Part shown: positions 1 to 64,000 of the stretch, piece by piece
How positions within the stretch are numbered: the stretch's first letter is position 1
Layout: every line of letters starts with the position of its first letter
NCBI GenBank assembly: GCA_964594965.1
Contig: CAZQMX010000002.1
Coordinates: 44,306 to 108,305 of the forward strand
Length of the DNA: 64,000 nt
Direction of reading: 5' to 3'
Source of the DNA: an uncultured Candidatus Saccharibacteria bacterium
Lineage (GTDB): Bacteria > Patescibacteriota > Minisyncoccia > Portnoybacterales > UBA2143
The notes under the pieces: model-generated
What the model was told of the DNA's origin: nothing
What the model saw: only the letters and a program-made list of their open reading frames with translations
Databases searched by the model: none
Program-made: the position numbers and the translations under genes

Positions 1-976
1 CTGTTCCGGCCGGCAGAAGCCCCTGTCGGTCAATCATTTTCAGTTCTTTGTTAGCCAATTCCAGAATCTCGCCTAATCTAGCCTCGATTATTCTAACTAC
101 TTCAGCCCGGGAAACAATTCCCTTTTCTTCTGAACCCAACCTGGATAAATCAACCATATCTTTCTTACCAATATCAGAAGATAGGGCTGTTCCATATTCC
201 AGTTTAACTTTTTCTGCCAGGTCAATGCTGCTTCTCAGACCGATAGCAATATCATTGGTAATATGGGAAGAGCCAACCGGCAAAACGCAACTATGGACAA
301 ATTCTCCTTCTTCAAAAACAGTTAGACCAGCTGTTCCGCCGCCTAAATCCAAGGCCAGGACTCCGAGTTCTTTCTGTCTCTTGTTCAAAGATGATCGGCT
401 GGCAGCCAAAGGCGCCAAAACCAATTCTTCTATTTCCAGGCCAACTTCTGAAACACACTTGGTCAGATTCTTAATATACGGAGCAGCTCCTTCAATAATT
501 AAGGTATCGGCTTCCAATCTGACTCCGTTCATGCCAACCGGGTCTTTAATTCTGTCCTGGTTGTCAACAAGAAAACTTTTTGGAATGACATGGATAATTT
601 CCCTGTTTTGAGAAACTGAAACAGCAGAAGCAGCGTTAATCACCCTTTCAACATCTTCTTTTGAAACTTCTGTGTCAGCCCGGGAAACAGCCACAACTCC
701 TTTACTTGACCGGGAAACAATATGGTTACCGCTGATTCCGACTATGACCCGGTCAATTGAAAGACCGCTGTTTCGTTCTGCTTCCTGAACCGACTGGCTA
801 ATATTTTTAACCGTTTCTTCAATATCAACAACAACTCCCCGACGAAGACCATAGGAAGGAACTTGTCCAATACCAATAATCTGGGGTTTGGTCCCGTCCG
901 GTTTCATTTTGGCTATGACAGTCCGAATAAAACAGGTGCCAACATCCAGACCAACAATGATGTTTTCTTTAGCCAC
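1..976 (-). CDS. ftsA: cell division protein FtsA (actin-like ATPase); N-terminal part, gene continues beyond window start
   Basis: Reverse-strand translation from ~976 (GTG; VAKENIIVGLDVGT...) gives an FtsA-like N-terminus and actin-fold motifs (LDLGGGTAGLTVF, LPVGSSHITNDIAIGL). The ORF runs off the window. The listed + ORF 48..611 is its antisense shadow. Confidence 0.8.
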   Translation of the reverse strand, partial: MAKENIIVGLDVGTCFIRTVIAKMKPDGTKPQIIGIGQVPSYGLRRGVVVDIEETVKNISQSVQEAERNSGLSIDRVIVGISGNHIVSRSSKGVVAVSRADTEVSKEDVERVINAASAVSVSQNREIIHVIPKSFLVDNQDRIKDPVGMNGVRLEADTLIIEGAAPYIKNLTKCVSEVGLEIEELVLAPLAASRSSLNKRQKELGVLALDLGGGTAGLTVFEEGEFVHSCVLPVGSSHITNDIAIGLRSSIDLAEKVKLEYGTALSSDIGKKDMVDLSRLGSEEKGIVSRAEVVRIIEARLGEILELANKELKMIDRQGLLPAGT

Positions 977-979
977 AAT

Positions 980-1075
980 AAATAATTTTCAATTACCAAT
1001 TTTCAATTTTCAAACAATTTTCAATGATTTAATTTTCAATTAAATTGATTATTGATTGATTATTGGTTATTGAGA
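980..1075. repeat. AT-rich tract with repeated TTTTCAATT/AATTGAAAA motifs (ftsA-ybeY intergenic)
   Basis: aattttcaattaccaattttcaattttcaaacaattttcaatgatttaattttcaatt...; reverse-complement-related tract at 10385..10516. Confidence 0.5.
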
Positions 1076-1564
1076 GTTGATAATTTTCATCAAAATCTCC
1101 TTCTCCATCTCCTCCATCTCTTTTGCCTCTTTATCTTCTTTTTCGTGTTCGTATCCTAACAAATGAAGTATACCATGGATTAGCAAAACGGTCAGTTCTT
1201 TTTTTAAAGAATGACCAAGGCGCCTGGCCTGTTTTTTTGCCTGAGGGTAACAGATAACAATCTCGCCTAATCTTTTAATCCCATCGGGCGGCTGGATAAA
1301 TTCTGTTTTTTCTCCTTTTTTTAATCGGGGAAAAGATTTGGACAGATAGGGAATAATGGACTTGTTATCAAAAGATAAGACATCAGTTACCCGATTCTTG
1401 CCCCGATAGATTTTATTTAATTTTCTCATTCGGCCATCACCAACAATTGCCAGGCTAATTTCTGTTTTATCCTTCAAATTAATCTTTTTTGAAACAACCC
1501 CAAATATTTTCTGAAAAAACTTTTCATCTATCTCATTTTGAGTAAAATTATGGATTTCCAACAT
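1067..1564 (-). CDS. ybeY: endoribonuclease YbeY (rRNA maturation factor)
   Basis: C-terminal HGILHLLGYEHE zinc-binding histidine motif; ~160 aa; typical UPF0054/YbeY length. Confidence 0.85.
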   Translation of the reverse strand: MLEIHNFTQNEIDEKFFQKIFGVVSKKINLKDKTEISLAIVGDGRMRKLNKIYRGKNRVTDVLSFDNKSIIPYLSKSFPRLKKGEKTEFIQPPDGIKRLGEIVICYPQAKKQARRLGHSLKKELTVLLIHGILHLLGYEHEKEDKEAKEMEEMEKEILMKIINSQ

Positions 1565-2088
1565 TATTCCTTTTTCAATTCCTCCTGAACAATTTTGCTA
1601 ATAACGCCTCCTTCGGCTTTGCCTTTGAGTTCGGACATAACCGCTCCCATAACTTTGCCGGTTTCCTGTGGGCCGCTTGCCCCTAATTCTTCTATCTTTC
1701 CCTTTACTATTTTCCTAATTTCTTCTTCCGGCATTTGTTCCGGCATGTATTCCGTTAAAATGCCGAGTTCTTCTTTTTCCTGTTTGACTAAATCATCTCG
1801 ATTGCCTTTCTGATATTGTTCGATTGAATCCTTTCTTTTTTTAACTTCACTTGAAATTACTTCTAAAATTTCTTCGTCATTTAATTGGCTTAATTCTTCC
1901 AGTTTTTTCCCTCGACTTCGCTCGGGATCCCGACCTTGCGTCGGGACCTCTTTAGCTAATTTAGCCCTTTTGTCTTTTTCTTTGTTCTGAATCGCGGCCA
2001 TGAGCATTTTCAAAACAGAAACCTCAGTGTTTCTTTTAGTCGTCATTGCGCTTTTAATGTCTGTTTTAATCTTCTCTTTGAGAGACAT
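1564..2088 (-). CDS. yqeY: GatB/YqeY domain protein, with in-frame repeat insertion
   Basis: N-terminus MSLKEKIKTDIKSAMTTKRNTEVSVLKMLMAAIQNKE resembles the YqeY family. Stop/start overlaps ybeY. Contains the GC-rich element encoding VPTQGRDPERSRG. Confidence 0.7.
   Translation of the reverse strand: MSLKEKIKTDIKSAMTTKRNTEVSVLKMLMAAIQNKEKDKRAKLAKEVPTQGRDPERSRGKKLEELSQLNDEEILEVISSEVKKRKDSIEQYQKGNRDDLVKQEKEELGILTEYMPEQMPEEEIRKIVKGKIEELGASGPQETGKVMGAVMSELKGKAEGGVISKIVQEELKKE
1909..1948. repeat. GC-rich element family 1 (..CGACTTCGCTCGGGATCCCGACCTTGCGTCGGGAC..), in frame inside yqeY
   Basis: Core hairpin cccgac-cttgc-gtcggg around a GGATCC; encodes VPTQGRDPERSRG on the minus strand. Confidence 0.65.
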
Positions 2089-2162
2089 TCTTTTTTGGAA
2101 TTACGAATCAGGAATTAAGCATAAAATTCATAATTCATAATTCTTTATTCCTTATTCCATTA

Positions 2163-2417
2163 CTATCTTCTTTTCCATCTGGGTTCTTCTTCTAAAAGAC
2201 CCATTTTTCTTAATTTTTCTTTTTCTTTGGAGATCTTATTTCTTCTTAGAGCGCCCTCCCTTCTTTCACGTTTACTCTTTGTTTTTTCCAGAAATCTGGC
2301 TTTGCGGGCACGAATTAAAACACCGCTTTGCTGAATTCTTCGGGTAAAGCGCCTTAACAGACTGCGAGTTGTCTCGCCTTCTTTTTTCTTTACTTCTATG
2401 GTCATAAAAGAAATCAC
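2163..2417 (-). CDS. rpsU: 30S ribosomal protein S21
   Basis: TIEVKKKEGETTRSLLRRFTRRIQQSGVLIRARKARFLEKTKSKRERR is S21-like. The true start is probably the internal Met (MTIEV, ~2405). Confidence 0.85.
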   Translation of the reverse strand: MISFMTIEVKKKEGETTRSLLRRFTRRIQQSGVLIRARKARFLEKTKSKRERREGALRRNKISKEKEKLRKMGLLEEEPRWKRR

Positions 2418-2422
2418 CTCCT

Positions 2423-3163
2423 TTAAAAATTGATGTCATCTCTTGGTTTGGATTTTTTAATTATTTCCAATGCCTCTTCGGCTGAATCGACAATGCGATA
2501 AAAATCCATGTCCTTTTTATCAATAAATTTGTTTTTTCCGTAACTGATTTTCTCAATCCATTCAGTAACCGGTCCCCAGAATTCTTTGCCAACGCAGACA
2601 ATTGGAATATATTGGGGAATCTTTTCTGTCTGAATTAAAGTTAAAATCTCAAAAAACTCATCCAGAGTTCCGTAGCCGCCCGGGAAAAAAACATAGGCCT
2701 GAGCTGAATAAGAAAGCATGACTTTGCGGGTGAAGAAATAGTGGAAGCCCATGGCTTTTTTAATGAATTGATTCATTCGCTGGGCATATTTTAATTGGAT
2801 ATCCAATCCAACCGATTCTCCATCAGCATTATATGCCCCCTTATTAGCTCCTTCCATTATTCCCGGCCCACCGCCGGTAAAAACAGCGAATCCTTCTTTT
2901 GAAAGCATTCCAGCCAGCTTTTCGGCTTCCTTGTAACGGGGATCATCAGGAGAAACCCGGGCAGAACCAAAAAAAGTGACTGATTTGCCAAAATTACTTA
3001 GGAACTCAAATCCATCAACAAATTCGGCCATAATTCGAAATATTCTCCACTGGGCCGATTCCTTAAAATCATTTTTTTCCTTGATTTTTTCTTCCTTGGC
3101 TATCTGGGGTAATTTTGAAGCCGGAACCAATATTTTTTTTCTAATTTTTTCGTCTCCATTCAT
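2423..3163 (-). CDS. LOG family protein (cytokinin riboside 5'-monophosphate phosphoribohydrolase / TIGR00730-like)
   Basis: Motifs VFTGGGPGIMEGANKGA and PGGYGTLDEFFEILTLIQ are diagnostic of the LOG/lysine-decarboxylase-like family. Confidence 0.8.
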   Translation of the reverse strand: MNGDEKIRKKILVPASKLPQIAKEEKIKEKNDFKESAQWRIFRIMAEFVDGFEFLSNFGKSVTFFGSARVSPDDPRYKEAEKLAGMLSKEGFAVFTGGGPGIMEGANKGAYNADGESVGLDIQLKYAQRMNQFIKKAMGFHYFFTRKVMLSYSAQAYVFFPGGYGTLDEFFEILTLIQTEKIPQYIPIVCVGKEFWGPVTEWIEKISYGKNKFIDKKDMDFYRIVDSAEEALEIIKKSKPRDDINF

Positions 3164-3290
3164 ATTTGAATAATTTAATTATCTATCCTATCCTACTATT
3201 TTTTAAATTTTTTGTCAAAAGCGTCTTGTGAAAAGAAAAGCCCTTTTCTAAGGGACATTAAACCAACTATTAATTTATGAGGTAATAGGG

Positions 3291-3821
3291 TTAAATATAT
3301 TTATCGGCGATGTTGGAAGCGGCGTATGATTCAGGCTTGATTTTGGCATTAAAGCCATTACCTCTAACCATACCAACAACCTCTTTAATCATTTCACGAG
3401 TTGGTCCATTTTGACCAACATCAATATGAATCTGAAAATCGTAACTCGGTTGATTGGATTTAACAGCTGATTCTAGTTGTCCTAGAATGTCCTGAGCGGT
3501 TTTAAGAGAAAGAGTAACTTCCTGATAAATTCTATCTCTCAAGGTATGATATGTCTTTCCCCCATTGGTTTTTTTCCAAAAATATCTACCACCACGACCA
3601 ACCCGACAGACAATAATGGCCGTAACGAAATCGGCTTTTTCACAACCATTAGAATCAGTCCCGACGATTAGTCGATACTTGTTTTCTGAATCTTCTTTGA
3701 TGTAATCCGAAATTTCCCGGGCAACTCTAATCAGTTCCATTTTTCCTTTTGTCGGGCTTCGGAATATCTCTTTTTTGCTTTTCATTGTCCTTATTGTAAA
3801 ACTTTTGATAGATTTTGTCAA
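3291..3821 (-). CDS. hypothetical protein (possibly RNase H-like fold, DUF458/YkuK-like); true start likely internal Met (MELIRV, ~3740)
   Basis: ORF with good coding periodicity; IVGTDSN...IHIDVGQNGPTREMIKEVVGMV pattern weakly reminiscent of YkuK-type proteins; no firm motif. Confidence 0.35.
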   Translation of the reverse strand: MTKSIKSFTIRTMKSKKEIFRSPTKGKMELIRVAREISDYIKEDSENKYRLIVGTDSNGCEKADFVTAIIVCRVGRGGRYFWKKTNGGKTYHTLRDRIYQEVTLSLKTAQDILGQLESAVKSNQPSYDFQIHIDVGQNGPTREMIKEVVGMVRGNGFNAKIKPESYAASNIADKYI

Positions 3822-3921
3822 TTTCTTCTTTTTGCTTCTTGATATCTAAAAACTCCCGCCGAATGCGAGACTTTTCAAATCGAATATATTTACGAATGCT
3901 TTTGGGTAATTTTCTTTCCAT
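3727..3921 (-). CDS. small highly basic hypothetical protein (64 aa)
   Basis: ATG lies 2 nt after the stop of the upstream transporter gene (TAG-AC-ATG coupling). Lys/Arg-rich. Overlaps only ~14 nt with the probable real start of the downstream gene. Confidence 0.25.
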   Translation of the reverse strand: MERKLPKSIRKYIRFEKSRIRREFLDIKKQKEEIDKIYQKFYNKDNEKQKRDIPKPDKRKNGTD

Positions 3922-3923
3922 GT

Positions 3924-5063
3924 CTAAGTGGTAAAATAGTAAACCTCGTAAACCGCGCCAAGGATGAAGAAGAGGATTAGGGAATAAATTAAAAGACGGG
4001 GAAGATTAAGAGAATAGGCCGGTTTGATATCTCCTTTTTTCTTGGCTTGCAGATAAATCAGAATCATTAAAGTAATATCAATACCTAAAAATACTCCGCC
4101 GGCCAGGCTAATAATGGTAATGAAATTATTAAATCCGAGGAGGAAGAATATTAGGGGAACAAAGCAGGCCAATGCCCAGGAAAGATTCTTCTTTATCCCA
4201 ATATCATACCAGAGGATTTTTTTAAGAGTTAAGCCAATTGTTAAATACGAGGTAAAAACAGTTAAGAAGCCGAAGATAAGGGCCAGATTAACAATACCAT
4301 CGCCCAATATATTTTTCAGGCCGGTAATGGCATCATTGGTTGTATTCTGACCGGTAATGCCGGTGATAATGACAATGAAGAAAAGATAAGTCAGGGCTGA
4401 AATCAAAATTGACCAAAAGATTACTTTTTTTAAATCTTTAGGATTATCTTTGAGCATTTCTCTGATTTCCGGAATCAAAGAACTACCAAAAAGAGAAAAA
4501 AGAATTGCTCCGTAGGGAAGGAATAGATAGGTTGGATTAAAATTAAATAGGTTTGGTGTTTCAATTAAAGAAAAACCTCTTTGGAAAATAAAGAGCAGGA
4601 CAACAAAAAACAAAATTAAAAGAATTGATTCAACCCGGGCAATGCTTTTAATGCCGAAATAGATTAGGAGGGAACCGATTAAAAACAGAGCTAAAACATA
4701 GAAAAGAAGGCTTTGGCCAAAAAAAGGATTAAAAAGAGAAAAAAGAAATCCTCCGCCAACAACCAGATAAGCCAGGAGGGCGCCGCCCAATCCCAAACTA
4801 TTACTCAAGAAAGAAAGTCCCTTGGCCCATTTGCCCAAATATTTTTCAGCGTAACCGGGTAGACGATGAAGGCCTTTTGTCCTTAAAACAATTTCCCCAT
4901 AAACAAAATTTGTTAAAACGGCAATTGCTCCGATAATGATGAAATAGAGGAGCATTGTCCAGATACCGACTTTTGAAGTAATGTAGGGCAAACTAAAAAG
5001 TCCGACACCAATAATGGTCCCGGTTAAAGTTGCTAAAGCTTTGAAGAAATTTTTGTCTCTCAT
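3924..5063 (-). CDS. amino acid transporter family membrane protein (Trp/Tyr-permease-like), ~11 TM
   Basis: N-terminal GTIIGVGLFSLPY motif and multi-TM hydrophobic profile typical of amino-acid permease families. Confidence 0.5.
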   Translation of the reverse strand: MRDKNFFKALATLTGTIIGVGLFSLPYITSKVGIWTMLLYFIIIGAIAVLTNFVYGEIVLRTKGLHRLPGYAEKYLGKWAKGLSFLSNSLGLGGALLAYLVVGGGFLFSLFNPFFGQSLLFYVLALFLIGSLLIYFGIKSIARVESILLILFFVVLLFIFQRGFSLIETPNLFNFNPTYLFLPYGAILFSLFGSSLIPEIREMLKDNPKDLKKVIFWSILISALTYLFFIVIITGITGQNTTNDAITGLKNILGDGIVNLALIFGFLTVFTSYLTIGLTLKKILWYDIGIKKNLSWALACFVPLIFFLLGFNNFITIISLAGGVFLGIDITLMILIYLQAKKKGDIKPAYSLNLPRLLIYSLILFFILGAVYEVYYFTT

Positions 5064-5227
5064 AAGACCTCTTTCAAGATAATTTTTCGTTACGAAGATT
5101 AAAGATTTTGAGCGAAAATTGTGAAAAGGGAGGAGCTTATACTAGTGTATAGGCGACGAGGTTTGAACAATTTGCAGCCAAAATATTTAATCTGGAGTAG
5201 AAAGGATTGTTTTGGAAGGGGTCTAAT

Positions 5228-5455
5228 CTAGTAGGCAGGGAGATATCCTCGATTACCCAGCCAGCTTATTAAATAGACAGAAATTATTCCCCAGATAATA
5301 GAGAGGGCCAGGATAATCCCGCCCTGTTTTTTTAAATCCTCTTCTGTTAGAAAAGCAACAGCCAAAACTATCCCTGAAATAGGACTGATTAAAGTAATGG
5401 CAATTGCCAGCCAAAACCATTTCTTTTTTGAACTAAGAGTAATTTTTTCTTCCAT
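5228..5455 (-). CDS. small membrane protein (2 TM), hypothetical
   Basis: 75 aa, two hydrophobic helices; start overlaps the stop of the HIT gene. Confidence 0.3.
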   Translation of the reverse strand: MEEKITLSSKKKWFWLAIAITLISPISGIVLAVAFLTEEDLKKQGGIILALSIIWGIISVYLISWLGNRGYLPAY

Positions 5456-5793
5456 TAAAATTCCTTTATTAATCCTCCGCCTAATAAATGAAGGTGGAGA
5501 TGAAAAACTGTCTGACCGCCTCCTTTTTCAACGCAGAAAATTAAGCGATAGCCCTTTTTATCAATATTCTGCTTTCTAGCTAAATCTCTGGCTAAAAAAA
5601 TCATATCATTAATCAAGGGTTTATCTTCTTTTTCTAAATCATTGATTGACCTAATATGTTTTTTCGGGACAATTAAAAGATGAACTGGCGCTTTTGGATT
5701 AATATCCTTAAAGACGATTACCTGGTCGTTTTCAAAAACAATATCGGCTTTTTGCTTATGCTCAGCAATCTGGCAAAAAATACAATCCTTCAT
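5455..5793 (-). CDS. HIT family (histidine triad) nucleotide hydrolase
   Basis: C-terminal HLHLHLLGG histidine-triad motif; N-terminal CIFCQI zinc motif of Hint-like proteins. Confidence 0.85.
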   Translation of the reverse strand: MKDCIFCQIAEHKQKADIVFENDQVIVFKDINPKAPVHLLIVPKKHIRSINDLEKEDKPLINDMIFLARDLARKQNIDKKGYRLIFCVEKGGGQTVFHLHLHLLGGGLIKEF

Positions 5794-7127
5794 TACTTCT
5801 TAACTCTCTTTTTAATTTCTTTAACAACTTTTTCCAAAGGAACGGTTTCCTGGCTGCCGGAAGCCATATCCCGGATAATGATAGTTTCATCCAGGGCTTC
5901 TTTCTGCCCCAGAATCAGGGCAAAACGAGCATTCATCTTGTCGGCAATTTTCAACTGACTATTGATTGTATTTTTACTGAACGAACTTGATGTTTCTATG
6001 CCGGCCTGTCTTAGTTCTTCAAATAGTTTTAAGGATTTCTTCTTGCCTAATTCACCTAATTGAATCAGAAAAACCAGGGATGAATTCCTTAAAGGGACTT
6101 TAACATCCTTCTCCATCATCAGATTAACTATCCTGTCCAATCCCATAGCAAAACCAACTCCGGGCGTATCTTTGCCGCCGAGGAGTCTAACTAATCCGTC
6201 ATAGCGGCCGCCGCCGCCCAAAGCAGACTGCCTGCCCGCCGAATTGGCGGGTCGGCCATCCCCTTCTTCCGGCCAGATCTCAAAAACGGTTTTAGTGTAA
6301 TAATCCAGTCCCCGGACCAGATTAGAATTGAGGATATAGGGAACTTCAACTTCATCAAGATATTCAAGAACATTCTTAAAATGGTTATGACATTCTGGAC
6401 AAAGATTATCAATTGTCTGAGGAGCTTCTCCGGCTATCAAAACACATTTTTCATTCTTGCAATCCAACAATCTTAAAGGATTTTGTGAAAGTCGTTTCTG
6501 ACAATTAGAACAAATTTCTTTTTTTCTCCTCCGGTAGAAATTAACCAGTTTCTTTCGGTAGGCCGGTCGGCATTGGCGACAGCCAATGCTATTAATCTGG
6601 GTAATGACATTTTTAAGACCAACTCCTTTAATAACGGAGAAGAATAATTGGATTAATTGGGCATCCAGAACCGGATCTTTTTCACCAAAGATTTCAAAAT
6701 TAGCCTGTTCATGCTGTCGGTAACGGCCTTTTTGAGATCTTTCATAGCGAAAAACCGGTCCGGTGCTATAGAGTTTAATTGGGTGTGGCAAAGAAGAAAG
6801 ACCGTTTTGAAGATAGGCCCTGATAACGGCCGGGGTAAATTCCGGACGAAGGACTAATTTGTCTCCCCCTTTTGTTCTAAGGGTATACATTTCCTTTTGG
6901 ACAATATCAGTTGTCGCGCCAGTTCCCCTAATAAACAGATCAACATCTTCTATTATTGGAGTATCAATTTGTTCAAAGCCATAAGTCTTGGCTGTCTTAG
7001 AGATTACTTGCCTGGCTTTTTCCCAATAGGCCTGTTCTTGAGGCAGAATATCTCTTGTCCCCTTTGGCGCTTGAAAGGTTCTTTTTCTTTTCGGAGTTGT
7101 TGTTTTTTTCTTGCTTTTTGTTGGCAT
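5793..7127 (-). CDS. hisS: histidyl-tRNA synthetase
   Basis: GTRD motif near the N-terminus; class II motif 3 GGGRYDGL. Carries a GC-rich in-frame palindromic insertion (GRPANSAGRQSALGGGG) and a Cys-rich (4x CxxC) insertion. Confidence 0.9.
   Translation of the reverse strand: MPTKSKKKTTTPKRKRTFQAPKGTRDILPQEQAYWEKARQVISKTAKTYGFEQIDTPIIEDVDLFIRGTGATTDIVQKEMYTLRTKGGDKLVLRPEFTPAVIRAYLQNGLSSLPHPIKLYSTGPVFRYERSQKGRYRQHEQANFEIFGEKDPVLDAQLIQLFFSVIKGVGLKNVITQINSIGCRQCRPAYRKKLVNFYRRRKKEICSNCQKRLSQNPLRLLDCKNEKCVLIAGEAPQTIDNLCPECHNHFKNVLEYLDEVEVPYILNSNLVRGLDYYTKTVFEIWPEEGDGRPANSAGRQSALGGGGRYDGLVRLLGGKDTPGVGFAMGLDRIVNLMMEKDVKVPLRNSSLVFLIQLGELGKKKSLKLFEELRQAGIETSSSFSKNTINSQLKIADKMNARFALILGQKEALDETIIIRDMASGSQETVPLEKVVKEIKKRVKK
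6205..6258. repeat. GC-rich palindromic element family 2 (CCTGCCCGCC..GGCGGGTCGG), in frame inside hisS
   Basis: cctgcccgccgaattggcgggtcgg inverted repeat in an AT-rich gene; translates to GRPANSAGRQSALGG. Confidence 0.6.
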
Positions 7128-7129
7128 GA

Positions 7130-7648
7130 TTAAAAAACCTCTGCTTGATTAAAAGGCCAGGCTCTTATCCAGACCTGACCAACAATATTATCTTCTGGTA
7201 AAGCTCCCCATCGTCTTGAATCAGAACTAGCTTTCCGGTTATCGCCCAAAACAAAATATTCTTGATTGCCTAATTCTATCCTGGTCTCTCCTTGGGTGGT
7301 CATTTCTTCAGAAAGATAACCTGTTTCATCAAGTTGAAGATTATTAACAAAAACCCGACCACCTTTAATCTCTATTATCTCGCCGGGAAGACCGACAATT
7401 CTTTTAATATAATACTGGGAAGGGTCAAGGGGATATTTAAAAACAACAACATCCCCGCGCTGGGGATTATCAAAGCGATAGCCAATTTCATTAATAACCA
7501 GATATTGACCATTATCAAAATTGGGCTCCATTGAAGCCCCACGAACGAAAAACGGCTGAATTAAGTAATAGCGGACCGGGATAATGATAGCCAGGGAAAT
7601 AACGACTATTTTAACTATTTCCCAGATAAAAGTCAGTAATTTTTTCAT
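7130..7648 (-). CDS. lepB: signal peptidase I
   Basis: N-terminal TM, catalytic Ser region GASMEPNF, and the GDNRKASSDSRRWG box typical of SPase I. Confidence 0.85.
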   Translation of the reverse strand: MKKLLTFIWEIVKIVVISLAIIIPVRYYLIQPFFVRGASMEPNFDNGQYLVINEIGYRFDNPQRGDVVVFKYPLDPSQYYIKRIVGLPGEIIEIKGGRVFVNNLQLDETGYLSEEMTTQGETRIELGNQEYFVLGDNRKASSDSRRWGALPEDNIVGQVWIRAWPFNQAEVF

Positions 7649-7656
7649 TGCTTTTT

Positions 7657-7722
7657 TGTCATTCTGAGCGAAGCGAAGAATCTGTTTAACAGATCCTTCG
7701 GGCTTTGCCCTCAGGATGACAA
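7657..7722. repeat. intergenic palindromic element (TTGTCATTCTGAGCGAAGCGAAGAATCTG...CCTCAGGATGACAA) between lepB and the LCP gene
   Basis: Terminal inverted repeats gtcattctgag / ctcaggatgac with a nested inner inverted repeat; related copy at 28473..28533. Confidence 0.6.
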
Positions 7723-7784
7723 CTCTGTTGTCAATTCTAAACTATTTCTTGTTGAAAATCAACCACTCTGATATACTTTGAAGA

Positions 7785-8780
7785 ATGACAGGAAAAAAGA
7801 AAAAAAGAATTGTTTCCTGGGTTGTATTCTTTACATTTTTCTTGTTTCTTTTTTTTCTCTATCAGATAATGCCTTCTTCTTCTTTTGAAGTCCAGTCGGG
7901 TCAGGAATTATCAGAAGAGAGAAAAATTGTTTTCAAATCCCTTCCTATAATTTCAAAAGAGGGGGATCTCAAAAAAAACATTTTAATTCTTGGTCGGCCA
8001 GGTCCGGGCTATTCCGGCAGTAACCTAACCGATACCATTATTCTGGCCCGTATTGACCAAAGCGATTCATCCAAAAAAGCAACTTTGATTTCTTTACCAA
8101 GGGATTTACTTGTTAAAGTTCCTGAAAAAGGAAATCTGACTAAAATCAATTCTCTCTACACTCTTTCCGGCATAGAGGGCCTAAAAGAGAAAATTAAAGA
8201 AATTACTGGTCTTTCAGTTAATAATCATCTCATTATTGACCTGGTTGTTTTCAAGGAAATCATTGATTTAATTGATGGTCTTAATGTCTATGTTGCTCAG
8301 GATATCCATGACCCGTATTTTCCCGGGCCAAATCACACTTACCAGACATTTAACTTAGCCGCCGGCTGGCGCTATCTTGATGGAGAGAATGCCTTGAAAT
8401 ATGCCCGGACCCGCTATACTTCGCCTAACGGCGACTTTGACCGAATGGCTCGTCAGCAACAGATTATCCAGCTTCTAAAACAAAAAGTTCTGGCCCTTAA
8501 TCCCTTATGGGACTTTCCAACCTATTTGAAAATATTTAATTCCCTTAATGAACGAATTGAAACTGACCTCTCTATTTTAGAAATGCGTCTTTTTTATCAG
8601 ATTGCCAAAGAGATTGGGGCTGATAGAATAAGGAGTGTTGTTGTCGATAAAAAGGAAACCGGACTTTTGACCGGCGGCGGAGTCATGTTTGGAGAGCAAA
8701 TGGCCTCGGTTGTCTATCCTGTTATTGGACAAGGGAATTACCGGGAAATACAAGGATATATTAAGGAAAGTATTAAATGA
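7785..8780 (+). CDS. LytR-CpsA-Psr (LCP) family protein
   Basis: N-terminal TM; LILGRPGPGYSGSNLTDTIILARID...ISLPRDL is the LCP-domain signature. Confidence 0.8.
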   Translation: MTGKKKKRIVSWVVFFTFFLFLFFLYQIMPSSSFEVQSGQELSEERKIVFKSLPIISKEGDLKKNILILGRPGPGYSGSNLTDTIILARIDQSDSSKKATLISLPRDLLVKVPEKGNLTKINSLYTLSGIEGLKEKIKEITGLSVNNHLIIDLVVFKEIIDLIDGLNVYVAQDIHDPYFPGPNHTYQTFNLAAGWRYLDGENALKYARTRYTSPNGDFDRMARQQQIIQLLKQKVLALNPLWDFPTYLKIFNSLNERIETDLSILEMRLFYQIAKEIGADRIRSVVVDKKETGLLTGGGVMFGEQMASVVYPVIGQGNYREIQGYIKESIK

Positions 8781-9346
8781 TGAAATTAATTGTTGGCTTG
8801 GGCAATCCTGGAGAGAAATATGAAAAGACCCGTCATAATTTGGGTTGGCGGGTAATTGATTTTTTAGTTGAAGAAATGGGAATTAATCAATTAAAGGAAG
8901 ATAAAAAATTTAAATCCCTGATTGGTAAAAAGAATAATATCATTTTGTCCAAACCACTGACCTTTATGAATAACTCTGGTCAAAGCGTTAAGGCCGTTGC
9001 TGACTATTTTAAAATTCTTAATCAGGATATTTTAATTATCCATGATGATATTGATTTGGATTTAGGCGAGACAAGGATACAGGAAGGCAGAGGCGCTGCC
9101 GGACATAAGGGAGTTGAATCAATTATTGAACACTTAGGAACAAAAGATTTTAAGAGAATTAGAATTGGCGTTAAACCGGCAGAAGAGAATATTGATACCC
9201 CGAAAGGGAATAAATTCCCAACGGGGCAGGCAGAAAAGTTTGTTCTAGAAAACTTTACTAACCAGGAAGAAAAGATTATTGGAGAAATAATTAAAAAGGC
9301 CGCCCAAATAATTAGGACGACTTTTAAACTACCTAGTCTTCACTAG
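8777..9346 (+). CDS. pth: peptidyl-tRNA hydrolase
   Basis: MKLIVGLGNPGEKYEKTRHNLGW start is the canonical Pth N-terminus. Confidence 0.9.
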   Translation: MMKLIVGLGNPGEKYEKTRHNLGWRVIDFLVEEMGINQLKEDKKFKSLIGKKNNIILSKPLTFMNNSGQSVKAVADYFKILNQDILIIHDDIDLDLGETRIQEGRGAAGHKGVESIIEHLGTKDFKRIRIGVKPAEENIDTPKGNKFPTGQAEKFVLENFTNQEEKIIGEIIKKAAQIIRTTFKLPSLH

Positions 9347-9496
9347 CCTACCCAGGAGCGTTAGAAACAAGTTCGCAAAAGCGAGTCATCTCTAATCTTT
9401 CAGCCGCTTGAACTAGGAGGGATTGTTCAAGTAATGGCTACTCCGCGGGCAGGCTGGTAGAGACTAGTTTGCCTATAAGAGGTCATACTATAAAAA

Positions 9497-10381
9497 ATGG
9501 AAGGAATTGTCAATAAAAAATATTTTAATGCCTTTAATTGTATTGATGGAATCGGTCCAATTGCTTTTAAGAAATTATTAGTTCATTTTAAATCTTTGAA
9601 AGATGCCTGGTCTGCTGATCTAATTGAATTCAGCCGAGCAGGCCTAAGCAGGTCAGTTATTGAACAAATTAAAAAACAGAGGCCAAAGATTAACCCTGAT
9701 TTGGAAATGGAAAAACTTTCAAGAGAAAATATTGACCTAATTACAGTTTTTGATAAAAATTATCCTCAATTGCTTAAAGAAATCTATGCTCCGCCGGCAA
9801 TGCTATACATTCGCGGCCAATTCAAACCAAAAGATAAATTCAGTTTAGGTATTGTCGGACCAAGAAAACTTTCTCCCTACGGAAAACAAATTACTCCCTT
9901 AATTACAGCTGAATTATCTCAATCAGGATTAACTATTGTCAGTGGTTTAGCCAAAGGAATTGACACCTTGGCTCATCAGGCAACAATAAAATCCAAAGGA
10001 AGAACAATTGCTGTTTTGGGCTCTGGTCTGGATAAAAGGAGCATCTATCCTTATCAGAACAAGCATCTGGCTGAAGAGGTCAGCCAGAACGGCGCTCTTA
10101 TCAGTGAGTACCCGATTGGTACCCGTCCTCTGGCTCAGAACTTTCCCCAGCGCAACAGAATTATTTCCGGCCTGAGCTTAGGAATTCTGGTTATTGAAGC
10201 TGGAGAAAAAAGCGGGTCTTTAATTACTGCCCGAGATGCTTTAGAACAAAATCGAGAGGTCTTTGCCATCCCTGGTTCGATTTTAAGCCAAAACTCGACA
10301 GGAAGTAATAATTTGATTAAAATGGGAGCAAAGCTGGTAAGCCAGGCTAATGATATTTTGGAAGAACTGAATTTGAGATAA
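9497..10381 (+). CDS. dprA: DNA processing protein DprA (Smf)
   Basis: GIVGPRKLSPYG...GLAKGIDTLAHQ...TIAVLGSGLD Rossmann-like DprA core. Confidence 0.85.
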   Translation: MEGIVNKKYFNAFNCIDGIGPIAFKKLLVHFKSLKDAWSADLIEFSRAGLSRSVIEQIKKQRPKINPDLEMEKLSRENIDLITVFDKNYPQLLKEIYAPPAMLYIRGQFKPKDKFSLGIVGPRKLSPYGKQITPLITAELSQSGLTIVSGLAKGIDTLAHQATIKSKGRTIAVLGSGLDKRSIYPYQNKHLAEEVSQNGALISEYPIGTRPLAQNFPQRNRIISGLSLGILVIEAGEKSGSLITARDALEQNREVFAIPGSILSQNSTGSNNLIKMGAKLVSQANDILEELNLR

Positions 10382-10384
10382 TTA

Positions 10385-10516
10385 TCAACTCTCAATAACC
10401 AATAACCAATCAACGATCAAGTATCAATGATCAATTCTTGAATTAATTAATTTAATTGAAAATTAAGAAATTGATAATTGTTTGATAATTGAAAATTGAT
10501 AATTGAAAATTAGCTT
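10385..10516. repeat. AT-rich tract with repeated AATTGAAAATT/GATAATTG motifs (dprA-topA intergenic)
   Basis: ...aattgaaaattaagaaattgataattgtttgataattgaaaattgataattgaaaatt. Confidence 0.5.
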
Positions 10517-12586
10517 ATGCGTTTAGTCATAGTTGAATCCCCAACTAAATCAAAAACAATCTCTCGGTATCTAGGTAAAGACTATCGGGTGCTTTCTTCC
10601 TATGGGCATATTCGTGACTTGCCAATAAAAGGACTTGGCATTGATGTTAAAAAAGATTTTAAGCCGGAATATGTTGTTCCGGAAAAAGCTGAAAAAGTAG
10701 CCAAGGAACTTAAGGCTGCCGCTAAGAAAGCAAAGTTGGTTATTCTTGCTACGGACGGAGACAGAGAAGGAGAAGCCATTGCCTGGCATATTCTTCATAT
10801 TCTAAAATTATCTGATTCTTCTTATCAACGAATTGTCTTTCACGAAATAACCAAGAAAGCAATTGAAAAAGCACTTAAAAATCCTCATAAAATTAATCTG
10901 AAACTTGTTAACGCCCAGCAGGCTCGACGAATTCTGGACAGGTTAGTTGGATACAAGCTTTCGCCTTTCCTTTGGAAAAAGGTTGTCCGGGGACTCTCAG
11001 CCGGCCGGGTTCAATCAGTCACCGTCCGACTAATTGTTGACCGGGAAAGAGAAATCAAGGCCTTTAAACCGGATGAGTACTGGTCTATTGAGGCCAAGTT
11101 AAAAAAACGGGAAGAAAAGGAAGAATTCATTGCTCATTTAATAAGGGAGAATAAGAAATCAATTTCTAAACTGGGAATAAAGAATAAGAAAGAAGCTGAT
11201 GGGATATTAAAGAATTTAAAAGATGCCCAATACCAGGTTTCCAGGATTGAAAGCAAAGAAGCTCAAAGGCATCCTGGTCCTCCTTTTACAACCAGCACCC
11301 TTCAACAGGAAGCCGCCCGTAAACTAGGATTTTCATCCCAGCAAACAATGCGGATCGCCCAGCAACTTTATGAAGGAGTAGGGCTAAGCAAAGGGTCAAC
11401 TGGATTAATTACTTATCATCGAACTGATTCTCTCAATATTTCCGGCGAAGCATTAAGAAAAGCCCAAGAATTTATTCAGGAAAAATTCGGCTCTAAATAT
11501 TCTCTAACTGCCCCGAGGGTCTTTAAAACTAAATCTAAAGGCGCTCAGGAGGCCCACGAGGCCATCCGACCAACCAGGCCGGGCCGGGAACCGGGAAAGA
11601 TCAAACAACGCCTGGATAAAAGACAACTTAGACTTTATGACCTAATCTGGAAAAGATTTATTGCCTCTCAAATGACACCTGCTATTTTGGATTCAACTTC
11701 AGTTGATATTCAGGCCAAGGGAGCATCGAATAAATCATATACTTTCCGAGCAACCGGTTCTGTCATTAAATTCGACGGATTTTTGAAGGTTTATCCAGGG
11801 AAAATGAAAGAAAACATTCTGCCAAAATTAACCAAGGAAGAAATTATGAAATTAATCAAACTATTCTCCGAACAGCACTTTACCAAACCCCCGGCCCGAT
11901 ATACGGAAGCTTCCTTGATTAAAATTCTGGAAGAATACGGCATTGGCCGTCCTTCAACCTATGCTCCAACTATTAATACTATCCAAAAACGCGGCTATAC
12001 AGAAAAAGATGAACAAAAAAGATTTGTTCCAACAGAAATTGGTTTAATTGTCACAGACATTCTTAAAGAAAATTTCTCTCAAATTGTTGATGTTAAATTT
12101 ACCGCTAAGATAGAAGAAGACCTTGATGAAATTGCTCGAGGAAAACAGGACTGGGTCAAAACCCTGAAAGAATTCTACGAGCCTTTCATTAAAAATCTGG
12201 AGAAGAAATATGATGAAGTCAAAAAGATAAAATTTGAGGAAAAGACCGATAAAAAATGTCCCAAATGCAGTAAGCCAATGGTAATTAAAATGGGACGATT
12301 TGGAAAGTTCTATTCTTGTTCTACCTTCCCGAAATGCAAGCATGCTGAACCAATTATTAATTCAACTGGTGTTAAATGTCCCGAATGCCAAAAAGGTGAA
12401 ATTGTTGAAAGGAAAACAAGAAAAGGAAAAACCTTTTATTCCTGTTCCAAATACCCTAAATGTAAATATGCTCTTTGGGACAAGCCGATTGATGAAAAAT
12501 GCCCGAAATGTAAATCACTTCTGGTAGAAAAGGGTAAAAAGATTAAATGCAGTAATAAGGAATGCGGATATGTAAAGGAAATGTAA
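10517..12586 (+). CDS. topA: DNA topoisomerase I with C-terminal zinc ribbons
   Basis: TOPRIM start MRLVIVESPTKSKTI; catalytic Tyr region GLITYHRTDS; three C-terminal CPKC...C zinc-ribbon repeats. Confidence 0.9.
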   Translation: MRLVIVESPTKSKTISRYLGKDYRVLSSYGHIRDLPIKGLGIDVKKDFKPEYVVPEKAEKVAKELKAAAKKAKLVILATDGDREGEAIAWHILHILKLSDSSYQRIVFHEITKKAIEKALKNPHKINLKLVNAQQARRILDRLVGYKLSPFLWKKVVRGLSAGRVQSVTVRLIVDREREIKAFKPDEYWSIEAKLKKREEKEEFIAHLIRENKKSISKLGIKNKKEADGILKNLKDAQYQVSRIESKEAQRHPGPPFTTSTLQQEAARKLGFSSQQTMRIAQQLYEGVGLSKGSTGLITYHRTDSLNISGEALRKAQEFIQEKFGSKYSLTAPRVFKTKSKGAQEAHEAIRPTRPGREPGKIKQRLDKRQLRLYDLIWKRFIASQMTPAILDSTSVDIQAKGASNKSYTFRATGSVIKFDGFLKVYPGKMKENILPKLTKEEIMKLIKLFSEQHFTKPPARYTEASLIKILEEYGIGRPSTYAPTINTIQKRGYTEKDEQKRFVPTEIGLIVTDILKENFSQIVDVKFTAKIEEDLDEIARGKQDWVKTLKEFYEPFIKNLEKKYDEVKKIKFEEKTDKKCPKCSKPMVIKMGRFGKFYSCSTFPKCKHAEPIINSTGVKCPECQKGEIVERKTRKGKTFYSCSKYPKCKYALWDKPIDEKCPKCKSLLVEKGKKIKCSNKECGYVKEM

Positions 12587-12616
12587 AAGCCGCCTCCAGC
12601 AGGGACGGCTTTTTTA
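12586..12616 (+). terminator. rho-independent terminator after topA (aaagccg-(15 nt)-cggcttt + T-run)
   Basis: 7-bp stem followed by ttttttag directly after the topA stop. Confidence 0.55.
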
Positions 12617-12631
12617 GTAAAAAAACGACTC

Positions 12632-14155
12632 TTGTCAAATGAGAAATCTTATTGTATAATCAGAATTACTATGGTCACTATTGAAAAAATTGTTGACGAG
12701 TTCAAAAAGAATCATCCCTTGGCCAGCGCCAAGGTTATTGAAAGGGCTTGTGAGTTCGCTGAAAAACATCATCGGGGACACAAGAGAGCGTCTGGCGAAC
12801 CATATTTTAATCACTGTCTTAGCACAGCTTTGACTTTAGCAGAGTTAAAGTTGGACGCTAAAACAATTGCCGCTGGCCTACTTCATGATGTTCTAGATGA
12901 TACTAGGGCAACTCCCGGTCAAGTAAAGAAGAATTTCGGGGAGAATATTTTAAATCTTGTTAAGGGCGTCTGTAAAATGGGAAAGATTAAATATCGGGGC
13001 AAAGAGAGAATGGTTGAAAACTTAAGAAGATTGTTTTTAGCCATGGCTAAAGATATCCGGGTAATTCTGATTAAACTGGCTGACCGGCTTCATAATATGA
13101 AAACCCTTGATGCCTTACCAGAAGAAAAGCAAAAGAGAATTGCCTTGGAAACCCTAGAAATCTACGCTCCTTTAGCTGATCGGCTTGGTATTAATGAATT
13201 AAAAGGAGACCTGGAAGACCTGGCTTTTAAATATGTTTATCCTGAAGAATACCAGGAAATAGTTAGCCAGGTTGAAGATAAATACATCCAGGGAAAAAAG
13301 TATCTTCAAAAGATTATTCCGATTATCAAAAAAACTTTGGCCAAAAAAGATGTCCGGGTAATAGAAATCCATGCCCGGACCAAACATCACTATAGATTAT
13401 ACCGGAAACTTCTCCGTCATGATATGGATTGGCATAAGGTTTATGACCTGGTTGCCTTGCGAATTATCGTTCCGGATATTGAAAACTGCTACGCTGCTTT
13501 AGGAATAATTCATAAAAAATGGAAGCCGCTTATTGGCCGAATTAAAGATTACATTGCCATACCCAAACCCAATGGCTATCAATCGCTTCACACAACCGTT
13601 TTTTGCCAAGGAGGAAAGATTACTGAATTCCAGATCAGAACTCCTCAAATGCATCAGGAGTCAGAATATGGTATTGCTGCCCATTGGTATTACAGCGAAG
13701 AAAAAGGCCTTAAATCATATATTAAAAAGAAAATTTTAAGACGGGAACCAAAAAGAGAATTCAAAGAAGAAGAACTAGGCTGGGTCAAACAACTTCAGGA
13801 ATGGCAAAAAGAAAAATTCTCCTCGCCGGAAGAATTTATTGATTCTTTGAAAATTGATTTTCTTAAGGACCGGATTTTTGTCTTTACTCCCAAGGGTGAT
13901 GTTATCGACCTGCCCGAAGGGGCAACTCCAATTGATTTTGCTTATCAGATTCACAGCGATATTGGCCACCAGTGCACCGGCGCAAAGATTGACGGAAAAT
14001 TAAGTTCTTTATCTCGACCGCTCCAAAATGGGGAGATGATTGAAATTATTACCCAAAAAAACAAAAAGCCAAACAGGGATTGGCTTAAGTTTGTTAAAAC
14101 CAGCGAAGCCAGAAAAAGAATTAAAAACTGGTATCGAAAAGAGGAAAATCCTTAA
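12632..14155 (+). CDS. rel: bifunctional (p)ppGpp synthetase/hydrolase, short Rel/SpoT homolog (HD + synthetase + TGS)
   Basis: HD motif HHRGHKRASGEPYFNH...LLHDVLDD; synthetase motifs RTKHHYRLYRKL and YQSLHTTV; TGS region FVFTPKGDVIDLPEGATPIDFAY. No ACT domain. Start probably at MVTIEKIV. Confidence 0.85.
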   Translation: MSNEKSYCIIRITMVTIEKIVDEFKKNHPLASAKVIERACEFAEKHHRGHKRASGEPYFNHCLSTALTLAELKLDAKTIAAGLLHDVLDDTRATPGQVKKNFGENILNLVKGVCKMGKIKYRGKERMVENLRRLFLAMAKDIRVILIKLADRLHNMKTLDALPEEKQKRIALETLEIYAPLADRLGINELKGDLEDLAFKYVYPEEYQEIVSQVEDKYIQGKKYLQKIIPIIKKTLAKKDVRVIEIHARTKHHYRLYRKLLRHDMDWHKVYDLVALRIIVPDIENCYAALGIIHKKWKPLIGRIKDYIAIPKPNGYQSLHTTVFCQGGKITEFQIRTPQMHQESEYGIAAHWYYSEEKGLKSYIKKKILRREPKREFKEEELGWVKQLQEWQKEKFSSPEEFIDSLKIDFLKDRIFVFTPKGDVIDLPEGATPIDFAYQIHSDIGHQCTGAKIDGKLSSLSRPLQNGEMIEIITQKNKKPNRDWLKFVKTSEARKRIKNWYRKEENP

Positions 14156-15081
14156 GCTTTGGAAAGTAAATTAACCAATTGGTCTAATTCTCCCTGGTTG
14201 TTAAATTCAACCCTAACATGACCAAGATCGCCTCTCTGGGTAATACTGACCCGGCGACCAAGGGCTTGTTGAAGCTCGCTTTCTAATTTCTTGAAAAGCG
14301 GGTTTTTTGGTCCAAAAGATTTTGCTTTTTCCGGCGCTGCCATTTTCCTGGCTTTTTCTTCTGCCTGGCGAACACTTAAATTCTTTCTAATAATTTCTCT
14401 GAAAATAGGGAGGCGGACTTCTTGCTTGGCTAACAAAAGGGCGCGGCCGTGTCCCTCGCTAATTTTATTACTCCTGATTGAATTTTGAACTTCCGAAGGT
14501 AGAGTTAAAATCCTCATGGCATTACTCACCGTTGATCGGTCCTTGCCTATTTTCTCGGCAATTTCATGGTGTTTCAAACCAAAATCATCCTGAAGTCTCT
14601 TAAAAGCCAAAGCTGCTTCAATGGCATTAAGGTTTTCTCTCTGAATATTTTCAACTAAAGCAATCTGCAATCTTTCGTTAGCCCGGCTGTCTTTGATAAT
14701 GACCGGGACGCTTGGCAGTCCGGCTAATTTAGCTGCCCGCCATCTTCTTTCTCCGGCAATCAATTCATATTCAACCTGGCGACCCCGTTCGGTCGCTTTT
14801 TCCAGTTTAGAAACAATTAATGGCTGTAAAATCCCATGTTCCCTGATTGAATCAGCCAATTCGGTTAAGCCTCCTCTTGATAAATCTTTTCTGGGTTGTT
14901 CGGAATTCGGCCTGATTTTATCAACTTCAATATTAAAAATACTCTCCTTTTTGGGCAGACTTGAATCAGGTTTTTCTTTTTGTCCCTTAACTAAATCTCT
15001 TAGCTTTGATTCCCTTTTAGGAATAAGCGATTGAAGTCCTCTACCTAATGATGTTGCCATAAAACATAAAACATGGAACAT
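14152..15081 (-). CDS. parB: chromosome partitioning protein ParB (Spo0J)
   Basis: GLPSVPVIIKD...IALVENIQRENLNAIEAALAFKRL ParB box and HTH. Probable true start is MATSLGRGLQSLIP (~15060), matching the ParB N-terminal GLGRGL motif. Confidence 0.85.
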   Translation of the reverse strand: MFHVLCFMATSLGRGLQSLIPKRESKLRDLVKGQKEKPDSSLPKKESIFNIEVDKIRPNSEQPRKDLSRGGLTELADSIREHGILQPLIVSKLEKATERGRQVEYELIAGERRWRAAKLAGLPSVPVIIKDSRANERLQIALVENIQRENLNAIEAALAFKRLQDDFGLKHHEIAEKIGKDRSTVSNAMRILTLPSEVQNSIRSNKISEGHGRALLLAKQEVRLPIFREIIRKNLSVRQAEEKARKMAAPEKAKSFGPKNPLFKKLESELQQALGRRVSITQRGDLGHVRVEFNNQGELDQLVNLLSKA

Positions 15082-15102
15082 GAAGCATGGAACAATTTAT
15101 AT

Positions 15103-15130
15103 GTTTCAAGTTTCAAGTTTCAAGTTTCAA
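15103..15130. repeat. tandem 7-mer (GTTTCAA)x4 in the parA-parB intergenic region
   Basis: gtttcaagtttcaagtttcaagtttcaag directly between the parA stop and the parB start. Confidence 0.6.
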
Positions 15131-15132
15131 GA

Positions 15133-15915
15133 TTATCTGTCTAATTCTATTATCTCCTGGGCCAGTAGGCGATAAGCCTTGGCGCCTTTTGAATGAGGGT
15201 TGTATTGAATAATTGGCTGGCCAAAACTGGGTGCTTCAGCCAATTTAATACAACGAGGAACAATTGATTCAAAAACATAGCCGGAAAAATTCCTTTCCAT
15301 TTCTTTTCTGACCTGACGGGATAATCTATTCCGACGGTCATACATGGTTAAAAGAGCTCCTTTAATTTTTGTTGGACTCTCTAAGTTCTCTTCAATCAGT
15401 TCAACTGTTCTTAAAAGCTGGCCTAATCCTTCCAGGGCGTAATACTCGCACTGAACCGGAATAATGACCTCGTCGGCCGCAACCAGGCCATTAATTGTTA
15501 AAAGACCTAGGCTTGGCGGGCAATCAATTAAGATGTAATCATAGTTGGTCCTGACCTGACGAAGTAGTTCATGGAGTCGGTATTCACGATTAGGCATATT
15601 AACCAATTCAATTGTTGCTCCGGCTAAATCAGAAGATGAAGGAATAATATCATAACCAAAAAGACCGGTTTTTTTAATAATTTCTTCAGGCAAAAGACCG
15701 CCGATTAAAGAATGGTAAAGATTAAGAGGAACTGTTCGGGGATTAATCCCAAGACCTGATGTTGCATTAGCTTGGGGATCAATATCAACCAAAAGAACAT
15801 ACTTGCCTAAAGCAGCTAAATAGGAGCCTAAATTTATTCCAGTCGTTGTTTTGGAAACCCCGCCCTTCTGATTAACCAAACTAATTACCCTTGCCATATT
15901 CCTATTATACTTCAA
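15133..15915 (-). CDS. parA: chromosome partitioning ATPase ParA (Soj)
   Basis: Deviant Walker A ISLVNQKGGVSKTTT; ~260 aa. Confidence 0.9.
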   Translation of the reverse strand: MKYNRNMARVISLVNQKGGVSKTTTGINLGSYLAALGKYVLLVDIDPQANATSGLGINPRTVPLNLYHSLIGGLLPEEIIKKTGLFGYDIIPSSSDLAGATIELVNMPNREYRLHELLRQVRTNYDYILIDCPPSLGLLTINGLVAADEVIIPVQCEYYALEGLGQLLRTVELIEENLESPTKIKGALLTMYDRRNRLSRQVRKEMERNFSGYVFESIVPRCIKLAEAPSFGQPIIQYNPHSKGAKAYRLLAQEIIELDR

Positions 15916-15962
15916 TACTAAAAAATTGACAACAAGGGGTTTTTAAGAGAGAATGAAAATAT

Positions 15963-16046
15963 GGGGATGTGCTGGAACTGGTAGACAGTGCGGTCTCAAA
16001 CACCGCTGGACGCAAGTCCGTGTGGGTTCGACTCCCACCATCCCCA
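15963..16046 (+). tRNA. tRNA-Leu (anticodon CAA), long variable arm, CCA not encoded
   Basis: Acceptor ggggatg/catcccc; anticodon stem gcggt/accgc with loop ctCAAac; long variable arm; T-arm gtggg-ttcgact-cccac. The ORF-track entry 15953..16135 is this RNA, not a CDS. Confidence 0.85.
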
Positions 16047-16123
16047 CTAATAGGGTTCGCCCCGTCATTCGACGGGGCGCCACATCGGATGATGTGGCGA
16101 CTCCCACCCCAGGCACATTAAAA

Positions 16124-16148
16124 TACCCTGCTTGAGCAGGGTATTTTA
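16124..16148. terminator. rho-independent terminator hairpin (accctgct-tgag-cagggt + T-run); likely bidirectional between tRNA-Leu and tsaC
   Basis: Perfect 8-9 bp GC-containing stem, 4-nt loop, followed by atttt. Two further small hairpins (gccccgtc..gacggggc, gccacatc..gatgtggc) precede it. Confidence 0.6.
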
Positions 16149-16793
16149 CTTAAATAGCTTCATTAAATCTTTTTTTGTTATTGGACCGACCCGGGTAATC
16201 CTTGGCTGGGAACGGGTTAAGTCCAAAACACTTGAGGGCGGGCTTTCTGGTAAATCACCGGCGTCAAGAATTAAAGTCGGCCGGGGATAGGCCCTTTCAA
16301 AAGTTTTAATCACCTCTTGGGATGAGATTAAAGGCGGATCGCCGGAAAGATTAGCTGAGGTGCAGGTGACAGGAAAATCAAGATTTTCCATTAAATATCT
16401 TGTGAAAGGATGTTCCGGGATTCTCATGCCAATACTTCTTTTACCGGCGGTTAAAATCTCTGAAAGAGCATCTCTTCTTTCCAGGACTGCTGTTACCTGT
16501 CCTGGCCAGATTGATTTCAATATTTTCTCTCTTTCAGGATTAACATAGGCTAGTTTCTTGGCCATTTCAATATCTTTGACCATAATTGGAACTGGTTTTG
16601 TTTCCGGCCTTTTTTTCATTTTAAAAAGCCGCTTGACACTATGAATATCAAGGGCATTAACTCCTAATCCGTAAACAGTATCTGTTGGAAAAATGATGCT
16701 GTTTCCTTGTTTCAGGGTATCAATTGCTTCCTGAATGACTCTCTCATCAATATCATTCCAATCACCGGTTAAATTGAATTTAATTATTTCCAT
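16146..16793 (-). CDS. tsaC: L-threonylcarbamoyladenylate synthase (Sua5/YrdC/YwlC family)
   Basis: IFPTDTVYGLG motif and ~210 aa YrdC-domain size. Confidence 0.8.
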   Translation of the reverse strand: MEIIKFNLTGDWNDIDERVIQEAIDTLKQGNSIIFPTDTVYGLGVNALDIHSVKRLFKMKKRPETKPVPIMVKDIEMAKKLAYVNPEREKILKSIWPGQVTAVLERRDALSEILTAGKRSIGMRIPEHPFTRYLMENLDFPVTCTSANLSGDPPLISSQEVIKTFERAYPRPTLILDAGDLPESPPSSVLDLTRSQPRITRVGPITKKDLMKLFK

Positions 16794-19196
16794 TTAAATA
16801 ACTAAATTAATCAAACGGTTGGGGATGTAGATGGATTTTTTCAGTTTCTTCTTCCCCATCCATTTTTTTATCTTCTTGCTTTCTAAGGCAACTTCTTTAG
16901 CTTGTTTTTCGCTAATGCCTTTTTCTACTTCAATCTTATCCCTGACTTTTCCATTAATCTGAATAATTAACTGCCAGGTTTCTTCTTGAATTAATTTCTT
17001 ATCATATTCCGGCCATTTTTCTTTGAAGATGGTTTTTTTGTTTCCCAATGTTTGCCAGAGTTCTTCGGCAATATGGGGGGCAAGTGGCGATAAAACCGTC
17101 AAAAGAGTCTGGGCATTTTTTTTGGATAAAACTTTCCCCTCCCCTGCCCAGAAGTTAAAAAATTCCATTAGGGCTGCAACGGCAGTATTAAACTTCATTG
17201 TTTCCAGGTCTTGGCTAACCTTTTTAATCAATTGGTGAAGTTTAGTTAATAGTTCCTTGCTGGTTTCTTTTCCAATTTTTTCCTTATTACCAAACAATTG
17301 CCAGACCCGATTCAAAAATCTAAAACATCCTTGAACTCCTTCCGAACTCCAACTGATGGTCTGGTCAAAAGGTCCCATAAACATTTCGTAGACCCTTAAA
17401 GTGTCTGCCCCGTGTTTTTTAACAACATCGTCAGGCTGGATAACATTACCAAAACTTTTACTCATTTTTCTTCCATCTTCAGCCAGAACAACCCCGTGCG
17501 ATTGCCTTCTTTGATAGGGCTCGGCCGTTGGAACAACCTTAATATCATACAAAAACTTATGCCAGAAACGAGAATAGAGTAGATGGAGAGTAGTATGTTC
17601 CATCCCCCCGTTATAGATATCTACCGGCAGCCAGTATTTTAACTTTTTAAAATCAGCCAGTTCTTTGTCATTCCTTGGGTCAACGTAGCGAAGAAAATAC
17701 CAGGAAGAACCCGCCCAGTTAGGCATAGTATCAGTTTCCCTTCGCGCCTGCCCTTTACATTTCGGACATTTAACATTAACCCATTCTTTTATTGCTGCTA
17801 AAGGCGATTGGCCAGTATCAGTTGGCTGGTACTTCTCTACGTAGGGCAATTTAACTGGTAAATCCTTTTCAGGAACAGGGACTGCACCACATTTCTGACA
17901 ATGGATAATTGGGATTGGTTCGCCCCAATAATGCTGTCTTGAAAAAACCCAATCTCTCAAATTATACTGAACTGTCTTTTTACCCAATTTATTCTTAACC
18001 AACCAGTCGGTGATTTTTTTAATTGCTTCTTTTGAGGACAATCCATCAAATTGACCTGAATTAACCAATTTTCCATAATCAACATAGGATTCCTTGGTAA
18101 TATTACCGCCGGAAATGACTTCTTTGATTTCTAGACCATATTTTTTAGCAAACTGATAATCTCTTTTATCATGGGCCGGAACAATCATAACTGCCCCTCC
18201 GCCGTAATCAGCGATAACATAGTCACTTACCCAAACAGGAATCTTTTCTTTGTTTAGGGGATTAATACAGTAAGAGCCAAGGCGTAGCCCGGTTTTTTCT
18301 TTGTCTAACTGGGTTCTTTCAAATTCGCTTTTCTTTTGAGAATTCTGAACATATTCTTTAACTTTTTCCGTATTTTCTTTAGTTGTCAGTTTCTCCAACA
18401 AAGAATGTTCCGGAGCAACGACCATGGCCGTAACGCCAAAGATAGTATCTGTCCGGGTAGTGAAAACAGTTAATTTATCTGAAGACCCATCTATCTTAAA
18501 ATCAATTTCCGTCCCATAACTTTTGCCAATCCAATTAATCTGTTGGGTCTTTATTTTCCCGACATAATCGACTTTATCCAAATCTTTAATTAGTCGGTCA
18601 GCATATTTGGTGATCTTAAGCATCCATTGCTTTAATTTTTTCTTTTTGGTTTGGGCCCCGCATCTTTCGCATTTACCACCAATAACTTCTTCGTTGGCCA
18701 GGCCAATCTTACAACTTGGACACCAGTTAATTGGCATTTCTGCCTGGTAAGCCAATTCTTTCTTGAATAATTGAAGAAATATCCACTGAGTCCACCGGTA
18801 ATATTTCGGGTCAGTCGTATTAATTTCCCTTGACCAATCAAAAGAAAGGCCCAATGACTTCATTTGTTTTTTAAAGGTTTTAATATTATCAGCCGTCACC
18901 TTTTCTGGATGAATTCCCGTTTTAATGGCGTAATTTTCAGTTGGCAGACCAAAAGCGTCCCAACCCATTGGATAGAGAACATTTTCTCCTTCCATTCTTT
19001 TTTTCCGAGCCAGAGCATCAAGAGAACAATAACTTCTTAGATGCCCCATATGTAAACCATCCCCGGAAGGATAGGGAAACTCAACCATTAAATATTTCTT
19101 TGGTTTTTTATCAAAATCTTTGGCAGAATAGAGGGTATCTTTCTTCCATCTGCTTTGCCACTTTTTTTCAATTTTATTTGGATTGTATTTAGGCAT
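16794..19196 (-). CDS. leuS: leucyl-tRNA synthetase
   Basis: HMGHLRSY (HIGH) and KMSKSFGN (KMSKS); 800 aa; LeuRS-type editing insertion. Confidence 0.9.
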   Translation of the reverse strand: MPKYNPNKIEKKWQSRWKKDTLYSAKDFDKKPKKYLMVEFPYPSGDGLHMGHLRSYCSLDALARKKRMEGENVLYPMGWDAFGLPTENYAIKTGIHPEKVTADNIKTFKKQMKSLGLSFDWSREINTTDPKYYRWTQWIFLQLFKKELAYQAEMPINWCPSCKIGLANEEVIGGKCERCGAQTKKKKLKQWMLKITKYADRLIKDLDKVDYVGKIKTQQINWIGKSYGTEIDFKIDGSSDKLTVFTTRTDTIFGVTAMVVAPEHSLLEKLTTKENTEKVKEYVQNSQKKSEFERTQLDKEKTGLRLGSYCINPLNKEKIPVWVSDYVIADYGGGAVMIVPAHDKRDYQFAKKYGLEIKEVISGGNITKESYVDYGKLVNSGQFDGLSSKEAIKKITDWLVKNKLGKKTVQYNLRDWVFSRQHYWGEPIPIIHCQKCGAVPVPEKDLPVKLPYVEKYQPTDTGQSPLAAIKEWVNVKCPKCKGQARRETDTMPNWAGSSWYFLRYVDPRNDKELADFKKLKYWLPVDIYNGGMEHTTLHLLYSRFWHKFLYDIKVVPTAEPYQRRQSHGVVLAEDGRKMSKSFGNVIQPDDVVKKHGADTLRVYEMFMGPFDQTISWSSEGVQGCFRFLNRVWQLFGNKEKIGKETSKELLTKLHQLIKKVSQDLETMKFNTAVAALMEFFNFWAGEGKVLSKKNAQTLLTVLSPLAPHIAEELWQTLGNKKTIFKEKWPEYDKKLIQEETWQLIIQINGKVRDKIEVEKGISEKQAKEVALESKKIKKWMGKKKLKKSIYIPNRLINLVI

Positions 19197-19198
19197 AA

Positions 19199-20080
19199 TT
19201 AAATATTAAATAATTCCCGGGAGTTTTTGGTTGTTTGTTTAGCAACTTCCTCAAATTTAATTCCTTTAATCTCGGCTATTTTTTCTGCAACATATTTAAC
19301 ATAAGCTGGTTCATTTCTTTTGTTTCGATTTGGTTCCGGAGCTAAATATGGACAATCGGTTTCAATTAATATCTTATCCAAAGGAATCTCCCTTATTACT
19401 TTATCATAATCTCGGGCATAAGTAATCAATCCATTGAAACTAATATGTAATCCCATTTCAATAATTTTCTTTGCCTGGGAAAGACGACCCATAAAACAAT
19501 GGACAACTCCTTTTAATCCGGGTGCGCAGACCATTGGACAAGAAGCACAGCCAAGATTAAACATAGTTAAAATTTCAATTAAATCATCGTAAGCCTTGCG
19601 GCAATGGAAAACAATTGGTTTTCCCATTTGTTGGGCCATTTCCAATTGTCTGACTAAAGCTTCTTTTTGTTTTTCCCTTCGACTCCGCTCAGGATCCCGA
19701 CCTTGCGTCGGGACTTTCTTATCGATATCTCCATAATCCAGACCAATCTCTCCAACTCCAACCACTTTTGGGTCTTCAAGTAATTTAAGATATTTTTTCT
19801 CATCTAATTCCTCGTATTCCCTTTCTTCTATTTCTCCTTTCCAATTTTTTTCCCTTCCGCCTTCAAGAACATGAATTGGATGAAGTCCAACAATGGCATA
19901 AACCCCTTCCTTGTATTTGTTGGCGTATTCAACCGCTCTTTTGCTCGTTGAATACTGAGCGCCAACATTAATCATCCAGACACCATTATCAAGAGCCCGG
20001 CGAACAACTTTATCCCCGTCTTCCTTAAAATCTTTGAAATTAACATGGGCGTGAGTGTCAATTAATATTGGCTTAGGCAT
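19199..20080 (-). CDS. tatD: TatD family metal-dependent DNase, with in-frame repeat insertion
   Basis: IDTHAHVNF start and GEIGLDY box. Internal GC-rich element encodes KKVPTQGRDPERSRRE. Confidence 0.8.
   Translation of the reverse strand: MPKPILIDTHAHVNFKDFKEDGDKVVRRALDNGVWMINVGAQYSTSKRAVEYANKYKEGVYAIVGLHPIHVLEGGREKNWKGEIEEREYEELDEKKYLKLLEDPKVVGVGEIGLDYGDIDKKVPTQGRDPERSRREKQKEALVRQLEMAQQMGKPIVFHCRKAYDDLIEILTMFNLGCASCPMVCAPGLKGVVHCFMGRLSQAKKIIEMGLHISFNGLITYARDYDKVIREIPLDKILIETDCPYLAPEPNRNKRNEPAYVKYVAEKIAEIKGIKFEEVAKQTTKNSRELFNI
19676..19714. repeat. GC-rich element family 1, in frame inside tatD
   Basis: cttcgactccgctcaggatcccgaccttgcgtcgggac; encodes KKVPTQGRDPERSRRE. Confidence 0.65.
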
Positions 20081-20103
20081 AATGGGGAAATTTCCTTTAG
20101 GTT

Positions 20104-21546
20104 TTACAACCGAGGGAATAATGCCTCGGTTTTTTTGTTTTGTTTGATTTGTTCCAGAATTTTTTCCGATGTTTCCGGAATAAATGGTTTTAGTAGATTG
20201 GCAATTTCTTGAAGAGTAATCAAGAGTTCTGAAATAATATTCTTGAATTGTTCTGATTCTTTATCAATTTCCCAGGGTTTGTTTTTCTCAATATATTCAT
20301 CACAAAAACTAACTAATTGCCAAACAGAGTCCAGGGCTTCATTGAATTTAATATCCTCGAAAGCTTTGCGATAATCCTTTTTAATTGGCTCTATCTTTTT
20401 TATTAATTCCTTATTCCTTATTCCTAATTCATGATTCATAATTCCGGTTTTCTCTGATAAAGTCAAAACCCGGCTAACCAAATTACCTAACCCATTAGCC
20501 AAATCCGCATTATATCTTTCCTCTAATCTTTTAATACTAAAATCACCGTCTGCAGTAGAAGAAAATTCACGCGAGAGAAAATAGCGAATTGGGTCAGCCC
20601 CATATTTTTTAACCAATTCAAAAGGATCAATTACATTACCAAGTGACTTAGATATCTTCTGCCCTTCAATGGTTAGATAACCATGAACAAATATTTTTTT
20701 AGGTAAAGGTAAACCGACTGACAAAAGCATTGCTGGCCAATAAATGGCGTGGAAGCGAAGGATCCCTTTGCCGATACAATGGAGATCTGCCGGCCAGTAT
20801 TTATCGTATTTTTCTAAATTATCTGAACCATAACCCAGAGCAGTGATATAGTTTATCAAAGCGTCATACCAAACGTAAATTCTTTGAGAATCATCATCAG
20901 GCACTTCAATTCCCCATCCATCACCTCGCTTGGCCGAACGAGAAATACTAAAATCTTCCAAACCGGACTTAATAAATGATAAGGTTTCGTTTTTCCGACT
21001 ATCGGGAACTATTTCTAATTCACCCGATTCAATAATTTTTTCTAATTGTTTTTGGTAATTTGAAAGTTTGAAAAAATAGTTTTCTTCTTCAATCACTTCT
21101 GGTTCAGTTTTGTGTTCTGGGCAGAGTCCATTTTCTAATTCGCTTTCTTTAAAAAACATCTCGCAACCAACGCAATAAAGTCCTTTGTATTTCTTTTTGT
21201 AAATATCTTTTTCAGAAACCTGCCAAAATTTCTGCGCTCCCTTGATATGCCTTTCCTCCGTTGTCCGAATAAAGTCACTGAAAGACAGGTTCAAAGCCGG
21301 ACCCAAGTCTTCAAAAATCTTTGAATTACGATCAACTAATTCCTGAGCAGTAATTTTTTCTTTTTGAGCAGCTTGAAAATTTTTCAAACTATTCTCGTCT
21401 GTACCAGCCAAAAAGAAAACGTCTTCGCCTTTTTGTCGGTAATAGCGAGCCAAGATATCTGCCTGAACCACTTCTAAGGCAAAGCCGACATGCGGAGCGG
21501 CATTAACATAAGGAACTGCAGTTGTGATATAGAATTTCTTTTTCAT
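20104..21546 (-). CDS. metG: methionyl-tRNA synthetase
   Basis: YITTAVPYVNAAPHVGFA (HIGH-class) and KISKSLGN; zinc knuckle CVGCE...CPEH. Confidence 0.9.
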   Translation of the reverse strand: MKKKFYITTAVPYVNAAPHVGFALEVVQADILARYYRQKGEDVFFLAGTDENSLKNFQAAQKEKITAQELVDRNSKIFEDLGPALNLSFSDFIRTTEERHIKGAQKFWQVSEKDIYKKKYKGLYCVGCEMFFKESELENGLCPEHKTEPEVIEEENYFFKLSNYQKQLEKIIESGELEIVPDSRKNETLSFIKSGLEDFSISRSAKRGDGWGIEVPDDDSQRIYVWYDALINYITALGYGSDNLEKYDKYWPADLHCIGKGILRFHAIYWPAMLLSVGLPLPKKIFVHGYLTIEGQKISKSLGNVIDPFELVKKYGADPIRYFLSREFSSTADGDFSIKRLEERYNADLANGLGNLVSRVLTLSEKTGIMNHELGIRNKELIKKIEPIKKDYRKAFEDIKFNEALDSVWQLVSFCDEYIEKNKPWEIDKESEQFKNIISELLITLQEIANLLKPFIPETSEKILEQIKQNKKTEALFPRL

Positions 21547-22208
21547 TTTCTTATAACAATAACAAACTCGCCTTTAATTCTTCCGCCGGTTGGCGGAGTA
21601 AGTTGGCTAATAATTTCTTTGGGTTTTCCCCGGTAAGTTATTTCAAACTTTTTGGTCAATTCCCGGCAAAGAACGATTTCTCTTTCAGGAAGTTCTTTCA
21701 GGGTTTTAATAATCCGGTGAGGAGATTCGTAAATAACAATTGTTTCTTTTATCTTTTCTATCTTTTCAAAAAATTTCTTTCTTTTGTTTTTAATTGGCGG
21801 AAAGCCAAGGGAAACAAATCTATCAGCTGGAAAACCGGAAACCGATAAAGCTACAATTAGGGCAGAAGGTCCAGGAATCGGAATAATTTTCAATTGAGGT
21901 AATCTCTCTAAAAGATATTCAATTAGTTTCCCGCCCGGATCGTTAATTGACGGTGTTCCGGCATCAGAAACCAAGGCAATATTTCTGCCCTTTTTTAATT
22001 GCTCTGAAATATATTCTAGTTTCTTTAATTTGCTCTGCTGGTGGTAACTGAGAGTCGGTTTTGAAATCTGATAACGATTGAGAAGTTTTTTGGTTACTCG
22101 GGTATCTTCGCAAAGAATTAAATCAACTTGTTTTAGGGTTTCTGTTGCTCTTTGGGAAATATCTTTGAGATTGCCAATCGGGGTTGAAACAATGTATAGA
22201 TTAGCCAT
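21543..22208 (-). CDS. rsmI: 16S rRNA (cytidine1402-2'-O)-methyltransferase RsmI
   Basis: LYIVSTPIGNLKDIS...LILCEDTRVTKKLL tetrapyrrole-methylase-type RsmI N-terminus. Confidence 0.85.
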   Translation of the reverse strand: MANLYIVSTPIGNLKDISQRATETLKQVDLILCEDTRVTKKLLNRYQISKPTLSYHQQSKLKKLEYISEQLKKGRNIALVSDAGTPSINDPGGKLIEYLLERLPQLKIIPIPGPSALIVALSVSGFPADRFVSLGFPPIKNKRKKFFEKIEKIKETIVIYESPHRIIKTLKELPEREIVLCRELTKKFEITYRGKPKEIISQLTPPTGGRIKGEFVIVIRK

Positions 22209-22351
22209 TTCATTATTAACGCAGCGAGCGAGGGAAATGAAAACTCGTTTTCATTTCCGAGCAAGCAAGTTAATATAATATTATATTAAATCAAAAAACG
22301 CCCTTTTTGGCAAGCCCCGTAAAACGGGACAGGGGCGCTTCTGAAATCAGT

Positions 22352-23356
22352 TTAATCCTTGAAATCTTTGAAAAACTCTGAAACCGAGGCTGCCAAGGGG
22401 ACAGACAGAATTATTCCCAAAATACCGGCTAATTTAGCACCGATTAACATAACAATAATGATAATAATCGGGTTAAGCCCGACTGCCTTTTTCATTACCT
22501 GGGGATAGACAACATAGTTCTCTATTTGCTGGATAACGATATAGAGGGCAATGGCTAAAAGAGCCAGAACAGGCGATTGGACAAAAGCCAGAATAACTGC
22601 CGGGATAGCAGCCAGAATCGGCCCAAGATAGGGAATAATTTCTAAAATGCCGGCGATAAGAGCTAGAGTCAAAGCATATTTAACCCCTAAAAGCCGAAGG
22701 CCGATATAGGTCATAACGCCGATAATGACCATTAAAATAAGTTGACCCCTTAACCAACCGCCAATTCTAACTTCAATCCTGTCAATTAAATCAGAAAGAT
22801 AACTCTGATGGCCATTAGGCGTTAATGAAACAAAAAATCTCTTTATCCCTTTTTCCTGGACAGCCAGATAAAAGGAAATGACTAAAATAACTGCCGCTGA
22901 GAATAGTCCGCCAAAAAGGTCAATAATTGTTCCGAAAACACTTGAGGTTGCTTCCCCTATTTTATTCCCGATATTATTCAAAATGGATTGTAAGTTTTCA
23001 TCGGCCTGGTAATCAATCCAGAACTCCTTAAAATTCAAGCCGATTTTCTCCATAAAACCGGGGAAGACCTGGGTTAATTGTTTTACCTGTGTAGCCAGAG
23101 GAGGAAAAATTAAAGCAATAACCAGGGCTAGTAAAAGAAGGAGAAGGAGGTAAATAAAGATAACGCCTAAGACACGAGGGACTTTCCGTCTTTGAAGCCA
23201 ATTAACCGGACTACTGACTGCCGCCGCGATAATAACTGCGACAACGATAATCAAAACAATATCCCGGATTAAATAAAGGAAAACTAGTCCTAAAAGGATT
23301 AGAATAATCCGGAAAATGGTTGAAACCGGGATATCAAATGATTGCGGCTGGTTCAT
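22352..23356 (-). CDS. AI-2E family transporter (PerM/UPF0118)
   Basis: 8-TM profile and size (334 aa) typical of PF01594. Confidence 0.7.
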   Translation of the reverse strand: MNQPQSFDIPVSTIFRIILILLGLVFLYLIRDIVLIIVVAVIIAAAVSSPVNWLQRRKVPRVLGVIFIYLLLLLLLALVIALIFPPLATQVKQLTQVFPGFMEKIGLNFKEFWIDYQADENLQSILNNIGNKIGEATSSVFGTIIDLFGGLFSAAVILVISFYLAVQEKGIKRFFVSLTPNGHQSYLSDLIDRIEVRIGGWLRGQLILMVIIGVMTYIGLRLLGVKYALTLALIAGILEIIPYLGPILAAIPAVILAFVQSPVLALLAIALYIVIQQIENYVVYPQVMKKAVGLNPIIIIIVMLIGAKLAGILGIILSVPLAASVSEFFKDFKD

Positions 23357-24624
23357 ATCTTAAGTAATTTATTAAATTTATCTTTTTCCTTAAACGGTCC
23401 GATAAGAGCGAGGTTTAGTTTTTCAGGCTTGAAAATATCATTGGCCACTCTCTGAATATCATTAACCGTTACTTTATTAATTTTAGCAAGTTTCTCTTCC
23501 AAGGTCAAAATCTCTCCGGTTAAGAGTTCTTGGGAAGCGTAAAATGAGGCCTGTTCATCTGAGGCCTCCATACCAATTAGAGATCTTCCCTTGGTATAGT
23601 CTTTAGCTTTTTGAAGTTCTGATTGAGAAACCTTCTTATTCTTAATCTTCTGATATTCGTCCATAATTGTTTCAATTGCTCTTTCGACTTTAGTATTATC
23701 TACTCCGGCGCTGGTAGTGATAAAGCCGACATCGGTATCTAAATCAGCCCCGGTGCTAACATAATATGCTAACCCCTGTCTTTCTCGAACCGAAATGAAC
23801 ATTCTTGAACTCATGTTTCCTCCTAGGATTGTGGCTAAAAGACCAAGAGCGTATCTGTCAGGGTGAAAAATATTATAAGCCCGAAAACCTAGATGCAAAT
23901 GAGTCTGGTCTGTTTTCTTGTGATAAATTAATGATTGAGGATTACTTTGTTTTTCTTTGGTTCTTAATTTATCTTTTACTTCTTCCTGGTTAATATTTTG
24001 GAAATATTTTTCAACTTTTTTAATTGTTTTTTCTTGATCAATATTACCAGCTAAAGCAATAACAGTATTTTTTGAAGAATAATGATTTTTTAAATAATCA
24101 ATGAAGTTATCTCTTTTTATGTTATTGAGTGATTTTTCTGTTCCGCCAAGATTCCAGCCAGCTGGTTGGTTGCCGTAGAGTAATTCTAACCACAAGTCAG
24201 AAACATGTCTTATCGGCATATCAAGATACATCTTTAATTCCTGTAAAATCGTCCCTCTTTCTTTATTAATTTCTTCCTGCTTTATTAAAGAATTCAAATA
24301 AATATCAGAAACCCAGGATAAGACCAAATCAAGATGACTCGCATCAATTTTAGCCCAATAACCAGTATATTCTTGGCTGGTAAAGGCATTATAAATCCCA
24401 CCAACCTTATCCAAGGGCTCAATTAATTTTAAAGACGAAGGGTATTTTTTAGTCCCCTTAAAAAGCATGTGTTCCAGAAAATGGGAAAGACCATTAATGT
24501 CCTTGGTCTCGTATTTTGAACCAGTTCCAACTAAAACTAAAATTGCCGCCGTTTTGGTTGATTTGGATGGGACGGTAATAATCCTTAATCCATTTTTAAG
24601 AGTTGTTTTCTTATAATCTCCCAT
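23353..24624 (-). CDS. M16 family zinc peptidase (insulinase-like)
   Basis: Inverted zincin motif HFLEHMLFKGT (HxxEH) near the N-terminus. Confidence 0.75.
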   Translation of the reverse strand: MGDYKKTTLKNGLRIITVPSKSTKTAAILVLVGTGSKYETKDINGLSHFLEHMLFKGTKKYPSSLKLIEPLDKVGGIYNAFTSQEYTGYWAKIDASHLDLVLSWVSDIYLNSLIKQEEINKERGTILQELKMYLDMPIRHVSDLWLELLYGNQPAGWNLGGTEKSLNNIKRDNFIDYLKNHYSSKNTVIALAGNIDQEKTIKKVEKYFQNINQEEVKDKLRTKEKQSNPQSLIYHKKTDQTHLHLGFRAYNIFHPDRYALGLLATILGGNMSSRMFISVRERQGLAYYVSTGADLDTDVGFITTSAGVDNTKVERAIETIMDEYQKIKNKKVSQSELQKAKDYTKGRSLIGMEASDEQASFYASQELLTGEILTLEEKLAKINKVTVNDIQRVANDIFKPEKLNLALIGPFKEKDKFNKLLKI

Positions 24625-26050
24625 ATCGCTCTTTAAAATAAGGGTTTAATTCTTTAATTTTAATTCTTTCTTGCTTCATGCTGTCGCGGTCGCGAACAGT
24701 AACATCGTCTTTTTCCAAACTATCAAAATCTATAGTTACACAGTAGGGTGTTCCAATCTCATCCTGCCTGCGATAACGCTTGCCAACATTGCCATTATCA
24801 TCAAATTCACAGGTATAGCCTGTTTTTAATAAGTTGAAAACTTCCTTGGCTTTTTTAACTAACTTCGGCTTATTCCTCAAGAGAGGGAAAACCGCTACCT
24901 GAACCGGAGCCAATCTTTTCGGAAATTTCATTACTATCCTTGTTTCTTTATCAACCTTTTCCTCTGTATATGCCTCGCAAAGCACGGCAAAAACAATTCT
25001 ACCAACACCAACTGATGATTCAATTATATGAGGAATATATTTTTTCTCAGTTTTTGGATCAGTATATGATAAATCCTTGCCGGAGGATTTAGAATGCTGG
25101 GATAGGTCATAGTTTCCTCGGGCATGAACTCCTTCCAGTTCAGTAAAACCAAAAGGGAATTCATAATCTATGTCATAAGCCGCTTTGGCATAAAAAACCA
25201 GGTTCTTATGCTTATTCCATTTCAAATGATTTTCTTTTATTCCTAAATCCAGATAGTATTGCCAGCGATCCTTCCTTAGTTTTTCATATTCTTCCATTTC
25301 TTTATCTGGGTGAACGAAATATTGCATTTCCATTTGATCAAATTCGCGCGTCCTGAAAATGAACTGACGGGCGGTAATCTCATTTCGAAAGGCCTTTCCG
25401 ATTTGAGCAATACCAAAAGGAATTTTAACTCGGGTTGAATCTAAAACATTTTTGTAATTTACATAAATTCCCTGACAGGTTTCTCCCCGTAAATAGACTG
25501 GGTCTTTGTTCCAATCTTCTGTAAAATTACCCAGATTAGATTTAACCAACTGATTAAATTTCCTAATATCAGTAAAATCGCTCTTTTTGCAATTAGGACA
25601 TTTTAACTTTTCCTTATTCTTGTTAAAAACTTGACTAATTTCCTCTTCTGACATTTTTTCGTCTGCCTCTATTCCAACCTCCTCTAATAAATGGTCTGCC
25701 CTTGATCTAACATGGCAGTTTTTACATTCAACCAGAGGGTCAGCAAATCCGGAAACATGCCCGCTGGCCTCCCAAATCTTAGGGTGCATAAAGATAGCAG
25801 AGTCCAGACCAACAATATCTTCCCTTTGTAAAACCATTCTCCGCCACCAAAAATGCTTGATATTGTTTTCCAACTCAACCCCATAAGGACCATAATCATA
25901 AACAGCGGCCAAACCACCGTAAATCTCCGAAGACGGATAAACAAATCCCCGTCTTTTTGCTAGTGATACAATTTTTTCCATTGTTGCCATAAATTTATTC
26001 AATAACCTGGCCGTTACCAACGGTTGGATCATCGGGTAAATTAGTGTCAA
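24611..26050 (-). CDS. glyQS: glycyl-tRNA synthetase (homodimeric class II type)
   Basis: MEKIVSLAKRRGFVYPSSEIYGGLAAVYDYGPYG is the canonical GlyRS N-terminus. Probable start at MATMEK (~25987), which removes the overlap with the downstream ORF. Confidence 0.85.
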   Translation of the reverse strand: MTLIYPMIQPLVTARLLNKFMATMEKIVSLAKRRGFVYPSSEIYGGLAAVYDYGPYGVELENNIKHFWWRRMVLQREDIVGLDSAIFMHPKIWEASGHVSGFADPLVECKNCHVRSRADHLLEEVGIEADEKMSEEEISQVFNKNKEKLKCPNCKKSDFTDIRKFNQLVKSNLGNFTEDWNKDPVYLRGETCQGIYVNYKNVLDSTRVKIPFGIAQIGKAFRNEITARQFIFRTREFDQMEMQYFVHPDKEMEEYEKLRKDRWQYYLDLGIKENHLKWNKHKNLVFYAKAAYDIDYEFPFGFTELEGVHARGNYDLSQHSKSSGKDLSYTDPKTEKKYIPHIIESSVGVGRIVFAVLCEAYTEEKVDKETRIVMKFPKRLAPVQVAVFPLLRNKPKLVKKAKEVFNLLKTGYTCEFDDNGNVGKRYRRQDEIGTPYCVTIDFDSLEKDDVTVRDRDSMKQERIKIKELNPYFKERYGRL

Positions 26051-27908
26051 TTGACCTTGTTGTTTGGGTTAATTCTGCCCCGGTAAAAGTATCCTGACCA
26101 GCTATTTTCGACTGGCCAATCAGTTCCATGGCATCGCCGATATTAGCCGTTCCAGGTGTAATTGAAACCTGAAAAGCAATTTGTTTAACCGGCGATAAAA
26201 CACCGATTCCGGCCGGCAAACTGCCAATATCCCAGGCAATTTGACCGGTTGAGGGACTATAGCTCAAATTAGCATTAGAAGGACTAGTCCGGCCCTCCCA
26301 TTTGACATGAGGTGGCAGATAGGCCTCAACCCGCACACCAGACAAATCATTGTACTTATTAACCACTCTCCATTTAACCGTATAAGTTGTCTTTTGACCA
26401 ACCTTGGGCGGAATCGGTCCACTATTAGAAATTGAATCATCATTGTAAAACACCTGGGTCTGAAAAGTCAAATCACTTGATATTTTAGTGACTGATTTAC
26501 TCTCGCCGGAAATATCAATTCTTTCCAGAGAAAGCGGAACTTTATCTGAATCTATTTCAACAGTATTGGTTACAGCAAAATTCTTATCAGCATAACTATT
26601 AATTGGTAGGGATTTTTTAATATCGATTGAAAATTCAACTTCTCCTTCCTGATGTGGACCAAGATATTCTAAATCTGGCAGGTTGGAAGCGTTCCAGGCA
26701 ATTATCTGATTAACGCCGTCGTACGAGCCATTTCTTGGCTCTAAACTGGCCAAATCCAATGCCTGGCCTTCCAGTTTAGAAGTAATGACAACATCTTCAA
26801 TACCAATATCGGTTGTGTTTTTGTATTTAATCCGGTAATTCAATCTTTGACCGGATTGGGCAATGTATTCAGATGATTGATTAACTTCCTGACTGACTGA
26901 CAGGGGAGAAACAGAAATCTGGGTGGCATCAGCAGTCTGGGCATAAGGAATAAATTGGTCATCTTCAGAAATACCCAGGTTTGCCCGGAACAATTTGTTT
27001 TCTCCTTCTGTTCCGGATAACGTTCCTTTAATAAATATCTTGTTTTGTTCTCCGGCCATTAACTGATTTATTTGCCAAAGGTCATCTTCCCTTAAAGGGC
27101 TTGGCTGGGATGATTCAAAGATAAAGCCAGTTGGATATTCCATTTCAATCTCTAAATCATCGAAAGAAACATCAGATTGATTAGAATAGATCAAGGAAAA
27201 ACTAAACGACTGACCGTCAACTAATCTTTCCGGCAGGTCAAAGTTAAGAATAAAGGGAACAGAAATTATTTCAGTTTCAAATTTAGCCTTGTTGGAAAAA
27301 CGGGAACTAAGATCACCGGGAGTGTAGAAGAGTTCGGCCCAAGCCTCTTTTTTTTCTTCTTTTAACCCAATAATTCTGGCTGGTAATTCAATTTCTTCCT
27401 CCTGGCCAACTGCCAGGCTCTCCAATTCAAGCGTTTTAATCAATCCTTCGTTGTCTGAAGGAATTGAATCTTCTGGAAAGCGAAAGATTAACTGTAGATT
27501 ATTCAAAGGCAGTTTGGTCTCATTTTTGTACCTAACAATATATTTAACTTCATCACCGCTAATAATTCTTTCTGCTCCTTCAATTTCAAATTTAACATCG
27601 TCTGTATCAAAAGAAGTCATTCCCCGCCAAAAGAAAAAGCCGGCTACAATTAAAAAAATAGCCAGCGCCCAAATACCAAAAACTTTTAAAAGTTTCTTTT
27701 GCTTTGGCGATAATTCCTTTTTTTCTGTTTTTTGCCATTTTCCGGTTTCAATCTTTTTTCTTTTCTCTTCTGGCTGAAATTCTTCTGGTCCCTCCAATCT
27801 TTCTTCAAATTCAACTTCACTTCCCGGCTTATATATTTTCTTTTTAAGTTTTTCTAAATCGTTGTCAGGCATTGTTCTTATTTTAAAACATTTACCAAGA
27901 ATGAACAA
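25995..27908 (-). CDS. large membrane-anchored surface protein, hypothetical
   Basis: Lys/Glu-rich cytoplasmic N-terminus, a single TM (FGIWALAIFLIVAGFFFW), then a ~520 aa beta-rich ectodomain with no recognisable catalytic motif. Confidence 0.5.
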   Translation of the reverse strand: MFILGKCFKIRTMPDNDLEKLKKKIYKPGSEVEFEERLEGPEEFQPEEKRKKIETGKWQKTEKKELSPKQKKLLKVFGIWALAIFLIVAGFFFWRGMTSFDTDDVKFEIEGAERIISGDEVKYIVRYKNETKLPLNNLQLIFRFPEDSIPSDNEGLIKTLELESLAVGQEEEIELPARIIGLKEEKKEAWAELFYTPGDLSSRFSNKAKFETEIISVPFILNFDLPERLVDGQSFSFSLIYSNQSDVSFDDLEIEMEYPTGFIFESSQPSPLREDDLWQINQLMAGEQNKIFIKGTLSGTEGENKLFRANLGISEDDQFIPYAQTADATQISVSPLSVSQEVNQSSEYIAQSGQRLNYRIKYKNTTDIGIEDVVITSKLEGQALDLASLEPRNGSYDGVNQIIAWNASNLPDLEYLGPHQEGEVEFSIDIKKSLPINSYADKNFAVTNTVEIDSDKVPLSLERIDISGESKSVTKISSDLTFQTQVFYNDDSISNSGPIPPKVGQKTTYTVKWRVVNKYNDLSGVRVEAYLPPHVKWEGRTSPSNANLSYSPSTGQIAWDIGSLPAGIGVLSPVKQIAFQVSITPGTANIGDAMELIGQSKIAGQDTFTGAELTQTTRSIDTNLPDDPTVGNGQVIE

Positions 27909-28468
27909 CTTTTTATTTCCTCATTAATTAAAGACTGAACAAAATTGAGCGGATTTTTTTGTTGCCCATATCCCAAAAATTCCAATAACCTATTTTCATA
28001 ATTATTAACAACCCCTTTTATATCCTTTTTCTGATTAAGACTCTCAAAACTCCCTAAAAGCAATTGCCAAATATTTTCGTCTTTTTCCGGTCCGGCAATT
28101 AATTTATCAATGATTTCTGCTAAATAGTATCCTCCGGCTAAAGATGATAAATCTTTCCGAAGGGAAGAAAAATTCTCAAGCGTTTCAGCGCCGGTAATAA
28201 TATCAAAGCCTCTGCCCGGCCCGCCTGCAACGCTTGATGCGTAGCGTCTGCGGGCAGGAGCAATCACCAAATGACTCAATAAAAAAAGTTCCAGGTGTCC
28301 TTTTAATTTGGCCTGGTTTTTTCTGACTGACTTGGCTTTGACTAGGATTTTACCGTAATCTTTGGTGTAAATGGTCAAAAGCCGGTCTAGGTCATTAAGA
28401 TTTTGTTTTTTAATAATAATGCCTTCAGTTTTGTAGAGCATATTGTTTGTCACTCTGAATATTAACAT
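27878..28468 (-). CDS. recO: DNA repair protein RecO, with in-frame GC-rich insertion
   Basis: MLYKTEGIIIKKQNLNDLDRLLTIYTKDYGKILVKAKSVRK OB-fold N-terminus. Internal insertion APARRRYASSVAGGPGRG. Confidence 0.8.
   Translation of the reverse strand: MLIFRVTNNMLYKTEGIIIKKQNLNDLDRLLTIYTKDYGKILVKAKSVRKNQAKLKGHLELFLLSHLVIAPARRRYASSVAGGPGRGFDIITGAETLENFSSLRKDLSSLAGGYYLAEIIDKLIAGPEKDENIWQLLLGSFESLNQKKDIKGVVNNYENRLLEFLGYGQQKNPLNFVQSLINEEIKSCSFLVNVLK
28214..28258. repeat. GC-rich palindromic element family 2, in frame inside recO
   Basis: cccgcctgcaacgcttgatgcgtagcgtctgcgggcagg; near-identical to the reverse complement of the argS copy; encodes APARRRYASSVAGGPGRG. Confidence 0.65.
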
Positions 28469-28472
28469 TCAT

Positions 28473-28533
28473 TGTCATTCTGAACGCAGTGAAGAATCTG
28501 TTCGTATAGATCCTTCGACTTCGCTCAGGATAA
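28473..28533. repeat. intergenic element related to 7657..7722 (GTCATTCTGAACGCAGTGAAGAATCTG...CGACTTCGCTCAGGAT) between recO and ileS
   Basis: Shares both the gtcattctga..gaagaatctgtt and the cttcgacttcgctcaggat modules (the latter also present in the in-frame family-1 copies). Confidence 0.6.
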
Positions 28534-28568
28534 CTATTTATAACTAAATCAAAGATTTAGATAAATAG

Positions 28569-31517
28569 TTACTTCTTAATTCCGAGCCAGAGATTATGGC
28601 CGTTTAATTTGATCTCCTTTTCAACCAAAAAGACTTCCCCGATGTTTTTAGAGTCGGGATCCCGACCTTGTGTCGGGACTTTCTTTTTTGGCCCGCCCGC
28701 ATTGCCTTGCGAAGCATGGCGGGCGGGTCCGGCTTCAATTTTTCTGGCTGAAACTTCTTTTTTAATTTCTTCGAGGTTGTTTTTAATTAAATCGCTTAGT
28801 TTTGATTCACCGGCTGAATAGCGGAAATATGCTGGTTGGCCTGGTTTTAATCCGGCGTCTTTTCTCATTCCCTGGATAAAACGGATTAAATCCCGAATCA
28901 TTCCTTCTGATTCTAATTCTGAAGTAATTTTTGTATCTAATTTAATACTTTTGCCAAAATCAACTTCTTTAACATTAACTTCTTCTTTGATTAATTGGGT
29001 TAATTCTTTATCCTGGACAATCTGTTTTTTGGTAATTATTAATTTCTTCAGAGGTTGTCTGACTTTAATTCCTTTTTCTGCTCTTTTAGCCAGAGCCAAA
29101 GCAACAATTTCTCTGACATCATTCATTTTCTTTTCCAGCTTTTCATCAATTAAAGATTTGTCCGGCTTGGGATAACCGCAGAGATGAACGCTTTCTTTGT
29201 CTTTTCCGGTCCGAAGCTGAAGATAAATTTCTTCGGAAATGAAAGGGGTGAAAGGAGCGATTAATTTGGATAAATTAAGTAAGGTTGAATAGAAAATCTG
29301 TGAGGCTTCTTCTTTTTGTTTTCTATTCTCCGGTTTCTGAAACCTCGATCTTGACCGTCTGATATACCAGTTAGACAAATCTTCAACAAATTCCTCAATT
29401 AAACGAGCAGCCGAGACAACATCATATTTCTCTAAATTATCAATGACCAAAGTGTTTAATTGATTAAATTGAGAAACAATCCATTTATCCAGAATGAATC
29501 TTGGCTTTGTTTTCTTTGGTTTAAAGTTTTTGTCTTTGTAAGTATTGAAAAAGACAGCCGAGTTATGAAGCGTTCCAAAAACTCTTCTGTTTTTGTCGGC
29601 AACATCCTTAACATCAAATCTCTTTGGCTCTCCAGCGGAATTGATGGTGTATAAGTACCAACGGAGAGTGTCGGCTCCGAATTGTTCGCACATTTTCCAG
29701 GGATCAACAATATTGCCCTTTGACTTTGACATTTTCTTGCCTTTCTTATCCAAGACATGGCCAAGAGAAATGACATTTTTAAAACAAGCCCCATTCTTAA
29801 TTTCTCCGGCTTCCTCCATTAAAGTCGCGATGGCAAGGAGAGAATAGAACCAGCCTCTGGTCTGATCAACGGCCTCGCAGATATAGTCGGCGGGGTAGTG
29901 GTCTTTTAATTCCTTCTGGCTGTTTTTCTGATGAGGATAGCCCCATTGAGCAAATGGCATTGCTCCTGAATCAAACCAGACATCAATAACTGACTTTTCC
30001 CGAATCATTTGGCCGCCGCACTGGCATTTGAATTTAACCTGGTCGATATGTGGCCGGTGAAGATCTTTAATTTCTTTTCCCAGTTCCTTTATACTGCCAA
30101 TTGCCTTTTCCTTATCGCATTTCTGGCATTTCCAGATTGGCAAAGGGGTCCCCCAGTATCTTTCCCTTGAAAGAGCCCAATCCTTGGCTTCTTTAATAAA
30201 TTCGCCAAACCGGCCATATTTGGTGTGATTCGGCTCCCAATTAATCTTTTCGTTGTTATCTGTCAGCTTTTTTCGAAGAGATGACATTTTAATAAACCAG
30301 GAATCTTCGGCGTAATAGAGAAGAGGGGTGTCGCATCGCCAACAAAAAGGATAATCATGCTCGTATTCTTCTTCCTTGAATAAGAGGTTTTTCTCTTTTA
30401 AGTAATTAATAATTTTCTTTTCGGTTTCTTTATCTTTAACATATTGATTAGCTAAACCATATGGAGCCAAATCATTGGTAAAATATCCTTTTTGATCAAC
30501 AGTATGGATTTCAGGCAAGCCGATTTCTTTACCCAGATTATAGTCATCTTCGCCATACATGACAGCAGTATGAACAATGCCGGTTCCTTCTTCGGTTGTA
30601 ACAAAATCAGCTAAAACAAGGTAATGGGATTTCTTTTTACTTTTTTTAACTGATTCAATTTCAAAGAGAGGCTGGTATTCAAGACCAACCATATCCTTTC
30701 CTTTGAGCTCTTTTTCTACTTTATAGTCGCCTTCAATAATTTCTAATCTCTCCTTGGCTAAGATATATTTCTTGCCCTGGTATCCTATCTTAACGTAATC
30801 AATATTCTTTCCAATGGCTAAAGCGACATTTCCCGGCAGGGTCCAGGGAGTAGTTGTCCAGGCTAAAATATTGTCCCCCTTTTTTACTTTTTCATTTCCT
30901 TTGGTAATTTTAAAATTAAGATAAACTGAATTCTCTTTTACTTTCTCGTATCCCTGAGAAACCTCGTGGGTGGATAGAGCTGTTCCGCAGCGGGTACAAC
31001 GGGGAACAACCTTAAATCCTTTGTAAAGCAGTCCTTTTTCCCAAACTTTTTTTAAAATATGCCAAACGCTTTCAATATATGAATTTTCGTAAGTAATATA
31101 TGGATTATCCATATCTATCCAATAACCAATCCTATCTGTCATTTTTTCCCATTCGTCCTTGTATTTCCAAACACTTTTTTTACATTCCTGATTGAATTTA
31201 TCAATTCCATATTTCTCAATATCGTCTTTTCCTTTGAAATTTAATCTTTTTTCAACTTCAATTTCAACTGGCAGGCCATGCGTGTCCCAACCGGCCTTTC
31301 GATGACAAAAAAATCCGCGCATGGTTTTGTACCGCGGAATGATATCTTTAAAAGCTCTGGCTTCAACATGGTGCATGCCTGGTCGACCATTGGCTGTTGG
31401 CGGACCTTCAAAAAAAACAAAACTTTTTTTGCCTTTGTTTTTTTTCAAACTTTTTTCGAAAATTCCAGACTTTTTCCAGAATTTTAGAATTTTTAATTCA
31501 TTCTTTGAAAAGTTCAT
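28569..31517 (-). CDS. ileS: isoleucyl-tRNA synthetase (type 2-like), with C-terminal repeat insertions
   Basis: KMSKSKGN; WALSRERYWGTPLPIW; CWRCDTP zinc motif; 982 aa. C-terminal region contains two adjacent GC-rich elements (AGPARHASQGNAGGPKKKVPTQGRDPDSK). Confidence 0.9.
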   Translation of the reverse strand: MNFSKNELKILKFWKKSGIFEKSLKKNKGKKSFVFFEGPPTANGRPGMHHVEARAFKDIIPRYKTMRGFFCHRKAGWDTHGLPVEIEVEKRLNFKGKDDIEKYGIDKFNQECKKSVWKYKDEWEKMTDRIGYWIDMDNPYITYENSYIESVWHILKKVWEKGLLYKGFKVVPRCTRCGTALSTHEVSQGYEKVKENSVYLNFKITKGNEKVKKGDNILAWTTTPWTLPGNVALAIGKNIDYVKIGYQGKKYILAKERLEIIEGDYKVEKELKGKDMVGLEYQPLFEIESVKKSKKKSHYLVLADFVTTEEGTGIVHTAVMYGEDDYNLGKEIGLPEIHTVDQKGYFTNDLAPYGLANQYVKDKETEKKIINYLKEKNLLFKEEEYEHDYPFCWRCDTPLLYYAEDSWFIKMSSLRKKLTDNNEKINWEPNHTKYGRFGEFIKEAKDWALSRERYWGTPLPIWKCQKCDKEKAIGSIKELGKEIKDLHRPHIDQVKFKCQCGGQMIREKSVIDVWFDSGAMPFAQWGYPHQKNSQKELKDHYPADYICEAVDQTRGWFYSLLAIATLMEEAGEIKNGACFKNVISLGHVLDKKGKKMSKSKGNIVDPWKMCEQFGADTLRWYLYTINSAGEPKRFDVKDVADKNRRVFGTLHNSAVFFNTYKDKNFKPKKTKPRFILDKWIVSQFNQLNTLVIDNLEKYDVVSAARLIEEFVEDLSNWYIRRSRSRFQKPENRKQKEEASQIFYSTLLNLSKLIAPFTPFISEEIYLQLRTGKDKESVHLCGYPKPDKSLIDEKLEKKMNDVREIVALALAKRAEKGIKVRQPLKKLIITKKQIVQDKELTQLIKEEVNVKEVDFGKSIKLDTKITSELESEGMIRDLIRFIQGMRKDAGLKPGQPAYFRYSAGESKLSDLIKNNLEEIKKEVSARKIEAGPARHASQGNAGGPKKKVPTQGRDPDSKNIGEVFLVEKEIKLNGHNLWLGIKK
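28650..28680. repeat. GC-rich element family 1, in frame inside ileS 3' end (adjacent to a family-2 copy)
   Basis: gagtcgggatcccgaccttgtgtcgggac; encodes KVPTQGRDPDS. Confidence 0.6.
28689..28730. repeat. GC-rich palindromic element family 2, in frame near the 3' end of ileS
   Basis: cccgcccgcattgccttgcgaagcatggcgggcggg; encodes AGPARHASQGNAGGP. Confidence 0.65.
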
Positions 31518-31737
31518 ACCATATTTATCTAAATTTTCAAGCTATCAAGCGAAGAAAATTTAGTGATTAAATTTGAGCACCCCGCCCCCTATACTCTAAC
31601 TTTTGTCAGAATAAACGTAGATAGTAAAATCAATTTTATTCTTTTCTTCAATCTTTGTCAGAACATAGGGGGCGGGGTAAGGTTTTGTGACATAATTTTA
31701 ATTTATCTAAAGATAAATTAAAATTCTGACAAAGCCC

Positions 31738-33294
31738 TTACATCCTCTCTGGAGCGTTAATTCCCATTAAACTTAAACTGTTTTTTAAGACAATCTGAAC
31801 GGCCTTGACTAAAGCCAGGCGGGATTGGCTTTTTTCCTTATCTTTATCAATGACCCGACATTTTTCATAAAACTTATGAAAAGAATTGGCTAATTCAAGG
31901 GAGTAATAGGGGAGTCGCTGAGCTTGATAATCCCCTGCAATATCTTGAACAATTTCAGGGAATTTGATTAGCTGACGAATTAAATCCAATTCTTCTGGTT
32001 TTTTTAAACTAGCTTCTTTATCCGGTTTTAATCCTTCCTTTTCCGCTTTCCTTAAAATACTGGATATTCTGGCATGAGCGTACTGGACATAGAAGACCGG
32101 ATTTTTGTTTGACTGTTCCTTGGCTAAATTAATATCAAAATTCAAATGAGTGTCGTTTGATTTTTGAAGGAAAAAAAATCTGACTGCATCGGGACCAACC
32201 TGGTCTAAAATCTCATCCATTGTCACATAAACCCCGGCTCTTTTAGACATTCTTTTCTTTTCGCCTTTTTCAAGAATTGTGACGAACTGAAGAAGAATAA
32301 TTTCTAATTTGTCCTTATAACCCAAAGCTTCAACCCCGGCCATTAATCCTAAAACATCGCCATGATGGTCTGCTCCCCAAATATTAATAACTTTGTCAAA
32401 TTTCTTATCTTCAAATTTGTATTGATGAAGGGCGATATCCCCCGCCAGGTAGGTCTTTTCGCCGTCGCTTTTGACGACTACCCTATCCCTTTCATCCCCG
32501 AATTTTGAGGATTGAAACCATTGGGCTTTGTCTTTGTCGTCAATTAAACCTTTTTTCTCTAATTTTTTCAAGACCTGATCAACTTTTCCTGAACTATACA
32601 AATCTGATTCAAAAATCCATTCATCATATTTTATTCCAAGTTTGTCTGTTGTTTTTTGGATGTGGTCTTTAATAATATACTTGGCAGCCATTTGTCCGGC
32701 TTTGTATGGGTCTTTCTCTTTTATCTTTTCCGCTAATTGGTCGATATATTCTCCCTTGTATTTAGCTTCTTTATCTTTTAGAACCGAATGGCCTAGGGTT
32801 AGAATCTGCATTCCAGCATCATTGACATAAAAAGCTTTTTCAACTTGATAACCGGCTTTATTTAAAACATTAGCCAAGACATCGCCATAAGGCCCACCCC
32901 GGGCATTACCAACTGTTAAGGGTCCGGTTGGATTGGCAGAAATAAATTCAACCTGAATTTTCTTTTTCTTTCCAATATCTAATTCGCCGTAGTCATTTTC
33001 TTTTTTAAGAATTTCGTTTAATTCATCTAAGAGTGCTTGTCTAGACAAAAAAAAGTTAATAAAAGCAGGCCTGCCCGCATCGCTACGCGAAGCGTTGCGG
33101 GCGGGGCCCGCCATCTCAACTTTGGCAAACAAAGGATTGTCTTTTAGTTTGGAAATAATCTCGTCTGGATTGATTTTCTCCTTTAAGGCGATATTGGTTG
33201 AGAAATCGCCAAATTGAGCATTGGTTGGGTGCTCTAATTCGGCCTCTTTTTTAACAACTTCTTTAATTAATTTCTCAATTTCCTCTCTTAGCAT
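31738..33294 (-). CDS. argS: arginyl-tRNA synthetase, with N-terminal-region GC-rich insertion
   Basis: VEFISANPTGPLTVGNARGG (HIGH-region equivalent) and DALR-type C-terminus. Insertion MAGPARNASRSDAGRPAF. Confidence 0.9.
   Translation of the reverse strand: MLREEIEKLIKEVVKKEAELEHPTNAQFGDFSTNIALKEKINPDEIISKLKDNPLFAKVEMAGPARNASRSDAGRPAFINFFLSRQALLDELNEILKKENDYGELDIGKKKKIQVEFISANPTGPLTVGNARGGPYGDVLANVLNKAGYQVEKAFYVNDAGMQILTLGHSVLKDKEAKYKGEYIDQLAEKIKEKDPYKAGQMAAKYIIKDHIQKTTDKLGIKYDEWIFESDLYSSGKVDQVLKKLEKKGLIDDKDKAQWFQSSKFGDERDRVVVKSDGEKTYLAGDIALHQYKFEDKKFDKVINIWGADHHGDVLGLMAGVEALGYKDKLEIILLQFVTILEKGEKKRMSKRAGVYVTMDEILDQVGPDAVRFFFLQKSNDTHLNFDINLAKEQSNKNPVFYVQYAHARISSILRKAEKEGLKPDKEASLKKPEELDLIRQLIKFPEIVQDIAGDYQAQRLPYYSLELANSFHKFYEKCRVIDKDKEKSQSRLALVKAVQIVLKNSLSLMGINAPERM
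33068..33112. repeat. GC-rich palindromic element family 2, in frame inside argS
   Basis: cctgcccgcatcgctacgcgaagcgttgcgggcgggg; encodes MAGPARNASRSDAGRPAF. Confidence 0.65.
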
Positions 33295-33375
33295 ACCCTG
33301 TAGTGAAATTTCGATTTTAACAATCGAAATCCGTTAATAATTGTCATTTATTCTGATACTGCGACTTTTATCTGT

Positions 33376-33434
33376 ATGCCCCGTTTTTATTAATCCGCCT
33401 TCAGCGGATTTATCGAAATTCTACTACGGGGCAT
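33376..33434 (-). promoter_or_regulatory. structured leader element copy A (argS upstream; minus-strand sense)
   Basis: Outer 10-bp stem tatgccccgt/acggggcata enclosing ctactac...cgaaatt and inner hairpin aatccgc-cttca-gcggatt; same architecture as copies B and C with compensatory changes. Confidence 0.55.
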
Positions 33435-33563
33435 AATATTTTAATCATACTTGATTTTCCCCTACTCGACAAGCATTAGACTATTGACAGAATACACTCT
33501 AAATGTTATAATTATGCCAAGTTTGTTCTCGAAAATTAACCCAAAACCCTAAAGGAGGATCAA

Positions 33564-34199
33564 ATGAGAAAAAGTTTATTTTTGGCAATTACGGCCGTTT
33601 TGGTGGTTTTTTTGTTTCAGGCTCTTGCTGCGGGCGCGACGGAAAAGCGAGCCCTATCGATCAAAGCGGAGGCACGAGTACAGGAAGTGATGAAAGAGAC
33701 CGGCTTTAGTCGGGAAAAAATTCTTAATCTGGTTAACCTCTTCGCCGCAGCAGAAAAAGTTCAAAAATCAGCAAGCAACGAGTCGGACCCGAAAAAGAAA
33801 GAAATTCTGATCCTGGAAGCGGAATATTATGAATCCTTGGCAAAATCATATATGTTCATGGATATCCTTGAGAAAAAAACAAAGGAGCTTATCAAAGAAC
33901 TAGAAAAAGCCAAGGTAACCGACACAGACAATAGAATTTCGAAAAAACTGGCAACTAAGATAAACCTGCTCGGAGCAATGGGAACAAAAGCAGTTTTAGT
34001 TACTACAGATACCGCTGCCAGGTTACTTGAGTTAAAAATCAAAATTTGGCTCGCAAGCGACAGCAGAATGGTGGAAAAAGCCAAAGAGCTCGAGGAAGCA
34101 TATTCCGGTATAGAAACAGCCCTCGACCTTTTTTACAAAGCAATCAAGCCATTCGGTGACCTCGTCCTGTTTGAGGTAATGGAAAATTTCGAGTACTAA
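33564..34199 (+). CDS. secreted alpha-helical hypothetical protein (signal peptide)
   Basis: MRKSLFLAITAVLVVFLFQALAAGA signal-like N-terminus and good SD (aaaggagg); coiled-coil-like K/E-rich body. Noticeably higher GC than its neighbours. Confidence 0.5.
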   Translation: MRKSLFLAITAVLVVFLFQALAAGATEKRALSIKAEARVQEVMKETGFSREKILNLVNLFAAAEKVQKSASNESDPKKKEILILEAEYYESLAKSYMFMDILEKKTKELIKELEKAKVTDTDNRISKKLATKINLLGAMGTKAVLVTTDTAARLLELKIKIWLASDSRMVEKAKELEEAYSGIETALDLFYKAIKPFGDLVLFEVMENFEY

Positions 34200-34225
34200 A
34201 ACCCAAACTAGCCGCTTCCGGCTAC

Positions 34226-34270
34226 AGCCGCATCCAATCAACAGCAGGATGCGGCTGTTTCATTTTCATA
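34226..34270 (+). terminator. rho-independent terminator after the 33564..34199 gene
   Basis: cagccgcatcc-(11 nt)-ggatgcggctg stem followed by tttcattttcat. Confidence 0.65.
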
Positions 34271-34292
34271 ATCCATATAATACAATAAAAGT

Positions 34293-34353
34293 ATGCCCGG
34301 TAGTAGAACTTTGATAGGTCCCGCAGTGCTGCGGGACAAGAATACTGGGCATA
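34293..34353 (+). promoter_or_regulatory. structured leader element copy B (smpB upstream)
   Basis: atgcccggta-gtagaactttgata-[ggtcccgcag-tgc-tgcgggac]-aagaa-tactgggcat; distal complementary segment atcaaagtttcactaccggg at 34414..34433 abuts the smpB ATG. Confidence 0.55.
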
Positions 34354-34433
34354 GAAATAAGTATTAATTTATAGGTAATAATGTAGGAGTTTTGATTAAA
34401 TTACTAAATTAGAATCAAAGTTTCACTACCGGG

Positions 34434-34883
34434 ATGGCAACCTTAGTCAGAAATCCAAGAGCCAGGTTTGATTACCATATCCTTGAAAAATTCGAGGCTG
34501 GTTTAGTTTTGGCCGGTTTTGAAGTTAAGGGAATTAAAAACGGAAGAATGACTTTAAGGGGCTCCTATGTCACAATTAAAAATGAAGAAGTTTTTTTAAT
34601 TAACGCCCAGATTATGCCCTATCAGCCCAAAAACACACCGCAAGATTACGAACCAAGCCGAACCCGAAAACTCCTTTTAAACAAATCTGAGATTAAAAGA
34701 TTGATTGGGAAGACTAAAGAGAAAGGCTTGACTTTGGTCCCTATTCGGGTCTATACTAAACACCGAAAGCTTAAATTGGAATTTGGTCTGGGTCTGGGAA
34801 AGAGAAAAACTGACAAAAGAGAAGTTATTAAAAAAAGAGAAACCCAGCGCAGAATCCGAAGGGCCCTACGAGAGAAAGTATAA
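34434..34883 (+). CDS. smpB: SsrA-binding protein SmpB
   Basis: RNPRARFDYHILEKFEAGLVLAGFEVKGIKNGRMTLRGSYV is the canonical SmpB N-terminus. Confidence 0.9.
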   Translation: MATLVRNPRARFDYHILEKFEAGLVLAGFEVKGIKNGRMTLRGSYVTIKNEEVFLINAQIMPYQPKNTPQDYEPSRTRKLLLNKSEIKRLIGKTKEKGLTLVPIRVYTKHRKLKLEFGLGLGKRKTDKREVIKKRETQRRIRRALREKV

Positions 34884-34948
34884 AAATATTTTTCCAGTTT
34901 AGAAATTAAAAATTAAAAATTAAAAATTCTTTCGCGAAGCGAAAGCTT

Positions 34949-35290
34949 GGGGGTGCCTGGCATCGATGGAAAGGGATTTCAAAATAGGCAGGTTCCCGCA
35001 GGAGTGCGGGATAAAATTCTACTCATCATATAGTTGCAAACAAACAACTTTCACCTGCTTACGCTTAAATCGTAAGTCATCTGCCTTATTGACTCTTGAT
35101 AGATAGGGTAGGTGTCAATTATCAAGATAGACAGGATTGGTGACCGGACAATTCTGTTGAAACTAATCGGTCTAGAGATAATGGAATTTTGTTTCTTTCA
35201 ATCCATTGTTTCGAAAACTTTAAAGGAAATAAGCCTGTAGAATATTTTGGATGAGCTTTTCAGACAAGGGTTCGACTCCCTTCACCTCCA
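34949..35290 (+). ncRNA. ssrA: tmRNA (ssrA), ~340 nt, CCA not encoded
   Basis: Immediately downstream of smpB. 5' GGGGGUG pairs with 3' CACCUCC-A acceptor. T-arm-like ggttcgactccc near the 3' end. Candidate tag reading frame gca aac aaa caa ctt tca cct gct tac gct taa (ANKQLSPAYA*). Confidence 0.75.
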
Positions 35291-35440
35291 CTCGACTCGT
35301 TCCTCGTCTTCGACTACGCTCAGACTCGTCACTCGCTCGTGGCAAGCCACCATAATGTTTGTTATTAAGAAATATTCTCTTATTTAAGAGTCGAGTGTCC
35401 CGAGCGAAGCGAATCCCGAGCTAGTCGAGGGACAAATCAA
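35291..35440. repeat. composite GC-rich repeat region immediately 3' of tmRNA
   Basis: ctcgactcgttcctcgtcttcgactacgctcagactcg ... gtcccgagcgaagcgaatcccgagctagtcgaggg; shares cgcttcgctcggga-type modules with family 1. Confidence 0.45.
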
Positions 35441-35499
35441 TAACTAATAGCAAAAATATATACAAGAAATTCAAGCAACCACAAATTAAAAGAGCAAGG

Positions 35500-35988
35500 T
35501 TGAATATGCAAATCAGAGTCAGCCCAATTCGGCTGATTGATGAGAACGGCGAGAATTTAGGAGTTGTTGAAACGAGCGAAGCTCTCAAAATGGCCCGAGA
35601 AAAAGGGCTTGATTTAATTGAGATAGCGCCAAATATCAGTCCCCCGGTCTGTAAAATCATGGACCACGGCAAGTATCAATACCAGAAATCCAAAGATGAA
35701 AAAAAACAGAAATCCAAACAAAAGAGAGTAGAGATTAAAGGAGTCAGAATTGGAATCCGGACTGGGAAGCATGATTTAGAAACCAAAGCCAAACAGGTAG
35801 AAAAGTTTCTTAATCAGGGCAACAAAGTTAAAATTGATATGATGCTCAGGGGCCGGGAAAAAGGACTTTTTCAATTATCTAAAGAAAGATTAAATGATTT
35901 TATTAAAATGATTCCATTTGAAATTAAGATTGAACAGGAAATCAAAAGACAGCCAAGAGGGCTATCAATGGTAATCGGGAAAGAATAA
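35500..35988 (+). CDS. infC: translation initiation factor IF-3
   Basis: IRVSPIRLIDENGENLGVVETSEALKMAREKGLDLIEIAPN matches the IF3 N-domain; followed directly by rpmI. Confidence 0.85.
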   Translation: MNMQIRVSPIRLIDENGENLGVVETSEALKMAREKGLDLIEIAPNISPPVCKIMDHGKYQYQKSKDEKKQKSKQKRVEIKGVRIGIRTGKHDLETKAKQVEKFLNQGNKVKIDMMLRGREKGLFQLSKERLNDFIKMIPFEIKIEQEIKRQPRGLSMVIGKE

Positions 35989-35989
35989 T

Positions 35990-36190
35990 ATGGGTAAAAT
36001 GAAAACAAAGAAAGCGCTGGCTAAAAGATTGAAAATTACCGGCGGAAAAAAAATATTAAAGAGAAGAACTCATCAAGATCATCTCAATGCCAAAGATTCT
36101 GGCAATCGAACCAGAAGAAAAAGAGAGGTTAATAAATTGTCTTCGTCTAATAGGAAGGTAGTAAAAAGATTACTACCTAATTTAAAATGA
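35990..36190 (+). CDS. rpmI: 50S ribosomal protein L35
   Basis: MGKMKTKKALAKRLKITGGKKILKRR is the L35 signature. Confidence 0.85.
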   Translation: MGKMKTKKALAKRLKITGGKKILKRRTHQDHLNAKDSGNRTRRKREVNKLSSSNRKVVKRLLPNLK

Positions 36191-36247
36191 CCCGGTAGTA
36201 GAACTTTGATACAATTCGCCAAAGGCGAATTAAGAATACCGGGCATA
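36187..36247 (+). promoter_or_regulatory. structured leader element copy C (between rpmI and rplT)
   Basis: atgacccggta-gtagaactttgata-[caattcgcc-aaa-ggcgaattaa]-gaa-taccgggcat, starting on the rpmI TGA stop; distal segment atcaaagtttcactaccggg at 36308..36327 abuts the rplT ATG. Confidence 0.55.
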
Positions 36248-36327
36248 AAATAGAGTAATAACATTTAATACAGGGCTTTGATTTTTTGATAAATTAAGTT
36301 AGTCAAAATCAAAGTTTCACTACCGGG

Positions 36328-36672
36328 ATGACCAGAGTTAAAAGAGGCGTTACTGCCAGCAAAAGAAGAAAAAAAGTTATTAAAATGGCCAAGGGCTATA
36401 AGTGGGGAAGAAAGTCGAAATACAAGGCGGCTAAAGATGCTGTTCGCCACGCCCTGGGTTATGCTTATCGAGACCGCCGAAGAAAAAAGCGGGATTTTAG
36501 GCAATTATGGAATATTAAGATTAATGCCGCTTCAAGAGAAAAAGGAATTACTTATTCTCAATTTATTAATAAATTAAAAAAAGCTAAGATTGAATTAGAC
36601 AGAAAAATCTTAGCTCATTTGGCAGAACACAAACCGGAAGTCTTCTCAAGGATTGTTGAGAAAATCAAATAA
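36328..36672 (+). CDS. rplT: 50S ribosomal protein L20
   Basis: [55 protein letters not shown] is the L20 signature. Confidence 0.9.
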
Positions 36673-37605
36673 TTAAATTTCTACGACTAATAAATCTAGA
36701 GCGGTTTGACTGTTTATTCGACCAACTTTTAGACCAAAATCTATCTCTGATAAGCGCTGATAGATTTTTTTTAATCCTTCCAAACTGAAATTTCTTAATT
36801 GAGATGAACTTTTTTTAACAACATAAGGATGAAGTCCGCTTTTCTTAGCCAAATTGTAATAAGGAGTCCCCTTTTCAATTAAATCCTTTAATTTAAGTAA
36901 AGTTCTGACTTGGTAAACCAGCATGGAGAATAAATAGAATTCATCTTCTCCCTGATTCAAATGCTGATGAATAAGTTTTAAGGCAGTTTTTTTGTCTTTC
37001 TCAGCCAAGGCGTCAAGAGTTTTGAATATATTGGTATCAAAACTGGCTTTGACTAATAAATCAACATCTTCTTCAACAATTTTTTTGTCTTTCCCAAAAC
37101 TGGCTAATTTATTAATCTCTGAAGACATTTGCCATAAATCTTTGCCAACATAGGCGGTTAATTTTTTAATTACTTCCGGATTAACCTGGATATTATTTTT
37201 TTCAAACTCTTTTTTTACCCAGTTGGCTAAATTCACTCCTTCTAAAGAATTAAATGCTTCAAGCATACTCAATTTATTCTTAAAAGGAGAAACTGCTAAT
37301 TTGCCTTCCTGGTGAATGACAATAACAATATCCTGGTTATCTTTTAATTTAATTTTCTTGGCGTAATTAAAAAAATCTTCCTGATTTTTTTTATTTTGAA
37401 AAAGATTTTCTAGAATTATTAATTTCTTTTCATCAAACATTGAAACCGCCTCTATTTTCTCCCTGATTTTATCCAAATTCAAATCTCCGTCCCTGAAAAT
37501 TGCCAAACTCAAGCCACTCTCGTGTTTGGCTTCGTACTTCCCAACTATTTCTTTTAATTTCTGGCGGGAACGATAGGTATCCTCGCCGTATAGGAGAATT
37601 AACAT
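36673..37605 (-). CDS. holA: DNA polymerase III delta subunit
   Basis: MLILLYGEDTYRSRQKLKEI N-terminus and ~310 aa helical clamp-loader-like body. Confidence 0.6.
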   Translation of the reverse strand: MLILLYGEDTYRSRQKLKEIVGKYEAKHESGLSLAIFRDGDLNLDKIREKIEAVSMFDEKKLIILENLFQNKKNQEDFFNYAKKIKLKDNQDIVIVIHQEGKLAVSPFKNKLSMLEAFNSLEGVNLANWVKKEFEKNNIQVNPEVIKKLTAYVGKDLWQMSSEINKLASFGKDKKIVEEDVDLLVKASFDTNIFKTLDALAEKDKKTALKLIHQHLNQGEDEFYLFSMLVYQVRTLLKLKDLIEKGTPYYNLAKKSGLHPYVVKKSSSQLRNFSLEGLKKIYQRLSEIDFGLKVGRINSQTALDLLVVEI

Positions 37606-37680
37606 AACTTTATTCTAGCATTGTTTTTAAAAATATAAAGAGGCTGAGTAAATTGACCCAGCCTCTTCAACAGAATCTAT

Positions 37681-38433
37681 CTATTCCCAAAGAACCGAAA
37701 AATCCTCTCGGAAACCCCCGATTAAACATCGGGCGACTATACCAGTGCTTCCCAAGCTGGCTAATCTCATGTCCGGAGGATCGTAGTAAAATCCATTAAA
37801 AATTCCTTCATCTGAATTCTTTAACCTAGAAACCATTCTTAGGGTTTTTGCCTGTATAATTCCACCATATTCGTCGATTTCCTTCCCAATCATAGAAGGT
37901 TGTCTTTCTCCAAGAGAGATGCCTTTTTCCTGGAAAAAAACAATTATAGCTTGGCGAATAGTATCTTTGACAAAATTAGGACATTGTTTTCTGAATTTTT
38001 TTAGATAGAATTCCTTTTGCTTCCCTATCTCTATCCTTTCAATGATTTTTAGATTGGAAAGAAGTTGTTCCTGAAGATTTCTCGCTCTTTCATTTTCTTC
38101 TACCCAACAGGAATAACATTTATCCCCGAGAATAACCGGTGTTCGATGTCTGAAGCACATCTTTGGTTCAGTTTCTTGATTTATCTGATCCTCTGCATTT
38201 TCTACGAATCGAGGGAAAAACCTAGTCAACTTATATTGCCAGCTATTCCAATACCTCTCTTTTTCTGTATAAACTTTTGCCCCTCTTCCCTCAATAGCCC
38301 TTATTCCCTCTCCTATCATTTTTTCAATTCCTTCTAAGAGAATTTTAAGAATGGTTTTTTCTTTTTCATTTTCTGGCCTGATAAAGATCTCTAAGACATC
38401 TGTAATTTCTTGAGCCATATATTCTCCTTGCAT
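37681..38433 (-). CDS. hypothetical protein with CxxC pair
   Basis: ORF of 250 aa; CFRHRTPVILGDKCYSCW Cys cluster; no recognisable family. Confidence 0.4.
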   Translation of the reverse strand: MQGEYMAQEITDVLEIFIRPENEKEKTILKILLEGIEKMIGEGIRAIEGRGAKVYTEKERYWNSWQYKLTRFFPRFVENAEDQINQETEPKMCFRHRTPVILGDKCYSCWVEENERARNLQEQLLSNLKIIERIEIGKQKEFYLKKFRKQCPNFVKDTIRQAIIVFFQEKGISLGERQPSMIGKEIDEYGGIIQAKTLRMVSRLKNSDEGIFNGFYYDPPDMRLASLGSTGIVARCLIGGFREDFSVLWE

Positions 38434-38465
38434 CAGTCACCCCCTATTCAGTTTTTAATATTCAG

Positions 38466-39494
38466 TTATTGCCAAGTAACTTCCTGATTTGGTTCAACTA
38501 TTTGTATCCAGGTTTGGCCTGGAACAAAAGGAATTTCCTTATTGTTTTCATCTAAAAATTTAAGTTTGCTGGTTGGATTTTTTTCGCTTTTCTGCCAGGT
38601 GCAGTCGATAACAATTCCATTCTGATAAATCTGGCACTCGCCGCTTCCTTCCAAATCCAAATCATTGTAATCCGGTCCCTGGATTTGTTTTGAAAATGAC
38701 CTCATGACAACAATATTCTTAGCTTGAATTTGTTTGTCATTGGCTTTATCCATTTCTTTCAGATTAGTCCGGTAGCGGAAATATGAATTAGAATCTGGCT
38801 CATATTGATAGGAAACATTGTAGGGATAAGAATAATTTATCCTTAAAACTTTTCTTTCTTTTGTCTGGCTTTCGTCTTTTTGACTATGAGAATATCCCTC
38901 AAATTCATTTGTCATCCGATAGCCAAGTTTTTTGGCGGCGTTGATTAAGCGGGTCATTGAAGTAAAGCCGTTATGGGGCTGAGGAATTGAACTTTTCTGG
39001 TAAAAGGAATTATATGGATTTTTCATAGCATCAATATTATCCATTATTCCGGCGTCTAAATCATCAAGGGCAAAATGAGAACCGCCCCAATGGACTAAAA
39101 TAGCGTCGAGACCAATAGTTAAAGGAATAAAATCATGGCGGGCGCTTCTTAAAGAACCCATTTCATTTGGAGAATTACATTGATAGACCGCTATAATCCG
39201 GGTAATGCTTTGGGTTATGACCGGCATTTCTAAAACCAAATCTGCTTCTGATAGGCCGGTTAAAGGACGGGTGACCGGGTCATTGGCAAAAACAACTGCC
39301 ATTGGTCTTCTCTGATAATTATCACAGGAAAGACCGGAAAAAGGACTAATATTCTTTCCTCCAATTGTCTGGACTCCGCTCGCCTGATGTTCTATTCTAA
39401 TTACCCGCCCTATTTTCTGCCAAGCAAAAAAAGCTCCGATAGCGATGAGAATTAAAAACGGATACAAAATATATTTTTTCCTAAATATTTTCAT
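38466..39494 (-). CDS. DUF3048 (YerB-like) domain secreted protein
   Basis: N-terminal TM/signal; RPMAVVFANDPVTRPLTGLSEADLVLEMPV resembles the DUF3048 N-domain consensus (RP-AV-IDN-P-ARPQSGL-AD-VYE). Confidence 0.45.
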   Translation of the reverse strand: MKIFRKKYILYPFLILIAIGAFFAWQKIGRVIRIEHQASGVQTIGGKNISPFSGLSCDNYQRRPMAVVFANDPVTRPLTGLSEADLVLEMPVITQSITRIIAVYQCNSPNEMGSLRSARHDFIPLTIGLDAILVHWGGSHFALDDLDAGIMDNIDAMKNPYNSFYQKSSIPQPHNGFTSMTRLINAAKKLGYRMTNEFEGYSHSQKDESQTKERKVLRINYSYPYNVSYQYEPDSNSYFRYRTNLKEMDKANDKQIQAKNIVVMRSFSKQIQGPDYNDLDLEGSGECQIYQNGIVIDCTWQKSEKNPTSKLKFLDENNKEIPFVPGQTWIQIVEPNQEVTWQ

Positions 39495-40347
39495 TTAAGT
39501 TATTGAATCTTTTAATTAAACTCTTGAATTCCAGTTTTTCTAAAAACTTAATTACTTTTTTCTTATCATAATCTTTCATTTTAGATTTTTTGAGATTAAA
39601 GTCAATTGGAACATCTTTTTTAATTGTTGCTAAATACATGCTCAAAAATGCCTGATCTTTGTATTCTAAAAGTCTGGCTTTTAATTTTGGCTCAACTTGA
39701 TTAATTTTCTGATAAAGATTTTCGAGGTTTTTGAATTCTTTAATCAGTTTCAGGGCAGTTTTTTCGCCAATTCCTGTTACACCCGGGATATTGTCAGAAG
39801 GGTCCCCTCTTAATCCCTTAAAATCATTTAATTGTTCCGGAATTAATCCGTAACGGTCTTTAACCGCTTTTTTGTCGTAGATGGCAATCTGGTTAATTCC
39901 TTTTTTGAGATTATAAACCCAGGTATTTTTGTTGACTAATTGAAGAGTGTCCAAATCACCGGTGATAATAATATTCTCTGTTTTCTCTGATTTTTTTGAA
40001 ATTGTTCCAATAACATCATCGGCTTCAAAGCCTTCTTTTTCATAAATTGGGATATTAAATGATTGAACCAATTCCTTGACCAGAGAAATCTGGTCATAAA
40101 GGTCCTGGGGGGCTTTAACTCTTTTAGCTTTGTATTCCTTGTATTCCAAATCTCTGAAGGTTGGTCCGGGTAAATCGAAAGTTGCAACCAAATAGTCCGG
40201 ATTTAGTTCACGGATAACTTTAAATAAAACACTGGCAAAGCCATAGACGGCATTGACTAATTTTCCTTTTTTATCCTTAAAAGGCGGTAGGGCGTGATAA
40301 GACCGGTGGATTAAAGCATTGCCATCAATAATAATTAGTTTTTTCAT
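39481..40347 (-). CDS. 5'-3' exonuclease (stand-alone Pol I N-terminal domain / FEN-like)
   Basis: LIIIDGNALIHRSYHALPP...YKAKRVKAPQDL and the H3TH region GIPGVTGIGEKTALKLI. Confidence 0.8.
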   Translation of the reverse strand: MKKLIIIDGNALIHRSYHALPPFKDKKGKLVNAVYGFASVLFKVIRELNPDYLVATFDLPGPTFRDLEYKEYKAKRVKAPQDLYDQISLVKELVQSFNIPIYEKEGFEADDVIGTISKKSEKTENIIITGDLDTLQLVNKNTWVYNLKKGINQIAIYDKKAVKDRYGLIPEQLNDFKGLRGDPSDNIPGVTGIGEKTALKLIKEFKNLENLYQKINQVEPKLKARLLEYKDQAFLSMYLATIKKDVPIDFNLKKSKMKDYDKKKVIKFLEKLEFKSLIKRFNNLNENI

Positions 40348-40778
40348 AAACTTATTCTCCTCTTATCTTCATCCAGATACTCAAACTTAATTGATAAAAC
40401 ATCTTTTGGCAAGATGTCTTTAATTTTCTCCGCCCATTCAATAACAACAATATTTTCCTTGTTTTCCAGGATTTCCTTAAAATCTAAATCAATCAAATCC
40501 TTGGAATCATTGATTCGGTAACAATCAACATGATAAAAATCCTTTTTTTCGATAGAATACTTCTTGAAAATGACAAAGGTCGGACTGGTAATTTTGTCTT
40601 TTATTCCCAGTCCTTTTGCCAACCCCTGGATAAAAGTAGTTTTACCGGAACCCAATTCCCCTGATAAACCAATAATCGGACCTTTGTCTCCTTTTAATAC
40701 CTCTTCTCCTAGAATCTTCCCTATATTTTTTGTCTCTCTGCTATTTTTTGACTCTATGTTCCATGTTTTATGATTCAT
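40344..40778 (-). CDS. tsaE: tRNA t6A biosynthesis protein TsaE (YjeE ATPase)
   Basis: P-loop GLSGELGSGKTTFIQGLAKGLGI and ~140 aa size. Confidence 0.8.
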   Translation of the reverse strand: MNHKTWNIESKNSRETKNIGKILGEEVLKGDKGPIIGLSGELGSGKTTFIQGLAKGLGIKDKITSPTFVIFKKYSIEKKDFYHVDCYRINDSKDLIDLDFKEILENKENIVVIEWAEKIKDILPKDVLSIKFEYLDEDKRRISL

Positions 40779-40831
40779 GTTTTATGATTCAAGTATAATA
40801 CAATTGACCCTAAAATCAAAATAAGGTAAGA

Positions 40832-42517
40832 TTGGAATATATGGCCCAAATTAATCACAAAAAAAAGGAACTCGAGGAAAAACTGAATCAGATAAACAAA
40901 AAGGAAGAAGAGAAGAAAACCAAACTATTGGCTGAAAAATATGATTTGCCTTATCTTAACCTAAATATCGTTCCAATTGATCCAGATGATGTTTCCTTTT
41001 TACCCAAGGAAAAGGCCTTGGAAGGAAATTTAGCTGTCCTTGAAAAAAAAGGGAAAACCTTGAGAATAGTCGTTAAAAACCCTGAAGATTCAAAAACTAA
41101 ATCCGTTATCGAAGAATTAAAGAAAAAGGGCTATGATTGTCGGCTTTTTCTTGGTTCTTTGACTGGATTAAAAAGAGCCTGGCAGCGATATGAACTAGTC
41201 ACCCCTGAAGCAGTTTCTTTAAGGGGTGTTTTTAATATTAACCAAAAGGAATTAAAGGGATTTGAAAAATCATTAAAAACTATCCAGGAATTAAAGGAAG
41301 TTATTGGCTCTTTGACAACAACTCAACTCCTAAGTGTTGTTTTTGCCGGGGCAATTAAAATGGGTGCTTCCGATATTCATCTGGAACCGAGAAAAGAAAA
41401 TGTCCGTCTTCGTTACCGGATTGACGGAGTCCTACAGGATATTACCCAACTTTCAAGAGGGAAATACAATTTCATCCTTTCAAGAATCAAAACCTTGTCA
41501 GATATGCTTTTGAATGTGACTGATGTTAGTCAGGACGGCCGTTTTAGTATTAAAATTAAAGATGGGGAGATAGAATCAATTGACATTAGGAGTTCAATCC
41601 TGCCCAGCGCTCATGGAGAGAGTATTGTTCTTCGTCTTTTGGGAATCGCTGTGGCTAAACTTGATTTAGAAAAACTGGGTATGAAACCGTCCATTTTTGA
41701 AATGGTTAAGAAACAAATTAATCAGCCCAATGGCATGATTCTATCAACCGGACCAACCGGTTCAGGAAAAACAACAACTCTCTACGCCTGCCTTAACTAT
41801 GTTAACAAGCCCGGAACGAAAATTATTACCGTTGAAAACCCGATTGAATACCAGTTAGAAGGTATTACCCAGACTCAAATCGATGAAAGAGATGGCCATA
41901 CTTTCGGCCAATCACTTAGAGGGATTGTTCGTCAGGACCCGGATGTTTTAATGGTTGGTGAAATTAGAGACCAAGAAAGTGCAGAAATTGCAATCCAGTT
42001 TTCTTTAACCGGTCATCTGGTCTTCTCAACTCTCCATACCAATGATGCGGTCGGGGCTGTCCCCCGCTTGATTGGCATAAAGGTTGAGCCTTCTTCTTTG
42101 TCTTCTTCTTTGAAAATAGTTATTGCCCAAAGGTTGGTTAGAGTCCTTTGTCCTGATTGTAAAAAACCGGCTAATCCATCAGAGGAAATTAAAAAAGCGG
42201 CCAAGAAACTAATTGCCGCCATTCCAAAAACCTCTGGCATTGTCATTCCTAAAAAATTATCCTTTTACCAGGCTAAGGGATGTGACAAATGTCATGGCCT
42301 GGGCTATCAGGGAAGAATTGGCGTTTTTGAGGTTATGGTTATTAACAACCAAATTGAAAAGCTCATTCTTGATAGAGCGACCAGTTATCAGTTGGACGAA
42401 AAAGCCAGGGAAAACGGCATGACAACCCTGATCCAGGACGCTTTGGTTAAAGCCATTGAAGGAATGACCTCCTTGGAAGAAATTGAAAGAGTAATTGGTT
42501 CAATTACCCTTGACTAA
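40832..42517 (+). CDS. pilB: type IV pilus / type II secretion assembly ATPase (PilB/GspE family)
   Basis: Walker A TGPTGSGKTTTLYA; VGEIRD box; C-terminal tetracysteine CPDC...CDKCHGLGYQGRIGVFE. Confidence 0.85.
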   Translation: MEYMAQINHKKKELEEKLNQINKKEEEKKTKLLAEKYDLPYLNLNIVPIDPDDVSFLPKEKALEGNLAVLEKKGKTLRIVVKNPEDSKTKSVIEELKKKGYDCRLFLGSLTGLKRAWQRYELVTPEAVSLRGVFNINQKELKGFEKSLKTIQELKEVIGSLTTTQLLSVVFAGAIKMGASDIHLEPRKENVRLRYRIDGVLQDITQLSRGKYNFILSRIKTLSDMLLNVTDVSQDGRFSIKIKDGEIESIDIRSSILPSAHGESIVLRLLGIAVAKLDLEKLGMKPSIFEMVKKQINQPNGMILSTGPTGSGKTTTLYACLNYVNKPGTKIITVENPIEYQLEGITQTQIDERDGHTFGQSLRGIVRQDPDVLMVGEIRDQESAEIAIQFSLTGHLVFSTLHTNDAVGAVPRLIGIKVEPSSLSSSLKIVIAQRLVRVLCPDCKKPANPSEEIKKAAKKLIAAIPKTSGIVIPKKLSFYQAKGCDKCHGLGYQGRIGVFEVMVINNQIEKLILDRATSYQLDEKARENGMTTLIQDALVKAIEGMTSLEEIERVIGSITLD

Positions 42518-42675
42518 CCTGCAGGCAAAAGCTCCCTGCCTGAGAACAGAGAGAAAGGTCTTTCCGAGGAATAATCCAGCCGGAGCCAAAATATCCAAAT
42601 ACTAAGAGAAAACCCCAAAGAGTCCAAAAATGAACCCCTTTGCCCGCAGATTAGTAAAGGTTAAAGTAATCTAAA

Positions 42676-42703
42676 ATGGAGATAGGAATCATCTCCATTT
42701 ATT
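42676..42703 (+). terminator. possible rho-independent terminator after pilB
   Basis: atggagat-aggaatc-atctccat hairpin followed by ttattc; the AT-rich stem makes it weak. Confidence 0.4.
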
Positions 42704-42756
42704 CAATGATAGCAGATAATATTTCTTTTGTCAACCCCGCCTAGCGGGATAAACCC

Positions 42757-43767
42757 ATGTTAACCAACTCAAAACAACAAAAAGAAGATAAATATCTTGA
42801 TACGACTTTAAGGCCCCGTTCCTTTAACGAATACGTTGGCCAGGAGAAAATTAAGAATAATTTATCTATTCTAATCGAAGCCGCTAAAAAAAGAAGCGAA
42901 GCTATTGATCATACTCTTCTTTATGGTTCTTCCGGATTGGGCAAAACAACCTTAGCCCATATTATTGCCAGAGAAATGGGCGGGAATATTAAGATTACTT
43001 CTGGACCAGCTATTGAAAAGGTTGGTGATTTGGCTTCTATCCTGACGAATCTTGAGGATGGCGATATCCTTTTTGTTGATGAATGTCATCGAATGAATAA
43101 AACCATAGAAGAAACCCTTTATCCGGCTATGGAAGATTTTGTTCTTGATATTGTCATTGGCAAAGGCCCTTCGGCCAAAACCCTTCAATTAGAACTACCT
43201 AAATTTACTTTAATCGGAGCAACAACCCGGATTGGGCTTTTATCTTCTCCTCTAAGGGGTCGTTTTGGGGCAACCTACCGATTAGATTTTTATAAAGATG
43301 AAGACATTGAAAAGATTGTTGCCCGTTCATCTAAAATCCTGGGGGTTGAAATTAAGGATTCGGAAGCTTCGAAAATGATTGCCCGCTGTTCAAGAAAAAC
43401 ACCCCGGGTGGCTAACCGTCTTTTAAAAAGAGCTCGGGATTACAGCCAGGTCAGAAGTGATGGAATAATTGACAAAAAAACCGCCCAGGAGGCGCTTAAA
43501 ATGTTAGAAATTGATCAATACGGATTAGAGCCGTCCGACCGCCATATTCTGGAAATTATTATTAAAAAATTCAATGGCGGACCGGTTGGATTGAATGCTT
43601 TAACAGCTTCTTCAAATGAGGAATCAGAAACTATCGCTGATGTCCATGAGCCTTATCTTCTGCAAATGGGGTTTTTAGCTCGGACTCCCCGGGGAAGGGT
43701 CGCAACCAAACTCGCCTACAATCATCTCGGGATGAAATATGATAAAGAGCAGGATAAATTACTCTGA
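42757..43767 (+). CDS. ruvB: Holliday junction branch migration helicase RuvB
   Basis: [21 protein letters not shown] Walker A; sensor and winged-helix C-terminus. Confidence 0.9.
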
Positions 43768-44028
43768 TTACTGATAAATCCTGTGGGTACCGACTGAATG
43801 AAAATAAATAACACCGTCCCCAGCAAACTCGAATACTATCCTGTATTTATAGCCGACCGAAAAAGACCAAAAGCCTCTAAATTTCCCAGAAAGTTTGTGG
43901 GTCTTTAATTTTTTATCAAAAGGATTTTGACGAAAAATATTTTCTTTCTCTTCCATTAATTTCTTAGCTTTATCGGGTAGCTTCCTGTATTCCCGATAAA
44001 ATTTAGGAGAATATATTATTTTGTCCAT
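43768..44028 (-). CDS. type II toxin-antitoxin toxin, RelE/ParE (YafQ-like) family
   Basis: 86 aa; HKLSGKFRGFWSFSVGYKYRIVFEF..DGVIYFHSVGTHRIY matches the RelE/ParE C-terminal beta-sheet pattern; immediately downstream of a small RHH-like gene. Confidence 0.65.
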   Translation of the reverse strand: MDKIIYSPKFYREYRKLPDKAKKLMEEKENIFRQNPFDKKLKTHKLSGKFRGFWSFSVGYKYRIVFEFAGDGVIYFHSVGTHRIYQ

Positions 44029-44063
44029 TTATTTTCAGCAAGCCCACTCACAAGCTGTATTAA

Positions 44064-44282
44064 TTATCTTAAATCTTTAAAAGACTTTAAAACTTTGCCT
44101 TTTCCATCTAGTATTTCACGATGACTTTCCTCCAATTCAGCCAAAATCTTACTTTCTTCTTCATATTCACGCAAAAGAGAACGAAAGAATTCGCTGACAC
44201 TGGCATATTTGCCCTTTTTGACTTCTTGTTTGACCATCTTTGCCATTTGAGCAGGCAAAGAAATGTTGATAATGTTTCTCAT
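44064..44282 (-). CDS. TA antitoxin, ribbon-helix-helix (ParD/CopG-like)
   Basis: 72 aa; N-terminal NISLPAQMAKMVKQEVKKGKYASVSEFFRSLLREY is RHH-like; upstream of the toxin in the same orientation. Confidence 0.55.
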   Translation of the reverse strand: MRNIINISLPAQMAKMVKQEVKKGKYASVSEFFRSLLREYEEESKILAELEESHREILDGKGKVLKSFKDLR

Positions 44283-44309
44283 ATTGGTTGTTTCTTAGTT
44301 ATATATTAT

Positions 44310-44330
44310 TTGTAATAATCTGTATTACAA
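44310..44330. promoter_or_regulatory. palindromic candidate operator upstream of the TA operon (ttgtaata-atctg-tattacaa)
   Basis: Perfect 8-bp inverted repeat ~30 nt upstream of the antitoxin start; RHH antitoxins typically autoregulate via such palindromes. Confidence 0.35.
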
Positions 44331-44430
44331 TACTAGCAAACCCAAATATCTCTGTCAAGTCCTTCTATTAGGAATATTTTTCTTACCATCTTTTTGCTCC
44401 GCTTCAGTTCTGATTAATGAAATTGCCTGG

Positions 44431-45762
44431 ATGGGGACGAGTGGGTCAGCTAATGATGAGTGGGTTGAATTGTATAACAGCGCCGGTGAAGAAGTTGATT
44501 TAACCGGCTGGGCTTTGAAAGCGGTTGATGGAATACCGGAAATAGGTTTATCAGGAACAATATCCCCTCAGGGATATTTTTTACTTGAACGAACCGATGA
44601 TACCAGTGCCCCCGATGTTGTGGCTGATTTAATCTATGTTGGCGCTCTGTCCAATACCGGAGAAGAATTAGGGCTCTATGACAGTGGGAATAATTTAATT
44701 GATTCAATTGATGCTTCTTCTGGCTGGGATTTTGGCGATAATTCAACCAAACAAACTATAGAAAAAACTGATTCTGGCTGGCAGACCAGTTTAGAAATTG
44801 GTGGAACGCCCAAAGCAGAAAACAGCAATCAGGAAGAATCAGGAGAATCAACCAGCGACGGAACCCCTTCATTTAAGCCGGCAAGTGATTATCCGCCAAC
44901 TGCCAATGCCGGACCGGATATTACTGCTCTGGTCGGACAGGAAATATTTTTTGACGGCAGTCAGTCATCTGATCCGGACTGGGATAAATTAAATTTTTTC
45001 TGGAATTTTGGCAATGGAGCAACCAGTACCCAGGAAAAAATTACTCACGCCTATGATTATCCCGGTCAATACATTGTTTCTCTTTCTGTTGAAGATGATA
45101 AATTCACCCATATTGATATTGCTCTGATTAATATCTATTCCGAATCGGTTGTGATTAGTGAATTTGACCCTAACAACAACTGGGTTGAATTGTATAATCC
45201 GAAGGAGGAAATTGCTAATTTAACTGGTTGGAAATTAAATGATTTCACTTTTCCGGAAAACACCTTTGTTGCTCCGAATCAATTCCTTGTTTTAAATCAT
45301 CAATCCAATTCCAATTCAATCCAACTTTTTTATCCTGATGGCTCTTTGGCCAGTCAAGTTGATTATTCTGAAAAAAAAGAAGGTTCCTGTATTGCTTTTG
45401 ACGGCAATGACTACTTTTGGACAAAAATTCCGACTCCTTCCGCAACTAATATTATTAGTTCAACCGGTCTGGAAAACGGAAACCAAAAGATTCTGAATAA
45501 TCCGGTCATAAAACAAAGCCGGGAAATTCCTAACCCGGATAATTCAGTTATTAATCTCGCTCAAAGTAGTAATCTTTCTGTTCTCGAGTCGGATGATATG
45601 ATAGAAGATAATCCGTATTCTCAGCAATCAGCTTCTTTATCTCAAACCGCTTCTTCAAGCCAGAAATCCAAATTAATTTTAATCATTTCAATTATCATTT
45701 CCGGTTCTCTTTTAGTCAGTTGGGGCCTGATTTTAATCAAAAACAGGGTCAAAACTCATTGA
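44431..45762 (+). CDS. cell-surface protein: lamin-tail domain - PKD domain - lamin-tail domain - C-terminal TM anchor; N-terminus probably extends upstream
   Basis: LINEIAWMGTSGSANDEWVELYN and SEFDPNNNWVELYNP are LTD signatures. PTANAGPDITALVGQEIFFDGSQSSDPDWDKLNFFWNFGNGAT is PKD-like. C-terminal hydrophobic helix. The in-frame upstream region (from 44299) encodes a hydrophobic signal-like stretch with no ATG. Confidence 0.75.
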   Translation: MGTSGSANDEWVELYNSAGEEVDLTGWALKAVDGIPEIGLSGTISPQGYFLLERTDDTSAPDVVADLIYVGALSNTGEELGLYDSGNNLIDSIDASSGWDFGDNSTKQTIEKTDSGWQTSLEIGGTPKAENSNQEESGESTSDGTPSFKPASDYPPTANAGPDITALVGQEIFFDGSQSSDPDWDKLNFFWNFGNGATSTQEKITHAYDYPGQYIVSLSVEDDKFTHIDIALINIYSESVVISEFDPNNNWVELYNPKEEIANLTGWKLNDFTFPENTFVAPNQFLVLNHQSNSNSIQLFYPDGSLASQVDYSEKKEGSCIAFDGNDYFWTKIPTPSATNIISSTGLENGNQKILNNPVIKQSREIPNPDNSVINLAQSSNLSVLESDDMIEDNPYSQQSASLSQTASSSQKSKLILIISIIISGSLLVSWGLILIKNRVKTH

Positions 45763-45819
45763 CACTGACTCTTTGTCAATAGTATCATTAGTAGAGGAGG
45801 CTTTTTTAATATACATACT

Positions 45820-46362
45820 ATGTCCGGTCATTCAAAATGGTCTTCAATTAAACACAAAAAAGCAATTACCGACGCCAGACGGGGTAAGATTTTTTCTAAA
45901 ATATCCCGTTTGATTAGCGTTGCTGCTAAAGAAAAAGGCGGTGATCCGGAAAGTAATTCTAAATTAAGATCGGCTATTGAACAGGCCCGTCAGGTCAATA
46001 TGCCCAAAAGCAATATTGAGAAAGCGATTAAAAAAGGAACTGGCCAGGTCAAAGGGGCTCAAATGGAAGAAATTATCTATGAGGCCTATGGCCCTTCAGG
46101 CATCGCTTTAATTATTACCGGCATCACTGATAACAAGAACCGGGCAACAGCTGAAATCAGACACATCTTAACCAAATTTGATGGAAAGCTGGCTCAGGTT
46201 GGCAGTGTCCGATATATGTTTAATAAAAAAGAGGAGGACTGGGAACCAAAATATCCTGTTGAAATTGCTGACGAAAAAACAAAAAAAAGACTGGAAAAAC
46301 TTTTTGAATCCCTGGATGAAAATGATGATGTCCAGGAAATCTATTCTAATTTAAAAATGTGA
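45820..46362 (+). CDS. yebC: YebC/PmpR family transcriptional regulator (short form)
   Basis: MSGHSKWSSIKHKKAITDARRGKIFSKISR canonical YebC N-terminus. Confidence 0.8.
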   Translation: MSGHSKWSSIKHKKAITDARRGKIFSKISRLISVAAKEKGGDPESNSKLRSAIEQARQVNMPKSNIEKAIKKGTGQVKGAQMEEIIYEAYGPSGIALIITGITDNKNRATAEIRHILTKFDGKLAQVGSVRYMFNKKEEDWEPKYPVEIADEKTKKRLEKLFESLDENDDVQEIYSNLKM

Positions 46363-47045
46363 CTATCTCTAAGGCAAATAAAATAAATTCGGGAAAGAAG
46401 TATTCCGAGAATTGGAGGAAAAAAGTAAGTAAAGGGTGGTTTAAAAAAGAAGGCATTCCTTGGAATAAAAGCAAAAAGATGCCTATGGAGACAAGGAGAA
46501 AATTAAGTAGAGCCCTTAAGGGACGCAAGGCTTGGAATAAGGGAAAAACAATGCCGGAAGAAGTAAAAAAGAAGTTGAGTGAACTTCTTAAAGGAAAGCG
46601 TCGTTCACCCGAGACAGAATTTAAAAAAGGACAATATAAAGGAGACGGGAACCCAGCCAAAAGAATGGAAATAAGAAGAAAAATAAGTGAAGCCAAAAAA
46701 GGAAAACCACACTTCAATCAAAGAGGAAGAAATCACGGAAACTGGAAAGGCGGGATTACTCCTAAAAACGAAAAAATCAGGAAAACTCTAGAATATAAAT
46801 TATGGAGAGAAGCTGTCTTTGCTAGAGACAATTGGAGTTGTCGAAAATGTAGAAAAAGAGGAAGTAAATTAGCTTCACATCATCTCTATAACTTCGCCGA
46901 TTTCGCCAGATCACGAACCTCGATTGAAAATGGAATTACCCTTTGTGAAAAATGTTATAGAGAATTCCATAAAGTTTATGGCTTAAAGAGGAATACAAAA
47001 GAAAAATTCGAAGAGTTTTTAAGTTTGCCCAATCGTTATAAATAG
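46359..47045 (+). CDS. HNH homing-type endonuclease with NUMOD3 DNA-binding repeats
   Basis: Four to five W/GNKGK...MPEE/TRRK NUMOD3-like repeats, then HNH core CRKCRKRGSKLASHHLYNF...NGITLCEKCYREFH. ATGA overlap with the yebC stop. Confidence 0.75.
   Translation: MTISKANKINSGKKYSENWRKKVSKGWFKKEGIPWNKSKKMPMETRRKLSRALKGRKAWNKGKTMPEEVKKKLSELLKGKRRSPETEFKKGQYKGDGNPAKRMEIRRKISEAKKGKPHFNQRGRNHGNWKGGITPKNEKIRKTLEYKLWREAVFARDNWSCRKCRKRGSKLASHHLYNFADFARSRTSIENGITLCEKCYREFHKVYGLKRNTKEKFEEFLSLPNRYK
46359..47045 (+). mobile_element. free-standing HNH endonuclease gene inserted between yebC and ruvC
   Basis: yebC-ruvC are normally adjacent; an HNH-NUMOD gene sits exactly between them. Confidence 0.5.
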
Positions 47046-47069
47046 ATAATTAAAATATATTTCATAAAC

Positions 47070-47546
47070 ATGACTATCTTAGGCGTAGACCCGGGAGTAG
47101 CCCGTGTAGGGTATGGTTTAGTTAAAAAAACATCAAATAATAATTTAAAACTGATTGACTATAATTGTATTGAAACCGATAAAGAATTACCGATTGCCCA
47201 GCGACTTAGCCAGATAGATAAACAATTGAAAAAGATAATCAAAGAAAACAAACCAGAACAGGTAGCTGTCGAAGATATTTTCTTTTTTAAGAATCTTAAA
47301 ACCGTAATTGCTGTTAGTCAGGCCCGGGGTGTTATTCTGGCCAGAGCGGCTAAAATGAGAATTCCTGTTATTGAATACACTCCCCTTCAGATTAAACAGG
47401 CCGTGACAAGTTACGGCCGGGCGGATAAAACCCAGGTTCAAAAAATGGTTAAATTGCTTTTAAAATTAAAACAAATTCCCAAGCCGGATGACGCTGCCGA
47501 CGCGCTGGCAACAGCCATCTGCTGCGCTCATTCTGTTTGTCAATAA
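47070..47546 (+). CDS. ruvC: Holliday junction resolvase RuvC
   Basis: MTILGVDPGVARVGYGLV start and catalytic acidic residues (VEDIFFFKN, DAADALA). Confidence 0.85.
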   Translation: MTILGVDPGVARVGYGLVKKTSNNNLKLIDYNCIETDKELPIAQRLSQIDKQLKKIIKENKPEQVAVEDIFFFKNLKTVIAVSQARGVILARAAKMRIPVIEYTPLQIKQAVTSYGRADKTQVQKMVKLLLKLKQIPKPDDAADALATAICCAHSVCQ

Positions 47547-47547
47547 A

Positions 47548-48210
47548 ATGTCATTTATCAGTCAATATTTAATCAATCAGGGAATGCCTGAGGAAACATT
47601 AATTCTTCTTTTAATGCTGCCAATTGTGGCAACCATTATTGCCTTTGCCCGCCAGGTCATTGGCATTAAGGGCTTTGGCATTTACACCCCTTTAATCATT
47701 TCTTTTGCTTTTTTAGCGACTGGTTTAAGATATGGCCTGGCTCTTTTTCTGATAATTCTCCTGGTCGGGACGATTATGAGGTTAGTTGTTAAAAAATTCC
47801 GCCTTCTCTATCTTCCCCGAATGGCAATTGTTTTAACAGCGGTTGCCGTTGTTGTTATTGCTCTTTTTCCCCTCGGAGCATATTTTGACCGAAATGGTCT
47901 GATTGGCGCTTCGATTCTAGCTATTCTAATTATGACAACCCTGGTTGAAAAATTTATTGTCGCTCAGATTGAAAGGGGTGCTCGGGGAGCAATCCTTTTA
48001 ACAACCGAAACTCTTTTTCTTTCCGTCATTTCCTTCTTTGTTATCAGCTGGATCTGGCTCCAAGGATTTGTCTTAATTTACCCTGCCTGGATTATTCTGG
48101 CTGCTGTTTTAGCCAATATTCTTTTAGGCAAATGGACCGGTCTTCGTTTAACTGAATACTTCCGTTTTAAGGAAGTTATCAAACATGCTGAAATTTCTGG
48201 AAAAAAGTAA
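47548..48210 (+). CDS. 7-TM integral membrane protein (first gene of the ATP-grasp operon)
   Basis: Start at MSFISQYL (the ORF-track start 47488 overlaps ruvC). Seven hydrophobic helices, no soluble domain. 26-nt overlap with the next gene. Confidence 0.55.
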   Translation: MSFISQYLINQGMPEETLILLLMLPIVATIIAFARQVIGIKGFGIYTPLIISFAFLATGLRYGLALFLIILLVGTIMRLVVKKFRLLYLPRMAIVLTAVAVVVIALFPLGAYFDRNGLIGASILAILIMTTLVEKFIVAQIERGARGAILLTTETLFLSVISFFVISWIWLQGFVLIYPAWIILAAVLANILLGKWTGLRLTEYFRFKEVIKHAEISGKK

Positions 48211-49513
48211 ATACGTTCTGGGATTAAATGCCCGCAATCTGACTTATCTCCGGCCCTCCAATAGTTCGAGGGCTGTTCGGATTGCTGATAACAAGCTTTT
48301 AGCCAAGAGGATTTTGAAAAAAGCTGGCTTGCCGGTTTTGGATACTCACGCCACCATTTCTGACTCAAAAGAATTAAGGGAGTTTGACTGGAATTCCTTG
48401 CCGCCAACCTTTGTTTTGAAACCTAATCGGGGTCTGGGCGGTGAAGGCATTATCATTGTTTACGGCAAAAAAAAGAAAGCTCCTTATCCCTGGGTCAGGG
48501 CAGACCGGAGAACGGTTGAAATTGAAGACCTCGAAGATCACACCCAGAATATTCTGGATGGAACCTATTCTTTAACCGGTTTGCCTGATGTTGCCTTTTT
48601 TGAAGAAAGAGTCAAATTAATTAAACTCTTAAAGCCGTATTCTTTTAGAGGAATTCCTGATATCCGCATTATTGTCTATAACTCTGTTCCGGTTATGGCG
48701 GAAATGCGCTTACCAACCCAGGAATCAGGCGGTAAAGCCAATCTTCATTTAGGCGGCATTGGTGTTGGTATTGATATGGGCAATGGTATTACTACAACTG
48801 CTATTCAAAGAGACCGTTTGATTGAATACGCTCCTGGAACCCGACTTCCCCTTTCAGGAATTCATATTCCTGATTGGAAAGAAGTTCTTCGAATGGCAAT
48901 TTACGCCCAGCAGGCAACCCGAATTGGATTCCTCGGCATTGACATTGCTATTGACCGGGATAAGGGACCAATGATCCTGGAATTAAATGTCAGGCCGGGC
49001 CTATCAATCCAGATTGCTAATTTGACTCCTTTGGGAGATCGCCTCCAAAGGGTTAAAGGCCTTAAAATTAAAACTATTAATAAGGGGGTTAAAATTGCCC
49101 AGGATCTTTTTGGCGGTGAAATCGAGGAAGAACTTGAAGAAATCTCTGGCCGGAAAGTAATTGGCATTAACGAACCAATTGAAATTCTGGACAATGATGA
49201 AAACAAACATCCAACCATGGCTAAAATTGATACCGGCGCCTACCGGACAACAATTTGCCAGACCCTGGCCGATAAATTAAATCTGAATAAGATTATTAGC
49301 CACAAGAAAGTCAGAGGAGCATTAGGGATTGAAGAAAGACCGATTATTAACCTCTCTTTTATTTTAGATAAAAGACTAGTCACAACCGAAGCTTTTGTCG
49401 CTGACCGGAGCGAGATGAAATATGATATTATCGTCGGAAGAAAAGATTTGAAAAGGTTTTTGGTTGATCCGGCTAAGAACGTCTTTATGCGGGGGAAAGG
49501 ACGAGTTAGTTAA
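48185..49513 (+). CDS. fusion protein: RimK-related alpha-L-glutamate-ligase-like ATP-grasp domain (N) + retropepsin-like aspartic protease domain (C; RimB/PF05618-like)
   Basis: N-terminus VLGLNARNLTYLRP...IADNKLLAKRILKKAGLPV matches the alpha-L-glutamate ligase-related family pattern (GMN-RN--YI...ADDKLLTK-LA--AG-PVP). C-terminus has KIDTGAYRTTI (D-T-G-A at 49229..49240) plus a second half with IIVGRKDL, typical of retropepsin-like protease. Confidence 0.7.
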   Translation: MLKFLEKSKYVLGLNARNLTYLRPSNSSRAVRIADNKLLAKRILKKAGLPVLDTHATISDSKELREFDWNSLPPTFVLKPNRGLGGEGIIIVYGKKKKAPYPWVRADRRTVEIEDLEDHTQNILDGTYSLTGLPDVAFFEERVKLIKLLKPYSFRGIPDIRIIVYNSVPVMAEMRLPTQESGGKANLHLGGIGVGIDMGNGITTTAIQRDRLIEYAPGTRLPLSGIHIPDWKEVLRMAIYAQQATRIGFLGIDIAIDRDKGPMILELNVRPGLSIQIANLTPLGDRLQRVKGLKIKTINKGVKIAQDLFGGEIEEELEEISGRKVIGINEPIEILDNDENKHPTMAKIDTGAYRTTICQTLADKLNLNKIISHKKVRGALGIEERPIINLSFILDKRLVTTEAFVADRSEMKYDIIVGRKDLKRFLVDPAKNVFMRGKGRVS

Positions 49514-49515
49514 TT

Positions 49516-51009
49516 ATGCTTATCAAAGACCTAGCCTCTCTAAAAGAATACTTTTCTCAGATTAAAACTCCGATATTTGGCGCCGGGGTCTATGTTTTTA
49601 ACCGGCTTGGCCTGGAAGATATCTATTCCAATTACCGGATTCTGGCCCTGCGCTATAGTTTGGATACCAAACTAATTGAAAAAGGCATTAAGGTTCTGTC
49701 TTTGGAAAAGGGAATGGGAACCAGGCATATCAGAGAGCCAAGAAATGCCACCACCGTTATTAGCCATTCTAAAACAAAAGAATACCTTAAGAAATTCCAA
49801 AATCCGGCTATTCTGGTTTATCAGCCGTCTAAAAAAATGGAAGAGGTTTGTCAGGAAAATGGATGGGAATTACTTAACAATCCGACAAGTTTTGGCAAAG
49901 ATCTATTGGAAAACAAAATCAAATTCAGAAGAATCTTAAAAGAATTAGGTATTGCTGTTCCGCCCGGAAAAATTGCTTCAGCTTCCAAACTTCATTACGG
50001 GCATTTGATTAATAGGTATGGGTTGCCTTTTGTTATCCAGCATCCAACCAAGGGCGGCGGCAAAGGAACTTTTTTCATCAACAACAAAGAAGATTTTGAC
50101 CAGGCCTACAAGAAACTTCATAAGAAATGGGACGAAGATAATGAAAAAGAAGTCACTCCGCCGGATGAAGTTATTGTTGCCCAGTTTATCCAGGGTTCTT
50201 CCCCTTCAATTACCGCCTGCGTTACAAAACATGGCGTTCTTTCAACCAATCTTCAGTATCAGATTCTTGATGCTCCGAAGTTATATAATCCGGAAAAGGG
50301 TTCTGGTCTTTTCTGCGGTCATGACTGGACAAGTTCCAGGTTTTCTGATTCAATCAATTACCAGGCCTACGAAGCTGTTGAAAAAATCGGCCAGTATTTC
50401 AAAGAGCTGGGCTACAAGGGAATTTTCGGCTTAGATTTTGTCCTTGACGAAAAAAAAGAAAAACTCTACATTGTTGAATGTAATCCCCGCTTTCTTGGTT
50501 CTTACCCGGTTATTAACATGGCTCAGTTAATAAACAACGAGCCGCCAATTCTGGCCTTTCATGTTTTGGAGTTTTTAGGAAATGATTACCAGATTGATAA
50601 AAATGAAATTAATTACCAAATGCGAAGAGAAAAAATCGGCGCTCAGATGATTTTGCATAATTTAACAACCAAATGGGCCAGAAATCACAAGCAAATTAAG
50701 GCCGGGGTTTACAAATTAAGGAAAAACAAATTAAAATACATCCGGGAGGGGTATGATTTAAAGCATTTAAGAGAAAAGGAAGAATTTCTTTTAGCTGACG
50801 GGGTTTCATTAAAACATTCCCATTTTAGTCCTAATCGCCGGCTTTGCCGGATCCTGACTCTTAATCAATGCCTTGCTGATGATTACAAGAATCTTAATCC
50901 CTGGGCAAAGCAGGTATCTGAAACAGTCTATTCTGCCTTTGAAATGAAACCAATCAAGTTTATTAAACTCAAAAAATTCTTTTTTCCTAATCTTTTAGCT
51001 AAAGGTTAG
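49516..51009 (+). CDS. ATP-grasp superfamily ligase with N-terminal pre-ATP-grasp domain (uncharacterized subfamily)
   Basis: KIKFRRILKELGIAVPPGKI...GLPFVIQHPTKGGGKGTFFINNKEDFDQAYKKL...VIVAQFIQG...GIFGLDFVLDEKKEKLYIVECNPRF. 2-nt gap from the upstream gene. Confidence 0.6.
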   Translation: MLIKDLASLKEYFSQIKTPIFGAGVYVFNRLGLEDIYSNYRILALRYSLDTKLIEKGIKVLSLEKGMGTRHIREPRNATTVISHSKTKEYLKKFQNPAILVYQPSKKMEEVCQENGWELLNNPTSFGKDLLENKIKFRRILKELGIAVPPGKIASASKLHYGHLINRYGLPFVIQHPTKGGGKGTFFINNKEDFDQAYKKLHKKWDEDNEKEVTPPDEVIVAQFIQGSSPSITACVTKHGVLSTNLQYQILDAPKLYNPEKGSGLFCGHDWTSSRFSDSINYQAYEAVEKIGQYFKELGYKGIFGLDFVLDEKKEKLYIVECNPRFLGSYPVINMAQLINNEPPILAFHVLEFLGNDYQIDKNEINYQMRREKIGAQMILHNLTTKWARNHKQIKAGVYKLRKNKLKYIREGYDLKHLREKEEFLLADGVSLKHSHFSPNRRLCRILTLNQCLADDYKNLNPWAKQVSETVYSAFEMKPIKFIKLKKFFFPNLLAKG

Positions 51010-51014
51010 GCTCC

Positions 51015-52043
51015 ATGATTACATACTTTAATACAAAAAAAGAGATTAATCTCAAAGAATTTATCGGCCGGGGGGGTCGTTTTTTAATTCTGCATTTAAG
51101 GGAACTTAAAAAAAGGAATATTGATTGTCAGGTTCTTGTCCAGAAAAGAAAAGACAGGGATGATGTTCTTTTCTTGAAAATTAGAAAAGAAGGCAAGACC
51201 AGATGGCTTTCTCCTCAAAAAGGATATTTCAATACCAAGCAAAGCTGCGAACTGGCCCTTCACAAAGACCTGACTTACAAGATTCTTGAATCAGTTAATT
51301 TGCCTGTTCCTCAAAACTACAAGATTGAAAAAATCAGCCAATTAAAGAAAATAGATTTGTCTTATCCGGTTGTGGTTAAACCAACTGACCAGGCCAAGGG
51401 CAAAGGTGTCCTAATTGGCATTAAAGACAGGGAAGAATTGAAAAAATCAGTTAAAAGACTGCTTAAAAAATATTCTTCTTTGATTGTTGAAGAATACATT
51501 CCGGGAAATGATTATCGTCTTTTAATTCTGGATAAAAAACTCCTGGGAGCGATAAAAAGAACGCCGCCAAAAATTAAAGCTGATGGAAAAAGAACCATCC
51601 GGGAATTAATCAGAAAGGAAAACAAAAAAAGATATGATAGGCCAATTGCCTTTAAGCCCTACTCCAAAACACTGGAAATTGATTTAGAAGTTAAGAGATG
51701 CTTAAGAGAGCAAGGTTATTCCCTTAATTCAATTCCTAAAAAGGATGAAAAAATTATTGTCAGGAGAAATACTAATTTCTCGAGCGGTGGAGAAACATTA
51801 GATGTGACTAAAAAAGTTCATCCGGAGAATATTAAAATCGCCAAAAAGGCGATTAAATCTCTCGGACTTAAATTCGGCGGAGTTGATTTCGTTGCTGAAA
51901 AAATATCAGAGCCGATTAGCCGGAACAATGGTCGGATTGTTGAAATTAACGGTATTCCTGGAATTTGGATACATCATTTTCCAAATCACGGCCAAAGAAG
52001 AAACATTGCCAAGAAAATTATTGATTACTTGTTTGAAAACTAA
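51015..52043 (+). CDS. stand-alone cyanophycin-synthetase-N-domain-like / RimK-like ATP-grasp ligase
   Basis: YPVVVKPTDQAKGKGVLIGI...DYRLLILDKKLLGAIKRTPPKIKADGKRTIRELI...NFSSGGETLDVTKKVHPENIKIAKKAIKSLGLKFGGVDFV closely parallels the CphA N-terminal ATP-grasp motifs (DYRLLVV..KVVAA..RxPAxVxGDG..TIxELI ... NLSTGGxAxDVTDxVHPxN...GLDIAGIDF). Confidence 0.7.
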   Translation: MITYFNTKKEINLKEFIGRGGRFLILHLRELKKRNIDCQVLVQKRKDRDDVLFLKIRKEGKTRWLSPQKGYFNTKQSCELALHKDLTYKILESVNLPVPQNYKIEKISQLKKIDLSYPVVVKPTDQAKGKGVLIGIKDREELKKSVKRLLKKYSSLIVEEYIPGNDYRLLILDKKLLGAIKRTPPKIKADGKRTIRELIRKENKKRYDRPIAFKPYSKTLEIDLEVKRCLREQGYSLNSIPKKDEKIIVRRNTNFSSGGETLDVTKKVHPENIKIAKKAIKSLGLKFGGVDFVAEKISEPISRNNGRIVEINGIPGIWIHHFPNHGQRRNIAKKIIDYLFEN

Positions 52044-52063
52044 AAGTGTAATGTCTTGCTTTT

Positions 52064-52237
52064 TTAGGCCTTGTGAAAAAGGATCGCCAGTATGAAAGAA
52101 ACCACTGCGGCAAGAGCGTAGATTAATATCCCGGATGAATTGCCGTTAGCTATGACATGTCCGGAAATTGCCCCTACCCAGATGATTCCAAGAGTAAGCC
52201 AAAACATTGTAAAAAACTTACTAGTTTTTTTATTCAT
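52064..52237 (-). CDS. possible small 2-TM membrane protein (57 aa), below ORF-track threshold
   Basis: Reverse-strand ATG at 52237 to TAA at 52064: MNKKTSKFFTMFWLTLGIIWVGAISGHVIANGNSSGILIYALAAVVSFILAILFHKA. Confidence 0.25.
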   Translation of the reverse strand: MNKKTSKFFTMFWLTLGIIWVGAISGHVIANGNSSGILIYALAAVVSFILAILFHKA

Positions 52238-52294
52238 ATTCCTATTATACCACCTTTGGAATAGGAACCAATCAAATTAACTGGGGAAAACTTT

Positions 52295-52328
52295 AACGGC
52301 AGACCTGTTTAAGTCTGCCGTCTTTTTA
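52295..52328. terminator. bidirectional rho-independent terminator (acggcagac-ctgtttaa-gtctgccgt + ttttta)
   Basis: 9-bp GC-rich stem with U-tail on + strand and A-run upstream; sits between the convergent ATP-grasp operon and the 52335..52955 gene. Confidence 0.65.
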
Positions 52329-52334
52329 GATGAG

Positions 52335-52955
52335 TTAGTCAGGAACATTGCAATACGCGTAAGCAGCGCTTACAGCCTCCTGTATTTCTTCGAGACGCTC
52401 CTTTACCACGCGCCTCTTGGCCTCTTTTAACCTGGCGAGGAAAAAATCAGTCCAGAATTCGGGCATAGACGTTAGTTCGTCTTTATGGCGACCTGGCTCC
52501 AAGAGATCGAACGGATTACGGGTCGTGCCACCCCCTCCCCATAAATGGACTACATTGGCTTTGCCATCTTTTGTCACTAACGGCATTCCATTTTCATCGT
52601 ATTCCGGCAGAGTTGTAATCTGGACCCAAATCCGATAAGGAATACTAAAGACTTCTGTTGTATCAAAGACAATCAGAGAAACATTGGCTAATAAGGGTAA
52701 ATCTATGGACTCTAATCCAACAAGGACTGGCCAGATAAAGCTTTCTTCAAATAAAACAGTTCCTTTTTCATCGGTCGTTTTGTACTCTGCCATCTTTTCA
52801 CTATCAAACAGAGCAGTTGGAACCTGAGGATTCTGCCGAAGCGGCAAATGATTATGATCGGTATAAAACGCTATTTTCATGGTGTCTTCCCTCCTTTTCG
52901 GTATTCTGATTTGAAGAACATTAATTTGAGACAAGGATACAATAATGTTTGTCAA
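52335..52955 (-). CDS. hypothetical protein, compositionally atypical (higher GC); probable start MKIAFYTDHNHL (~52880)
   Basis: Clear ORF with markedly higher G+C than surrounding genes; no recognisable motif. Confidence 0.4.
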   Translation of the reverse strand: MTNIIVSLSQINVLQIRIPKRREDTMKIAFYTDHNHLPLRQNPQVPTALFDSEKMAEYKTTDEKGTVLFEESFIWPVLVGLESIDLPLLANVSLIVFDTTEVFSIPYRIWVQITTLPEYDENGMPLVTKDGKANVVHLWGGGGTTRNPFDLLEPGRHKDELTSMPEFWTDFFLARLKEAKRRVVKERLEEIQEAVSAAYAYCNVPD

Positions 52956-53048
52956 AAGTAAACAAAAAAAAAACCGATTAGGGTTGGTTTGTAATCACCA
53001 AAAGAGTTTAAAGTATAATTTTTAGCAGTTCAGGAAATCGTTCTGTCT

Positions 53049-53573
53049 TCATATCTCCATAGGTAAAATGACCCATATTTTTGAACTGATGTATTTCTGC
53101 TTTAGAAAAGGTTTTTTTATTCTGTCTACTGATTCTTTTACTCCTTCTATATCTTCGTCCTCTGATATAAGTATATGGATTTCTTTAGCTCTTTCTTGAA
53201 TACCAGAATCAATAGAAAAATCAAAGAAAGATGATGTTCTTCTTTTGTTTGGATCCAGCCAGGGCGCAACCAGAACAAGTTTGCTTATTTTAACCTTGTT
53301 CTCGGTTAGCCATCGTACCAAAAATCCTCCACCAAAACTATACCCAACCAATATCGTGTCTTCGCCAATATTAAATCGCTCAAATTCCTTTACCCATTTT
53401 TGGTAGTTTGGGTTATAAGCCCTTGGCATTTCGGGCGTCTGCGTAAATACATCTTTTATTAATAATTGTTTTTGTAGCCAAGGAAGCCAATGACTATTAG
53501 AAAGCGATGGGTAAGTATCACTAAAATACTCTTCCCTGTCACAACTACCATGAATAAGTATCGCATTTTTCAT
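53049..53573 (-). CDS. alpha/beta hydrolase, RBBP9/YdeN-like serine hydrolase family
   Basis: AILIHGSCD...ILVGYSFGGGFLVRWL (GxSxG nucleophile elbow) ...LVLVAPWLDP; ~175 aa as in PF06821. Confidence 0.65.
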   Translation of the reverse strand: MKNAILIHGSCDREEYFSDTYPSLSNSHWLPWLQKQLLIKDVFTQTPEMPRAYNPNYQKWVKEFERFNIGEDTILVGYSFGGGFLVRWLTENKVKISKLVLVAPWLDPNKRRTSSFFDFSIDSGIQERAKEIHILISEDEDIEGVKESVDRIKKPFLKQKYISSKIWVILPMEI

Positions 53574-53579
53574 ACTCCA

Positions 53580-53604
53580 ATTATACCCTCCCCAAACAAA
53601 AAAA
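53580..53604 (-). promoter_or_regulatory. repeated promoter cassette (minus-strand sense TTTTTTTGTTTGGGGAGGGTATAAT) upstream of the hydrolase gene
   Basis: TATAAT located ~12 nt before the GGAG SD/ATG of 53049..53573; identical 25-nt cassette recurs at 54391..54415. Confidence 0.4.
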
Positions 53605-53622
53605 CCAATTGGGATTGGTTTT
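53601..53622 (-). terminator. terminator hairpin (aaaaccaat-cccaatt-ggtttt + T-run on minus strand) after membrane-protein gene
   Basis: Same hairpin sequence recurs at 56023..56044 downstream of mpg. Confidence 0.5.
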
Positions 53623-53668
53623 GGGACTTAAAACTAGTAACTGTAATTTACAATTAATTTGTTTCTCT

Positions 53669-54361
53669 TTACTTTCTTATCATCTTATACCTATCTACAT
53701 TTATCCAAAATTCATAAACTACTCCCGAAAACATCCCCCAGGCAAAAAACCATACTATTTCTTCAATTGGAATTTTAGCAAAAGCGACACCAGACAAGCC
53801 ATCTTGCACCCAAAGCCTATTAATCGCATCAGGATATATTTTTAACCAGGCCACATAAACTATCAATATCATAAATACCATTAAGACTGCACTCATTAAA
53901 GAATCTCTTCTTAAATCCTTGTCAATAAATAATAATACGACTGAACTAATAAACAAGGGGGTAATACTTGCCCAGATTGTATTTATTCCTAATCGCTTTA
54001 AGATTAAAAACAATATTATCATACCAGCCACGATTAGGATTGTTTCTAGTGTCCTTTTTCTTCCTACATCATGTTTTCTGGCAAATACAATCTCATAAAA
54101 CACACTGCCGATACCGCCAATAAAAAATCCGAATAAAATCTCCTCTATACCAACATAGGCGCCAAGAATCTTAATTGGCAAAACATACTCTGGGCTCCAA
54201 TAATCTTTAGCGAAAAACAATATTTGACTTATTGGCGCAACAGGAGCGACCAAGATGCTTACAAATAATTGTTGTTTTCTAAGGTCTTTTCTTTTTAAGA
54301 AAAACAAAAACCATACTAATCCAAGAAATAGGGTGGCGAAGAAATAGGCGTAATTATACAT
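53669..54361 (-). CDS. polytopic membrane protein, hypothetical (6-7 TM)
   Basis: 230 aa hydrophobic ORF; preceded by the promoter cassette at 54391..54415. Confidence 0.45.
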   Translation of the reverse strand: MYNYAYFFATLFLGLVWFLFFLKRKDLRKQQLFVSILVAPVAPISQILFFAKDYWSPEYVLPIKILGAYVGIEEILFGFFIGGIGSVFYEIVFARKHDVGRKRTLETILIVAGMIILFLILKRLGINTIWASITPLFISSVVLLFIDKDLRRDSLMSAVLMVFMILIVYVAWLKIYPDAINRLWVQDGLSGVAFAKIPIEEIVWFFAWGMFSGVVYEFWINVDRYKMIRK

Positions 54362-54390
54362 TTTCTAGCTTTTATTTTATTTCCTATATT

Positions 54391-54415
54391 ATTATACCCT
54401 CCCCAAACAAAAAAA
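54391..54415 (-). promoter_or_regulatory. second copy of promoter cassette TTTTTTTGTTTGGGGAGGGTATAAT (minus-strand sense)
   Basis: Identical to the 53580..53604 copy; precedes the 53669..54361 start. Confidence 0.4.
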
Positions 54416-54435
54416 CCAATCAGAAACCAATATAA

Positions 54436-54467
54436 AGAAGGGGGCTCTCAATGGAACTCCCTTCTTC
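54436..54467 (-). terminator. terminator hairpin after pncB (aagaaggg-(13 nt)-cccttctt on minus strand, then T-rich)
   Basis: 8-bp stem immediately downstream of the pncB stop. Confidence 0.45.
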
Positions 54468-54485
54468 GGTGTTTAAATAAAATAA

Positions 54486-55913
54486 CTAATTATATAACGC
54501 TTCTCTCCTTATTTCCTTGAGCAAGCCTGTTACTGTTCTGCTGTATTTAATCCTATTCCACGGATTAAGATTGTCCAGCGTTAACAACTCTGAAGGCAGC
54601 ATTACAAGCTGTTCGTTGATGTAATCCCTGATCTGCGACAAATCAGGCAATTCGTAAGAAACAATTCCGTTTTCGATCATCGGAATAAGGAGCGGTTCGC
54701 CCAGGTCTTCGCCAACGAGACCAACTACATCAGAAGAAAATTTTCCGTCCTGAAAAATTCTGTAAACTTGCTTGATGCCCGGATAGGACTGTTTTTCCGT
54801 AGAGAGCTTGGCACAATACTTAACTCCGTCCTTCCCGTTAATAGCTGCAAGCTTGTAAACAATCTCCAATTTCGGGTCGTCTGTGACTACCCCCACTTCG
54901 GTCACAACAATAAAGCAATCAACCGGCGCTTTTTGCCTGACTATTTTTTGTATCTTCCATTCATCAAGATTGGTAGCTACGATAATCTTTGTTTCTTTGA
55001 GGTCGGCCTGATCAAGTTCAGCCCGGGCATAACGGGACAATGTAACCAAATTACCCGAATCGATAATAACAGCGAATAATTGTTCCCCTCGTTCGGCCAT
55101 TTCCTGACCGACCTGTATTGCATTAGACAGTCCCTGGATCACATCGTAAGTATCTATCATTAGGGCTGCCGATTGGCCGAATCGTTTTGTAATTTCCCGC
55201 ATAGCAGTCAGTTCGTCATCAAACGAAACAATGTAGTTATGACAGGCCAGATTGATAGCCGGCTCCATGCCAAACTGATACTTTTTGGAAAACCCAGGCA
55301 TTGCCGTTCCACCAGCCGTACCGACCAGGTAAGAAGCCCGGCCGCATTTATAGGATGATTCAAATCCATGCGTCCGTTGACTAACCGAACCGACAATATC
55401 TGTCCCTTGGGCAGCAATTCTGCTTCGAATCATCTTTGATGTAAAGACCGTATTGCTGTGCACAGCAGCGATCAAAAATGAACCAATCAGGCTACCTTCA
55501 ATAATCGGAGCTGTAACACGGACAACCGGTTCCTGTGGAAAGAATATTGTTCCTTCAGGCATAGCATAAACATCTCCTGTAAACCGAACATTAGACAGAT
55601 AGTCGGCGAATCCTTCGGTGATAGTGCCGGCTTCGAGAAGATAGGCAATAGAATCATCATCGTATTGCCACTTGCTGAGGGCAGATACTATTTCTTCAAT
55701 ACCGCCCAAAACCAGGAAATTCCTGTTATAGGGTATGTCCCTGACCACCAGATCAAAGGTAGCAATCCGTTCATGTTGATTGAGTTCATACCAAACAGAG
55801 CAATTGGAGAAGATATAGGCCAGCTCAAAGAGCGGCAAATCATCTTGAACAAACAAATGGCTCTTTGGTATTCCAAGCTCTCCTCTAGACCAGTAATTCT
55901 CTGACTTTATCAT
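54486..55913 (-). CDS. pncB: nicotinate phosphoribosyltransferase family protein
   Basis: 475 aa; strong SD aaggaggg. Overall similarity pattern of the NAPRTase family; somewhat higher GC than housekeeping neighbours. Confidence 0.65.
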   Translation of the reverse strand: MIKSENYWSRGELGIPKSHLFVQDDLPLFELAYIFSNCSVWYELNQHERIATFDLVVRDIPYNRNFLVLGGIEEIVSALSKWQYDDDSIAYLLEAGTITEGFADYLSNVRFTGDVYAMPEGTIFFPQEPVVRVTAPIIEGSLIGSFLIAAVHSNTVFTSKMIRSRIAAQGTDIVGSVSQRTHGFESSYKCGRASYLVGTAGGTAMPGFSKKYQFGMEPAINLACHNYIVSFDDELTAMREITKRFGQSAALMIDTYDVIQGLSNAIQVGQEMAERGEQLFAVIIDSGNLVTLSRYARAELDQADLKETKIIVATNLDEWKIQKIVRQKAPVDCFIVVTEVGVVTDDPKLEIVYKLAAINGKDGVKYCAKLSTEKQSYPGIKQVYRIFQDGKFSSDVVGLVGEDLGEPLLIPMIENGIVSYELPDLSQIRDYINEQLVMLPSELLTLDNLNPWNRIKYSRTVTGLLKEIRREALYN

Positions 55914-56022
55914 AATTCCCTCCTTTATTGGATTATAGGTTGTCGGATTATATCAATATGCGGTTGTTAATTTAACTAAAAAACAGAATAACATAATATA
56001 CTATTCTGTCAAAATAAAATAA

Positions 56023-56044
56023 AAAACCAATTGGGATTGGTTTT
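56023..56044 (-). terminator. terminator hairpin after mpg (same aaaaccaat..attggtttt module)
   Basis: Identical hairpin module to 53601..53622. Confidence 0.5.
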
Positions 56045-56072
56045 GGGCAGAGGAATTTGCGAAAACTCTTTT

Positions 56073-56684
56073 TTAGTTGCGATACAGGAATCTTAATTTA
56101 CGCTGACTCCCATCAAGTTTTGGACTGATACCAATTCTTTTGTCAGATAATATTTCCTTGGGGCTTATAACAACGCCTCTGTCTTCAATAAATATGGTAT
56201 TTCCTGTTAAATTTTTGCCGTACAAATTGATATCAATGCCAAACGACTTGCATAGATTTCCCGGTGACTTGGTTAGATCATTAACCCGTCCAACCGGCTT
56301 CCCAAAATTACCCTTCATTATTTCTATGCCTTCCTCAGGAATAACTGCTCTAATAAAGACGACTTCTGGAATATTTTTCTTATTAACAACCAGAGCAAGC
56401 TGATGATAAATCCCGTAAACAAGATAAACGTAGGCATATCCACCATCCTGATACATAACTTCTGTTCGTCTAGTTCTTTTATTCCCGTGTGAGACTTTAT
56501 CAGAAAAAGCTGGATAAGCCTCAACCTCAATTATTTTTCCAGAAACCTTCCCTTTTGGGGAATTAAATACTAAATATTTTCCCAGAAATTCCTTTGCTAT
56601 ATCCCGAGCTGACCGCTGATAAAAAGATTTTTGTAATTTAGGCATCTTTGGGTATGGGTTCATGGGGTTGCTTCTTGGGTACAT
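56073..56684 (-). CDS. mpg: DNA-3-methyladenine glycosylase (Mpg/AAG family); probable start MPKLQKSFYQR (~56645)
   Basis: FYQRSARDIAKEFLGKYLV...GKIIEVEAY...RTRRTEVMYQDGGYAYVYLVYGIYH...FIRAV matches PF02245 conserved blocks. Confidence 0.75.
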   Translation of the reverse strand: MYPRSNPMNPYPKMPKLQKSFYQRSARDIAKEFLGKYLVFNSPKGKVSGKIIEVEAYPAFSDKVSHGNKRTRRTEVMYQDGGYAYVYLVYGIYHQLALVVNKKNIPEVVFIRAVIPEEGIEIMKGNFGKPVGRVNDLTKSPGNLCKSFGIDINLYGKNLTGNTIFIEDRGVVISPKEILSDKRIGISPKLDGSQRKLRFLYRN

Positions 56685-58423
56685 TGATAATCATGATAAT
56701 ATTTATAATCTATACTGCTAATAAAATATCCTGGCTTGTAAGTAGATTTAGCACACCAAGACACTACTTTTTGAGTACAACTACTATCCCAGTAACTATA
56801 ATCACCATCCCAATATCTATCCGAATATATTAAAGAGGGTTCACATATTTTTGCTGTTTGAGTACACCTAGAGTCATAATAATAGAGATCCGAATCATCA
56901 TAAAAATATCCCGGATAATTTGTAGATTTATAGCATCCTGGCACAGCTATTTGAGTACACCCGCTGTTATGATAAAAAGATTGAGTTTGGGGATTAATAT
57001 AAAAATCTTCATAGAAAATACAATTGGCAAGATAATTACACTGACTATCAGAATAAATATTTTCTCCATCTGAATAATATCCAGAATAAGTCAAAGAAGA
57101 GTAGCAGGGCTTTACGTATTGAGGGCCCGAATAACTAACATTACCATCCCATATTCTTGTTATTTTAGCTTTTTCATGTAAGTAATCTTCTGGTAATTGT
57201 CCTATTTTCCAACCCTTCTCCGTAGTTTCGTAATAATAATACCAATCATTCCCTATTGGATAATAATATCCTGATTGAGCATGAACTGTTTTAATCCCTA
57301 CTCCCATATGGTCATGAAATTCGATTAATGAAGCTCCTAGTCCCATAGCTTGAACAAGAGAAGCAAATAAATAAGAAGTATCTTCACAATCACCATTTCT
57401 TTCAACAAATGTTTCTATTGGATATTTTGGGAGGTCAGCAACATTTGTATAAAAATCAGCCACATAGGGTAAGCCTTGGACAAAGCTTACTATAAAGGAA
57501 CTACGATGATAATTTTCTCTATCTGCGATTTCTTTTAACGCTTCTGCTATCTCTTTAATAAATGGGTCGTTTTCTATTACATATTCAAGACCGTGAGAAC
57601 TCCTTGGTTTATTTTTATAATACTCATACCAATCTTCCTGTATTGAATAATTCCTAGTCCAAGATTTTCCATTGTGTTCCCATTGAAAATTCTGAGCAAG
57701 ATATCTTCCCCCGCCAGATGGATTTGCATCTTCATTATCATTAATTCCATCGTCGTCAGAGTCTTTATTTGTATCTAGTGTCCCTTGGTCTAATTCTTGT
57801 CTGTAAGTCAATCCATCCCCGTCACTATCAGCGTTCATTTTTTCTTCTTCTGCTTCTTTTGCTAATACTTCCTGTTCAGCTACTTGCCTAGCTAATTCTT
57901 CTTGTATCCTTTTATCTTCTTCCTCCACCGCCCTCTGCTGAGCTACCTTTTTCGCCGCTTCAGCTCTAGATCTTTTTTCGGTCTCTTGTTGGGTTTTCTG
58001 CTCAGCTTCTTCTTTGGCTATTTTAGATTCTTGAGCTTCCCCCTTAGCCCTTCTCTCTTCTAGGCCACTCATTTCAACTTCTCGCTCCAGTTCTTCTATT
58101 TTAAATTTCTCTTCCCACGATACCTTATAAATTAAGTTCGACACGTTTGCGAAAATCGGTTTGTCAGCTAAGAAATTTGAAATTTCTTTACCAAATCCCT
58201 GGCTATATAACGCTGCACTTATGCCCACTACAATAATCGATATCCAAATTATTAATTTTTTTGATACGGGGACCTTAATAAAACTCTCTTTGGTCTTAAT
58301 CCTGTTTTTTACAAATTCTACGCCTTTATTTTTATAAGATGGAAAAGACACGATCAAATTACGCCACTTATTAAGCGCTTTATCTCTTATAGTTCTTATC
58401 CTGTTTTTGAGATCTTTCCTCAT
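56660..58423 (-). CDS. membrane-anchored surface protein: coiled-coil E/K-rich region, Asp-rich TSP3-like Ca-binding motif, transglutaminase-like cysteine-protease core, C-terminal Tyr/Cys-rich triple repeat
   Basis: N-terminal TM LIIWISIIVVGISAALYS; DSDGDGLTYRQELDQGTLDTNKDSDDDGINDNED; RNGDCEDTSYLFASLVQAMGL...EFHDHMGV (G-x-C-x-x-x-x-(Y/F)-x-A plus downstream His/Asp as in TGase-like cores); 3x Y..D...YYDS.CTQ....C.KSTY.PGYF repeats. Confidence 0.55.
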   Translation of the reverse strand: MRKDLKNRIRTIRDKALNKWRNLIVSFPSYKNKGVEFVKNRIKTKESFIKVPVSKKLIIWISIIVVGISAALYSQGFGKEISNFLADKPIFANVSNLIYKVSWEEKFKIEELEREVEMSGLEERRAKGEAQESKIAKEEAEQKTQQETEKRSRAEAAKKVAQQRAVEEEDKRIQEELARQVAEQEVLAKEAEEEKMNADSDGDGLTYRQELDQGTLDTNKDSDDDGINDNEDANPSGGGRYLAQNFQWEHNGKSWTRNYSIQEDWYEYYKNKPRSSHGLEYVIENDPFIKEIAEALKEIADRENYHRSSFIVSFVQGLPYVADFYTNVADLPKYPIETFVERNGDCEDTSYLFASLVQAMGLGASLIEFHDHMGVGIKTVHAQSGYYYPIGNDWYYYYETTEKGWKIGQLPEDYLHEKAKITRIWDGNVSYSGPQYVKPCYSSLTYSGYYSDGENIYSDSQCNYLANCIFYEDFYINPQTQSFYHNSGCTQIAVPGCYKSTNYPGYFYDDSDLYYYDSRCTQTAKICEPSLIYSDRYWDGDYSYWDSSCTQKVVSWCAKSTYKPGYFISSIDYKYYHDYQCTQEATP

Positions 58424-58491
58424 CTTTCATTAAAGGGGGTCACGAAAGCCTCCGTTTTTAAATATTAATGACTAAAAGCCTTGTATTTGAT

Positions 58492-59130
58492 TTATTCATT
58501 TTTAGGTATGGGTTCATGGGGTTGGGTGGGGTTATTGAGTCTGTCTACATCAGGAGGAAAGATTAATCCTGTTATTATGGTAAATATAGCTACGCCAATC
58601 AGGGTCGCGATTAATAGACGGAGTGACCATCTTCTTAACCAATCCCACTGCTTTTGTTTTTTTGTGATATTTTCTTCGAAGATTTTACGAAAACCTTCTT
58701 TTTCTGTATTGTTTAATTCTTCTATGTCCTTTTCAAATTTACCGATATCATGGTGTGCTCTAGAGATAACTTTTAATACATCTTGTCGGATAAACTTGGG
58801 TATAAATTCTGCTCGTTCGTCGGCAATTGCACGATTTGCCTCTAAAACTTTGTTTTTATATATAATTTCAAAAATAATAGATACTATCGGAAAAACTAGT
58901 ATCAAAACAAAAAGCTGAAAGGGTAAACTATGACCTTCTTCTCTTAAAAACAGGAAAGACATCGCGCCAAAAATACCAACGTCCAGAGAGATAAGAAGAT
59001 TAGAGAATTTGTAAGTTTTTTCCATCGCGAACTCATCCCTCATTTTTAAATTCTCGTCTTTATAAAATTCCAGACGTTTAATAGCGTTATCAAAGTATTT
59101 TTCTTTAAGTTCGTTGATAGGAGAAGTCAC
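58492..59130 (-). CDS. hypothetical membrane protein (3 TM)
   Basis: 212 aa ORF with three hydrophobic helices; no family motif. Confidence 0.4.
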   Translation of the reverse strand: MTSPINELKEKYFDNAIKRLEFYKDENLKMRDEFAMEKTYKFSNLLISLDVGIFGAMSFLFLREEGHSLPFQLFVLILVFPIVSIIFEIIYKNKVLEANRAIADERAEFIPKFIRQDVLKVISRAHHDIGKFEKDIEELNNTEKEGFRKIFEENITKKQKQWDWLRRWSLRLLIATLIGVAIFTIITGLIFPPDVDRLNNPTQPHEPIPKNE

Positions 59131-59144
59131 AAAATCTTATAAAT

Positions 59145-60317
59145 TTAACTAATTTTAACTTTAACAAACTTTCTTTTTCCAACTTGGATAATGGTTTTAT
59201 CCTTTGGTGTGATTTCTTCGTTTGGATCTTTGATGACTTTGTTGTCTATCTTGACTCCTCCCTGTTCTATTAATCTTCTGGCTTCGCTTTTGCTTGGGGC
59301 TAGTTTTGATTCTGTTAGAATATCTGTCAGTTTTGTTTTTTCTGGCTTGGCTTTGAAGATGGGGGTGTCGGTTGGTTTTTCTTTGTCTTTGAAGACCTGG
59401 TTGAATTCTTTTTCTGCTTTTCTGGCTAAATCTTCGTTATGAAAGGTTTTGGTAATTTCTTTGGCTAATTTGGCTTTATCTTCTCTTGGATTTTTAACTT
59501 CTTTGACTTCTAAATCAGTTAATAATTCAAAGCCGGGAAGGATTAGGTCGTCTGGCCAGGACATAATCTGGCCAAACATTTGATTTGGTTCTTCATCTAA
59601 ATTAACAACATTTCCTTCAGTTTTACCCATTTTCTTTCCGCATGAATCAACTAGAAGTTTGGTTGTTAAAACAAACTTTTCTTTGTTTTTCATCTTCTTG
59701 ATTAATGTCCTGCCAGCCAACATATTAAACATCTGATCATTGCCGCCAACTTCTAAATCTACATCCATAGCAACAGAATCATAGGCCTGGGTTAATGGAT
59801 AAAGGAATTCATGCAAATAGATTGATTCATCTTGCTTTATTCTCTCCTGAAACATATCTCTTTGAATCATTTGTCCGTGAGTGAAATTAGAAGCCATTTC
59901 AATTAAATCAATAAAACTTAATTTATCATTCCACTCACTATTATAAAGAACCTTAACTGGATTTTCTCCTTCAAAATTGATGACTTTACTTGCCTGTTCC
60001 TGGTAATTGGTCATGTTCTTTTTAACTTCTTCTCTGGTCATTTTCTTTCTAACGGCGGTTTTATCAGTTGGGTCGCCAATCATACTGGTAAAATCTCCTA
60101 AAAGGAAAATGACTTCGTGGCCGAGGTCCTGGAATTGGGCTAATTTTCTTAAGGTAATCGCATGGCCAATATGAAGAGTTGGCGCCGTAGCGTCATAACC
60201 ACAATAAAGTTTAATCTTTTTGTCAGATTTTAAAACTTTTTCTAATTCTTCTTTAGAAGGATAGATTTTCTCTACGCCTCTGGTTAAAATTTTGTTTATT
60301 AGTTTTTCTTTATCCAT
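59145..60317 (-). CDS. tyrS: tyrosyl-tRNA synthetase with C-terminal S4 domain
   Basis: PTLHIGHAI (HIGH), KMGKTEGN (KMSKS), S4-like ARRLIEQGGVKIDNKVI. Confidence 0.9.
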   Translation of the reverse strand: MDKEKLINKILTRGVEKIYPSKEELEKVLKSDKKIKLYCGYDATAPTLHIGHAITLRKLAQFQDLGHEVIFLLGDFTSMIGDPTDKTAVRKKMTREEVKKNMTNYQEQASKVINFEGENPVKVLYNSEWNDKLSFIDLIEMASNFTHGQMIQRDMFQERIKQDESIYLHEFLYPLTQAYDSVAMDVDLEVGGNDQMFNMLAGRTLIKKMKNKEKFVLTTKLLVDSCGKKMGKTEGNVVNLDEEPNQMFGQIMSWPDDLILPGFELLTDLEVKEVKNPREDKAKLAKEITKTFHNEDLARKAEKEFNQVFKDKEKPTDTPIFKAKPEKTKLTDILTESKLAPSKSEARRLIEQGGVKIDNKVIKDPNEEITPKDKTIIQVGKRKFVKVKIS

Positions 60318-60371
60318 AGTTTTTAATTAAAAAATAGGGTTGGGAGCGGGAGATGGGCTTTTCTCCCGCTC

Positions 60372-60647
60372 TTATTGTAATAGGGGCTCGGTAATAGGTT
60401 TAATGTGTTCATCGTAAACTTCTGTGTAAAACTGTAGTTCTCTGCCAACAAAACTTGTCCAAATCTCTCCAAGCGTGACTCTTTTATGAAAGTTGTCTCC
60501 TAGACTAGGTATGATTTCTCCAAAATAGAAAAGGTACATTTTCTTTTTCTCGGAAAATACCAGAGCAGTAATATCTCCCCTTTTTTCAATAGTTGGTTTC
60601 TCAATCTCATTCTCCATAGCCCTTACCTCCTTTAGCCCAATTTCCAT
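60372..60647 (-). CDS. hypothetical small protein (91 aa)
   Basis: ORF followed by a 10-bp stem hairpin (gagcgggaga...tctcccgctc at 60331..60360) that could terminate it. Confidence 0.35.
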   Translation of the reverse strand: MEIGLKEVRAMENEIEKPTIEKRGDITALVFSEKKKMYLFYFGEIIPSLGDNFHKRVTLGEIWTSFVGRELQFYTEVYDEHIKPITEPLLQ

Positions 60648-60680
60648 TTTTCAATTGTTAAACATATTTTCACTATACCA

Positions 60681-60863
60681 CCCCCTGCCCCGTGGCGCAA
60701 TAATTGTTGCCTTCTACGGGGCCTGCCCCGAGCGAAGTCGAGGGGTTGATTAAACGGGTCAATTCTGGCAGAATAAATTAAGATAGAAAGCTTATAAAGC
60801 GCAGAAAATAAATTTTTGAAGAGTAGGTGTGGGCGCGCTGCCCGAGCAGAGCGAGGGTAGGGC
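60681..60863. repeat. intergenic GC-rich repeat cluster upstream of PBP1A gene
   Basis: ccccgtggcgcaataattgttgccttctacggggcctgccccgagcgaagtcgagggg and ctgcccgagcagagcgagggtagggc; family-1-like modules. Confidence 0.45.
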
Positions 60864-60900
60864 TAAGCGATTCAAAAATTTGATTTTCGGAGCTTAAATA

Positions 60901-63393
60901 ATGTTCAAAAAACTATTGAAACTTGCTGGATTTCTTTTTGCCATGGCCATTCTTTTGGGAATTGGTCTTTTTGCTTTCTTTGCTAAGGATTTACCTGATC
61001 CGACCAAAATGGGTTCCCGACAAATTGTTGAATCAACTAAAATCTATGACCGAACCGGCGAAGTCATTCTTTACGATATCCACGGCGAGGAAAAAAGAAC
61101 CATTATTCCATATGATCAAATCCCCCAATTCATTAAAGACGCCACTATTATCGCAGAAGATGATAATTTCTATCATCACATTGGCATTGACTGGAAAGGA
61201 ATTTTAAGAGCAGCCTGGGCCAATCTGAATAAAAACAAAATTGCCCAGGGCGGTTCAACCATTACCCAGCAATACATCAAGAATGCCTATCTGGGCGGTC
61301 CCAGGTCAGAAAGAACCTATGCCCGTAAAATTAAAGAAGCGATTTTGGCCGTTGAAATGGAAATAAAGTATTCTAAGGATGAAATTCTTGATTTCTATTT
61401 AAACCAGGTTTCCTATGGCTCTAATGCCTATGGGATTGAGGCGGCTGCCCAGACATTTTTTAACAAGAATACTGATGATTTAACTTTGGCCGAAGGCGCT
61501 CTTTTGGCATCCCTGCCCAAAGCCCCAAGCTATTTCTCCCCCTACGGCTCCCATATTGAAGATTTAAAAGCAAGACAGGAATATGTTTTAGAAAGAATGA
61601 TTAAATTCGGCTACATTACCGAAGAAGAGTCATTAGCCGCCAGGGAAGAAGAATTAAAATATGCTTCCCAGGGCGATTTAAAAGCTCATCATTTTATAAC
61701 AATGATTCAGGAATATTTAGAAGAAGAATACGGCCGAATCTATTCTGATATTAATATGGCTGGATTAAAGGTCTATACTACCCTGGATTGGGATATGCAG
61801 AGAATTGCTGAAGAAGTTGTCACCGAAGGGGTTGAAAAGAATGAAAAAACCTATCGGGCAACTAATGGAGCTCTGGTTGCGATTGACCCTAAAACCGGTC
61901 AGGTTTTAGCCCTGGTCGGTTCAAAAAACTATTCTGAAGATCAATTTAATGTTGCGACCAGTCCTTTTCGACAGCCGGGTTCTTCTTTTAAACCTTTTGC
62001 CTACGCCGTTGCTTTTGATGAAGGATATTCTCCGGATAGCATGATTTTTGATTTAGAAACCAGTTTTGGCAAATTTGGTCCAGCCGGAGCAGAAAAAGAA
62101 TACAAACCGAATAACTATGATTTGAAATTTAGAGGACCGGTTACTTTTAGACAGGCCTTGGCCCAGTCAATTAACCTGCCCTCGGTTAAAGTTCTTCATC
62201 TGGCTGGAGTCAATGATACGATTAATTTAGCCCAGGATATGGGAATTACAACCCTAAAAGAAAGGGGTCGGTATAGCTTGTCATTGGTTCTAGGCGGCGG
62301 CGAAGTTAAATTAATTGATGAAACCACAGCTTACGGAGTTTTTGCGACAGAAGGAGTCAAACATCCAACTAATTTAATTTTAAGGATTGAAGATGCTGAC
62401 GGAGACGTTTTAGAAGAATTCAAGGATGAATCTGACCGGGTTTTAGATAGTCAGGTTGCCCGTCAGATTACCAGTATTTTATCAGATGAAGCTGCCCGGG
62501 CACCAATGCTTGGTAATAATTCAAAATTGTATTTACCCGGACGGCCAGCCGCAGCCAAAACCGGAACAACCCAGGATTACGCTGATGGCTGGACAATTGG
62601 TTATACGCCCAGTTTGGTTGTTGGAGTTTGGGCGGGGAATAATGATTTTACCGATAAGATGAGAGTTGGGGCAGCTGGTCTTTATGTTGCCGCTCCAATC
62701 TGGAATGATTTTATGAGAAAAACTTATCAGGAAAAGACCGAAAGACCTGATGATGTTGAAGAAATTAAACCGAATACTTTCTTTTTACCCAAAAGCGCTG
62801 AAAACTTTAATCCACCCGATTCACCAAAAGAAAGTGACAAACCGATGGTTAATGGTCAATTAACTTTTGAAAATATTATTAAAATTGATAAAATCTCAGG
62901 AAAACTGGCGACAGATTTAACTCCACCTAATTTAATTGAAGAAAAAACCTATCGGGAAGTCCATTCAATTCTCTATTATGTTAATAAGAATGATGAACAA
63001 TTTGAAAACTGGGAAAATCCTGTTTTAAACTGGGCTCAAAACCAGCCCTGTGATAATAATATCTGCTATAATCAAGAGCCGCCTCAGGAAGAAGATGATG
63101 CCCATACCAAAGAAAACCAACCGAGTGTTGAGATTATTTCTCCTAGTCAGGGAACCTCAATTAGCCCGACTTATTTAATAATTAAAGCCGACGCTTCAGC
63201 GCCCTTAGGAATTAAACAAGTTGATTTCTTTTTTAATGACCAATTAATTGGAAGTGATACAAATTCACCTTATTCAGTTAATTTTAATATTTCCCATTAC
63301 TCATATGACTCCGGCAGGCAATATATTAAAGTCAGGGCTTATGATCAATCCCTTAATCGGGAAGAGGATGAGATATATATTAAAGTAGATTAA
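60901..63393 (+). CDS. class A penicillin-binding protein (PBP1A: glycosyltransferase + transpeptidase) with C-terminal extension
   Basis: GT51 motifs EDDNFYHHIGIDWKG, QGGSTITQQYIKN; transpeptidase SSFKPF (SxxK), SIN, KTGTT; N-terminal TM. Confidence 0.9.
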   Translation: MFKKLLKLAGFLFAMAILLGIGLFAFFAKDLPDPTKMGSRQIVESTKIYDRTGEVILYDIHGEEKRTIIPYDQIPQFIKDATIIAEDDNFYHHIGIDWKGILRAAWANLNKNKIAQGGSTITQQYIKNAYLGGPRSERTYARKIKEAILAVEMEIKYSKDEILDFYLNQVSYGSNAYGIEAAAQTFFNKNTDDLTLAEGALLASLPKAPSYFSPYGSHIEDLKARQEYVLERMIKFGYITEEESLAAREEELKYASQGDLKAHHFITMIQEYLEEEYGRIYSDINMAGLKVYTTLDWDMQRIAEEVVTEGVEKNEKTYRATNGALVAIDPKTGQVLALVGSKNYSEDQFNVATSPFRQPGSSFKPFAYAVAFDEGYSPDSMIFDLETSFGKFGPAGAEKEYKPNNYDLKFRGPVTFRQALAQSINLPSVKVLHLAGVNDTINLAQDMGITTLKERGRYSLSLVLGGGEVKLIDETTAYGVFATEGVKHPTNLILRIEDADGDVLEEFKDESDRVLDSQVARQITSILSDEAARAPMLGNNSKLYLPGRPAAAKTGTTQDYADGWTIGYTPSLVVGVWAGNNDFTDKMRVGAAGLYVAAPIWNDFMRKTYQEKTERPDDVEEIKPNTFFLPKSAENFNPPDSPKESDKPMVNGQLTFENIIKIDKISGKLATDLTPPNLIEEKTYREVHSILYYVNKNDEQFENWENPVLNWAQNQPCDNNICYNQEPPQEEDDAHTKENQPSVEIISPSQGTSISPTYLIIKADASAPLGIKQVDFFFNDQLIGSDTNSPYSVNFNISHYSYDSGRQYIKVRAYDQSLNREEDEIYIKVD

Positions 63394-63395
63394 AT

Positions 63396-63428
63396 AAAAA
63401 AGCCTTCTGATACTAGGGCTTTTTTTAA
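63396..63428. terminator. bidirectional rho-independent terminator between PBP1A and dnaN (aaagcc-(12 nt)-ggcttt + T7)
   Basis: Hairpin flanked by A-run upstream and T-run downstream. Confidence 0.6.
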
Positions 63429-63434
63429 TTCCAA

Positions 63435-64000
63435 TTAAACCTTAATCGGCATGACAATATATGTATAGGATTCGTCTCCAACTGGTTTAAGAACAACCGG
63501 CTTGGAACTATCATTTAATCCAATAACAACCTTATCAGAGAAAATATTATTTAATCCATCTAAAACATAGCGATAATTAAAGAATACCTCAATATTATTT
63601 CCCTGGATTTCAGCTTTAATCTGAGATTTATTCTCTCCAACATCAGCGCTTTTAGATGAAATTTCTAAATTTGATTTATCTGGATTGATAATAACTTTAA
63701 TATCATTAACTTTTCCGCTAAACAAGCTGGCCATTTTAATACTACTAATTAATTCTCTTTTATCAACTACAACCTGGGTTGTGGTTTTATCTGGGATAAT
63801 TTGTTGATAACTTGGGTACTGACCCTCAATTAACCTGGAGATAAGTTGAGTATAACCTAAATTAAATAGAATTTGGCTACCAGAAAGAACAACTTCAACT
63901 TCCTGCTCTTGATCCGGCTTATTACCATCTCCCTCACCCAGGATTCTAATTAATTCCTGGATAGTTCTCTGAGGAATAATCACTGATTGGTCCTCTACCC
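63435..64000 (-). CDS. dnaN: DNA polymerase III beta subunit (sliding clamp), C-terminal part; gene continues beyond window end
   Basis: GQYPSYQQIIP...VVLKPVGDESYTYIVMPIKV matches DnaN domain II/III. The reading frame stays open upstream of the GTG at 63983 through to the window edge. Confidence 0.85.
   Translation of the reverse strand, partial: VEDQSVIIPQRTIQELIRILGEGDGNKPDQEQEVEVVLSGSQILFNLGYTQLISRLIEGQYPSYQQIIPDKTTTQVVVDKRELISSIKMASLFSGKVNDIKVIINPDKSNLEISSKSADVGENKSQIKAEIQGNNIEVFFNYRYVLDGLNNIFSDKVVIGLNDSSKPVVLKPVGDESYTYIVMPIKV

What the first reader, a model, noticed from the sequence alone, without database searches (positions are those of the whole stretch)
47548..52043. Tightly coupled operon: 7-TM protein + RimK-like ATP-grasp::retropepsin-like protease fusion + two further ATP-grasp ligases (one CphA-N-like)
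Four + strand genes are spaced by -26, +2 and +5 nt, so they are almost certainly co-translated.

The first product is a pure 7-helix membrane protein. The second combines a RimK-related alpha-L-glutamate-ligase-like ATP-grasp domain with a C-terminal retropepsin-like domain (KIDTGAYRTTI). The third is an ATP-grasp enzyme with an N-terminal pre-ATP-grasp domain. The fourth is a stand-alone ATP-grasp whose motifs (DYRLL..., GDGKRTIRELI, NFSSGGETLDVTKKVHPEN, GLKFGGVDF) parallel the cyanophycin synthetase N-terminal (aspartate-adding) domain.

Established context: gene neighbourhoods pairing a RimK-related ligase, a 7-TM protein (often fused to an inactive transglutaminase) and a PF05618 retropepsin-like protease are known (Iyer et al. 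2009). In Pseudomonas the RimK/RimB pair adds and trims poly-Glu tails on ribosomal protein S6.

Here the ligase and protease are fused, the 7-TM protein is free-standing, and two extra amidoligases are present. That suggests a membrane-associated system building and trimming a non-ribosomal amino-acid tail or polymer (polyglutamate or cyanophycin-like), possibly on a protein substrate. This exact architecture is not one I recognise as characterised.
Basis: partly seen in the sequence, partly recalled or inferred. Interest (0 to 1): 0.85.

Follow-up and report, generated by a model that had tools for sequence, protein, structure and literature searches.

The report
Membrane-linked peptide ligase–protease operon
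This is a real, tightly packed four-gene operon from a tiny groundwater bacterium (Patescibacteria) that couples a membrane protein to three amino-acid-joining enzymes and a built-in protease, a previously undescribed variant of the poorly understood Rlo/Rim systems that probably builds and trims a short acidic peptide chain at the membrane.

Summary
The four + strand ORFs, their spacing (-26, +2, +5 nt) and all the domain calls were reproduced.

- g1 is a bare PF14402 7TM protein, equivalent to the C-terminal half of RloB.
- g2 is an RloC-type ATP-grasp ligase (TIGR02291) fused to a RimB/RloA-type retropepsin with an intact DTG motif.
- g3 is a Patescibacteria-specific three-domain ATP-grasp.
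- g4 is a stand-alone copy of the cyanophycin-synthetase G domain.
- None of the ligases reaches the curated cut-off of a housekeeping family.

In 98 related loci the 7TM gene lies directly upstream of the ligase in 88 of 91. It is followed by 0-3 variable extra ligases (RimK-, CphA-G-, g3-type, rarely CphA-M-like) and often a MATCAP-like carboxypeptidase.

Natural fusions link 7TM+ligase, ligase+retropepsin+MATCAP and g2+g3. Where MATCAP is fused, the retropepsin active site decays.

Best reading: a conserved core (7TM plus ligase::protease) with interchangeable accessory ligases, which builds and trims a non-ribosomal, probably Glu/Asp-rich, peptide chain at the membrane. The product and target are unknown.

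This is a new variant of a known kind (RloABC, RimK/RimB). Interest is moderate to high.

The parts
47548..48210 (+). g1: bare 7-TM membrane protein (220 aa), homologous to the C-terminal 7TM half of RloB; no transglutaminase domain
48185..49513 (+). g2: RloC-type ATP-grasp ligase fused to a C-terminal retropepsin (442 aa); overlaps g1 by 26 nt
48185..49084 (+). g2 ligase domain (residues 1-300)
   Evidence: PF14397, 2e-62. TIGR02291, 2e-76, 257 bits (cut-off 314). ATP-grasp invariants K79, D253, E266 and N268 are kept across 27 diverse relatives.
49157..49489 (+). g2 retropepsin domain (residues about 325-435); DTG Asp349 at 49229-49231; GRKD at residue 418
   Evidence: PF05618, 31.3 bits (cut-off 27). 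Aligns with PDB 9g59/9g58 ('putative ATP-dependent zinc protease'), sharing K-x-DTGA, and with Ddi1. D(T/S)G is kept in 35 of 45 two-domain relatives.
49516..51009 (+). g3: three-domain ATP-grasp ligase (497 aa), accessory
51015..52043 (+). g4: stand-alone CphA G-domain-like ATP-grasp ligase (342 aa), accessory
   Evidence: TIGR02068 positions 207-472, 1.3e-79. PDB CphA1 7lgn, 2.3e-46. 9 of 11 functionally tested TeCphA1 G-domain residues are kept. This class is present in 27 of 63 loci.
52296..52321 (+). Terminator-like hairpin (9-bp stem, 6 GC pairs, T-run) after g4
   Evidence: consensus scan only.
47070..47546 (+). ruvC, conserved upstream neighbour; its stop is 1 nt before the g1 start (probable co-transcription, function unrelated)
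   Evidence: RuvC lies two genes upstream of the ligase in 68 of 78 loci.
45820..46362 (+). yebC/TACO1-family gene, conserved upstream neighbour and probable first gene of the transcription unit
   Evidence: Present in 56 of 69 loci.
45759..45788 (+). Promoter-like site TTGACA-18-TATCAT (11 of 12) upstream of yebC
   Evidence: consensus scan only.

Best explanation
The four genes are the distal part of a locus conserved across Patescibacteria.

Its core is a 7-TM membrane protein (g1) plus an RloC-type ATP-grasp amino-acid ligase fused to a RimB/RloA-type retropepsin (g2). The core is followed by interchangeable accessory ligases. Here these are a g3-type ligase and a CphA-G-type ligase (g4).

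Proposed mechanism:
1. g2 docks on the cytoplasmic face of g1.
2. Its ligase domain activates the C-terminal carboxylate of a growing peptide as an acyl-phosphate and adds amino acids one at a time, most likely Glu or Asp.
3. g3 and g4 add further residues. g4 probably adds an Asp-like acidic residue to a chain end.
4. The retropepsin domain, acting as a dimer between ligase subunits, cleaves the acidic chain. This limits its length or creates primers, and may stimulate the ligase as RimB stimulates RimK.
5. The 7TM protein anchors the process and may hand the product to the envelope.

Shown here: gene structure, families, conserved catalytic residues, adjacency, fusions and the peptidase swap.

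Inferred: chemistry, substrate identity, docking and export.
For: - Families and intact catalytic motifs.
- The 7TM gene lies directly upstream of the ligase in 88 of 91 loci spanning 43-81% identity. The module also occurs in a Woesebacteria contig with a different genomic context.
- Natural fusions: TGase+7TM+ligase, 7TM+ligase, g2+g3 and ligase+retropepsin+MATCAP.
- The ligase nearly always has a peptidase partner. D(T/S)G is kept in 35 of 45 ligase+retropepsin proteins but in only 3 of 41 proteins that also carry MATCAP. This argues that trimming is integral to the system.
- Of 63 loci with enough downstream sequence, 56 carry 1-3 extra ligase genes of varied classes, including CphA G-like and M-like genes.
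- g4 keeps both residues that bind the beta-carboxylate of aspartate in TeCphA1, R323 and N394.
- Literature: RimB and RloA cleave poly-Glu; RimB stimulates poly-Glu synthesis by RimK; loss of rloB or rloC suppresses the protease-less phenotype (PMC11957791, PMC12239564).
Against: - No product, substrate or interaction has been observed.
- The protease here is cytoplasmic (fused, no signal peptide). RloA is secreted, so the export step cannot simply be transferred from Pseudomonas.
- The 7TM fold has no solved relative that would indicate a channel.
- g2 scores below the TIGR02291 trusted cut-off (257 against 314 bits).
- In g4 the residue that binds the alpha-carboxylate of aspartate (R458) is Trp, and H267 is Lys.
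- Much of the synteny could reflect shared ancestry within one large clade.
Confidence: 0.45

Rival explanations
1. A protein 'tail code'. The ligases add, and the retropepsin and MATCAP-type peptidases remove, amino acids at the C-terminus of a specific protein. The target could be ribosomal protein S6 as for RimK, or another protein at the membrane. This would be analogous to tubulin tyrosination and glutamylation by TTL/TTLL ligases and detyrosination by MATCAP.
For: - RimK/RimB act on the S6 C-terminus (PMC11957791).
- MATCAP-family carboxypeptidases are fused to, or encoded next to, the ligase in about 50 of the 150 nearest representative clusters and in 10 of 63 loci.
- A neighbouring RimK-family ligase gives a weak TTL (PF03133) match in L005 (9.1e-05) and a faint one in L106.
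Against: - No candidate target was found.
- The g1 C-terminus is basic and variable.
- rpsF is not in the window.
- The model gives the near-obligatory 7TM partner no role.
- RimBK did not glutamylate P. fluorescens SBW25 RpsF in vitro.
Confidence: 0.25
2. Cell-envelope precursor modification. The ligases add amino acids to a peptidoglycan or other envelope precursor (side-chain or cross-bridge residues). The 7TM protein acts with the wall-synthesis machinery.
For: - A class A PBP lies within 7 genes downstream in 47 of 63 loci.
- GT4 glycosyltransferases occur in 5 loci and MurE/CphA-M-like ligases in 2.
- rlo mutants show morphology, beta-lactam and hypo-osmotic phenotypes.
- ATP-grasp D-aspartate ligases that modify peptidoglycan precursors are known (own knowledge).
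Against: - In the window the PBP is about 9 kb away, behind a block of opposite-strand genes. It is absent from the Woesebacteria locus.
- PBP adjacency may be inherited gene order, like yebC-ruvC.
- No Mur or Fem family membership was found for g2-g4.
- Cytoplasmic endo- and carboxy-peptidases are not expected in precursor synthesis.
Confidence: 0.12
3. Synthesis of a small di- or tripeptide metabolite, such as an osmolyte or a thiol like NAGGN or glutathione, that is exported or sensed through the 7TM protein.
For: g4 also matches the ATP-grasp halves of GshAB (3.5e-54) and of N-acetylglutaminylglutamine synthetase (2.5e-43). The Rlo name reflects an osmotic phenotype.
Against: - Both scores are far below the cut-offs (184 against 425 bits; 148 against 569 bits).
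- There is no GshA or GNAT partner.
- g4 is absent from most loci.
- An endopeptidase and a carboxypeptidase have no obvious role with a dipeptide.
Confidence: 0.08
4. The ATP-grasp genes are ordinary housekeeping enzymes (PurK, Ddl, biotin carboxylase, carbamoyl-phosphate synthase fragments) that happen to lie together.
Against: - All scores are 4- to 30-fold below the curated cut-offs.
- g3 is fused to g2 in some genomes.
- Adjacency is conserved in about 100 loci.
Confidence: 0.02

Closest known systems
RloABC operon of Pseudomonas aeruginosa (PMC12239564)
   Same: The same three building blocks are present. These are a TIGR02291-type ATP-grasp ligase (RloC), the PF14402 7TM domain (RloB) and a PF05618 retropepsin (RloA). 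They are encoded together and, by genetics in Pseudomonas, act in one pathway.
   Different: - Here the retropepsin is fused to the C-terminus of the ligase. It is therefore cytoplasmic, not secreted.
- The 7TM protein lacks the periplasmic inactive transglutaminase domain.
- One to three extra ligases are attached.
- The host is Patescibacteria, whereas the Rlo paper reports RloB as 96% Proteobacteria.
- g2 and g1 score below the RloC and RloB trusted cut-offs.
RimK/RimB and the RimBK hybrid (PMC11957791)
   Same: A cytoplasmic ATP-grasp alpha-L-glutamate ligase is paired with, or fused to, a retropepsin that cleaves poly-Glu and modulates the ligase.
   Different: - The ligase is not of the RimK family (47 bits against a 143-bit cut-off).
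- The domain order is reversed: ligase first, protease second.
- A 7TM partner is near-obligatory.
- No link to ribosomal protein S6 is known.
Cyanophycin synthetase CphA1 (G domain) and CphA2
   Same: g4 aligns over the whole G domain (E 2e-46 to solved CphA1). It keeps 9 of 11 residues shown by mutagenesis or structure to matter for catalysis and aspartate binding. Related loci also carry stand-alone M-domain-like genes.
   Different: - There is no N domain and no M domain in the window.
- H267 is Lys and R458 is Trp.
- g4 is an optional accessory of a different core system.
Tubulin tyrosination/glutamylation cycle (TTL/TTLL ligases with MATCAP)
   Same: This is an analogy of logic. ATP-grasp ligases that add amino acids to an acidic C-terminal tail are paired with MATCAP-family metallocarboxypeptidases. 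In relatives of this locus, PF08014 domains are fused to the ligase.
   Different: The window itself has no MATCAP gene. The ligases are not TTL-family members. No protein target is known.
Amidoligase neighbourhoods predicted by Iyer et al. 2009 (source of Pfam PF14397 and PF14402)
   Same: The association of a RimK-related ATP-grasp, a 7TM(-transglutaminase) protein and a PF05618 protease.
   Different: The paper is not in the library, so I could not check whether it lists the Patescibacteria fused architecture.

Membership tests
RloABC system | RloC-type ATP-grasp ligase (TIGR02291 rimK_rel_E_lig) | tested here: inconclusive
   By far the best family for g2 (2e-76, full length 8-294 against 9-294 of 317), but 257 bits is below the curated 314.2. 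It is a divergent relative.
RloABC system | RloB: periplasmic inactive transglutaminase fused to the 7TM domain | tested here: not met
   g1 matches only the 7TM part (NF052267 positions 312-507; 89 bits against a 900-bit cut-off; PF14402 passes). Of the related 7TM proteins, 74 of 81 are bare at about 220 aa.
RloABC system | RloA: secreted stand-alone retropepsin with a signal peptide | tested here: not met
   The retropepsin domain is present (PF05618, 31.3 bits against 27; DTG intact). It is the C-terminal domain of a cytoplasmic ligase. RloA1-3 models score 24-32 bits against cut-offs of 210-280.
RloABC system | Loss of the ligase or the 7TM protein suppresses the protease-less osmotic phenotype | not testable with these tools
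   This requires genetics; the organism is uncultured.
RimK/RimB (RimBK) | RimK-family alpha-L-glutamate ligase (TIGR00768) | tested here: not met
   g2 scores 47.2 bits and g4 57.2 bits against a cut-off of 143.4.
RimK/RimB (RimBK) | RimB-type endopeptidase; in the hybrid it sits N-terminal to RimK | tested here: not met
   NF052261 RimB scores 15.8 bits against 200. The domain order here is ligase then protease; RimBK has residues 1-163 as RimB.
RimK/RimB (RimBK) | [quoted passage not shown] | not testable with these tools
   No rpsF in the window (tblastn with E. coli S6). The rest of the genome is not available.
Cyanophycin synthetase CphA1 | N, G and M domains in one polypeptide | tested here: not met
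   g4 covers only model positions 207-472 (268 bits against 850). There is no Mur-ligase domain in the window. Separate M-like genes occur only in L037 and L077.
Cyanophycin synthetase CphA1 | G-domain catalytic and aspartate-binding residues (TeCphA1 E215, K261, H267, R309, R323, N394, S396, D431, E450, G456, R458) | tested here: inconclusive
   9 of 11 are identical; H267 is K and R458 is W. The same pattern holds in the three full-length g4 orthologues found (L003, L007, L009), except that E215 is D in one and G456 is S in all three.
Graspetide / RiPP ATP-grasp clusters | Precursor peptide gene plus a macrocyclase-type ATP-grasp | tested here: not met
   No intergenic space between g1 and g4. 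The only small ORF nearby is a 57-aa two-TM protein on the opposite strand. No graspetide maturase models hit g2-g4.
Housekeeping ATP-grasp enzymes (PurK, Ddl, biotin carboxylase, CPSase, GshB) | Score at or above the curated family cut-off | tested here: not met
   g3: NF005096 166 against 684, PurK 31.7 against 318, Ddl 29 against 243. g4: Ddl 52 against 243, GshAB 184 against 425.

The most novel reading that the evidence does not exclude
Much of the Patescibacteria carries, at a fixed chromosomal position, a modular writer/eraser machine. A membrane 7TM platform is joined to a core ligase::protease and a swappable cassette of 1-3 further amino-acid ligases, with specificity positions that differ between the CphA-G-type paralogues compared, plus MATCAP-type carboxypeptidases. 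The machine would synthesise lineage-specific, template-free heteropeptide chains. These would be either a bacterial counterpart of the tubulin tail code on a protein C-terminus, or a cyanophycin-like polymer delivered to the envelope. If so, ultra-small symbionts with almost no biosynthesis invest about 0.5% of their genome in a non-ribosomal peptide polymer of unknown function.
Probability: 0.25. Interest if true: 0.85.

Novelty: new variant of a known kind. Interest (0 to 1): 0.6.

Why it matters
The biochemical function of the Rlo system is an open question. [quoted passage not shown]

The Patescibacteria versions offer natural experiments:
- Fusions show that the 7TM protein, the ligase and the peptidase work as one physical unit.
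- A peptidase swap (retropepsin decaying when MATCAP is fused) shows that trimming is integral.
- Accessory ligases related to both halves of cyanophycin synthetase point to a peptide-polymer product.

The compact, soluble g2 protein is a tractable target for in vitro chemistry. The locus is also one of the more conserved non-housekeeping gene sets in genomes that have shed most biosynthesis, so its product is likely to matter for their biology.

Tried and rejected
- Iyer et al. 2009 (PMC3268129) is not in the library, so its neighbourhood descriptions could not be checked.
- A full-text search for PF14402, PF14397, 7TM_transglut, ATPgrasp_ST and DUF3541 found nothing relevant. A search combining CPR/Patescibacteria with ATP-grasp, RimK, retropepsin and cyanophycin found no description of this locus.
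- A PDB sequence search gave no solved relative of the g2 ligase domain.
- tblastn for S6, MATCAP and DUF3541 in the window found nothing.
- The idea that the ligase extends the g1 C-terminus was rejected as unsupported. That terminus is basic and poorly conserved.
- A RiPP/graspetide reading was rejected, because there is no precursor ORF.
- The 587-aa downstream protein was tested as a detached transglutaminase partner. It gives only a sub-threshold Transglut_core hit (E 0.011) and shows no similarity to the transglutaminase protein near the Woesebacteria module.
Breadth was recovered through the representative search and the metagenome scan.
Full report
**1. Observation**

ORF listing reproduces four + strand genes:
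- g1: 47548-48210
- g2: 48185-49513
- g3: 49516-51009
- g4: 51015-52043

The spacings are -26, +2 and +5 nt. Homologues align from the ATG at 47548, so that is the g1 start.

The ruvC stop codon ends 1 nt before the g1 start. The best promoter-like site in 45600-52500 (11 of 12 matches) precedes yebC at 45759-45788. The best terminator-like hairpin (9-bp stem) follows g4 at 52296-52321. These are consensus matches only. They suggest a yebC-(HNH)-ruvC-g1-g2-g3-g4 transcription unit, of which the finding is the distal four genes.

The sequence comes from a groundwater metagenome. The closest named relatives are Candidatus Portnoybacteria, Parcubacteria and Patescibacteria.

**2. What the proteins are**

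*g2* has an N-terminal ligase domain whose best family is TIGR02291 (2e-76; 257 bits, below the 314-bit cut-off). This is the family to which the Pseudomonas RloC-type 'alpha-L-glutamate ligase-like' proteins belong. Its RimK score is only 47 bits.
- The C-terminal domain passes PF05618 (31.3 bits against 27).
- It aligns with PDB 9g59 and 9g58, sharing the K-x-DTGA motif, and with Ddi1 retropepsins.
- Across 27 relatives at 33-56% identity, the ATP-grasp invariants are kept, including K79, D253, E266 and N268.

*g3* is a three-domain ATP-grasp.
- Homologues number 325. The 120 listed are about 500 aa, and the ones with a source name are all Patescibacteria.
- The model is very confident (pLDDT 91.8).
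- The fold therefore does not fix the substrate.

*g4* aligns along the whole G domain of solved cyanophycin synthetases (2.3e-46). Eleven TeCphA1 residues have published roles (PMC9427784). Of these, g4 keeps nine: E215, K261, R309, R323, N394, S396, D431, E450 and G456. It changes H267 to K and R458 to W.

No window ligase reaches the curated cut-off of PurK, Ddl, biotin carboxylase, carbamoyl-phosphate synthase, GshB or GshAB.

**3. Comparative evidence**

The g2 fusion is not an artefact. Of the 120 closest 90%-identity clusters, 112 carry both domains at about 440 aa.

Architecture of the 150 best 50%-identity representatives:

| Architecture | Count |
|---|---|
| ligase+retropepsin | 45 |
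| ligase+retropepsin+MATCAP, including versions with an undetectable retropepsin | about 50 |
| ligase alone | 45 |
| 7TM+ligase | 4 |
| carrying a g3-type domain | 4 |

Pfam confirms examples of each architecture. These include a TGase+7TM+ligase protein, and a cyanobacterial 7TM+ligase protein named by NCBI as from Oscillatoria.

Neighbourhood census over 98 loci from genome and metagenome scans:

| Feature | Loci |
|---|---|
| 7TM gene directly upstream of the ligase | 88 of 91 |
| ruvC two genes upstream | 68 of 78 |
| yebC upstream | 56 of 69 |
| class A PBP within seven genes downstream | 47 of 63 |

Extra ligase genes downstream (63 loci):

| Extra ligase genes | Loci |
|---|---|
| 0 | 7 |
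| 1 | 24 |
| 2 | 21 |
| 3 | 11 |

Accessory classes (63 loci):

| Class | Loci |
|---|---|
| RimK-family | 31 |
| CphA-G-like | 27 |
| g3-type | 17 |
| MATCAP | 10 |
| ligase paralogue | 8 |
| GT4 glycosyltransferase | 5 |
| DUF3541 | 3 |
| stand-alone CphA M-domain-like (TIGR02068 positions 481-860; 9.8e-62 in L037, 4.5e-58 in L077) | 2 |

A Woesebacteria contig has 7TM-ligase-MATCAP-RimK between uvrC and truB. The module therefore persists outside the yebC-ruvC context. This separates functional linkage from inherited gene order.

**4. The peptidase swap**

The alignment position of the catalytic D(T/S)G is intact in 35 of 45 two-domain proteins. It is intact in only 3 of 41 proteins that also carry a MATCAP domain. 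One caveat applies: divergent sequences may be misaligned.

Where MATCAP is a separate gene (L014, L015), DTG is intact.

I read this as one peptidase activity being required next to the ligase, supplied by either domain.

**5. Mechanism**

Published facts:
- RimB and RloA cleave poly-Glu.
- RimB binds RimK and stimulates its poly-alpha-Glu synthesis.
- The lethality of the rloA1-3 deletion mutant on salt-free medium is suppressed by deleting rloB or rloC (PMC11957791, PMC12239564).

Combined with the evidence above, the best-supported model is a membrane-anchored build-and-trim machine for a non-ribosomal, probably acidic, peptide chain.
- g2 provides the core polymerase and the length-limiting or primer-generating protease.
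- g3 and g4 provide lineage-specific additions.
- g4 likely adds an Asp-like residue to a chain end.

The topology is inferred from the fusions. The ligase follows the seventh helix, so the C-terminus of g1, with the invariant GKWTGLRLxEYxRF motif, is cytoplasmic. It is the likely docking site.

Whether the product is exported, stored or attached to a protein is not resolved. Unlike RloA, the protease here is cytoplasmic.

Rivals are set out separately: a protein tail code, envelope precursor modification, a small peptide metabolite, and housekeeping enzymes.

**6. Comparison with known systems and novelty**

The system shares all three building blocks with RloABC. It fails two of that system's defining features, the transglutaminase domain and the secreted protease.

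It resembles the RimBK hybrid in fusing ligase and retropepsin. It differs in ligase family and in having the opposite domain order.

g4 is a G-domain homologue, not a cyanophycin synthetase.

I found no description of this Patescibacteria locus in the searchable literature. The key 2009 survey could not be read.

I therefore class it as a new variant of a known kind.

**7. Verdict**

The classification and the functional linkage are well supported. The chemistry is inferred.
- Interest is 0.6. This is not a new category. It is a widespread, strongly conserved and unusually informative version of a system whose biochemistry is still unknown, and it offers clear experiments.

Noticed in passing
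window 46359-47045 (+): A 228-aa ORF with NUMOD3 motifs (PF07460, 2.4e-10) and a C-terminal Cys/His HNH-like motif sits between yebC and ruvC and overlaps the yebC stop by 4 nt. It looks like a free-standing homing endonuclease. In most of the 17 related genome loci yebC and ruvC are directly adjacent or nearly so. Some metagenome loci carry other small ORFs at that spot.
   Followed up: partly
related proteins P0249, P0252, P0272 and others; loci L018, L021: Triple fusions of ligase+retropepsin+MATCAP (about 800 aa) are as common as the two-domain form. Most of them have lost the retropepsin D(T/S)G motif. The 7TM partner in L018, L021 and L107 carries an N-terminal PKD domain in place of the transglutaminase.
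   Followed up: yes
L037 9480-10742 and L077 3364-4710: Stand-alone genes matching only the MurE-like M domain of cyanophycin synthetase (TIGR02068 positions about 480-860; 9.8e-62 and 4.5e-58) lie next to the ligase::retropepsin gene. Some loci therefore encode split CphA-like G and M activities.
   Followed up: partly
window 49516-51009 (g3); alignment A1: g3 homologues share an invariant GSGLFCGHDW motif (residues 262-271) and a strictly conserved extreme C-terminus ...LAKG (K496, G497 invariant in 43 sequences). A conserved C-terminal end is unusual and could be a handle for another ligase.
   Followed up: no
window 49100-49150 (g2 residues about 310-322): The linker between the ligase and the retropepsin is acidic (GGEIEEELEEISGRK). 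It is partly conserved in relatives, where Glu-rich stretches and a fairly well kept ISGK/R recur. Retropepsins of this family cut Glu runs, so self-processing at the linker is conceivable.
   Followed up: no
window 60901-63393 (+): A class A PBP (Transgly+Transpeptidase+Big_7) is present. In 47 of 63 related loci this gene follows the ligase cassette within a few genes. In the window it is displaced by about 9 kb of opposite-strand genes (52064-60317).
   Followed up: partly
window 56660-58423 (-): A 587-aa predicted membrane-anchored protein has a Glu/Lys-rich coiled region, a sub-threshold transglutaminase-core match (residues 334-388, E 0.011; motif GDCEDTSYLFASL...H) and Cys-rich C-terminal repeats (Y-x-DS-x-CTQ). 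It shows no detectable similarity to the transglutaminase protein near the Woesebacteria module.
   Followed up: partly
window 52064-52237 (-): A 57-aa ORF predicted to form two hydrophobic helices lies in the 290-nt gap between g4 and the convergent 206-aa gene. The 206-aa protein (52335-52955) has no Pfam match.
   Followed up: no
L019 10672-11607 (-), L023, L072: DUF3541 (PF12060) genes recur beside RimK-type ligases in three loci. One of these is the cyanobacterial 7TM+ligase locus. DUF3541 may be another accessory component.
   Followed up: partly
window 34949-35293 (+), 15963-16046 (+), 43768-44028 (-), 44431-45762 (+): A tmRNA (132 bits) and one tRNA are present. A RelE/ParE/YafQ-like toxin ORF abuts ruvB. 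A 443-aa LTD+PKD protein with a hydrophobic C-terminal segment lies just upstream of yebC.
   Followed up: no

What the first reader, a model, noticed from the sequence alone, without database searches (positions are those of the whole stretch)
48185..49513. Single polypeptide fusing a RimK-like ligase to a RimB-like retropepsin protease (DTGA at 49229..49240)
The writer domain (alpha-L-glutamate-ligase-like ATP-grasp, residues ~1-300) and the eraser domain (retropepsin-like aspartic protease, residues ~325-442) lie in one ORF. The catalytic-type Asp-Thr-Gly-Ala motif and a second lobe segment (IIVGRKDL) are present.

These two activities are normally separate genes: an alpha-L-glutamate ligase-like protein and a putative ATP-dependent zinc protease.

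A fusion implies obligate coupling of tail synthesis and trimming.
Basis: partly seen in the sequence, partly recalled or inferred. Interest (0 to 1): 0.7.

Follow-up and report, generated by a model that had tools for sequence, protein, structure and literature searches.

The report
Ligase-retropepsin fusion enzyme of Patescibacteria
One real, conserved gene in these ultra-small bacteria joins an ATP-dependent peptide ligase to an HIV-protease-like domain; fusions of these two enzyme types were already published in 2025, so this is a new variant (reversed order, different ligase family, membrane partner), not a new kind of system.

Summary
ORF 48185..49513 is an uninterrupted 442-aa protein with an ATP-grasp ligase domain (PF14397, E 2e-62) followed by a retropepsin domain. 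The latter matches PF05618 above its cut-off, and a model of the C-terminal 143 residues best matches the RloA crystal structures, then DUF785, Ddi1 and HIV-1 protease. DTGA lies exactly at 49229..49240.

It is not a frameshift artefact. In all 80 related species genomes examined, both domains share one ORF, K-x-DTGA is kept, and the two domains diverge in step.

The family labels need correcting. The ligase belongs to the RloC / TIGR02291 family, not RimK proper. The protease scores slightly nearer RloA than RimB. The upstream gene is the 7-TM half of RloB. So this looks like a compact, cytoplasmic Rlo-like module found across the Candidate Phyla Radiation. It is often followed by further ATP-grasp ligases, a MATCAP peptidase and a class A PBP.

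A retropepsin/ATP-grasp hybrid, RimBK, was published in 2025 with the opposite domain order. The protein has a single DTG, so it must dimerise; "second lobe" is a misnomer.

The coupled make-and-trim mechanism on acidic peptides is inferred, not shown.

Novelty: new variant of a known kind. Interest is moderate.

The parts
47548..48210 (+). Seven-TM membrane protein. It is equivalent to the C-terminal 7-TM half of RloB and has no transglutaminase-like domain. The longest ORF starts at 47488; gene callers on identical contigs used 47548 or the longer start. It overlaps the fusion gene by 26 nt.
   Evidence: PF14402 E 1.5e-28, profile positions 56-247 of 248. NF052267 RloB matched at positions 312-507 of 508 only. 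Seven hydrophobic segments. Found immediately upstream of the fusion in almost all of the 80 loci.
48185..49513 (+). The fusion gene: a 442-aa ATP-grasp ligase plus retropepsin polypeptide. It has no TM segment and no hydrophobic N-terminal stretch that could serve as a signal peptide; pI is 9.6.
48233..49057 (+). ATP-grasp amidoligase domain (residues 17-291), of the RloC / TIGR02291 type.
   Evidence: PF14397 E 2e-62. TIGR02291 257 bits. Full-length model best matches ArgX/LysX, RimK and the cyanophycin synthetase G domain. Unfused relatives at 39-43% identity pass the TIGR02291 cut-off.
48980..48988 (+). E266-L-N268, which I read as the Mg/ATP-binding E-x-N motif of ATP-grasp enzymes. E266, N268, D253 and K79 are invariant in 30 homologues.
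   Evidence: for invariance; the motif assignment is from general knowledge of ATP-grasp enzymes.
49109..49165 (+). Conserved acidic linker (residues 309-327, FGGEIEEELEEISGRKVIG), predicted disordered.
   Evidence: pLDDT below 50 for residues 313-327. F309, G310, G311, E314 and E318 are invariant. The pattern is kept in relatives at 40-55% identity. The stretch 308-328 has pI 4.2.
49166..49483 (+). Retropepsin-like aspartic protease domain (residues 328-433). It is a compact subtype, with about 30 fewer residues between the catalytic loop and the ERP strand than RloA2.
   Evidence: PF05618 31.3 bits, cut-off 27. PDB sequence hits to 9g59, 9g58 and DDI1. Model and fold search.
49223..49240 (+). 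K347-I-D349-T-G-A352: the catalytic Asp motif with a Lys two residues before it.
   Evidence: Invariant in A1 and A2. K-x-DTGA present in 80 of 80 loci. Aligns with AK[ML]DTGA of the RloA structures.
49337..49408 (+). R385 (in ERP) and R408 (in ADR), 23 residues apart. They align with the ERP/ARP and TDR arginines of RloA.
   Evidence: Alignment. Invariant as R86 and R109 of A2. The spacing matches K46/R114/R137 of P. aeruginosa RloA, which are reported to coordinate poly-Glu (PMC12239564). The residue mapping by spacing is my inference.
49427..49450 (+). I415-I-V-G-R-K-D-L422: the hydrophobic-G-R-[KR]-D motif of the same retropepsin lobe. It is not a second lobe.
   Evidence: G418, R419 and D421 are invariant. 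Variants of the motif are present in the 80 loci.
49516..51009 (+). Second ATP-grasp ligase (497 aa), 2 nt downstream of the fusion gene. A homologue lies downstream of the fusion in 39 of the 80 related loci.
   Evidence: PF02655 E 4e-13. PRK06524-like, 166 bits. Only weak biotin-carboxylase-type PDB hits. Gene orders.
51015..52043 (+). Third ATP-grasp ligase (342 aa), similar to the G domain of cyanophycin synthetase. Clear homologues (46-52% identity) occur in only six of the 80 related loci.
   Evidence: TIGR02068 positions 207-472, 268 bits. Loci with 46-52% identity: L009, L012, L018, L023, L029, L041.

Best explanation
The gene encodes a genuine bifunctional cytoplasmic enzyme of a compact Rlo-like module. 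The module consists of a 7-TM membrane protein (RloB without its periplasmic transglutaminase-like domain) and, translationally coupled to it, an RloC-family ATP-grasp amidoligase. That ligase carries at its C-terminus a retropepsin of the RimB/RloA family (PF05618).

Proposed mechanism (inferred): the ATP-grasp domain uses ATP to add amino acids, most likely glutamate or another acidic residue, to a peptide or protein C-terminus, or to build a free acidic oligopeptide. Two fusion chains associate so that their two single-DTG domains form one aspartic active site. That site cuts the acidic product endoproteolytically, which limits its length or releases it. The fusion fixes ligase and protease at 1:1 on the cytoplasmic face of the membrane, next to the 7-TM partner.

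Shown: domain identities, the fold, motif conservation, the reality of the fusion, gene neighbourhood, and the absence of any TM segment or hydrophobic N-terminal stretch. Inferred: the substrate, dimerisation and functional coupling.
For: Domain identities.

Reality of the fusion: more than 120 full-length homologues. Both domains are in one ORF in 80 of 80 species genomes. Their identities to the window protein average 61.5% (N domain) and 63.1% (C domain), correlated at r = 0.90.

Catalytic competence: K-x-DTGA and G-R-[KR]-D are kept in 80 of 80 loci. ATP-grasp residues K79, D253, E266 and N268 are invariant.

Acidic-substrate inference: K347, R385 and R408 are invariant. They align with, and are spaced like, the residues reported to bind poly-Glu in RloA. 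RimB and RloA both cleave poly-Glu. The protease domain is basic, pI 9.5.

Complex with the 7-TM protein: the genes overlap by 26 nt. The 7-TM gene is adjacent in almost all loci. Single proteins joining 7-TM and ATPgrasp_ST domains exist elsewhere (P0259, P0263).

Precedents: RimB binds RimK and stimulates it, and the RimBK hybrid is proteolytically active. Genetic epistasis links RloA to RloB and RloC.

Peptide-metabolism context: the slot downstream of the fusion holds further ATP-grasp ligases, a RimK-GNAT fusion or a MATCAP carboxypeptidase, followed by a class A PBP in 51 of 80 loci.
Against: No biochemical activity is known for any RloC-family ligase, so the product is unknown.

The protease domain scores far below every curated RloA or RimB equivalog cut-off (about 16-32 bits against 200-280). 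Its flap region is about 30 residues shorter than in RloA2, so its specificity may differ.

The published RimBK hybrid did not glutamylate RpsF.

Among the relatives listed, at 34-56% identity to the window protein, 55 of 86 fused cluster representatives have lost the DTG motif. Proteolysis is therefore dispensable in part of the family.

Dimerisation could not be modelled with the tools available. Synteny with the PBP, RuvC and YebC may simply be conserved gene order in small genomes.
Confidence: 0.6

Rival explanations
1. Self-processing polyprotein. As in retroviral Gag-Pol, the retropepsin cuts the conserved acidic linker and frees itself from the ligase, so the two activities work as separate proteins after maturation.
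For: The linker FGGEIEEELEEISGR is conserved, acidic and predicted disordered. RimB can cut internal poly-Glu stretches. Retropepsins classically excise themselves from polyproteins (general knowledge).
Against: RimB needs five to six or more contiguous Glu, and RloA needs eight. The linker has at most three in a row, interrupted by Ile and Leu. Its i, i+4, i+7 hydrophobic pattern (I, L, I) looks more like an amphipathic helix, and it degrades into non-acidic sequence in distant relatives. If the aim were two separate proteins, the fusion would not need to be kept as one ORF in 80 of 80 genomes.
Confidence: 0.12
2. The retropepsin domain is mainly a non-catalytic regulatory or dimerisation module that activates or scaffolds the ATP-grasp domain, as RimB stimulates the RimK ATPase. 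Proteolysis would be vestigial.
For: RimB stimulates RimK ATPase and poly-Glu synthesis by direct binding. 55 of 86 fused cluster representatives lack DTG yet keep the domain, mostly in fusions of about 780-815 aa with MATCAP.
Against: In the window's own clade, D-T-G-A, the preceding Lys, both substrate-channel Arg residues and the G-R-x-D motif are invariant across 80 species, down to 45% identity in this domain. That conservation argues for selection on catalysis. The two roles are not mutually exclusive.
Confidence: 0.1
3. The fusion is an artefact: a sequencing frameshift, a lost stop codon or a chimeric assembly that joined two adjacent genes.
For: None found. One related locus (L053) does show a spurious larger ORF joining the 7-TM gene to the fusion, but it runs across a stretch of N.
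Against: The identical protein occurs on independent assemblies from ENA, JGI and NCBI. Both domains are in one frame in 80 of 80 species genomes. More than 120 full-length homologues exist.
Confidence: 0.01
4. It is an orthodox RimK/RimB system that polyglutamylates ribosomal protein S6 (RpsF) and trims its tail.
For: It has the same two enzyme superfamilies, and NCBI names some homologues 'RimK/LysX family protein'.
Against: TIGR00768 (RimK family) scores 47 bits against a cut-off of 143. RimB (NF052261) scores 15.8 bits against a cut-off of 200. The protein lacks the N-terminal part of the RimK-family model: its best match starts at position 69 of 276. It has a dedicated 7-TM partner that the rim operon lacks. 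The window contains no ORF of 60 aa or more with a run of four or more Glu or an acidic C-terminal tail. rpsF itself is not in the window, so it could not be examined.
Confidence: 0.07

Closest known systems
RimBK hybrid enzyme (Desulfotalea psychrophila DP2392; JBC 2025, PMC11957791)
   Same: A single polypeptide joins a PF05618 retropepsin domain to an ATP-grasp amidoligase. The protease part is experimentally active on poly-Glu tails.
   Different: Domain order is reversed: RimB occupies residues 1-163 at the N-terminus of RimK, whereas here the protease is C-terminal. The ligase is RimK proper, whereas here it is TIGR02291/PF14397. No 7-TM partner is reported. The taxa are mostly Flavobacteriales and Rhodobacterales, against the Candidate Phyla Radiation here. 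The reversed order and different ligase family suggest an independent fusion.
rloABC operon of Pseudomonas (mBio 2025, PMC12239564)
   Same: The same three building blocks are present: a PF14402 7-TM protein, a TIGR02291-family cytosolic ATP-grasp, and a PF05618 retropepsin. The catalytic Asp and the Lys/Arg positions aligning with its poly-Glu-binding residues are conserved. The Pseudomonas operon is linked to cell-envelope phenotypes. Here a class A PBP lies downstream in 51 of 80 loci.
   Different: RloA is a separate, secreted protein with a signal peptide and a disulfide. Here the domain is fused to the cytosolic ligase, has no hydrophobic N-terminal or TM segment, and carries a single Cys. 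RloB has a periplasmic inactive transglutaminase domain that is missing here. All scores lie below the curated RloA, RloB and RloC cut-offs. The paper reported 96% of RloB hits in Proteobacteria.
RimK-RimB (with RimA) ribosomal S6 polyglutamylation system
   Same: An ATP-grasp 'writer' and a retropepsin 'eraser' bind each other, and the protease also stimulates the ligase.
   Different: They are separate proteins of a different ligase subfamily, the target is RpsF, and there is no membrane partner.
Retroviral protease and the Ddi1 RVP domain
   Same: The same single-lobe fold, with D-T-G-A and a G-R-D/N-type motif, embedded in a larger polypeptide. HIV-1 protease aligns at rmsd 2.5 A over 97 columns, and Ddi1 is found by sequence at E about 1e-3.
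   Different: The fusion partner and biology are unrelated, and no self-excision has been demonstrated here.
Tubulin tyrosine ligase / MATCAP writer-eraser pair (analogy only)
   Same: An ATP-grasp ligase that adds C-terminal residues is opposed by a MATCAP-family metallopeptidase (general knowledge). Relatives of the window protein are fused to a MATCAP domain (PF08014) or have a MATCAP gene next door.
   Different: That is a eukaryotic cytoskeletal system. The window protein itself has no MATCAP domain.

Membership tests
Retropepsin-like aspartic peptidases (clan AA; Pfam PF05618 RimB-like / DUF785) | Profile match above the curated threshold | tested here: met
   PF05618 scores 31.3 bits against a gathering cut-off of 27, but only over residues 368-432, the C-terminal half of the profile.
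Retropepsin-like aspartic peptidases (clan AA; Pfam PF05618 RimB-like / DUF785) | Catalytic D-[TS]-G-A motif following a hydrophobic strand | tested here: met
   AKIDTGAY at residues 346-353. D349, G351 and A352 are invariant; T350 is replaced by Ser in two of 30 homologues. DTGA is present in 80 of 80 loci.
Retropepsin-like aspartic peptidases (clan AA; Pfam PF05618 RimB-like / DUF785) | Single-lobe retropepsin fold | tested here: met
   Model pLDDT 82.4. Foldseek probability 1.00 to RloA 9g58/9g59, 2pma, Ddi1 and HIV-1 protease.
Retropepsin-like aspartic peptidases (clan AA; Pfam PF05618 RimB-like / DUF785) | Homodimer that forms the aspartate dyad | not testable with these tools
   Only monomer prediction was available. 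RloA is dimeric by crystallography and SEC-MALS (PMC12239564).
RloABC system | RloC: cytosolic ATP-grasp of TIGR02291 | tested here: inconclusive
   TIGR02291 is the best hit at 257 bits but falls below its cut-off of 314.2. Unfused relatives at 39-43% identity pass it at 335-440 bits.
RloABC system | [quoted passage not shown] | tested here: not met
   Only the 7-TM half is present. NF052267 matches at positions 312-507 of 508, 88.9 bits against a cut-off of 900. PF14402 only.
RloABC system | RloA: separate secreted retropepsin with a signal peptide and a conserved disulfide | tested here: not met
   The domain is fused to the C-terminus of the cytosolic ligase. No hydrophobic segment was found; the highest 19-residue Kyte-Doolittle mean is 1.03. 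There is one Cys in the domain. RloA models score 24-32 bits against cut-offs of 210-280.
RloABC system | Poly-Glu-coordinating Lys/Arg residues around the active site | tested here: met
   K347, R385 and R408 are invariant and aligned with the K-x-D, ERP and TDR positions of the RloA structures. The link to RloA K46, R114 and R137 rests on identical spacing and is my inference.
RimBK hybrid / RimK-RimB | ATP-grasp belongs to the RimK family (TIGR00768) | tested here: not met
   47.2 bits against a cut-off of 143.4.
RimBK hybrid / RimK-RimB | RimB domain at the N-terminus of the ligase | tested here: not met
   Here the protease domain is C-terminal, residues 328-433.
RimBK hybrid / RimK-RimB | [quoted passage not shown] | not testable with these tools
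   rpsF is not in the window and no biochemical test was possible.
ATP-grasp amidoligases | ATP-grasp fold with conserved Lys and the D...E-x-N Mg/ATP residues | tested here: met
   PF14397 E 2e-62. Fold matches to ArgX/LysX, RimK and CphA1. K79, D253, E266 and N268 are invariant. Assignment of these residues to the motif is from general knowledge.

The most novel reading that the evidence does not exclude
Candidate Phyla Radiation bacteria carry an ancestral or minimal, entirely cytoplasmic Rlo machine. In it, a membrane-tethered ligase-retropepsin polypeptide, often with extra ATP-grasp ligases and a MATCAP carboxypeptidase, writes and erases acidic peptide tails on a cell-envelope target such as the neighbouring class A PBP or a lipid-linked wall precursor. 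That would be a previously unrecognised reversible peptide-tail code controlling wall synthesis. It would also explain the Pseudomonas rlo phenotypes.
Probability: 0.12. Interest if true: 0.75.

Novelty: new variant of a known kind. Interest (0 to 1): 0.42.

Why it matters
The biochemical role of the Rlo system is unknown: what RloC makes, what RloA cuts, and how a cytosolic ligase and a periplasmic protease share a substrate. This is despite its effects on osmotic tolerance, beta-lactam sensitivity and biofilm in Pseudomonas (PMC12239564).

A natural single-chain version offers a simple in-vitro system to identify the product and to test coupling. In it, ligase and protease are locked 1:1 in the cytoplasm, and the membrane partner is reduced to its seven TM helices.

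The finding also changes the evolutionary picture. Rlo-type modules are not essentially proteobacterial. The genome scan confirmed 507 matching stretches in species-representative genomes, and the best 80 are all from the Candidate Phyla Radiation.

Within that wider family, the retropepsin lacks its catalytic motif in most members that also carry a MATCAP peptidase domain. That pattern suggests one eraser replacing another.

Tried and rejected
1. Frameshift or assembly artefact: rejected.

2. A 689-aa ORF in L053 that seemed to join the 7-TM gene to the fusion: it runs across a masked N stretch and is not evidence.

3. Fold search with the full-length model returned only ATP-grasp hits. The C-terminal domain had to be modelled separately.

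4. Autocleavage at the acidic linker: judged unlikely given the published Glu-run requirements of RimB and RloA. It could not be excluded.

5. Search for encoded poly-Glu substrates in the window: no ORF of 60 aa or more has a run of four or more Glu or an acidic C-terminal tail.

6. Literature: Iyer et al. 2009 (PMC3268129), which analysed the ATP-grasp / 7-TM transglutaminase / peptidase gene neighbourhoods, is not held. I cannot exclude that it mentions such fusions. Searches on Pfam and TIGRFAM accessions, on Patescibacteria with retropepsin and ATP-grasp, and on MATCAP/DUF1704 with ATP-grasp found no description of this architecture.

7. The afdb50 fold library was unavailable.

8. A neighbour-joining tree of ATP-grasp domains, without support values, places all 86 fused representatives on one side of a split from 35 of 42 unfused ones. 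The other seven are short and probably include fragments. This is suggestive of one or few fusion events only.

9. Rfam and tRNA scans of the window showed nothing connected with the locus.
Full report
**Observation**

The window holds an uninterrupted ORF at 48185..49513 (+) of 442 aa.

Pfam places ATPgrasp_ST (PF14397, E 2e-62) on residues 17-291. It places PF05618, formerly 'putative ATP-dependent zinc protease' and now called RimB-like in newer releases, on residues 368-432 at 31.3 bits. That is above the gathering cut-off of 27. Sub-threshold retroviral-type aspartyl-protease hits cover residues 340-392, the part that carries DTGA.

Sequence search of the PDB with the C-terminal 133 residues finds the two RloA crystal structures (9g59, 9g58) and the retropepsin domains of Ddi1.

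An AlphaFold2 model of the whole protein has pLDDT 77.6. It shows two folded domains joined by a disordered stretch at residues 313-327. Its ATP-grasp part best matches ArgX/LysX, RimK and the G domain of cyanophycin synthetase.

A separate model of the last 143 residues has pLDDT 82.4. It best matches RloA (9g58), the DUF785 protein Lpg0085 (2pma) and RloA2 (9g59), then Ddi1 and HIV-1 protease. For HIV-1 protease the target-normalised TM-score is 0.67 and rmsd is 2.5 A over 97 columns.

**Reality of the fusion**

The identical protein occurs on independent ENA, JGI and NCBI assemblies. More than 120 full-length proteins of about 440 aa, at 64-100% identity, have the same architecture. All the names attached to them point to Patescibacteria, Portnoybacteria or Parcubacteria MAGs.

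A scan of species-representative genomes used the peptide pattern around the active site. The best 80 all come from Candidate Phyla Radiation genomes. Their record titles read Patescibacteria group, Portnoybacteria, Andersenbacteria, Spechtbacteria, Parcubacteria or Paceibacterota; many third-party-annotated MAGs are titled 'uncultured Candidatus Saccharibacteria bacterium'.

In 80 of 80 loci the retropepsin region lies in the same ORF as the ATP-grasp region. All 80 keep K-x-DTGA and a G-R-[RK]-D-[LI] motif. The identities of the two domains to the window protein average 61.5% and 63.1% and are correlated at r = 0.90. Both halves are therefore under similar constraint and have evolved together.

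More distant fused representatives carry names from Woesebacteria, Jacksonbacteria, Parcubacteria and Peregrinibacteria. The architecture is thus widespread in the radiation.

**What the parts are**

The ligase domain is not RimK proper. The RimK-family model TIGR00768 scores 47 bits against a cut-off of 143. TIGR02291 ('alpha-L-glutamate ligase-like protein') scores 257 bits against a cut-off of 314. Unfused relatives at 39-43% identity pass that cut-off. TIGR02291 is the family of RloC in the Pseudomonas rloABC operon.

The protease domain scores RloA3 > RloA > RloA2 > RimB, all far below their cut-offs. It is a divergent, compact member of PF05618. The distance from the catalytic Asp to the conserved ERP strand is 36 residues, against 68 in RloA2.

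The gene immediately upstream (47548..48210) overlaps the fusion gene by 26 nt. It encodes seven TM helices. It matches only the C-terminal 7-TM half of RloB and lacks the transglutaminase-like domain.

The fusion protein has no hydrophobic segment and is basic, pI 9.6, so it should be cytoplasmic. Its protease domain has a single Cys. That is consistent with the published remark that the disulfide of periplasmic RloA is absent from cytosolic relatives.

**Catalytic residues**

K79, D253, E266 and N268 of the ATP-grasp domain are invariant in 30 homologues. I read these as the usual ATP/Mg ligands, from general knowledge of the fold.

In the protease domain, K347, D349, G351, A352, R385, R408, G418, R419 and D421 are invariant even when homologues at 30-45% identity are included. 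K347, R385 and R408 align with the K-x-D, ERP and TDR positions of the RloA structures. They have the same spacing as K46, R114 and R137 of P. aeruginosa RloA. The authors of that work report that these residues coordinate an octaglutamate peptide and are needed for activity (PMC12239564). The mapping by spacing is my inference.

There is only one DTG and one lobe. IIVGRKDL corresponds to the Gly-Arg-Asp/Asn motif of the same lobe, so an active site requires a homodimer, as shown for RloA.

**Neighbourhood**

From yebC (45820) to the third ATP-grasp gene (end 52043), the genes are co-directional, with overlaps or gaps of 1-24 nt. The best promoter-like site in the region scanned (45700..52500) lies just upstream of yebC. 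The strongest terminator-like hairpin lies at 52296..52321.

Across the 80 loci the order is [YebC] > RuvC > 7-TM > fusion > variable slot > class A PBP. The PBP is present within the 4-kb flank in 51 loci.

The variable slot holds one of the following:
- nothing;
- the roughly 500-aa ATP-grasp seen in the window (49516..51009);
- a cyanophycin-synthetase-like ATP-grasp (window 51015..52043);
- a RimK-GNAT fusion;
- a stand-alone MATCAP-family metallopeptidase.

In the window, the PBP homologue lies at about 60898..63381, roughly 9 kb further on. The slot is thus a place where peptide ligases and peptidases accumulate next to a wall synthase.

**Wider family**

A search of 1.8 billion cluster representatives found 419 relatives at E <= 1e-30. 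The best 150 include:
- fused proteins of 430-510 aa;
- proteins of 770-930 aa that add a C-terminal MATCAP domain (PF08014);
- one that adds a YdjC domain;
- single proteins joining a 7-TM or transglutaminase-7-TM region to the ATP-grasp.

Of 86 fused representatives, 31 keep D-[TS]-G-[AS] and 55 have lost it. Most of the latter are the MATCAP fusions.

A rough neighbour-joining tree of the ligase domains puts all fused forms on one side of a split from 35 of 42 unfused forms.

**Mechanism**

Best-supported reading (confidence about 0.6): this is a bifunctional cytoplasmic enzyme of a compact Rlo-like module. The ligase builds or extends an acidic peptide or tail. Two chains pair their retropepsin domains to form one active site that trims or releases the product. 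The 7-TM protein anchors the complex, or passes the product on, at the membrane.

Support comes from three sources:
- the conserved residues described above;
- the published poly-Glu specificity of RimB and RloA;
- the published physical and functional coupling of RimB to RimK, and the genetic epistasis of rloB/rloC over rloA.

The product, dimerisation and coupling are all inferred. No RloC-family enzyme has a known activity, and the published RimBK hybrid did not glutamylate RpsF.

Rivals:
- Self-excision at the conserved acidic linker is possible but disfavoured. RimB needs five to six or more contiguous Glu and RloA needs eight, whereas the linker has at most three.
- A purely regulatory, non-catalytic protease domain fits the DTG-less relatives. 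It does not fit the invariant catalytic residues in this clade.
- An orthodox S6-modifying RimK/RimB system is not supported by the family scores or by the membrane partner.
- An artefact is excluded.

**Comparison with what is known**

A retropepsin/ATP-grasp hybrid, RimBK, was described in 2025. The RimB domain sits at the N-terminus of RimK, the hybrid occurs in 12% of rim-bearing accessions (mostly Flavobacteriales and Rhodobacterales), and it is proteolytically active (PMC11957791). The idea of the fusion is therefore not new.

The present protein differs in domain order, ligase family, membrane partner and lineage. It corresponds instead to a fusion of RloC with RloA. The rloABC paper does not mention such fusions, and it describes RloB as 96% proteobacterial.

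I found no paper in the searchable library that describes this architecture. The key comparative-genomics paper of 2009 could not be read. Databases already hold hundreds of these sequences under generic names.

**Verdict**

The finding is a new variant of a known kind, of moderate interest (0.42). Its main value is as a natural single-chain handle on the unknown chemistry of Rlo-type systems, and as evidence that such modules are common in the Candidate Phyla Radiation.

Noticed in passing
related proteins P0129, P0133, P0156 and others (770-930 aa): Many relatives are triple fusions: ATPgrasp_ST, then a retropepsin-like domain, then MATCAP (PF08014, tyrosine carboxypeptidase family). Most of them have lost the DTG motif (for example IDTSRR, LDPTHE). 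The named ones come from Peregrinibacteria and Patescibacteria. This looks like one 'eraser' peptidase replacing another.
   Followed up: partly
L051:4427-5578 and four other loci: A stand-alone MATCAP-family gene (383 aa, PF08014 E 8.5e-62) lies directly downstream of the fusion gene. The same partnership therefore exists both as neighbouring genes and as a fusion.
   Followed up: partly
window about 60898..63381 (+); for example L084:4431-7316: A class A penicillin-binding protein (transglycosylase, transpeptidase and Big_7 domains) follows the fusion or its accessory ligases in 51 of 80 related loci. In the window its homologue (49% identity to the L084 protein) lies about 9 kb downstream, beyond a block of minus-strand genes.
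   Followed up: partly
window 46359..47045 (+): A 228-aa NUMOD3 + HNH endonuclease ORF (GTG start, 4-nt overlap with yebC) sits between yebC and ruvC. It is absent from the homologous position in related genomes (L004, L006), so it looks like a mobile homing-endonuclease insertion.
   Followed up: partly
L030:4361-5755 (18 loci in all): In some genomes the slot downstream of the fusion holds a RimK-like ATP-grasp fused to a GNAT acetyltransferase (464 aa). In the window it holds a cyanophycin-synthetase-G-domain-like ATP-grasp (51015..52043). The accessory ligases are interchangeable.
   Followed up: partly
window 49109..49165: The inter-domain linker FGGEIEEELEEISGRKVIG is as conserved as the catalytic domains, although it is predicted disordered. 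Its role (helix, docking element, pseudo-substrate or cleavage site) is unexplained.
   Followed up: partly
related proteins P0259 (680 aa) and P0263 (880 aa): Single proteins join the 7-TM region (in P0263 with a transglutaminase core domain) to an ATPgrasp_ST ligase, in effect RloB-RloC fusions. This supports a physical complex of the membrane protein and the ligase.
   Followed up: no
L053:2351-4420: An apparent 689-aa ORF joining the 7-TM gene to the fusion runs across a masked N stretch. It is a scaffold-gap artefact, not a triple fusion.
   Followed up: yes
window 43768..44282 (-): A small pair of ORFs: a YafQ-like toxin (86 aa) and a ribbon-helix-helix antitoxin (72 aa), by the weak Pfam hits recorded on the identical contigs. 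They lie just upstream of a 443-aa protein with LTD and PKD domains and a C-terminal hydrophobic stretch (44431..45762).
   Followed up: no
window 15963..16047 and 34949..35293: tRNA-Leu(CAA) and a tmRNA (tag peptide ANKQLSPAYA) are the only RNA genes detected in the window.
   Followed up: no

Follow-up and report, generated by a model that had tools for sequence, protein, structure and literature searches.

A stand-alone CphA-type ATP-grasp protein encoded at the end of a multi-ligase cassette in Patescibacteria

The window, by which we mean the whole 64-kb stretch of DNA analysed here, carries a cassette of four genes: an RloB-like 7TM membrane protein, an RloC-like protein that joins an ATP-grasp ligase to a retropepsin-like peptidase, an ATP-grasp enzyme of ca. 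500 amino acids and, last, the 342-amino acid protein that is our subject (Table 1). We confirmed that the last ORF, first noticed in an earlier first-pass annotation of the letters alone, is a genuine gene that runs from ATG to stop. Because its homologs, which form about 20-21 clusters, all span 321-349 amino acids, the gene is not truncated, as that annotation had argued. The intergenic gaps within the cassette measure 2 and 5 nt, the latter directly preceding the 342-aa gene, and the genes have the same order in every relative examined, which bears out the proposed membership in the upstream operon. The ORFs that follow are unrelated and convergent, as first described, and the convergent gap holds a candidate terminator ca. 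250 nt 3' of the cassette.

Table 1. Features of the cassette and its downstream flank (positions in the window)
Feature	Position	Strand	Remarks
RloB-like 7TM membrane protein	47548..48210	+	PF14402 7TM_transglut
RloC-like ATP-grasp with C-terminal retropepsin-like peptidase, 442 aa	48185..49513	+	PF14397 ATPgrasp_ST, TIGR02291-like
Three-domain ATP-grasp enzyme, 497 aa	49516..51009	+	biotin-carboxylase/PurK-like fold
Stand-alone CphA-G-like ATP-grasp ligase, 342 aa	51015..52043	+	last gene of cassette
57-aa ORF, downstream neighbor of the 342-aa gene	~52064-52237	opposite	unrelated
Downstream ORF	ending at 52335	opposite	unrelated; without Pfam match
G+C-rich hairpin, 9 pairs, then T-run	52296..52321	+	candidate terminator

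Alignment with orthologs places the probable start of the 7TM protein at M21 of the ORF that begins at 47488. The protein matches PF14402 (E 1.5e-28). Its match to the RloB model spans no more than positions 312-507 of 508; the protein consists of the transmembrane part only, with neither a transglutaminase nor a PKD ectodomain. Its neighbor, the 442-aa protein, matches PF14397 (E 2e-62) and scores 257 bits against TIGR02291, under the 314-bit cutoff of that model; its peptidase domain is of the RimB/RloA type, with a DTG motif at residue 349. A 7TM_transglut membrane protein adjoining an ATPgrasp_ST ligase constitutes an Rlo-type core, but the periplasmic inactive transglutaminase of RloB and the secreted, signal-peptide-bearing retropepsin RloA are missing. 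A protein with LTD and PKD domains is encoded upstream; we did not retain it as part of the system, its likeness to 7TM-fused PKD domains being generic (34% over 94 aa).

Neither the 497-aa nor the 442-aa protein found more than weak, generic matches when compared by sequence with the PDB. When the model of the 497-aa protein was searched with Foldseek, a generic biotin-carboxylase/PurK/PurT-like fold was returned (TM ~0.55, 11-15% identity), so the idea that this protein is an L-amino-acid ligase that makes a starter dipeptide is unsupported. Proteins of the 497-type are widespread in Patescibacteria, the ultra-small bacteria of the CPR, and all 38 homologs compared end in ...[FL][LI][AVS]KG. 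The 497-aa protein of the window ends in ...LAKG (tail peptide ...KKFFFPNLLAKG; also ...FFPNLLAKG), and its residues 484-497 are predicted to be disordered (pLDDT < 50). The extreme C-terminus of the 7TM protein, which we also considered as a conserved acceptor, is variable. The cassette neighbors examined included no genes of cyanophycin metabolism, and no glutamate-cysteine ligase domain was found in these or in the 342-aa protein itself.

In profile searches, the best family match of the 342-aa protein was cyanophycin synthetase (TIGR02068, E 1.3e-79), followed by the ATP-grasp module of GshAB (E 3.5e-54) and by N-acetylglutaminylglutamine (NAGGN) synthetase (E 2.5e-43). The match to RimK was much weaker (E 1.7e-15), and the Pfam models ATP-grasp_3, RimK and GSH-S_ATP all scored above cutoff. 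Since the best matches were to CphA and not to RimK or GshB, the protein is not the ordinary RimK or glutathione synthetase homolog that the first-pass annotation had named as the alternative. The TIGR02068 match is nevertheless confined to positions 207-472 of 862, and its 268.2 bits lie far under the curated 850-bit cutoff for CphA1 equivalogs. CphA1 has three domains (N, G and M; ~850-900 aa), not two as first stated, and the part that matches is the G domain rather than the N domain: hhalign paired family columns 23-343 with residues 165-478 of CphA1, which is the entire G domain (E 2e-68). The closest solved structures by sequence were likewise CphA1 G domains (~40% identity), and the AF2 model (pLDDT 92) found TeCphA1 as its top Foldseek match (E 7e-29, TMq ~0.75), with CphA2 and GshF also recovered. 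Pfam, AF2 and Foldseek show the fold, the nucleotide-binding lysines and the Mg-binding acidic residues of the ATP-grasp superfamily. With the N and M domains of CphA1 as tblastn queries there was no match in the window (all E > 0.1), and a Mur ligase query found none there with phmmer. The protein is a complete, isolated CphA-type G domain that lacks both N and M, and the proposal of a stand-alone CphA-type ATP-grasp without the Mur-ligase part is upheld.

Residues K84, K122, R168, R182, N254, S256, D291, E310 and N312 correspond to K220, K261, R309, R323, N394, S396, D431, E450 and N452 of TeCphA1, respectively, and W318 occupies the position of R458. The catalytic set of the CphA1 G domain (Lys220, Lys261, Arg309, Asp431 and Glu450) is represented by the invariant K84, K122, R168, D291 and E310, and the ATP, Mg and catalytic residues are unchanged in 14-21 family members that are 47-99% identical to the window protein. 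His267, Glu215 and Arg458 are the residues that separate CphA1 from GshF, which has Leu at the Glu215 position, Tyr or Phe in the P-loop, and Met or Tyr at the Arg458 position (PMC9427784). Arg458 clamps the alpha-carboxylate of the incoming aspartate, His267 is a catalytic P-loop residue, and TeCphA1 requires both (PMC9427784). In the family studied here, Trp is invariant at the 458 position and the 267 position is variable (K/Q/R/H/M/G), so that two of the three diagnostic residues are not CphA-like; the 215 position (E/D/N/S) is acidic in most members. We checked the mapping on a GshF-type ORF (L013), which has Leu/Tyr/Tyr at these positions, within the published GshF range (PMC9427784). 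Thus, the motifs are near-canonical for CphA, as first described, where catalysis, ATP and Mg are concerned, but not at two of the three diagnostic residues.

R182, N254 and S256, together with the RxNxNxSxGG loop, were considered as evidence for aspartate and rejected, because the GshF-type protein has them too; the loop is therefore no indicator of Asp. These three residues and the mostly acidic Glu215 position are still compatible with an incoming Asp and with a basic acceptor side chain.

The 342-aa protein falls in a small clade, ca. 21 clusters that all share W318, with a neighbor-joining bootstrap of 98. The deep placement of this clade against CphA1 and CphA2 had a bootstrap below 10. 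The distances were saturated and the tree was computed with a low distance cap, the 21-member clade being the only supported one. The phylogenetic placement proposed in the first-pass annotation thus yields a clade of its own but no position with respect to CphA1, CphA2 or the remaining stand-alone groups, and we therefore make no claim as to whether the family descends from CphA or predates it. Family members and related stand-alone proteins carry the database label "cyanophycin synthetase/synthase". Our literature search returned nothing relevant on stand-alone or truncated CphA or cyanophycin in CPR, or on PF14397/PF14402 or ATP-grasp proteins in Patescibacteria.

The cassette is conserved beside the replication origin and PBP genes, and the four-gene order is retained in loci L001, L003-L008 and L010. 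Strong general synteny of the origin-proximal region in one lineage could explain part of this co-occurrence. The 342-type gene directly follows the 497-type gene in 11 of 11 contexts (L009 and L021 included), and in nine of them the pair lies within the cassette, with genes that overlap or nearly abut. At L009, the pair (498 and 340 aa) adjoins two M14 carboxypeptidases. No 7TM or ATPgrasp_ST genes lie within 8 kb of it there, so the two enzymes may function apart from the membrane system. The cassettes of L024-L026 lack the 342-type gene, yet the 497-type protein of L024 is 68% identical to that of the window, a similarity on a par with that in genomes that have the 342-type gene. Indeed, the 497-type gene is mostly found without its partner. 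More distant CPR lineages (L012, L019, L020, L022 and L023) encode one to three CphA-G-like paralogs after 7TM_transglut and ATPgrasp_ST, and most of these cassettes include a retropepsin-like and/or MATCAP peptidase part, the MATCAP parts occurring as fusions or neighbors of ligases.

Taken together, the G-domain fold and the company it keeps lead us to a reading to which we give about an even chance: the 342-aa protein is an accessory ligase that takes the last, optional step of the cassette by adding a single amino acid to a C-terminal carboxylate. It is predicted to be an active carboxylate-amine ligase of the clade that holds the CphA G domain, GshF and NAGGN synthetase. Mg-ATP would be held between core and lid by K84, K122, D291, E310 and N312; on a peptide-like acceptor, the terminal alpha-carboxylate would be phosphorylated, with R168 stabilizing the acyl-phosphate, and one amino acid would then be joined, with R182 and the G-omega loop (R250-x-N252-x-N254-F-S256-x-GG) positioning it. 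Addition of one residue in the style of GshF is suggested by the missing N and M domains and by Trp at the Arg458 position. The enzyme may act as a final tailoring step, right after or jointly with the ~500-aa ATP-grasp enzyme, both sitting in what would be a CPR-specific extension of an RloB/RloC-type cassette. The product would be a short non-ribosomal peptide or peptide tail that is handled at the membrane, possibly in connection with the envelope, and trimmed by the peptidase. In Pseudomonas, mutants without the Rlo proteases have defects that rloB and rloC deletions suppress (PMC12239564), which fits a model in which RloB and RloC make something that peptidases must process.

The recurrence of these ligases with C-terminus-directed or RimB-like peptidases (the retropepsin fusion, MATCAP and the two M14 enzymes of L009) would also suit protein C-terminal tailing of the RimK/RimB or tubulin TTL/MATCAP type, with the retropepsin, MATCAP and M14 enzymes as erasers. 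CphA-G, GshF and RimK all use C-terminal carboxylates (PMC9427784, PMC12239564), and the target could possibly be the disordered, invariably conserved ...LAKG tail of the 497-aa enzyme, to which the 342-aa enzyme would add the last residue. However, that tail is just as conserved in genomes without the 342-type gene, and C-termini are not conserved in cassettes that have CphA-G-like paralogs but no 497-type gene; we regard tailing as rather unlikely. Bolder, and in our judgment quite improbable, is a bacterial "C-terminal tail code" in which the cassette ligases extend the ...LAKG-COOH tail or another carrier stepwise, the 342-aa enzyme, where present, writes the last residue, and the retropepsin, MATCAP or M14 enzymes erase the tail. 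If true, a 7TM envelope protein of CPR would be under the control of a ligase/peptidase cycle like that of tubulin or of a carrier, and the biochemistry of the uncharacterised RloB/RloC system would become accessible for the first time. The isolated pair at L009 would instead suit a self-contained route in which the 497-aa and 342-aa enzymes reach a small, soluble peptide in two steps, independently of the 7TM and RloC-like genes beside them; the product could be a NAGGN-type compatible solute or a glutathione-like low-molecular-weight compound. After CphA1 and CphA2, the nearest characterised relatives are GshF, whose product is a tripeptide, and NAGGN synthetase, which yields a dipeptide derivative, and the bulky, non-basic residue at position 458 recalls GshF rather than CphA1. 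Such a route is nonetheless unlikely given that the pair usually lies inside the cassette, that in distant CPR the CphA-G-like paralogs likewise accompany 7TM_transglut and ATPgrasp_ST, that most 497-type genes have no 342-type partner, and that the genes examined around the cassette included neither a glutamate-cysteine ligase nor a GNAT partner.

The first-pass annotation had proposed iterative backbone extension of the Asp/Glu type, and the top sequence and fold matches, the G domains of CphA1 and CphA2, could be read as those of a true cyanophycin-like or poly-Asp/Glu polymerase, with another ATP-grasp of the cassette perhaps standing in for the M domain. The mostly acidic 215 position and the conserved equivalents of R323, N394 and S396 would agree with this; the CphA2 G domain alone polymerises, starting from beta-Asp-Arg dipeptides (PMC10273328), and L019 has a separate Mur-ligase gene near its G-like paralogs. 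Nevertheless, in each cycle the CphA1 G domain attaches a single Asp, and it relies on Arg side chains for primer binding (PMC9427784). The window lacks M domains throughout, and likewise the N domain, by which CphA anchors its polymer. The Arg458 to Trp replacement and the unconserved His267 position affect two residues required in TeCphA1, the R/N/S loop motif is common to the GshF-type protein, the gene is dispensable in sister genomes, and the paralog pattern points to a differing specificity for each step. With the one to three diverged paralogs of other lineages, stepwise single additions fit better than a homopolymerase, and we set the proposal of iterative extension aside as highly improbable. 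It is harder still to credit that the protein is an inactive remnant, or a structural or regulatory paralog without ligase activity. The gene is optional among close relatives and its product is less conserved than its 497-type neighbor (~50% against ~68% identity in the same genome pairs), but no clade member departs from the ATP, Mg and catalytic residues, the frame is intact at 321-349 aa, and the fold is confidently predicted.

Whatever the reaction, these results correct the annotation of proteins labelled cyanophycin synthetase that lack two of the three CphA domains and key specificity residues; nitrogen storage in CPR would be wrongly inferred from that label. They also describe a modular multi-ATP-grasp cassette across Patescibacteria, with a core of 7TM protein and RloC-like ligase/peptidase and with variable extra ligases and carboxypeptidases, which is likely to be important because it is conserved, and costly in ATP, in minimal genomes. 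Isolated G domains are possible starting points for peptide-ligase engineering.

Among known systems, the CphA1 G domain (TIGR02068; PDB 7WAE, 7LG5, 7LGN) has the same Gcore, Glid and G-omega ATP-grasp modules as the 342-aa protein, shares 36-41% identity over its entire length, and has the ATP lysines, Mg ligands, Arg309, Arg323, Asn394 and Ser396 in common with it; the differences are the absent N (1-161) and M (488-876) domains and the Rlo-like multi-ligase context. In CphA2 (PDB 7TA5, 8FXH; sequence E 1.5e-40, Foldseek 3e-27), the G domain alone is catalytic, but the protein (~610-670 aa) retains an N domain and a vestigial M domain, and matches of this length keep Arg at the 458 position. 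The C-terminal module of GshF/GshAB (PRK02471; PDB 3LN6, 3LN7), of ~290 residues, adds one Gly to a peptide C-terminal carboxylate and resembles the 342-aa protein in its bulky non-basic residue at the Arg458 position and in its loop. It is less similar overall than CphA (3.5e-54 vs 1.3e-79), is fused to a glutamate-cysteine ligase domain, and differs at the 215 position and in the P-loop. NAGGN synthetase (TIGR03103), an ATP-grasp enzyme of the same clade, makes a single peptide bond at a C-terminal carboxylate and has an extra N-terminal region that we take to be a GNAT domain; matches of ~560-580 aa, assigned to this type by length alone, show Ser where the 342-aa protein has N254, and Tyr at position 318.

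The cassette itself resembles the RloABC operon of Pseudomonas aeruginosa, and RimK/RimB, with which it shares the core of 7TM_transglut, ATPgrasp_ST (TIGR02291-like) and retropepsin-like peptidase. In CPR, however, the 7TM protein has no transglutaminase ectodomain, the peptidase is fused to a cytoplasmic ligase rather than secreted, and one to four extra ATP-grasp ligases are added, the CphA-G-like one included; these features are not described for Rlo or Rim systems. Pseudomonas Rlo, whose biochemistry is uncharacterised, affects antibiotic tolerance, biofilm and cell shape. The simpler, fused CPR versions, together with genomes that naturally have or lack the 342-aa gene, are a tractable way into Rlo chemistry.

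The gene directly downstream of the 497-aa ATP-grasp gene is an ATG-start ORF of 342 codons, and its best NCBIfam match is cyanophycin synthetase (TIGR02068, E 1.3e-79, 268 bits), followed by the GshAB ATP-grasp module (3.5e-54) and NAGGN synthetase (2.5e-43). RimK (1.7e-15), Ddl and GshB matched much more weakly, and Pfam returned generic ATP-grasp families only. The TIGR02068 match pairs residues 77-341 with only positions 207-472 of the 862 in the model, and its score is far under the 850-bit family cutoff. The best PDB sequence matches were CphA1 of three species (E ~1e-45, ~40% identity), then CphA2 and GshF. An AlphaFold2 model (pLDDT 92, pTM 0.89) gave the same picture, with the reference enzyme TeCphA1 as best fold match (E 7e-29, TMq ~0.75, ~331 columns), then SuCphA1, CphA2 and GshF, and with RimK, LysX and Ddl weaker by many orders of magnitude. 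Thus, the first-pass annotation was right to call this a stand-alone CphA-type ATP-grasp protein, and the HMM comparison it proposed favors CphA over RimK and GshB. However, CphA1 has three domains, not two, and the homology lies in the G domain rather than the N domain: profile-profile alignment of the 342-aa family with 13 full-length CphA1 sequences matched family columns 23-343 to CphA1 165-478 (probability 100%, E 2e-68). The G domain of TeCphA1 spans 162-487 (PMC9427784), and the aligned part is the whole of it. The Mur-ligase (M) domain is indeed missing, but so is the N domain, as neither was found in the window by tblastn with these two regions from five CphA1 proteins (best E 0.15). 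Similarly, phmmer with Mur ligase and three cassette ATP-grasp queries revealed no further paralogues among the window's 88 ORFs of at least 80 aa.

A word-indexed search of 5.8 billion proteins returned 18 clusters with 47-99% identity to the 342-aa protein, one labelled Candidatus Nealsonbacteria and several carrying the source name 'cyanophycin synthetase'. All are 321-344 aa long, in agreement with the earlier statement that the gene is not truncated; the family is real and conserved rather than a truncation product. Exhaustive HMMER against 1.84 billion representatives added few members (P0033, P0036 and two fragments), and close relatives occur in 5 of the 185,579 species-representative genomes scanned, all of them CPR/Patescibacteria MAGs. 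In a neighbor-joining tree of 210 G-like domains, the 21 family proteins form one clade with 98% bootstrap, whereas the nodes that would place this clade among CphA1, CphA2 and the remaining stand-alone proteins have bootstraps below 10%; the phylogenetic placement called for earlier was thus obtained for the clade but not for its position. As a class, short G-like proteins that stand alone are not uncommon: among the best 150 representatives, about 45 are 269-419 aa long.

Active-site residues were mapped from the printed alignment to TeCphA1, with residue functions as assigned by Miyakawa et al. 2022 (PMC9427784).

TeCphA1 active-site residues, with their roles (PMC9427784), and their counterparts in the 342-aa family
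TeCphA1	342-aa family	Conservation	Role in TeCphA1
Lys220	K84	conserved	ATP
Lys261	K122	conserved	ATP
Arg309	R168	conserved	acyl-phosphate and oxyanion
Asp431, Glu450, Asn452	D291, E310, N312	conserved	Mg site
Arg323	R182	conserved	beta-carboxylate of substrate Asp
Asn394	N254	conserved	beta-carboxylate of substrate Asp
Ser396	S256	mostly Ser, also A/T/F	lines Asp pocket
His267	K/Q/R/H/M/G	variable	P-loop, catalytically critical
Glu215	E/D/N/S		binds terminal Arg side chain of primer
Arg458	W318	invariant Trp	binds alpha-carboxylate of incoming Asp

Except for S256, the residues scored as conserved show little or no variation within the family. Three positions distinguish CphA1 from GshF: Glu215 (Leu in GshF), His267 (Tyr/Phe) and Arg458 (Met/Tyr) (PMC9427784). 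As a mapping control, a GshF-type 811-aa ORF from Metabacillus (L013) has Leu/Tyr/Tyr at this trio, within the published GshF ranges. Because the same ORF has the 'RxNxNxSxGG' loop, R182 and N254 as well, we rejected these features as aspartate markers. Arg at 458 is kept by full-length CphA1, by CphA2-length proteins and by some other stand-alone proteins (e.g., P0125, P0084). Thus, the motifs described as near-canonical are so in the catalytic machinery, but not at two of the three specificity-defining residues (W318 for Arg458, variable His267).

Features of the window and of compared loci
Feature	Position	Strand	Remarks
YafQ/ParE-like toxin and RHH antitoxin gene pair	43768-44282	-	same position in L001, L024
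LTD-PKD-LTD protein	44431-45762	+	C-terminal hydrophobic helix
ORF with NUMOD3 and HNH motifs	46359-47045	+	between yebC and ruvC; 4-nt overlap with yebC stop
7TM_transglut (RloB-like) membrane protein	likely start 47548	+	matches transmembrane part of RloB model only
442-aa ATPgrasp_ST/TIGR02291-like (RloC-like) ligase		+	second cassette gene; C-terminal retropepsin-like domain with DTG motif
497-aa ATP-grasp protein	49516-51009	+	third cassette gene
342-aa protein	51015-52043	+	last of four tightly packed genes
57-aa ORF	~52064-52237	-	in apparent intergenic gap after 342-aa gene; two hydrophobic helices; no family match on record
181-206-aa ORF	ends 52335	opposite to 342-aa gene	no Pfam/NCBIfam match
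M14 zinc carboxypeptidase genes (two, tandem) and CofD-like gene	L009, 2276-4104		just upstream of 498+340 aa ATP-grasp pair
CphA-G-like matches (five, consecutive)	L014 (Halomonas heilongjiangensis), 8001-16506		within ~8.5 kb
CPR ligase/cassette locus	L019 (GCA_964344485.1), 1-14200		PKD-7TM, ATPgrasp_ST-retropepsin, two G-like paralogues, RimK-like, two TTL-like ligases, stand-alone Mur ligase (427 aa), FemAB, CofD, LytR-CpsA-Psr; interleaved with ruvA and xseA/xseB

The junctions within the cassette are, in order, -26, +2 and +5 nt. In a small sample of about 20 loci, three of them sampled for absence, each of the 11 contexts with a 342-aa-family gene has it directly 3' of a 497-type gene, L021 and L009 included, bearing out the proposed membership of the upstream operon. 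The gene is usually also linked to the Rlo-like core: the four-gene order is identical in L001, L003-L008 and L010, although this apparent 7TM/ST linkage, unlike that in distant lineages, is inflated by the strong synteny of the region in the lineage. In L009 the 497/342-type pair stands apart from the 7TM/ST genes. Downstream of the window's cassette lie hydrolase, lycopene-cyclase-like, NAPRTase and MPG genes instead of the relatives' tyrS-PBP1-dnaN-dnaA; despite this change, the 342-aa gene stays with the cassette. The two ORFs that follow it are both on the opposite strand, confirming an unrelated, convergent downstream region, and a strong hairpin with a T-run occupies the convergent gap. 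The 57-aa ORF was also called by independent gene callers on two metagenome contigs (L027, L028). Upstream, the order ruvB - LTD/PKD - yebC - ruvC - 7TM is kept in most relatives examined. Adjacent yebC and ruvC occur in L001, L003, L004 and L024-L026, and the NUMOD3/HNH ORF resembles an inserted homing-endonuclease gene.

At least 325 clusters (54-82% identity), annotated as 'Patescibacteria', 'Paceibacterota' or 'Spechtbacteria', make the 497-type protein far more common than the 342-aa family. Three loci sampled through it (L024-L026) have the cassette but no G-like gene within 7 kb, and the L024 497-type protein is 68% identical to the window's, on a par with those of genomes having the 342-aa gene. 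The 342-aa gene is therefore an optional fourth module of the cassette. More distant stand-alone G-like proteins (33-40% identity, one labelled Beckwithbacteria) end cassettes headed by 7TM_transglut, which is fused to a PKD ectodomain in L019, L020 and L022, followed by ATPgrasp_ST fused to retropepsin and/or MATCAP domains. By all-against-all BLAST, these cassettes lack a 497-type gene, and each has two or three G-like paralogues that have diverged from one another (30-42% identity). Overall, the core is conserved, and the ligases and C-terminus-directed peptidases that accompany it vary. The gene content of L019 hints at a link to the cell wall. The PKD of the window's LTD-PKD-LTD protein is 34% identical over 94 aa to the fused PKD domains, and this protein could be a split ectodomain or reflect mere synteny. 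Many of the best HMMER matches are giant proteins (to ~2,400 aa) in which two or three G-like domains follow one another; these and arrays like that of L014 appear to be multi-module ATP-grasp 'assembly lines'.

NAGGN synthetase, judging by its name, couples Gln to N-acetyl-Gln. CphA1-G extends a backbone C-terminus by Asp, and GshF adds Gly to gamma-Glu-Cys (PMC9427784). By analogy with these characterized clade members, the 342-aa enzyme would phosphorylate a terminal alpha-carboxylate and then couple one amino acid to it. The first-pass annotation envisaged iterative Asp/Glu backbone extension. Such a cyanophycin-like polymerase is very unlikely, and one defined addition per substrate is favored, because the protein lacks the M domain and the N domain that would anchor a polymer, Trp occupies position 458, the P-loop His is not conserved and other lineages use several diverged paralogues. 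An inactive paralogue is less probable still: the G-type module is complete, is modelled with high confidence and lacks none of the catalytic residues, and the alignments indicate purifying conservation across a well-supported clade.

In Pseudomonas mutants without the proteases, the defects are suppressed when rloB or rloC is lost (PMC12239564), which is compatible with a core system whose product needs proteolytic processing. Extra ligases would diversify that product. We give roughly even chances to this general model, an accessory single-addition ligase diversifying the processed product of an Rlo-like core; the distribution of the gene is modular and optional. An unlikely alternative is a protein C-terminal tailing cycle. 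The C-terminus fits ...[FL][LI][AVS]KG exactly in the 497-aa protein and in each of its 37 aligned homologues (55-82% identity), with K496 and G497 invariant and residues 484-497 predicted to be disordered (AF2 pLDDT <50). Such a strictly conserved free C-terminus, on an enzyme whose neighbors are peptidases and ligases that extend C-termini, suggests an acceptor or docking tail. Somewhat more doubtful is the idea that the 497+342 pair alone forms a complete small-peptide pathway; the two genes adjoin in every context seen, including L009, and usually accompany the core.

A literature search found no description of stand-alone G-domain proteins or of the CPR cassette. The 342-aa protein resembles the G domain of CphA1/CphA2 and the GshF ATP-grasp module in fold and probably in chemistry, but does not belong to the CphA1 equivalog, from which it departs in architecture, score and diagnostic residues. 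The ligase fold and clade are thus known, whereas the stand-alone architecture and the apparently altered specificity pocket are new. The protein matches no described Rlo or Rim component and is probably used as an accessory module of the cassette pathway. For specialists the lone G domain would not be very unexpected; the cassette with its modular set of ligases deserves experimental work. Relative to Rlo, the cassette has the common core without transglutaminase ectodomain or secreted protease, plus added ligases, and may give a handle on Rlo biochemistry.
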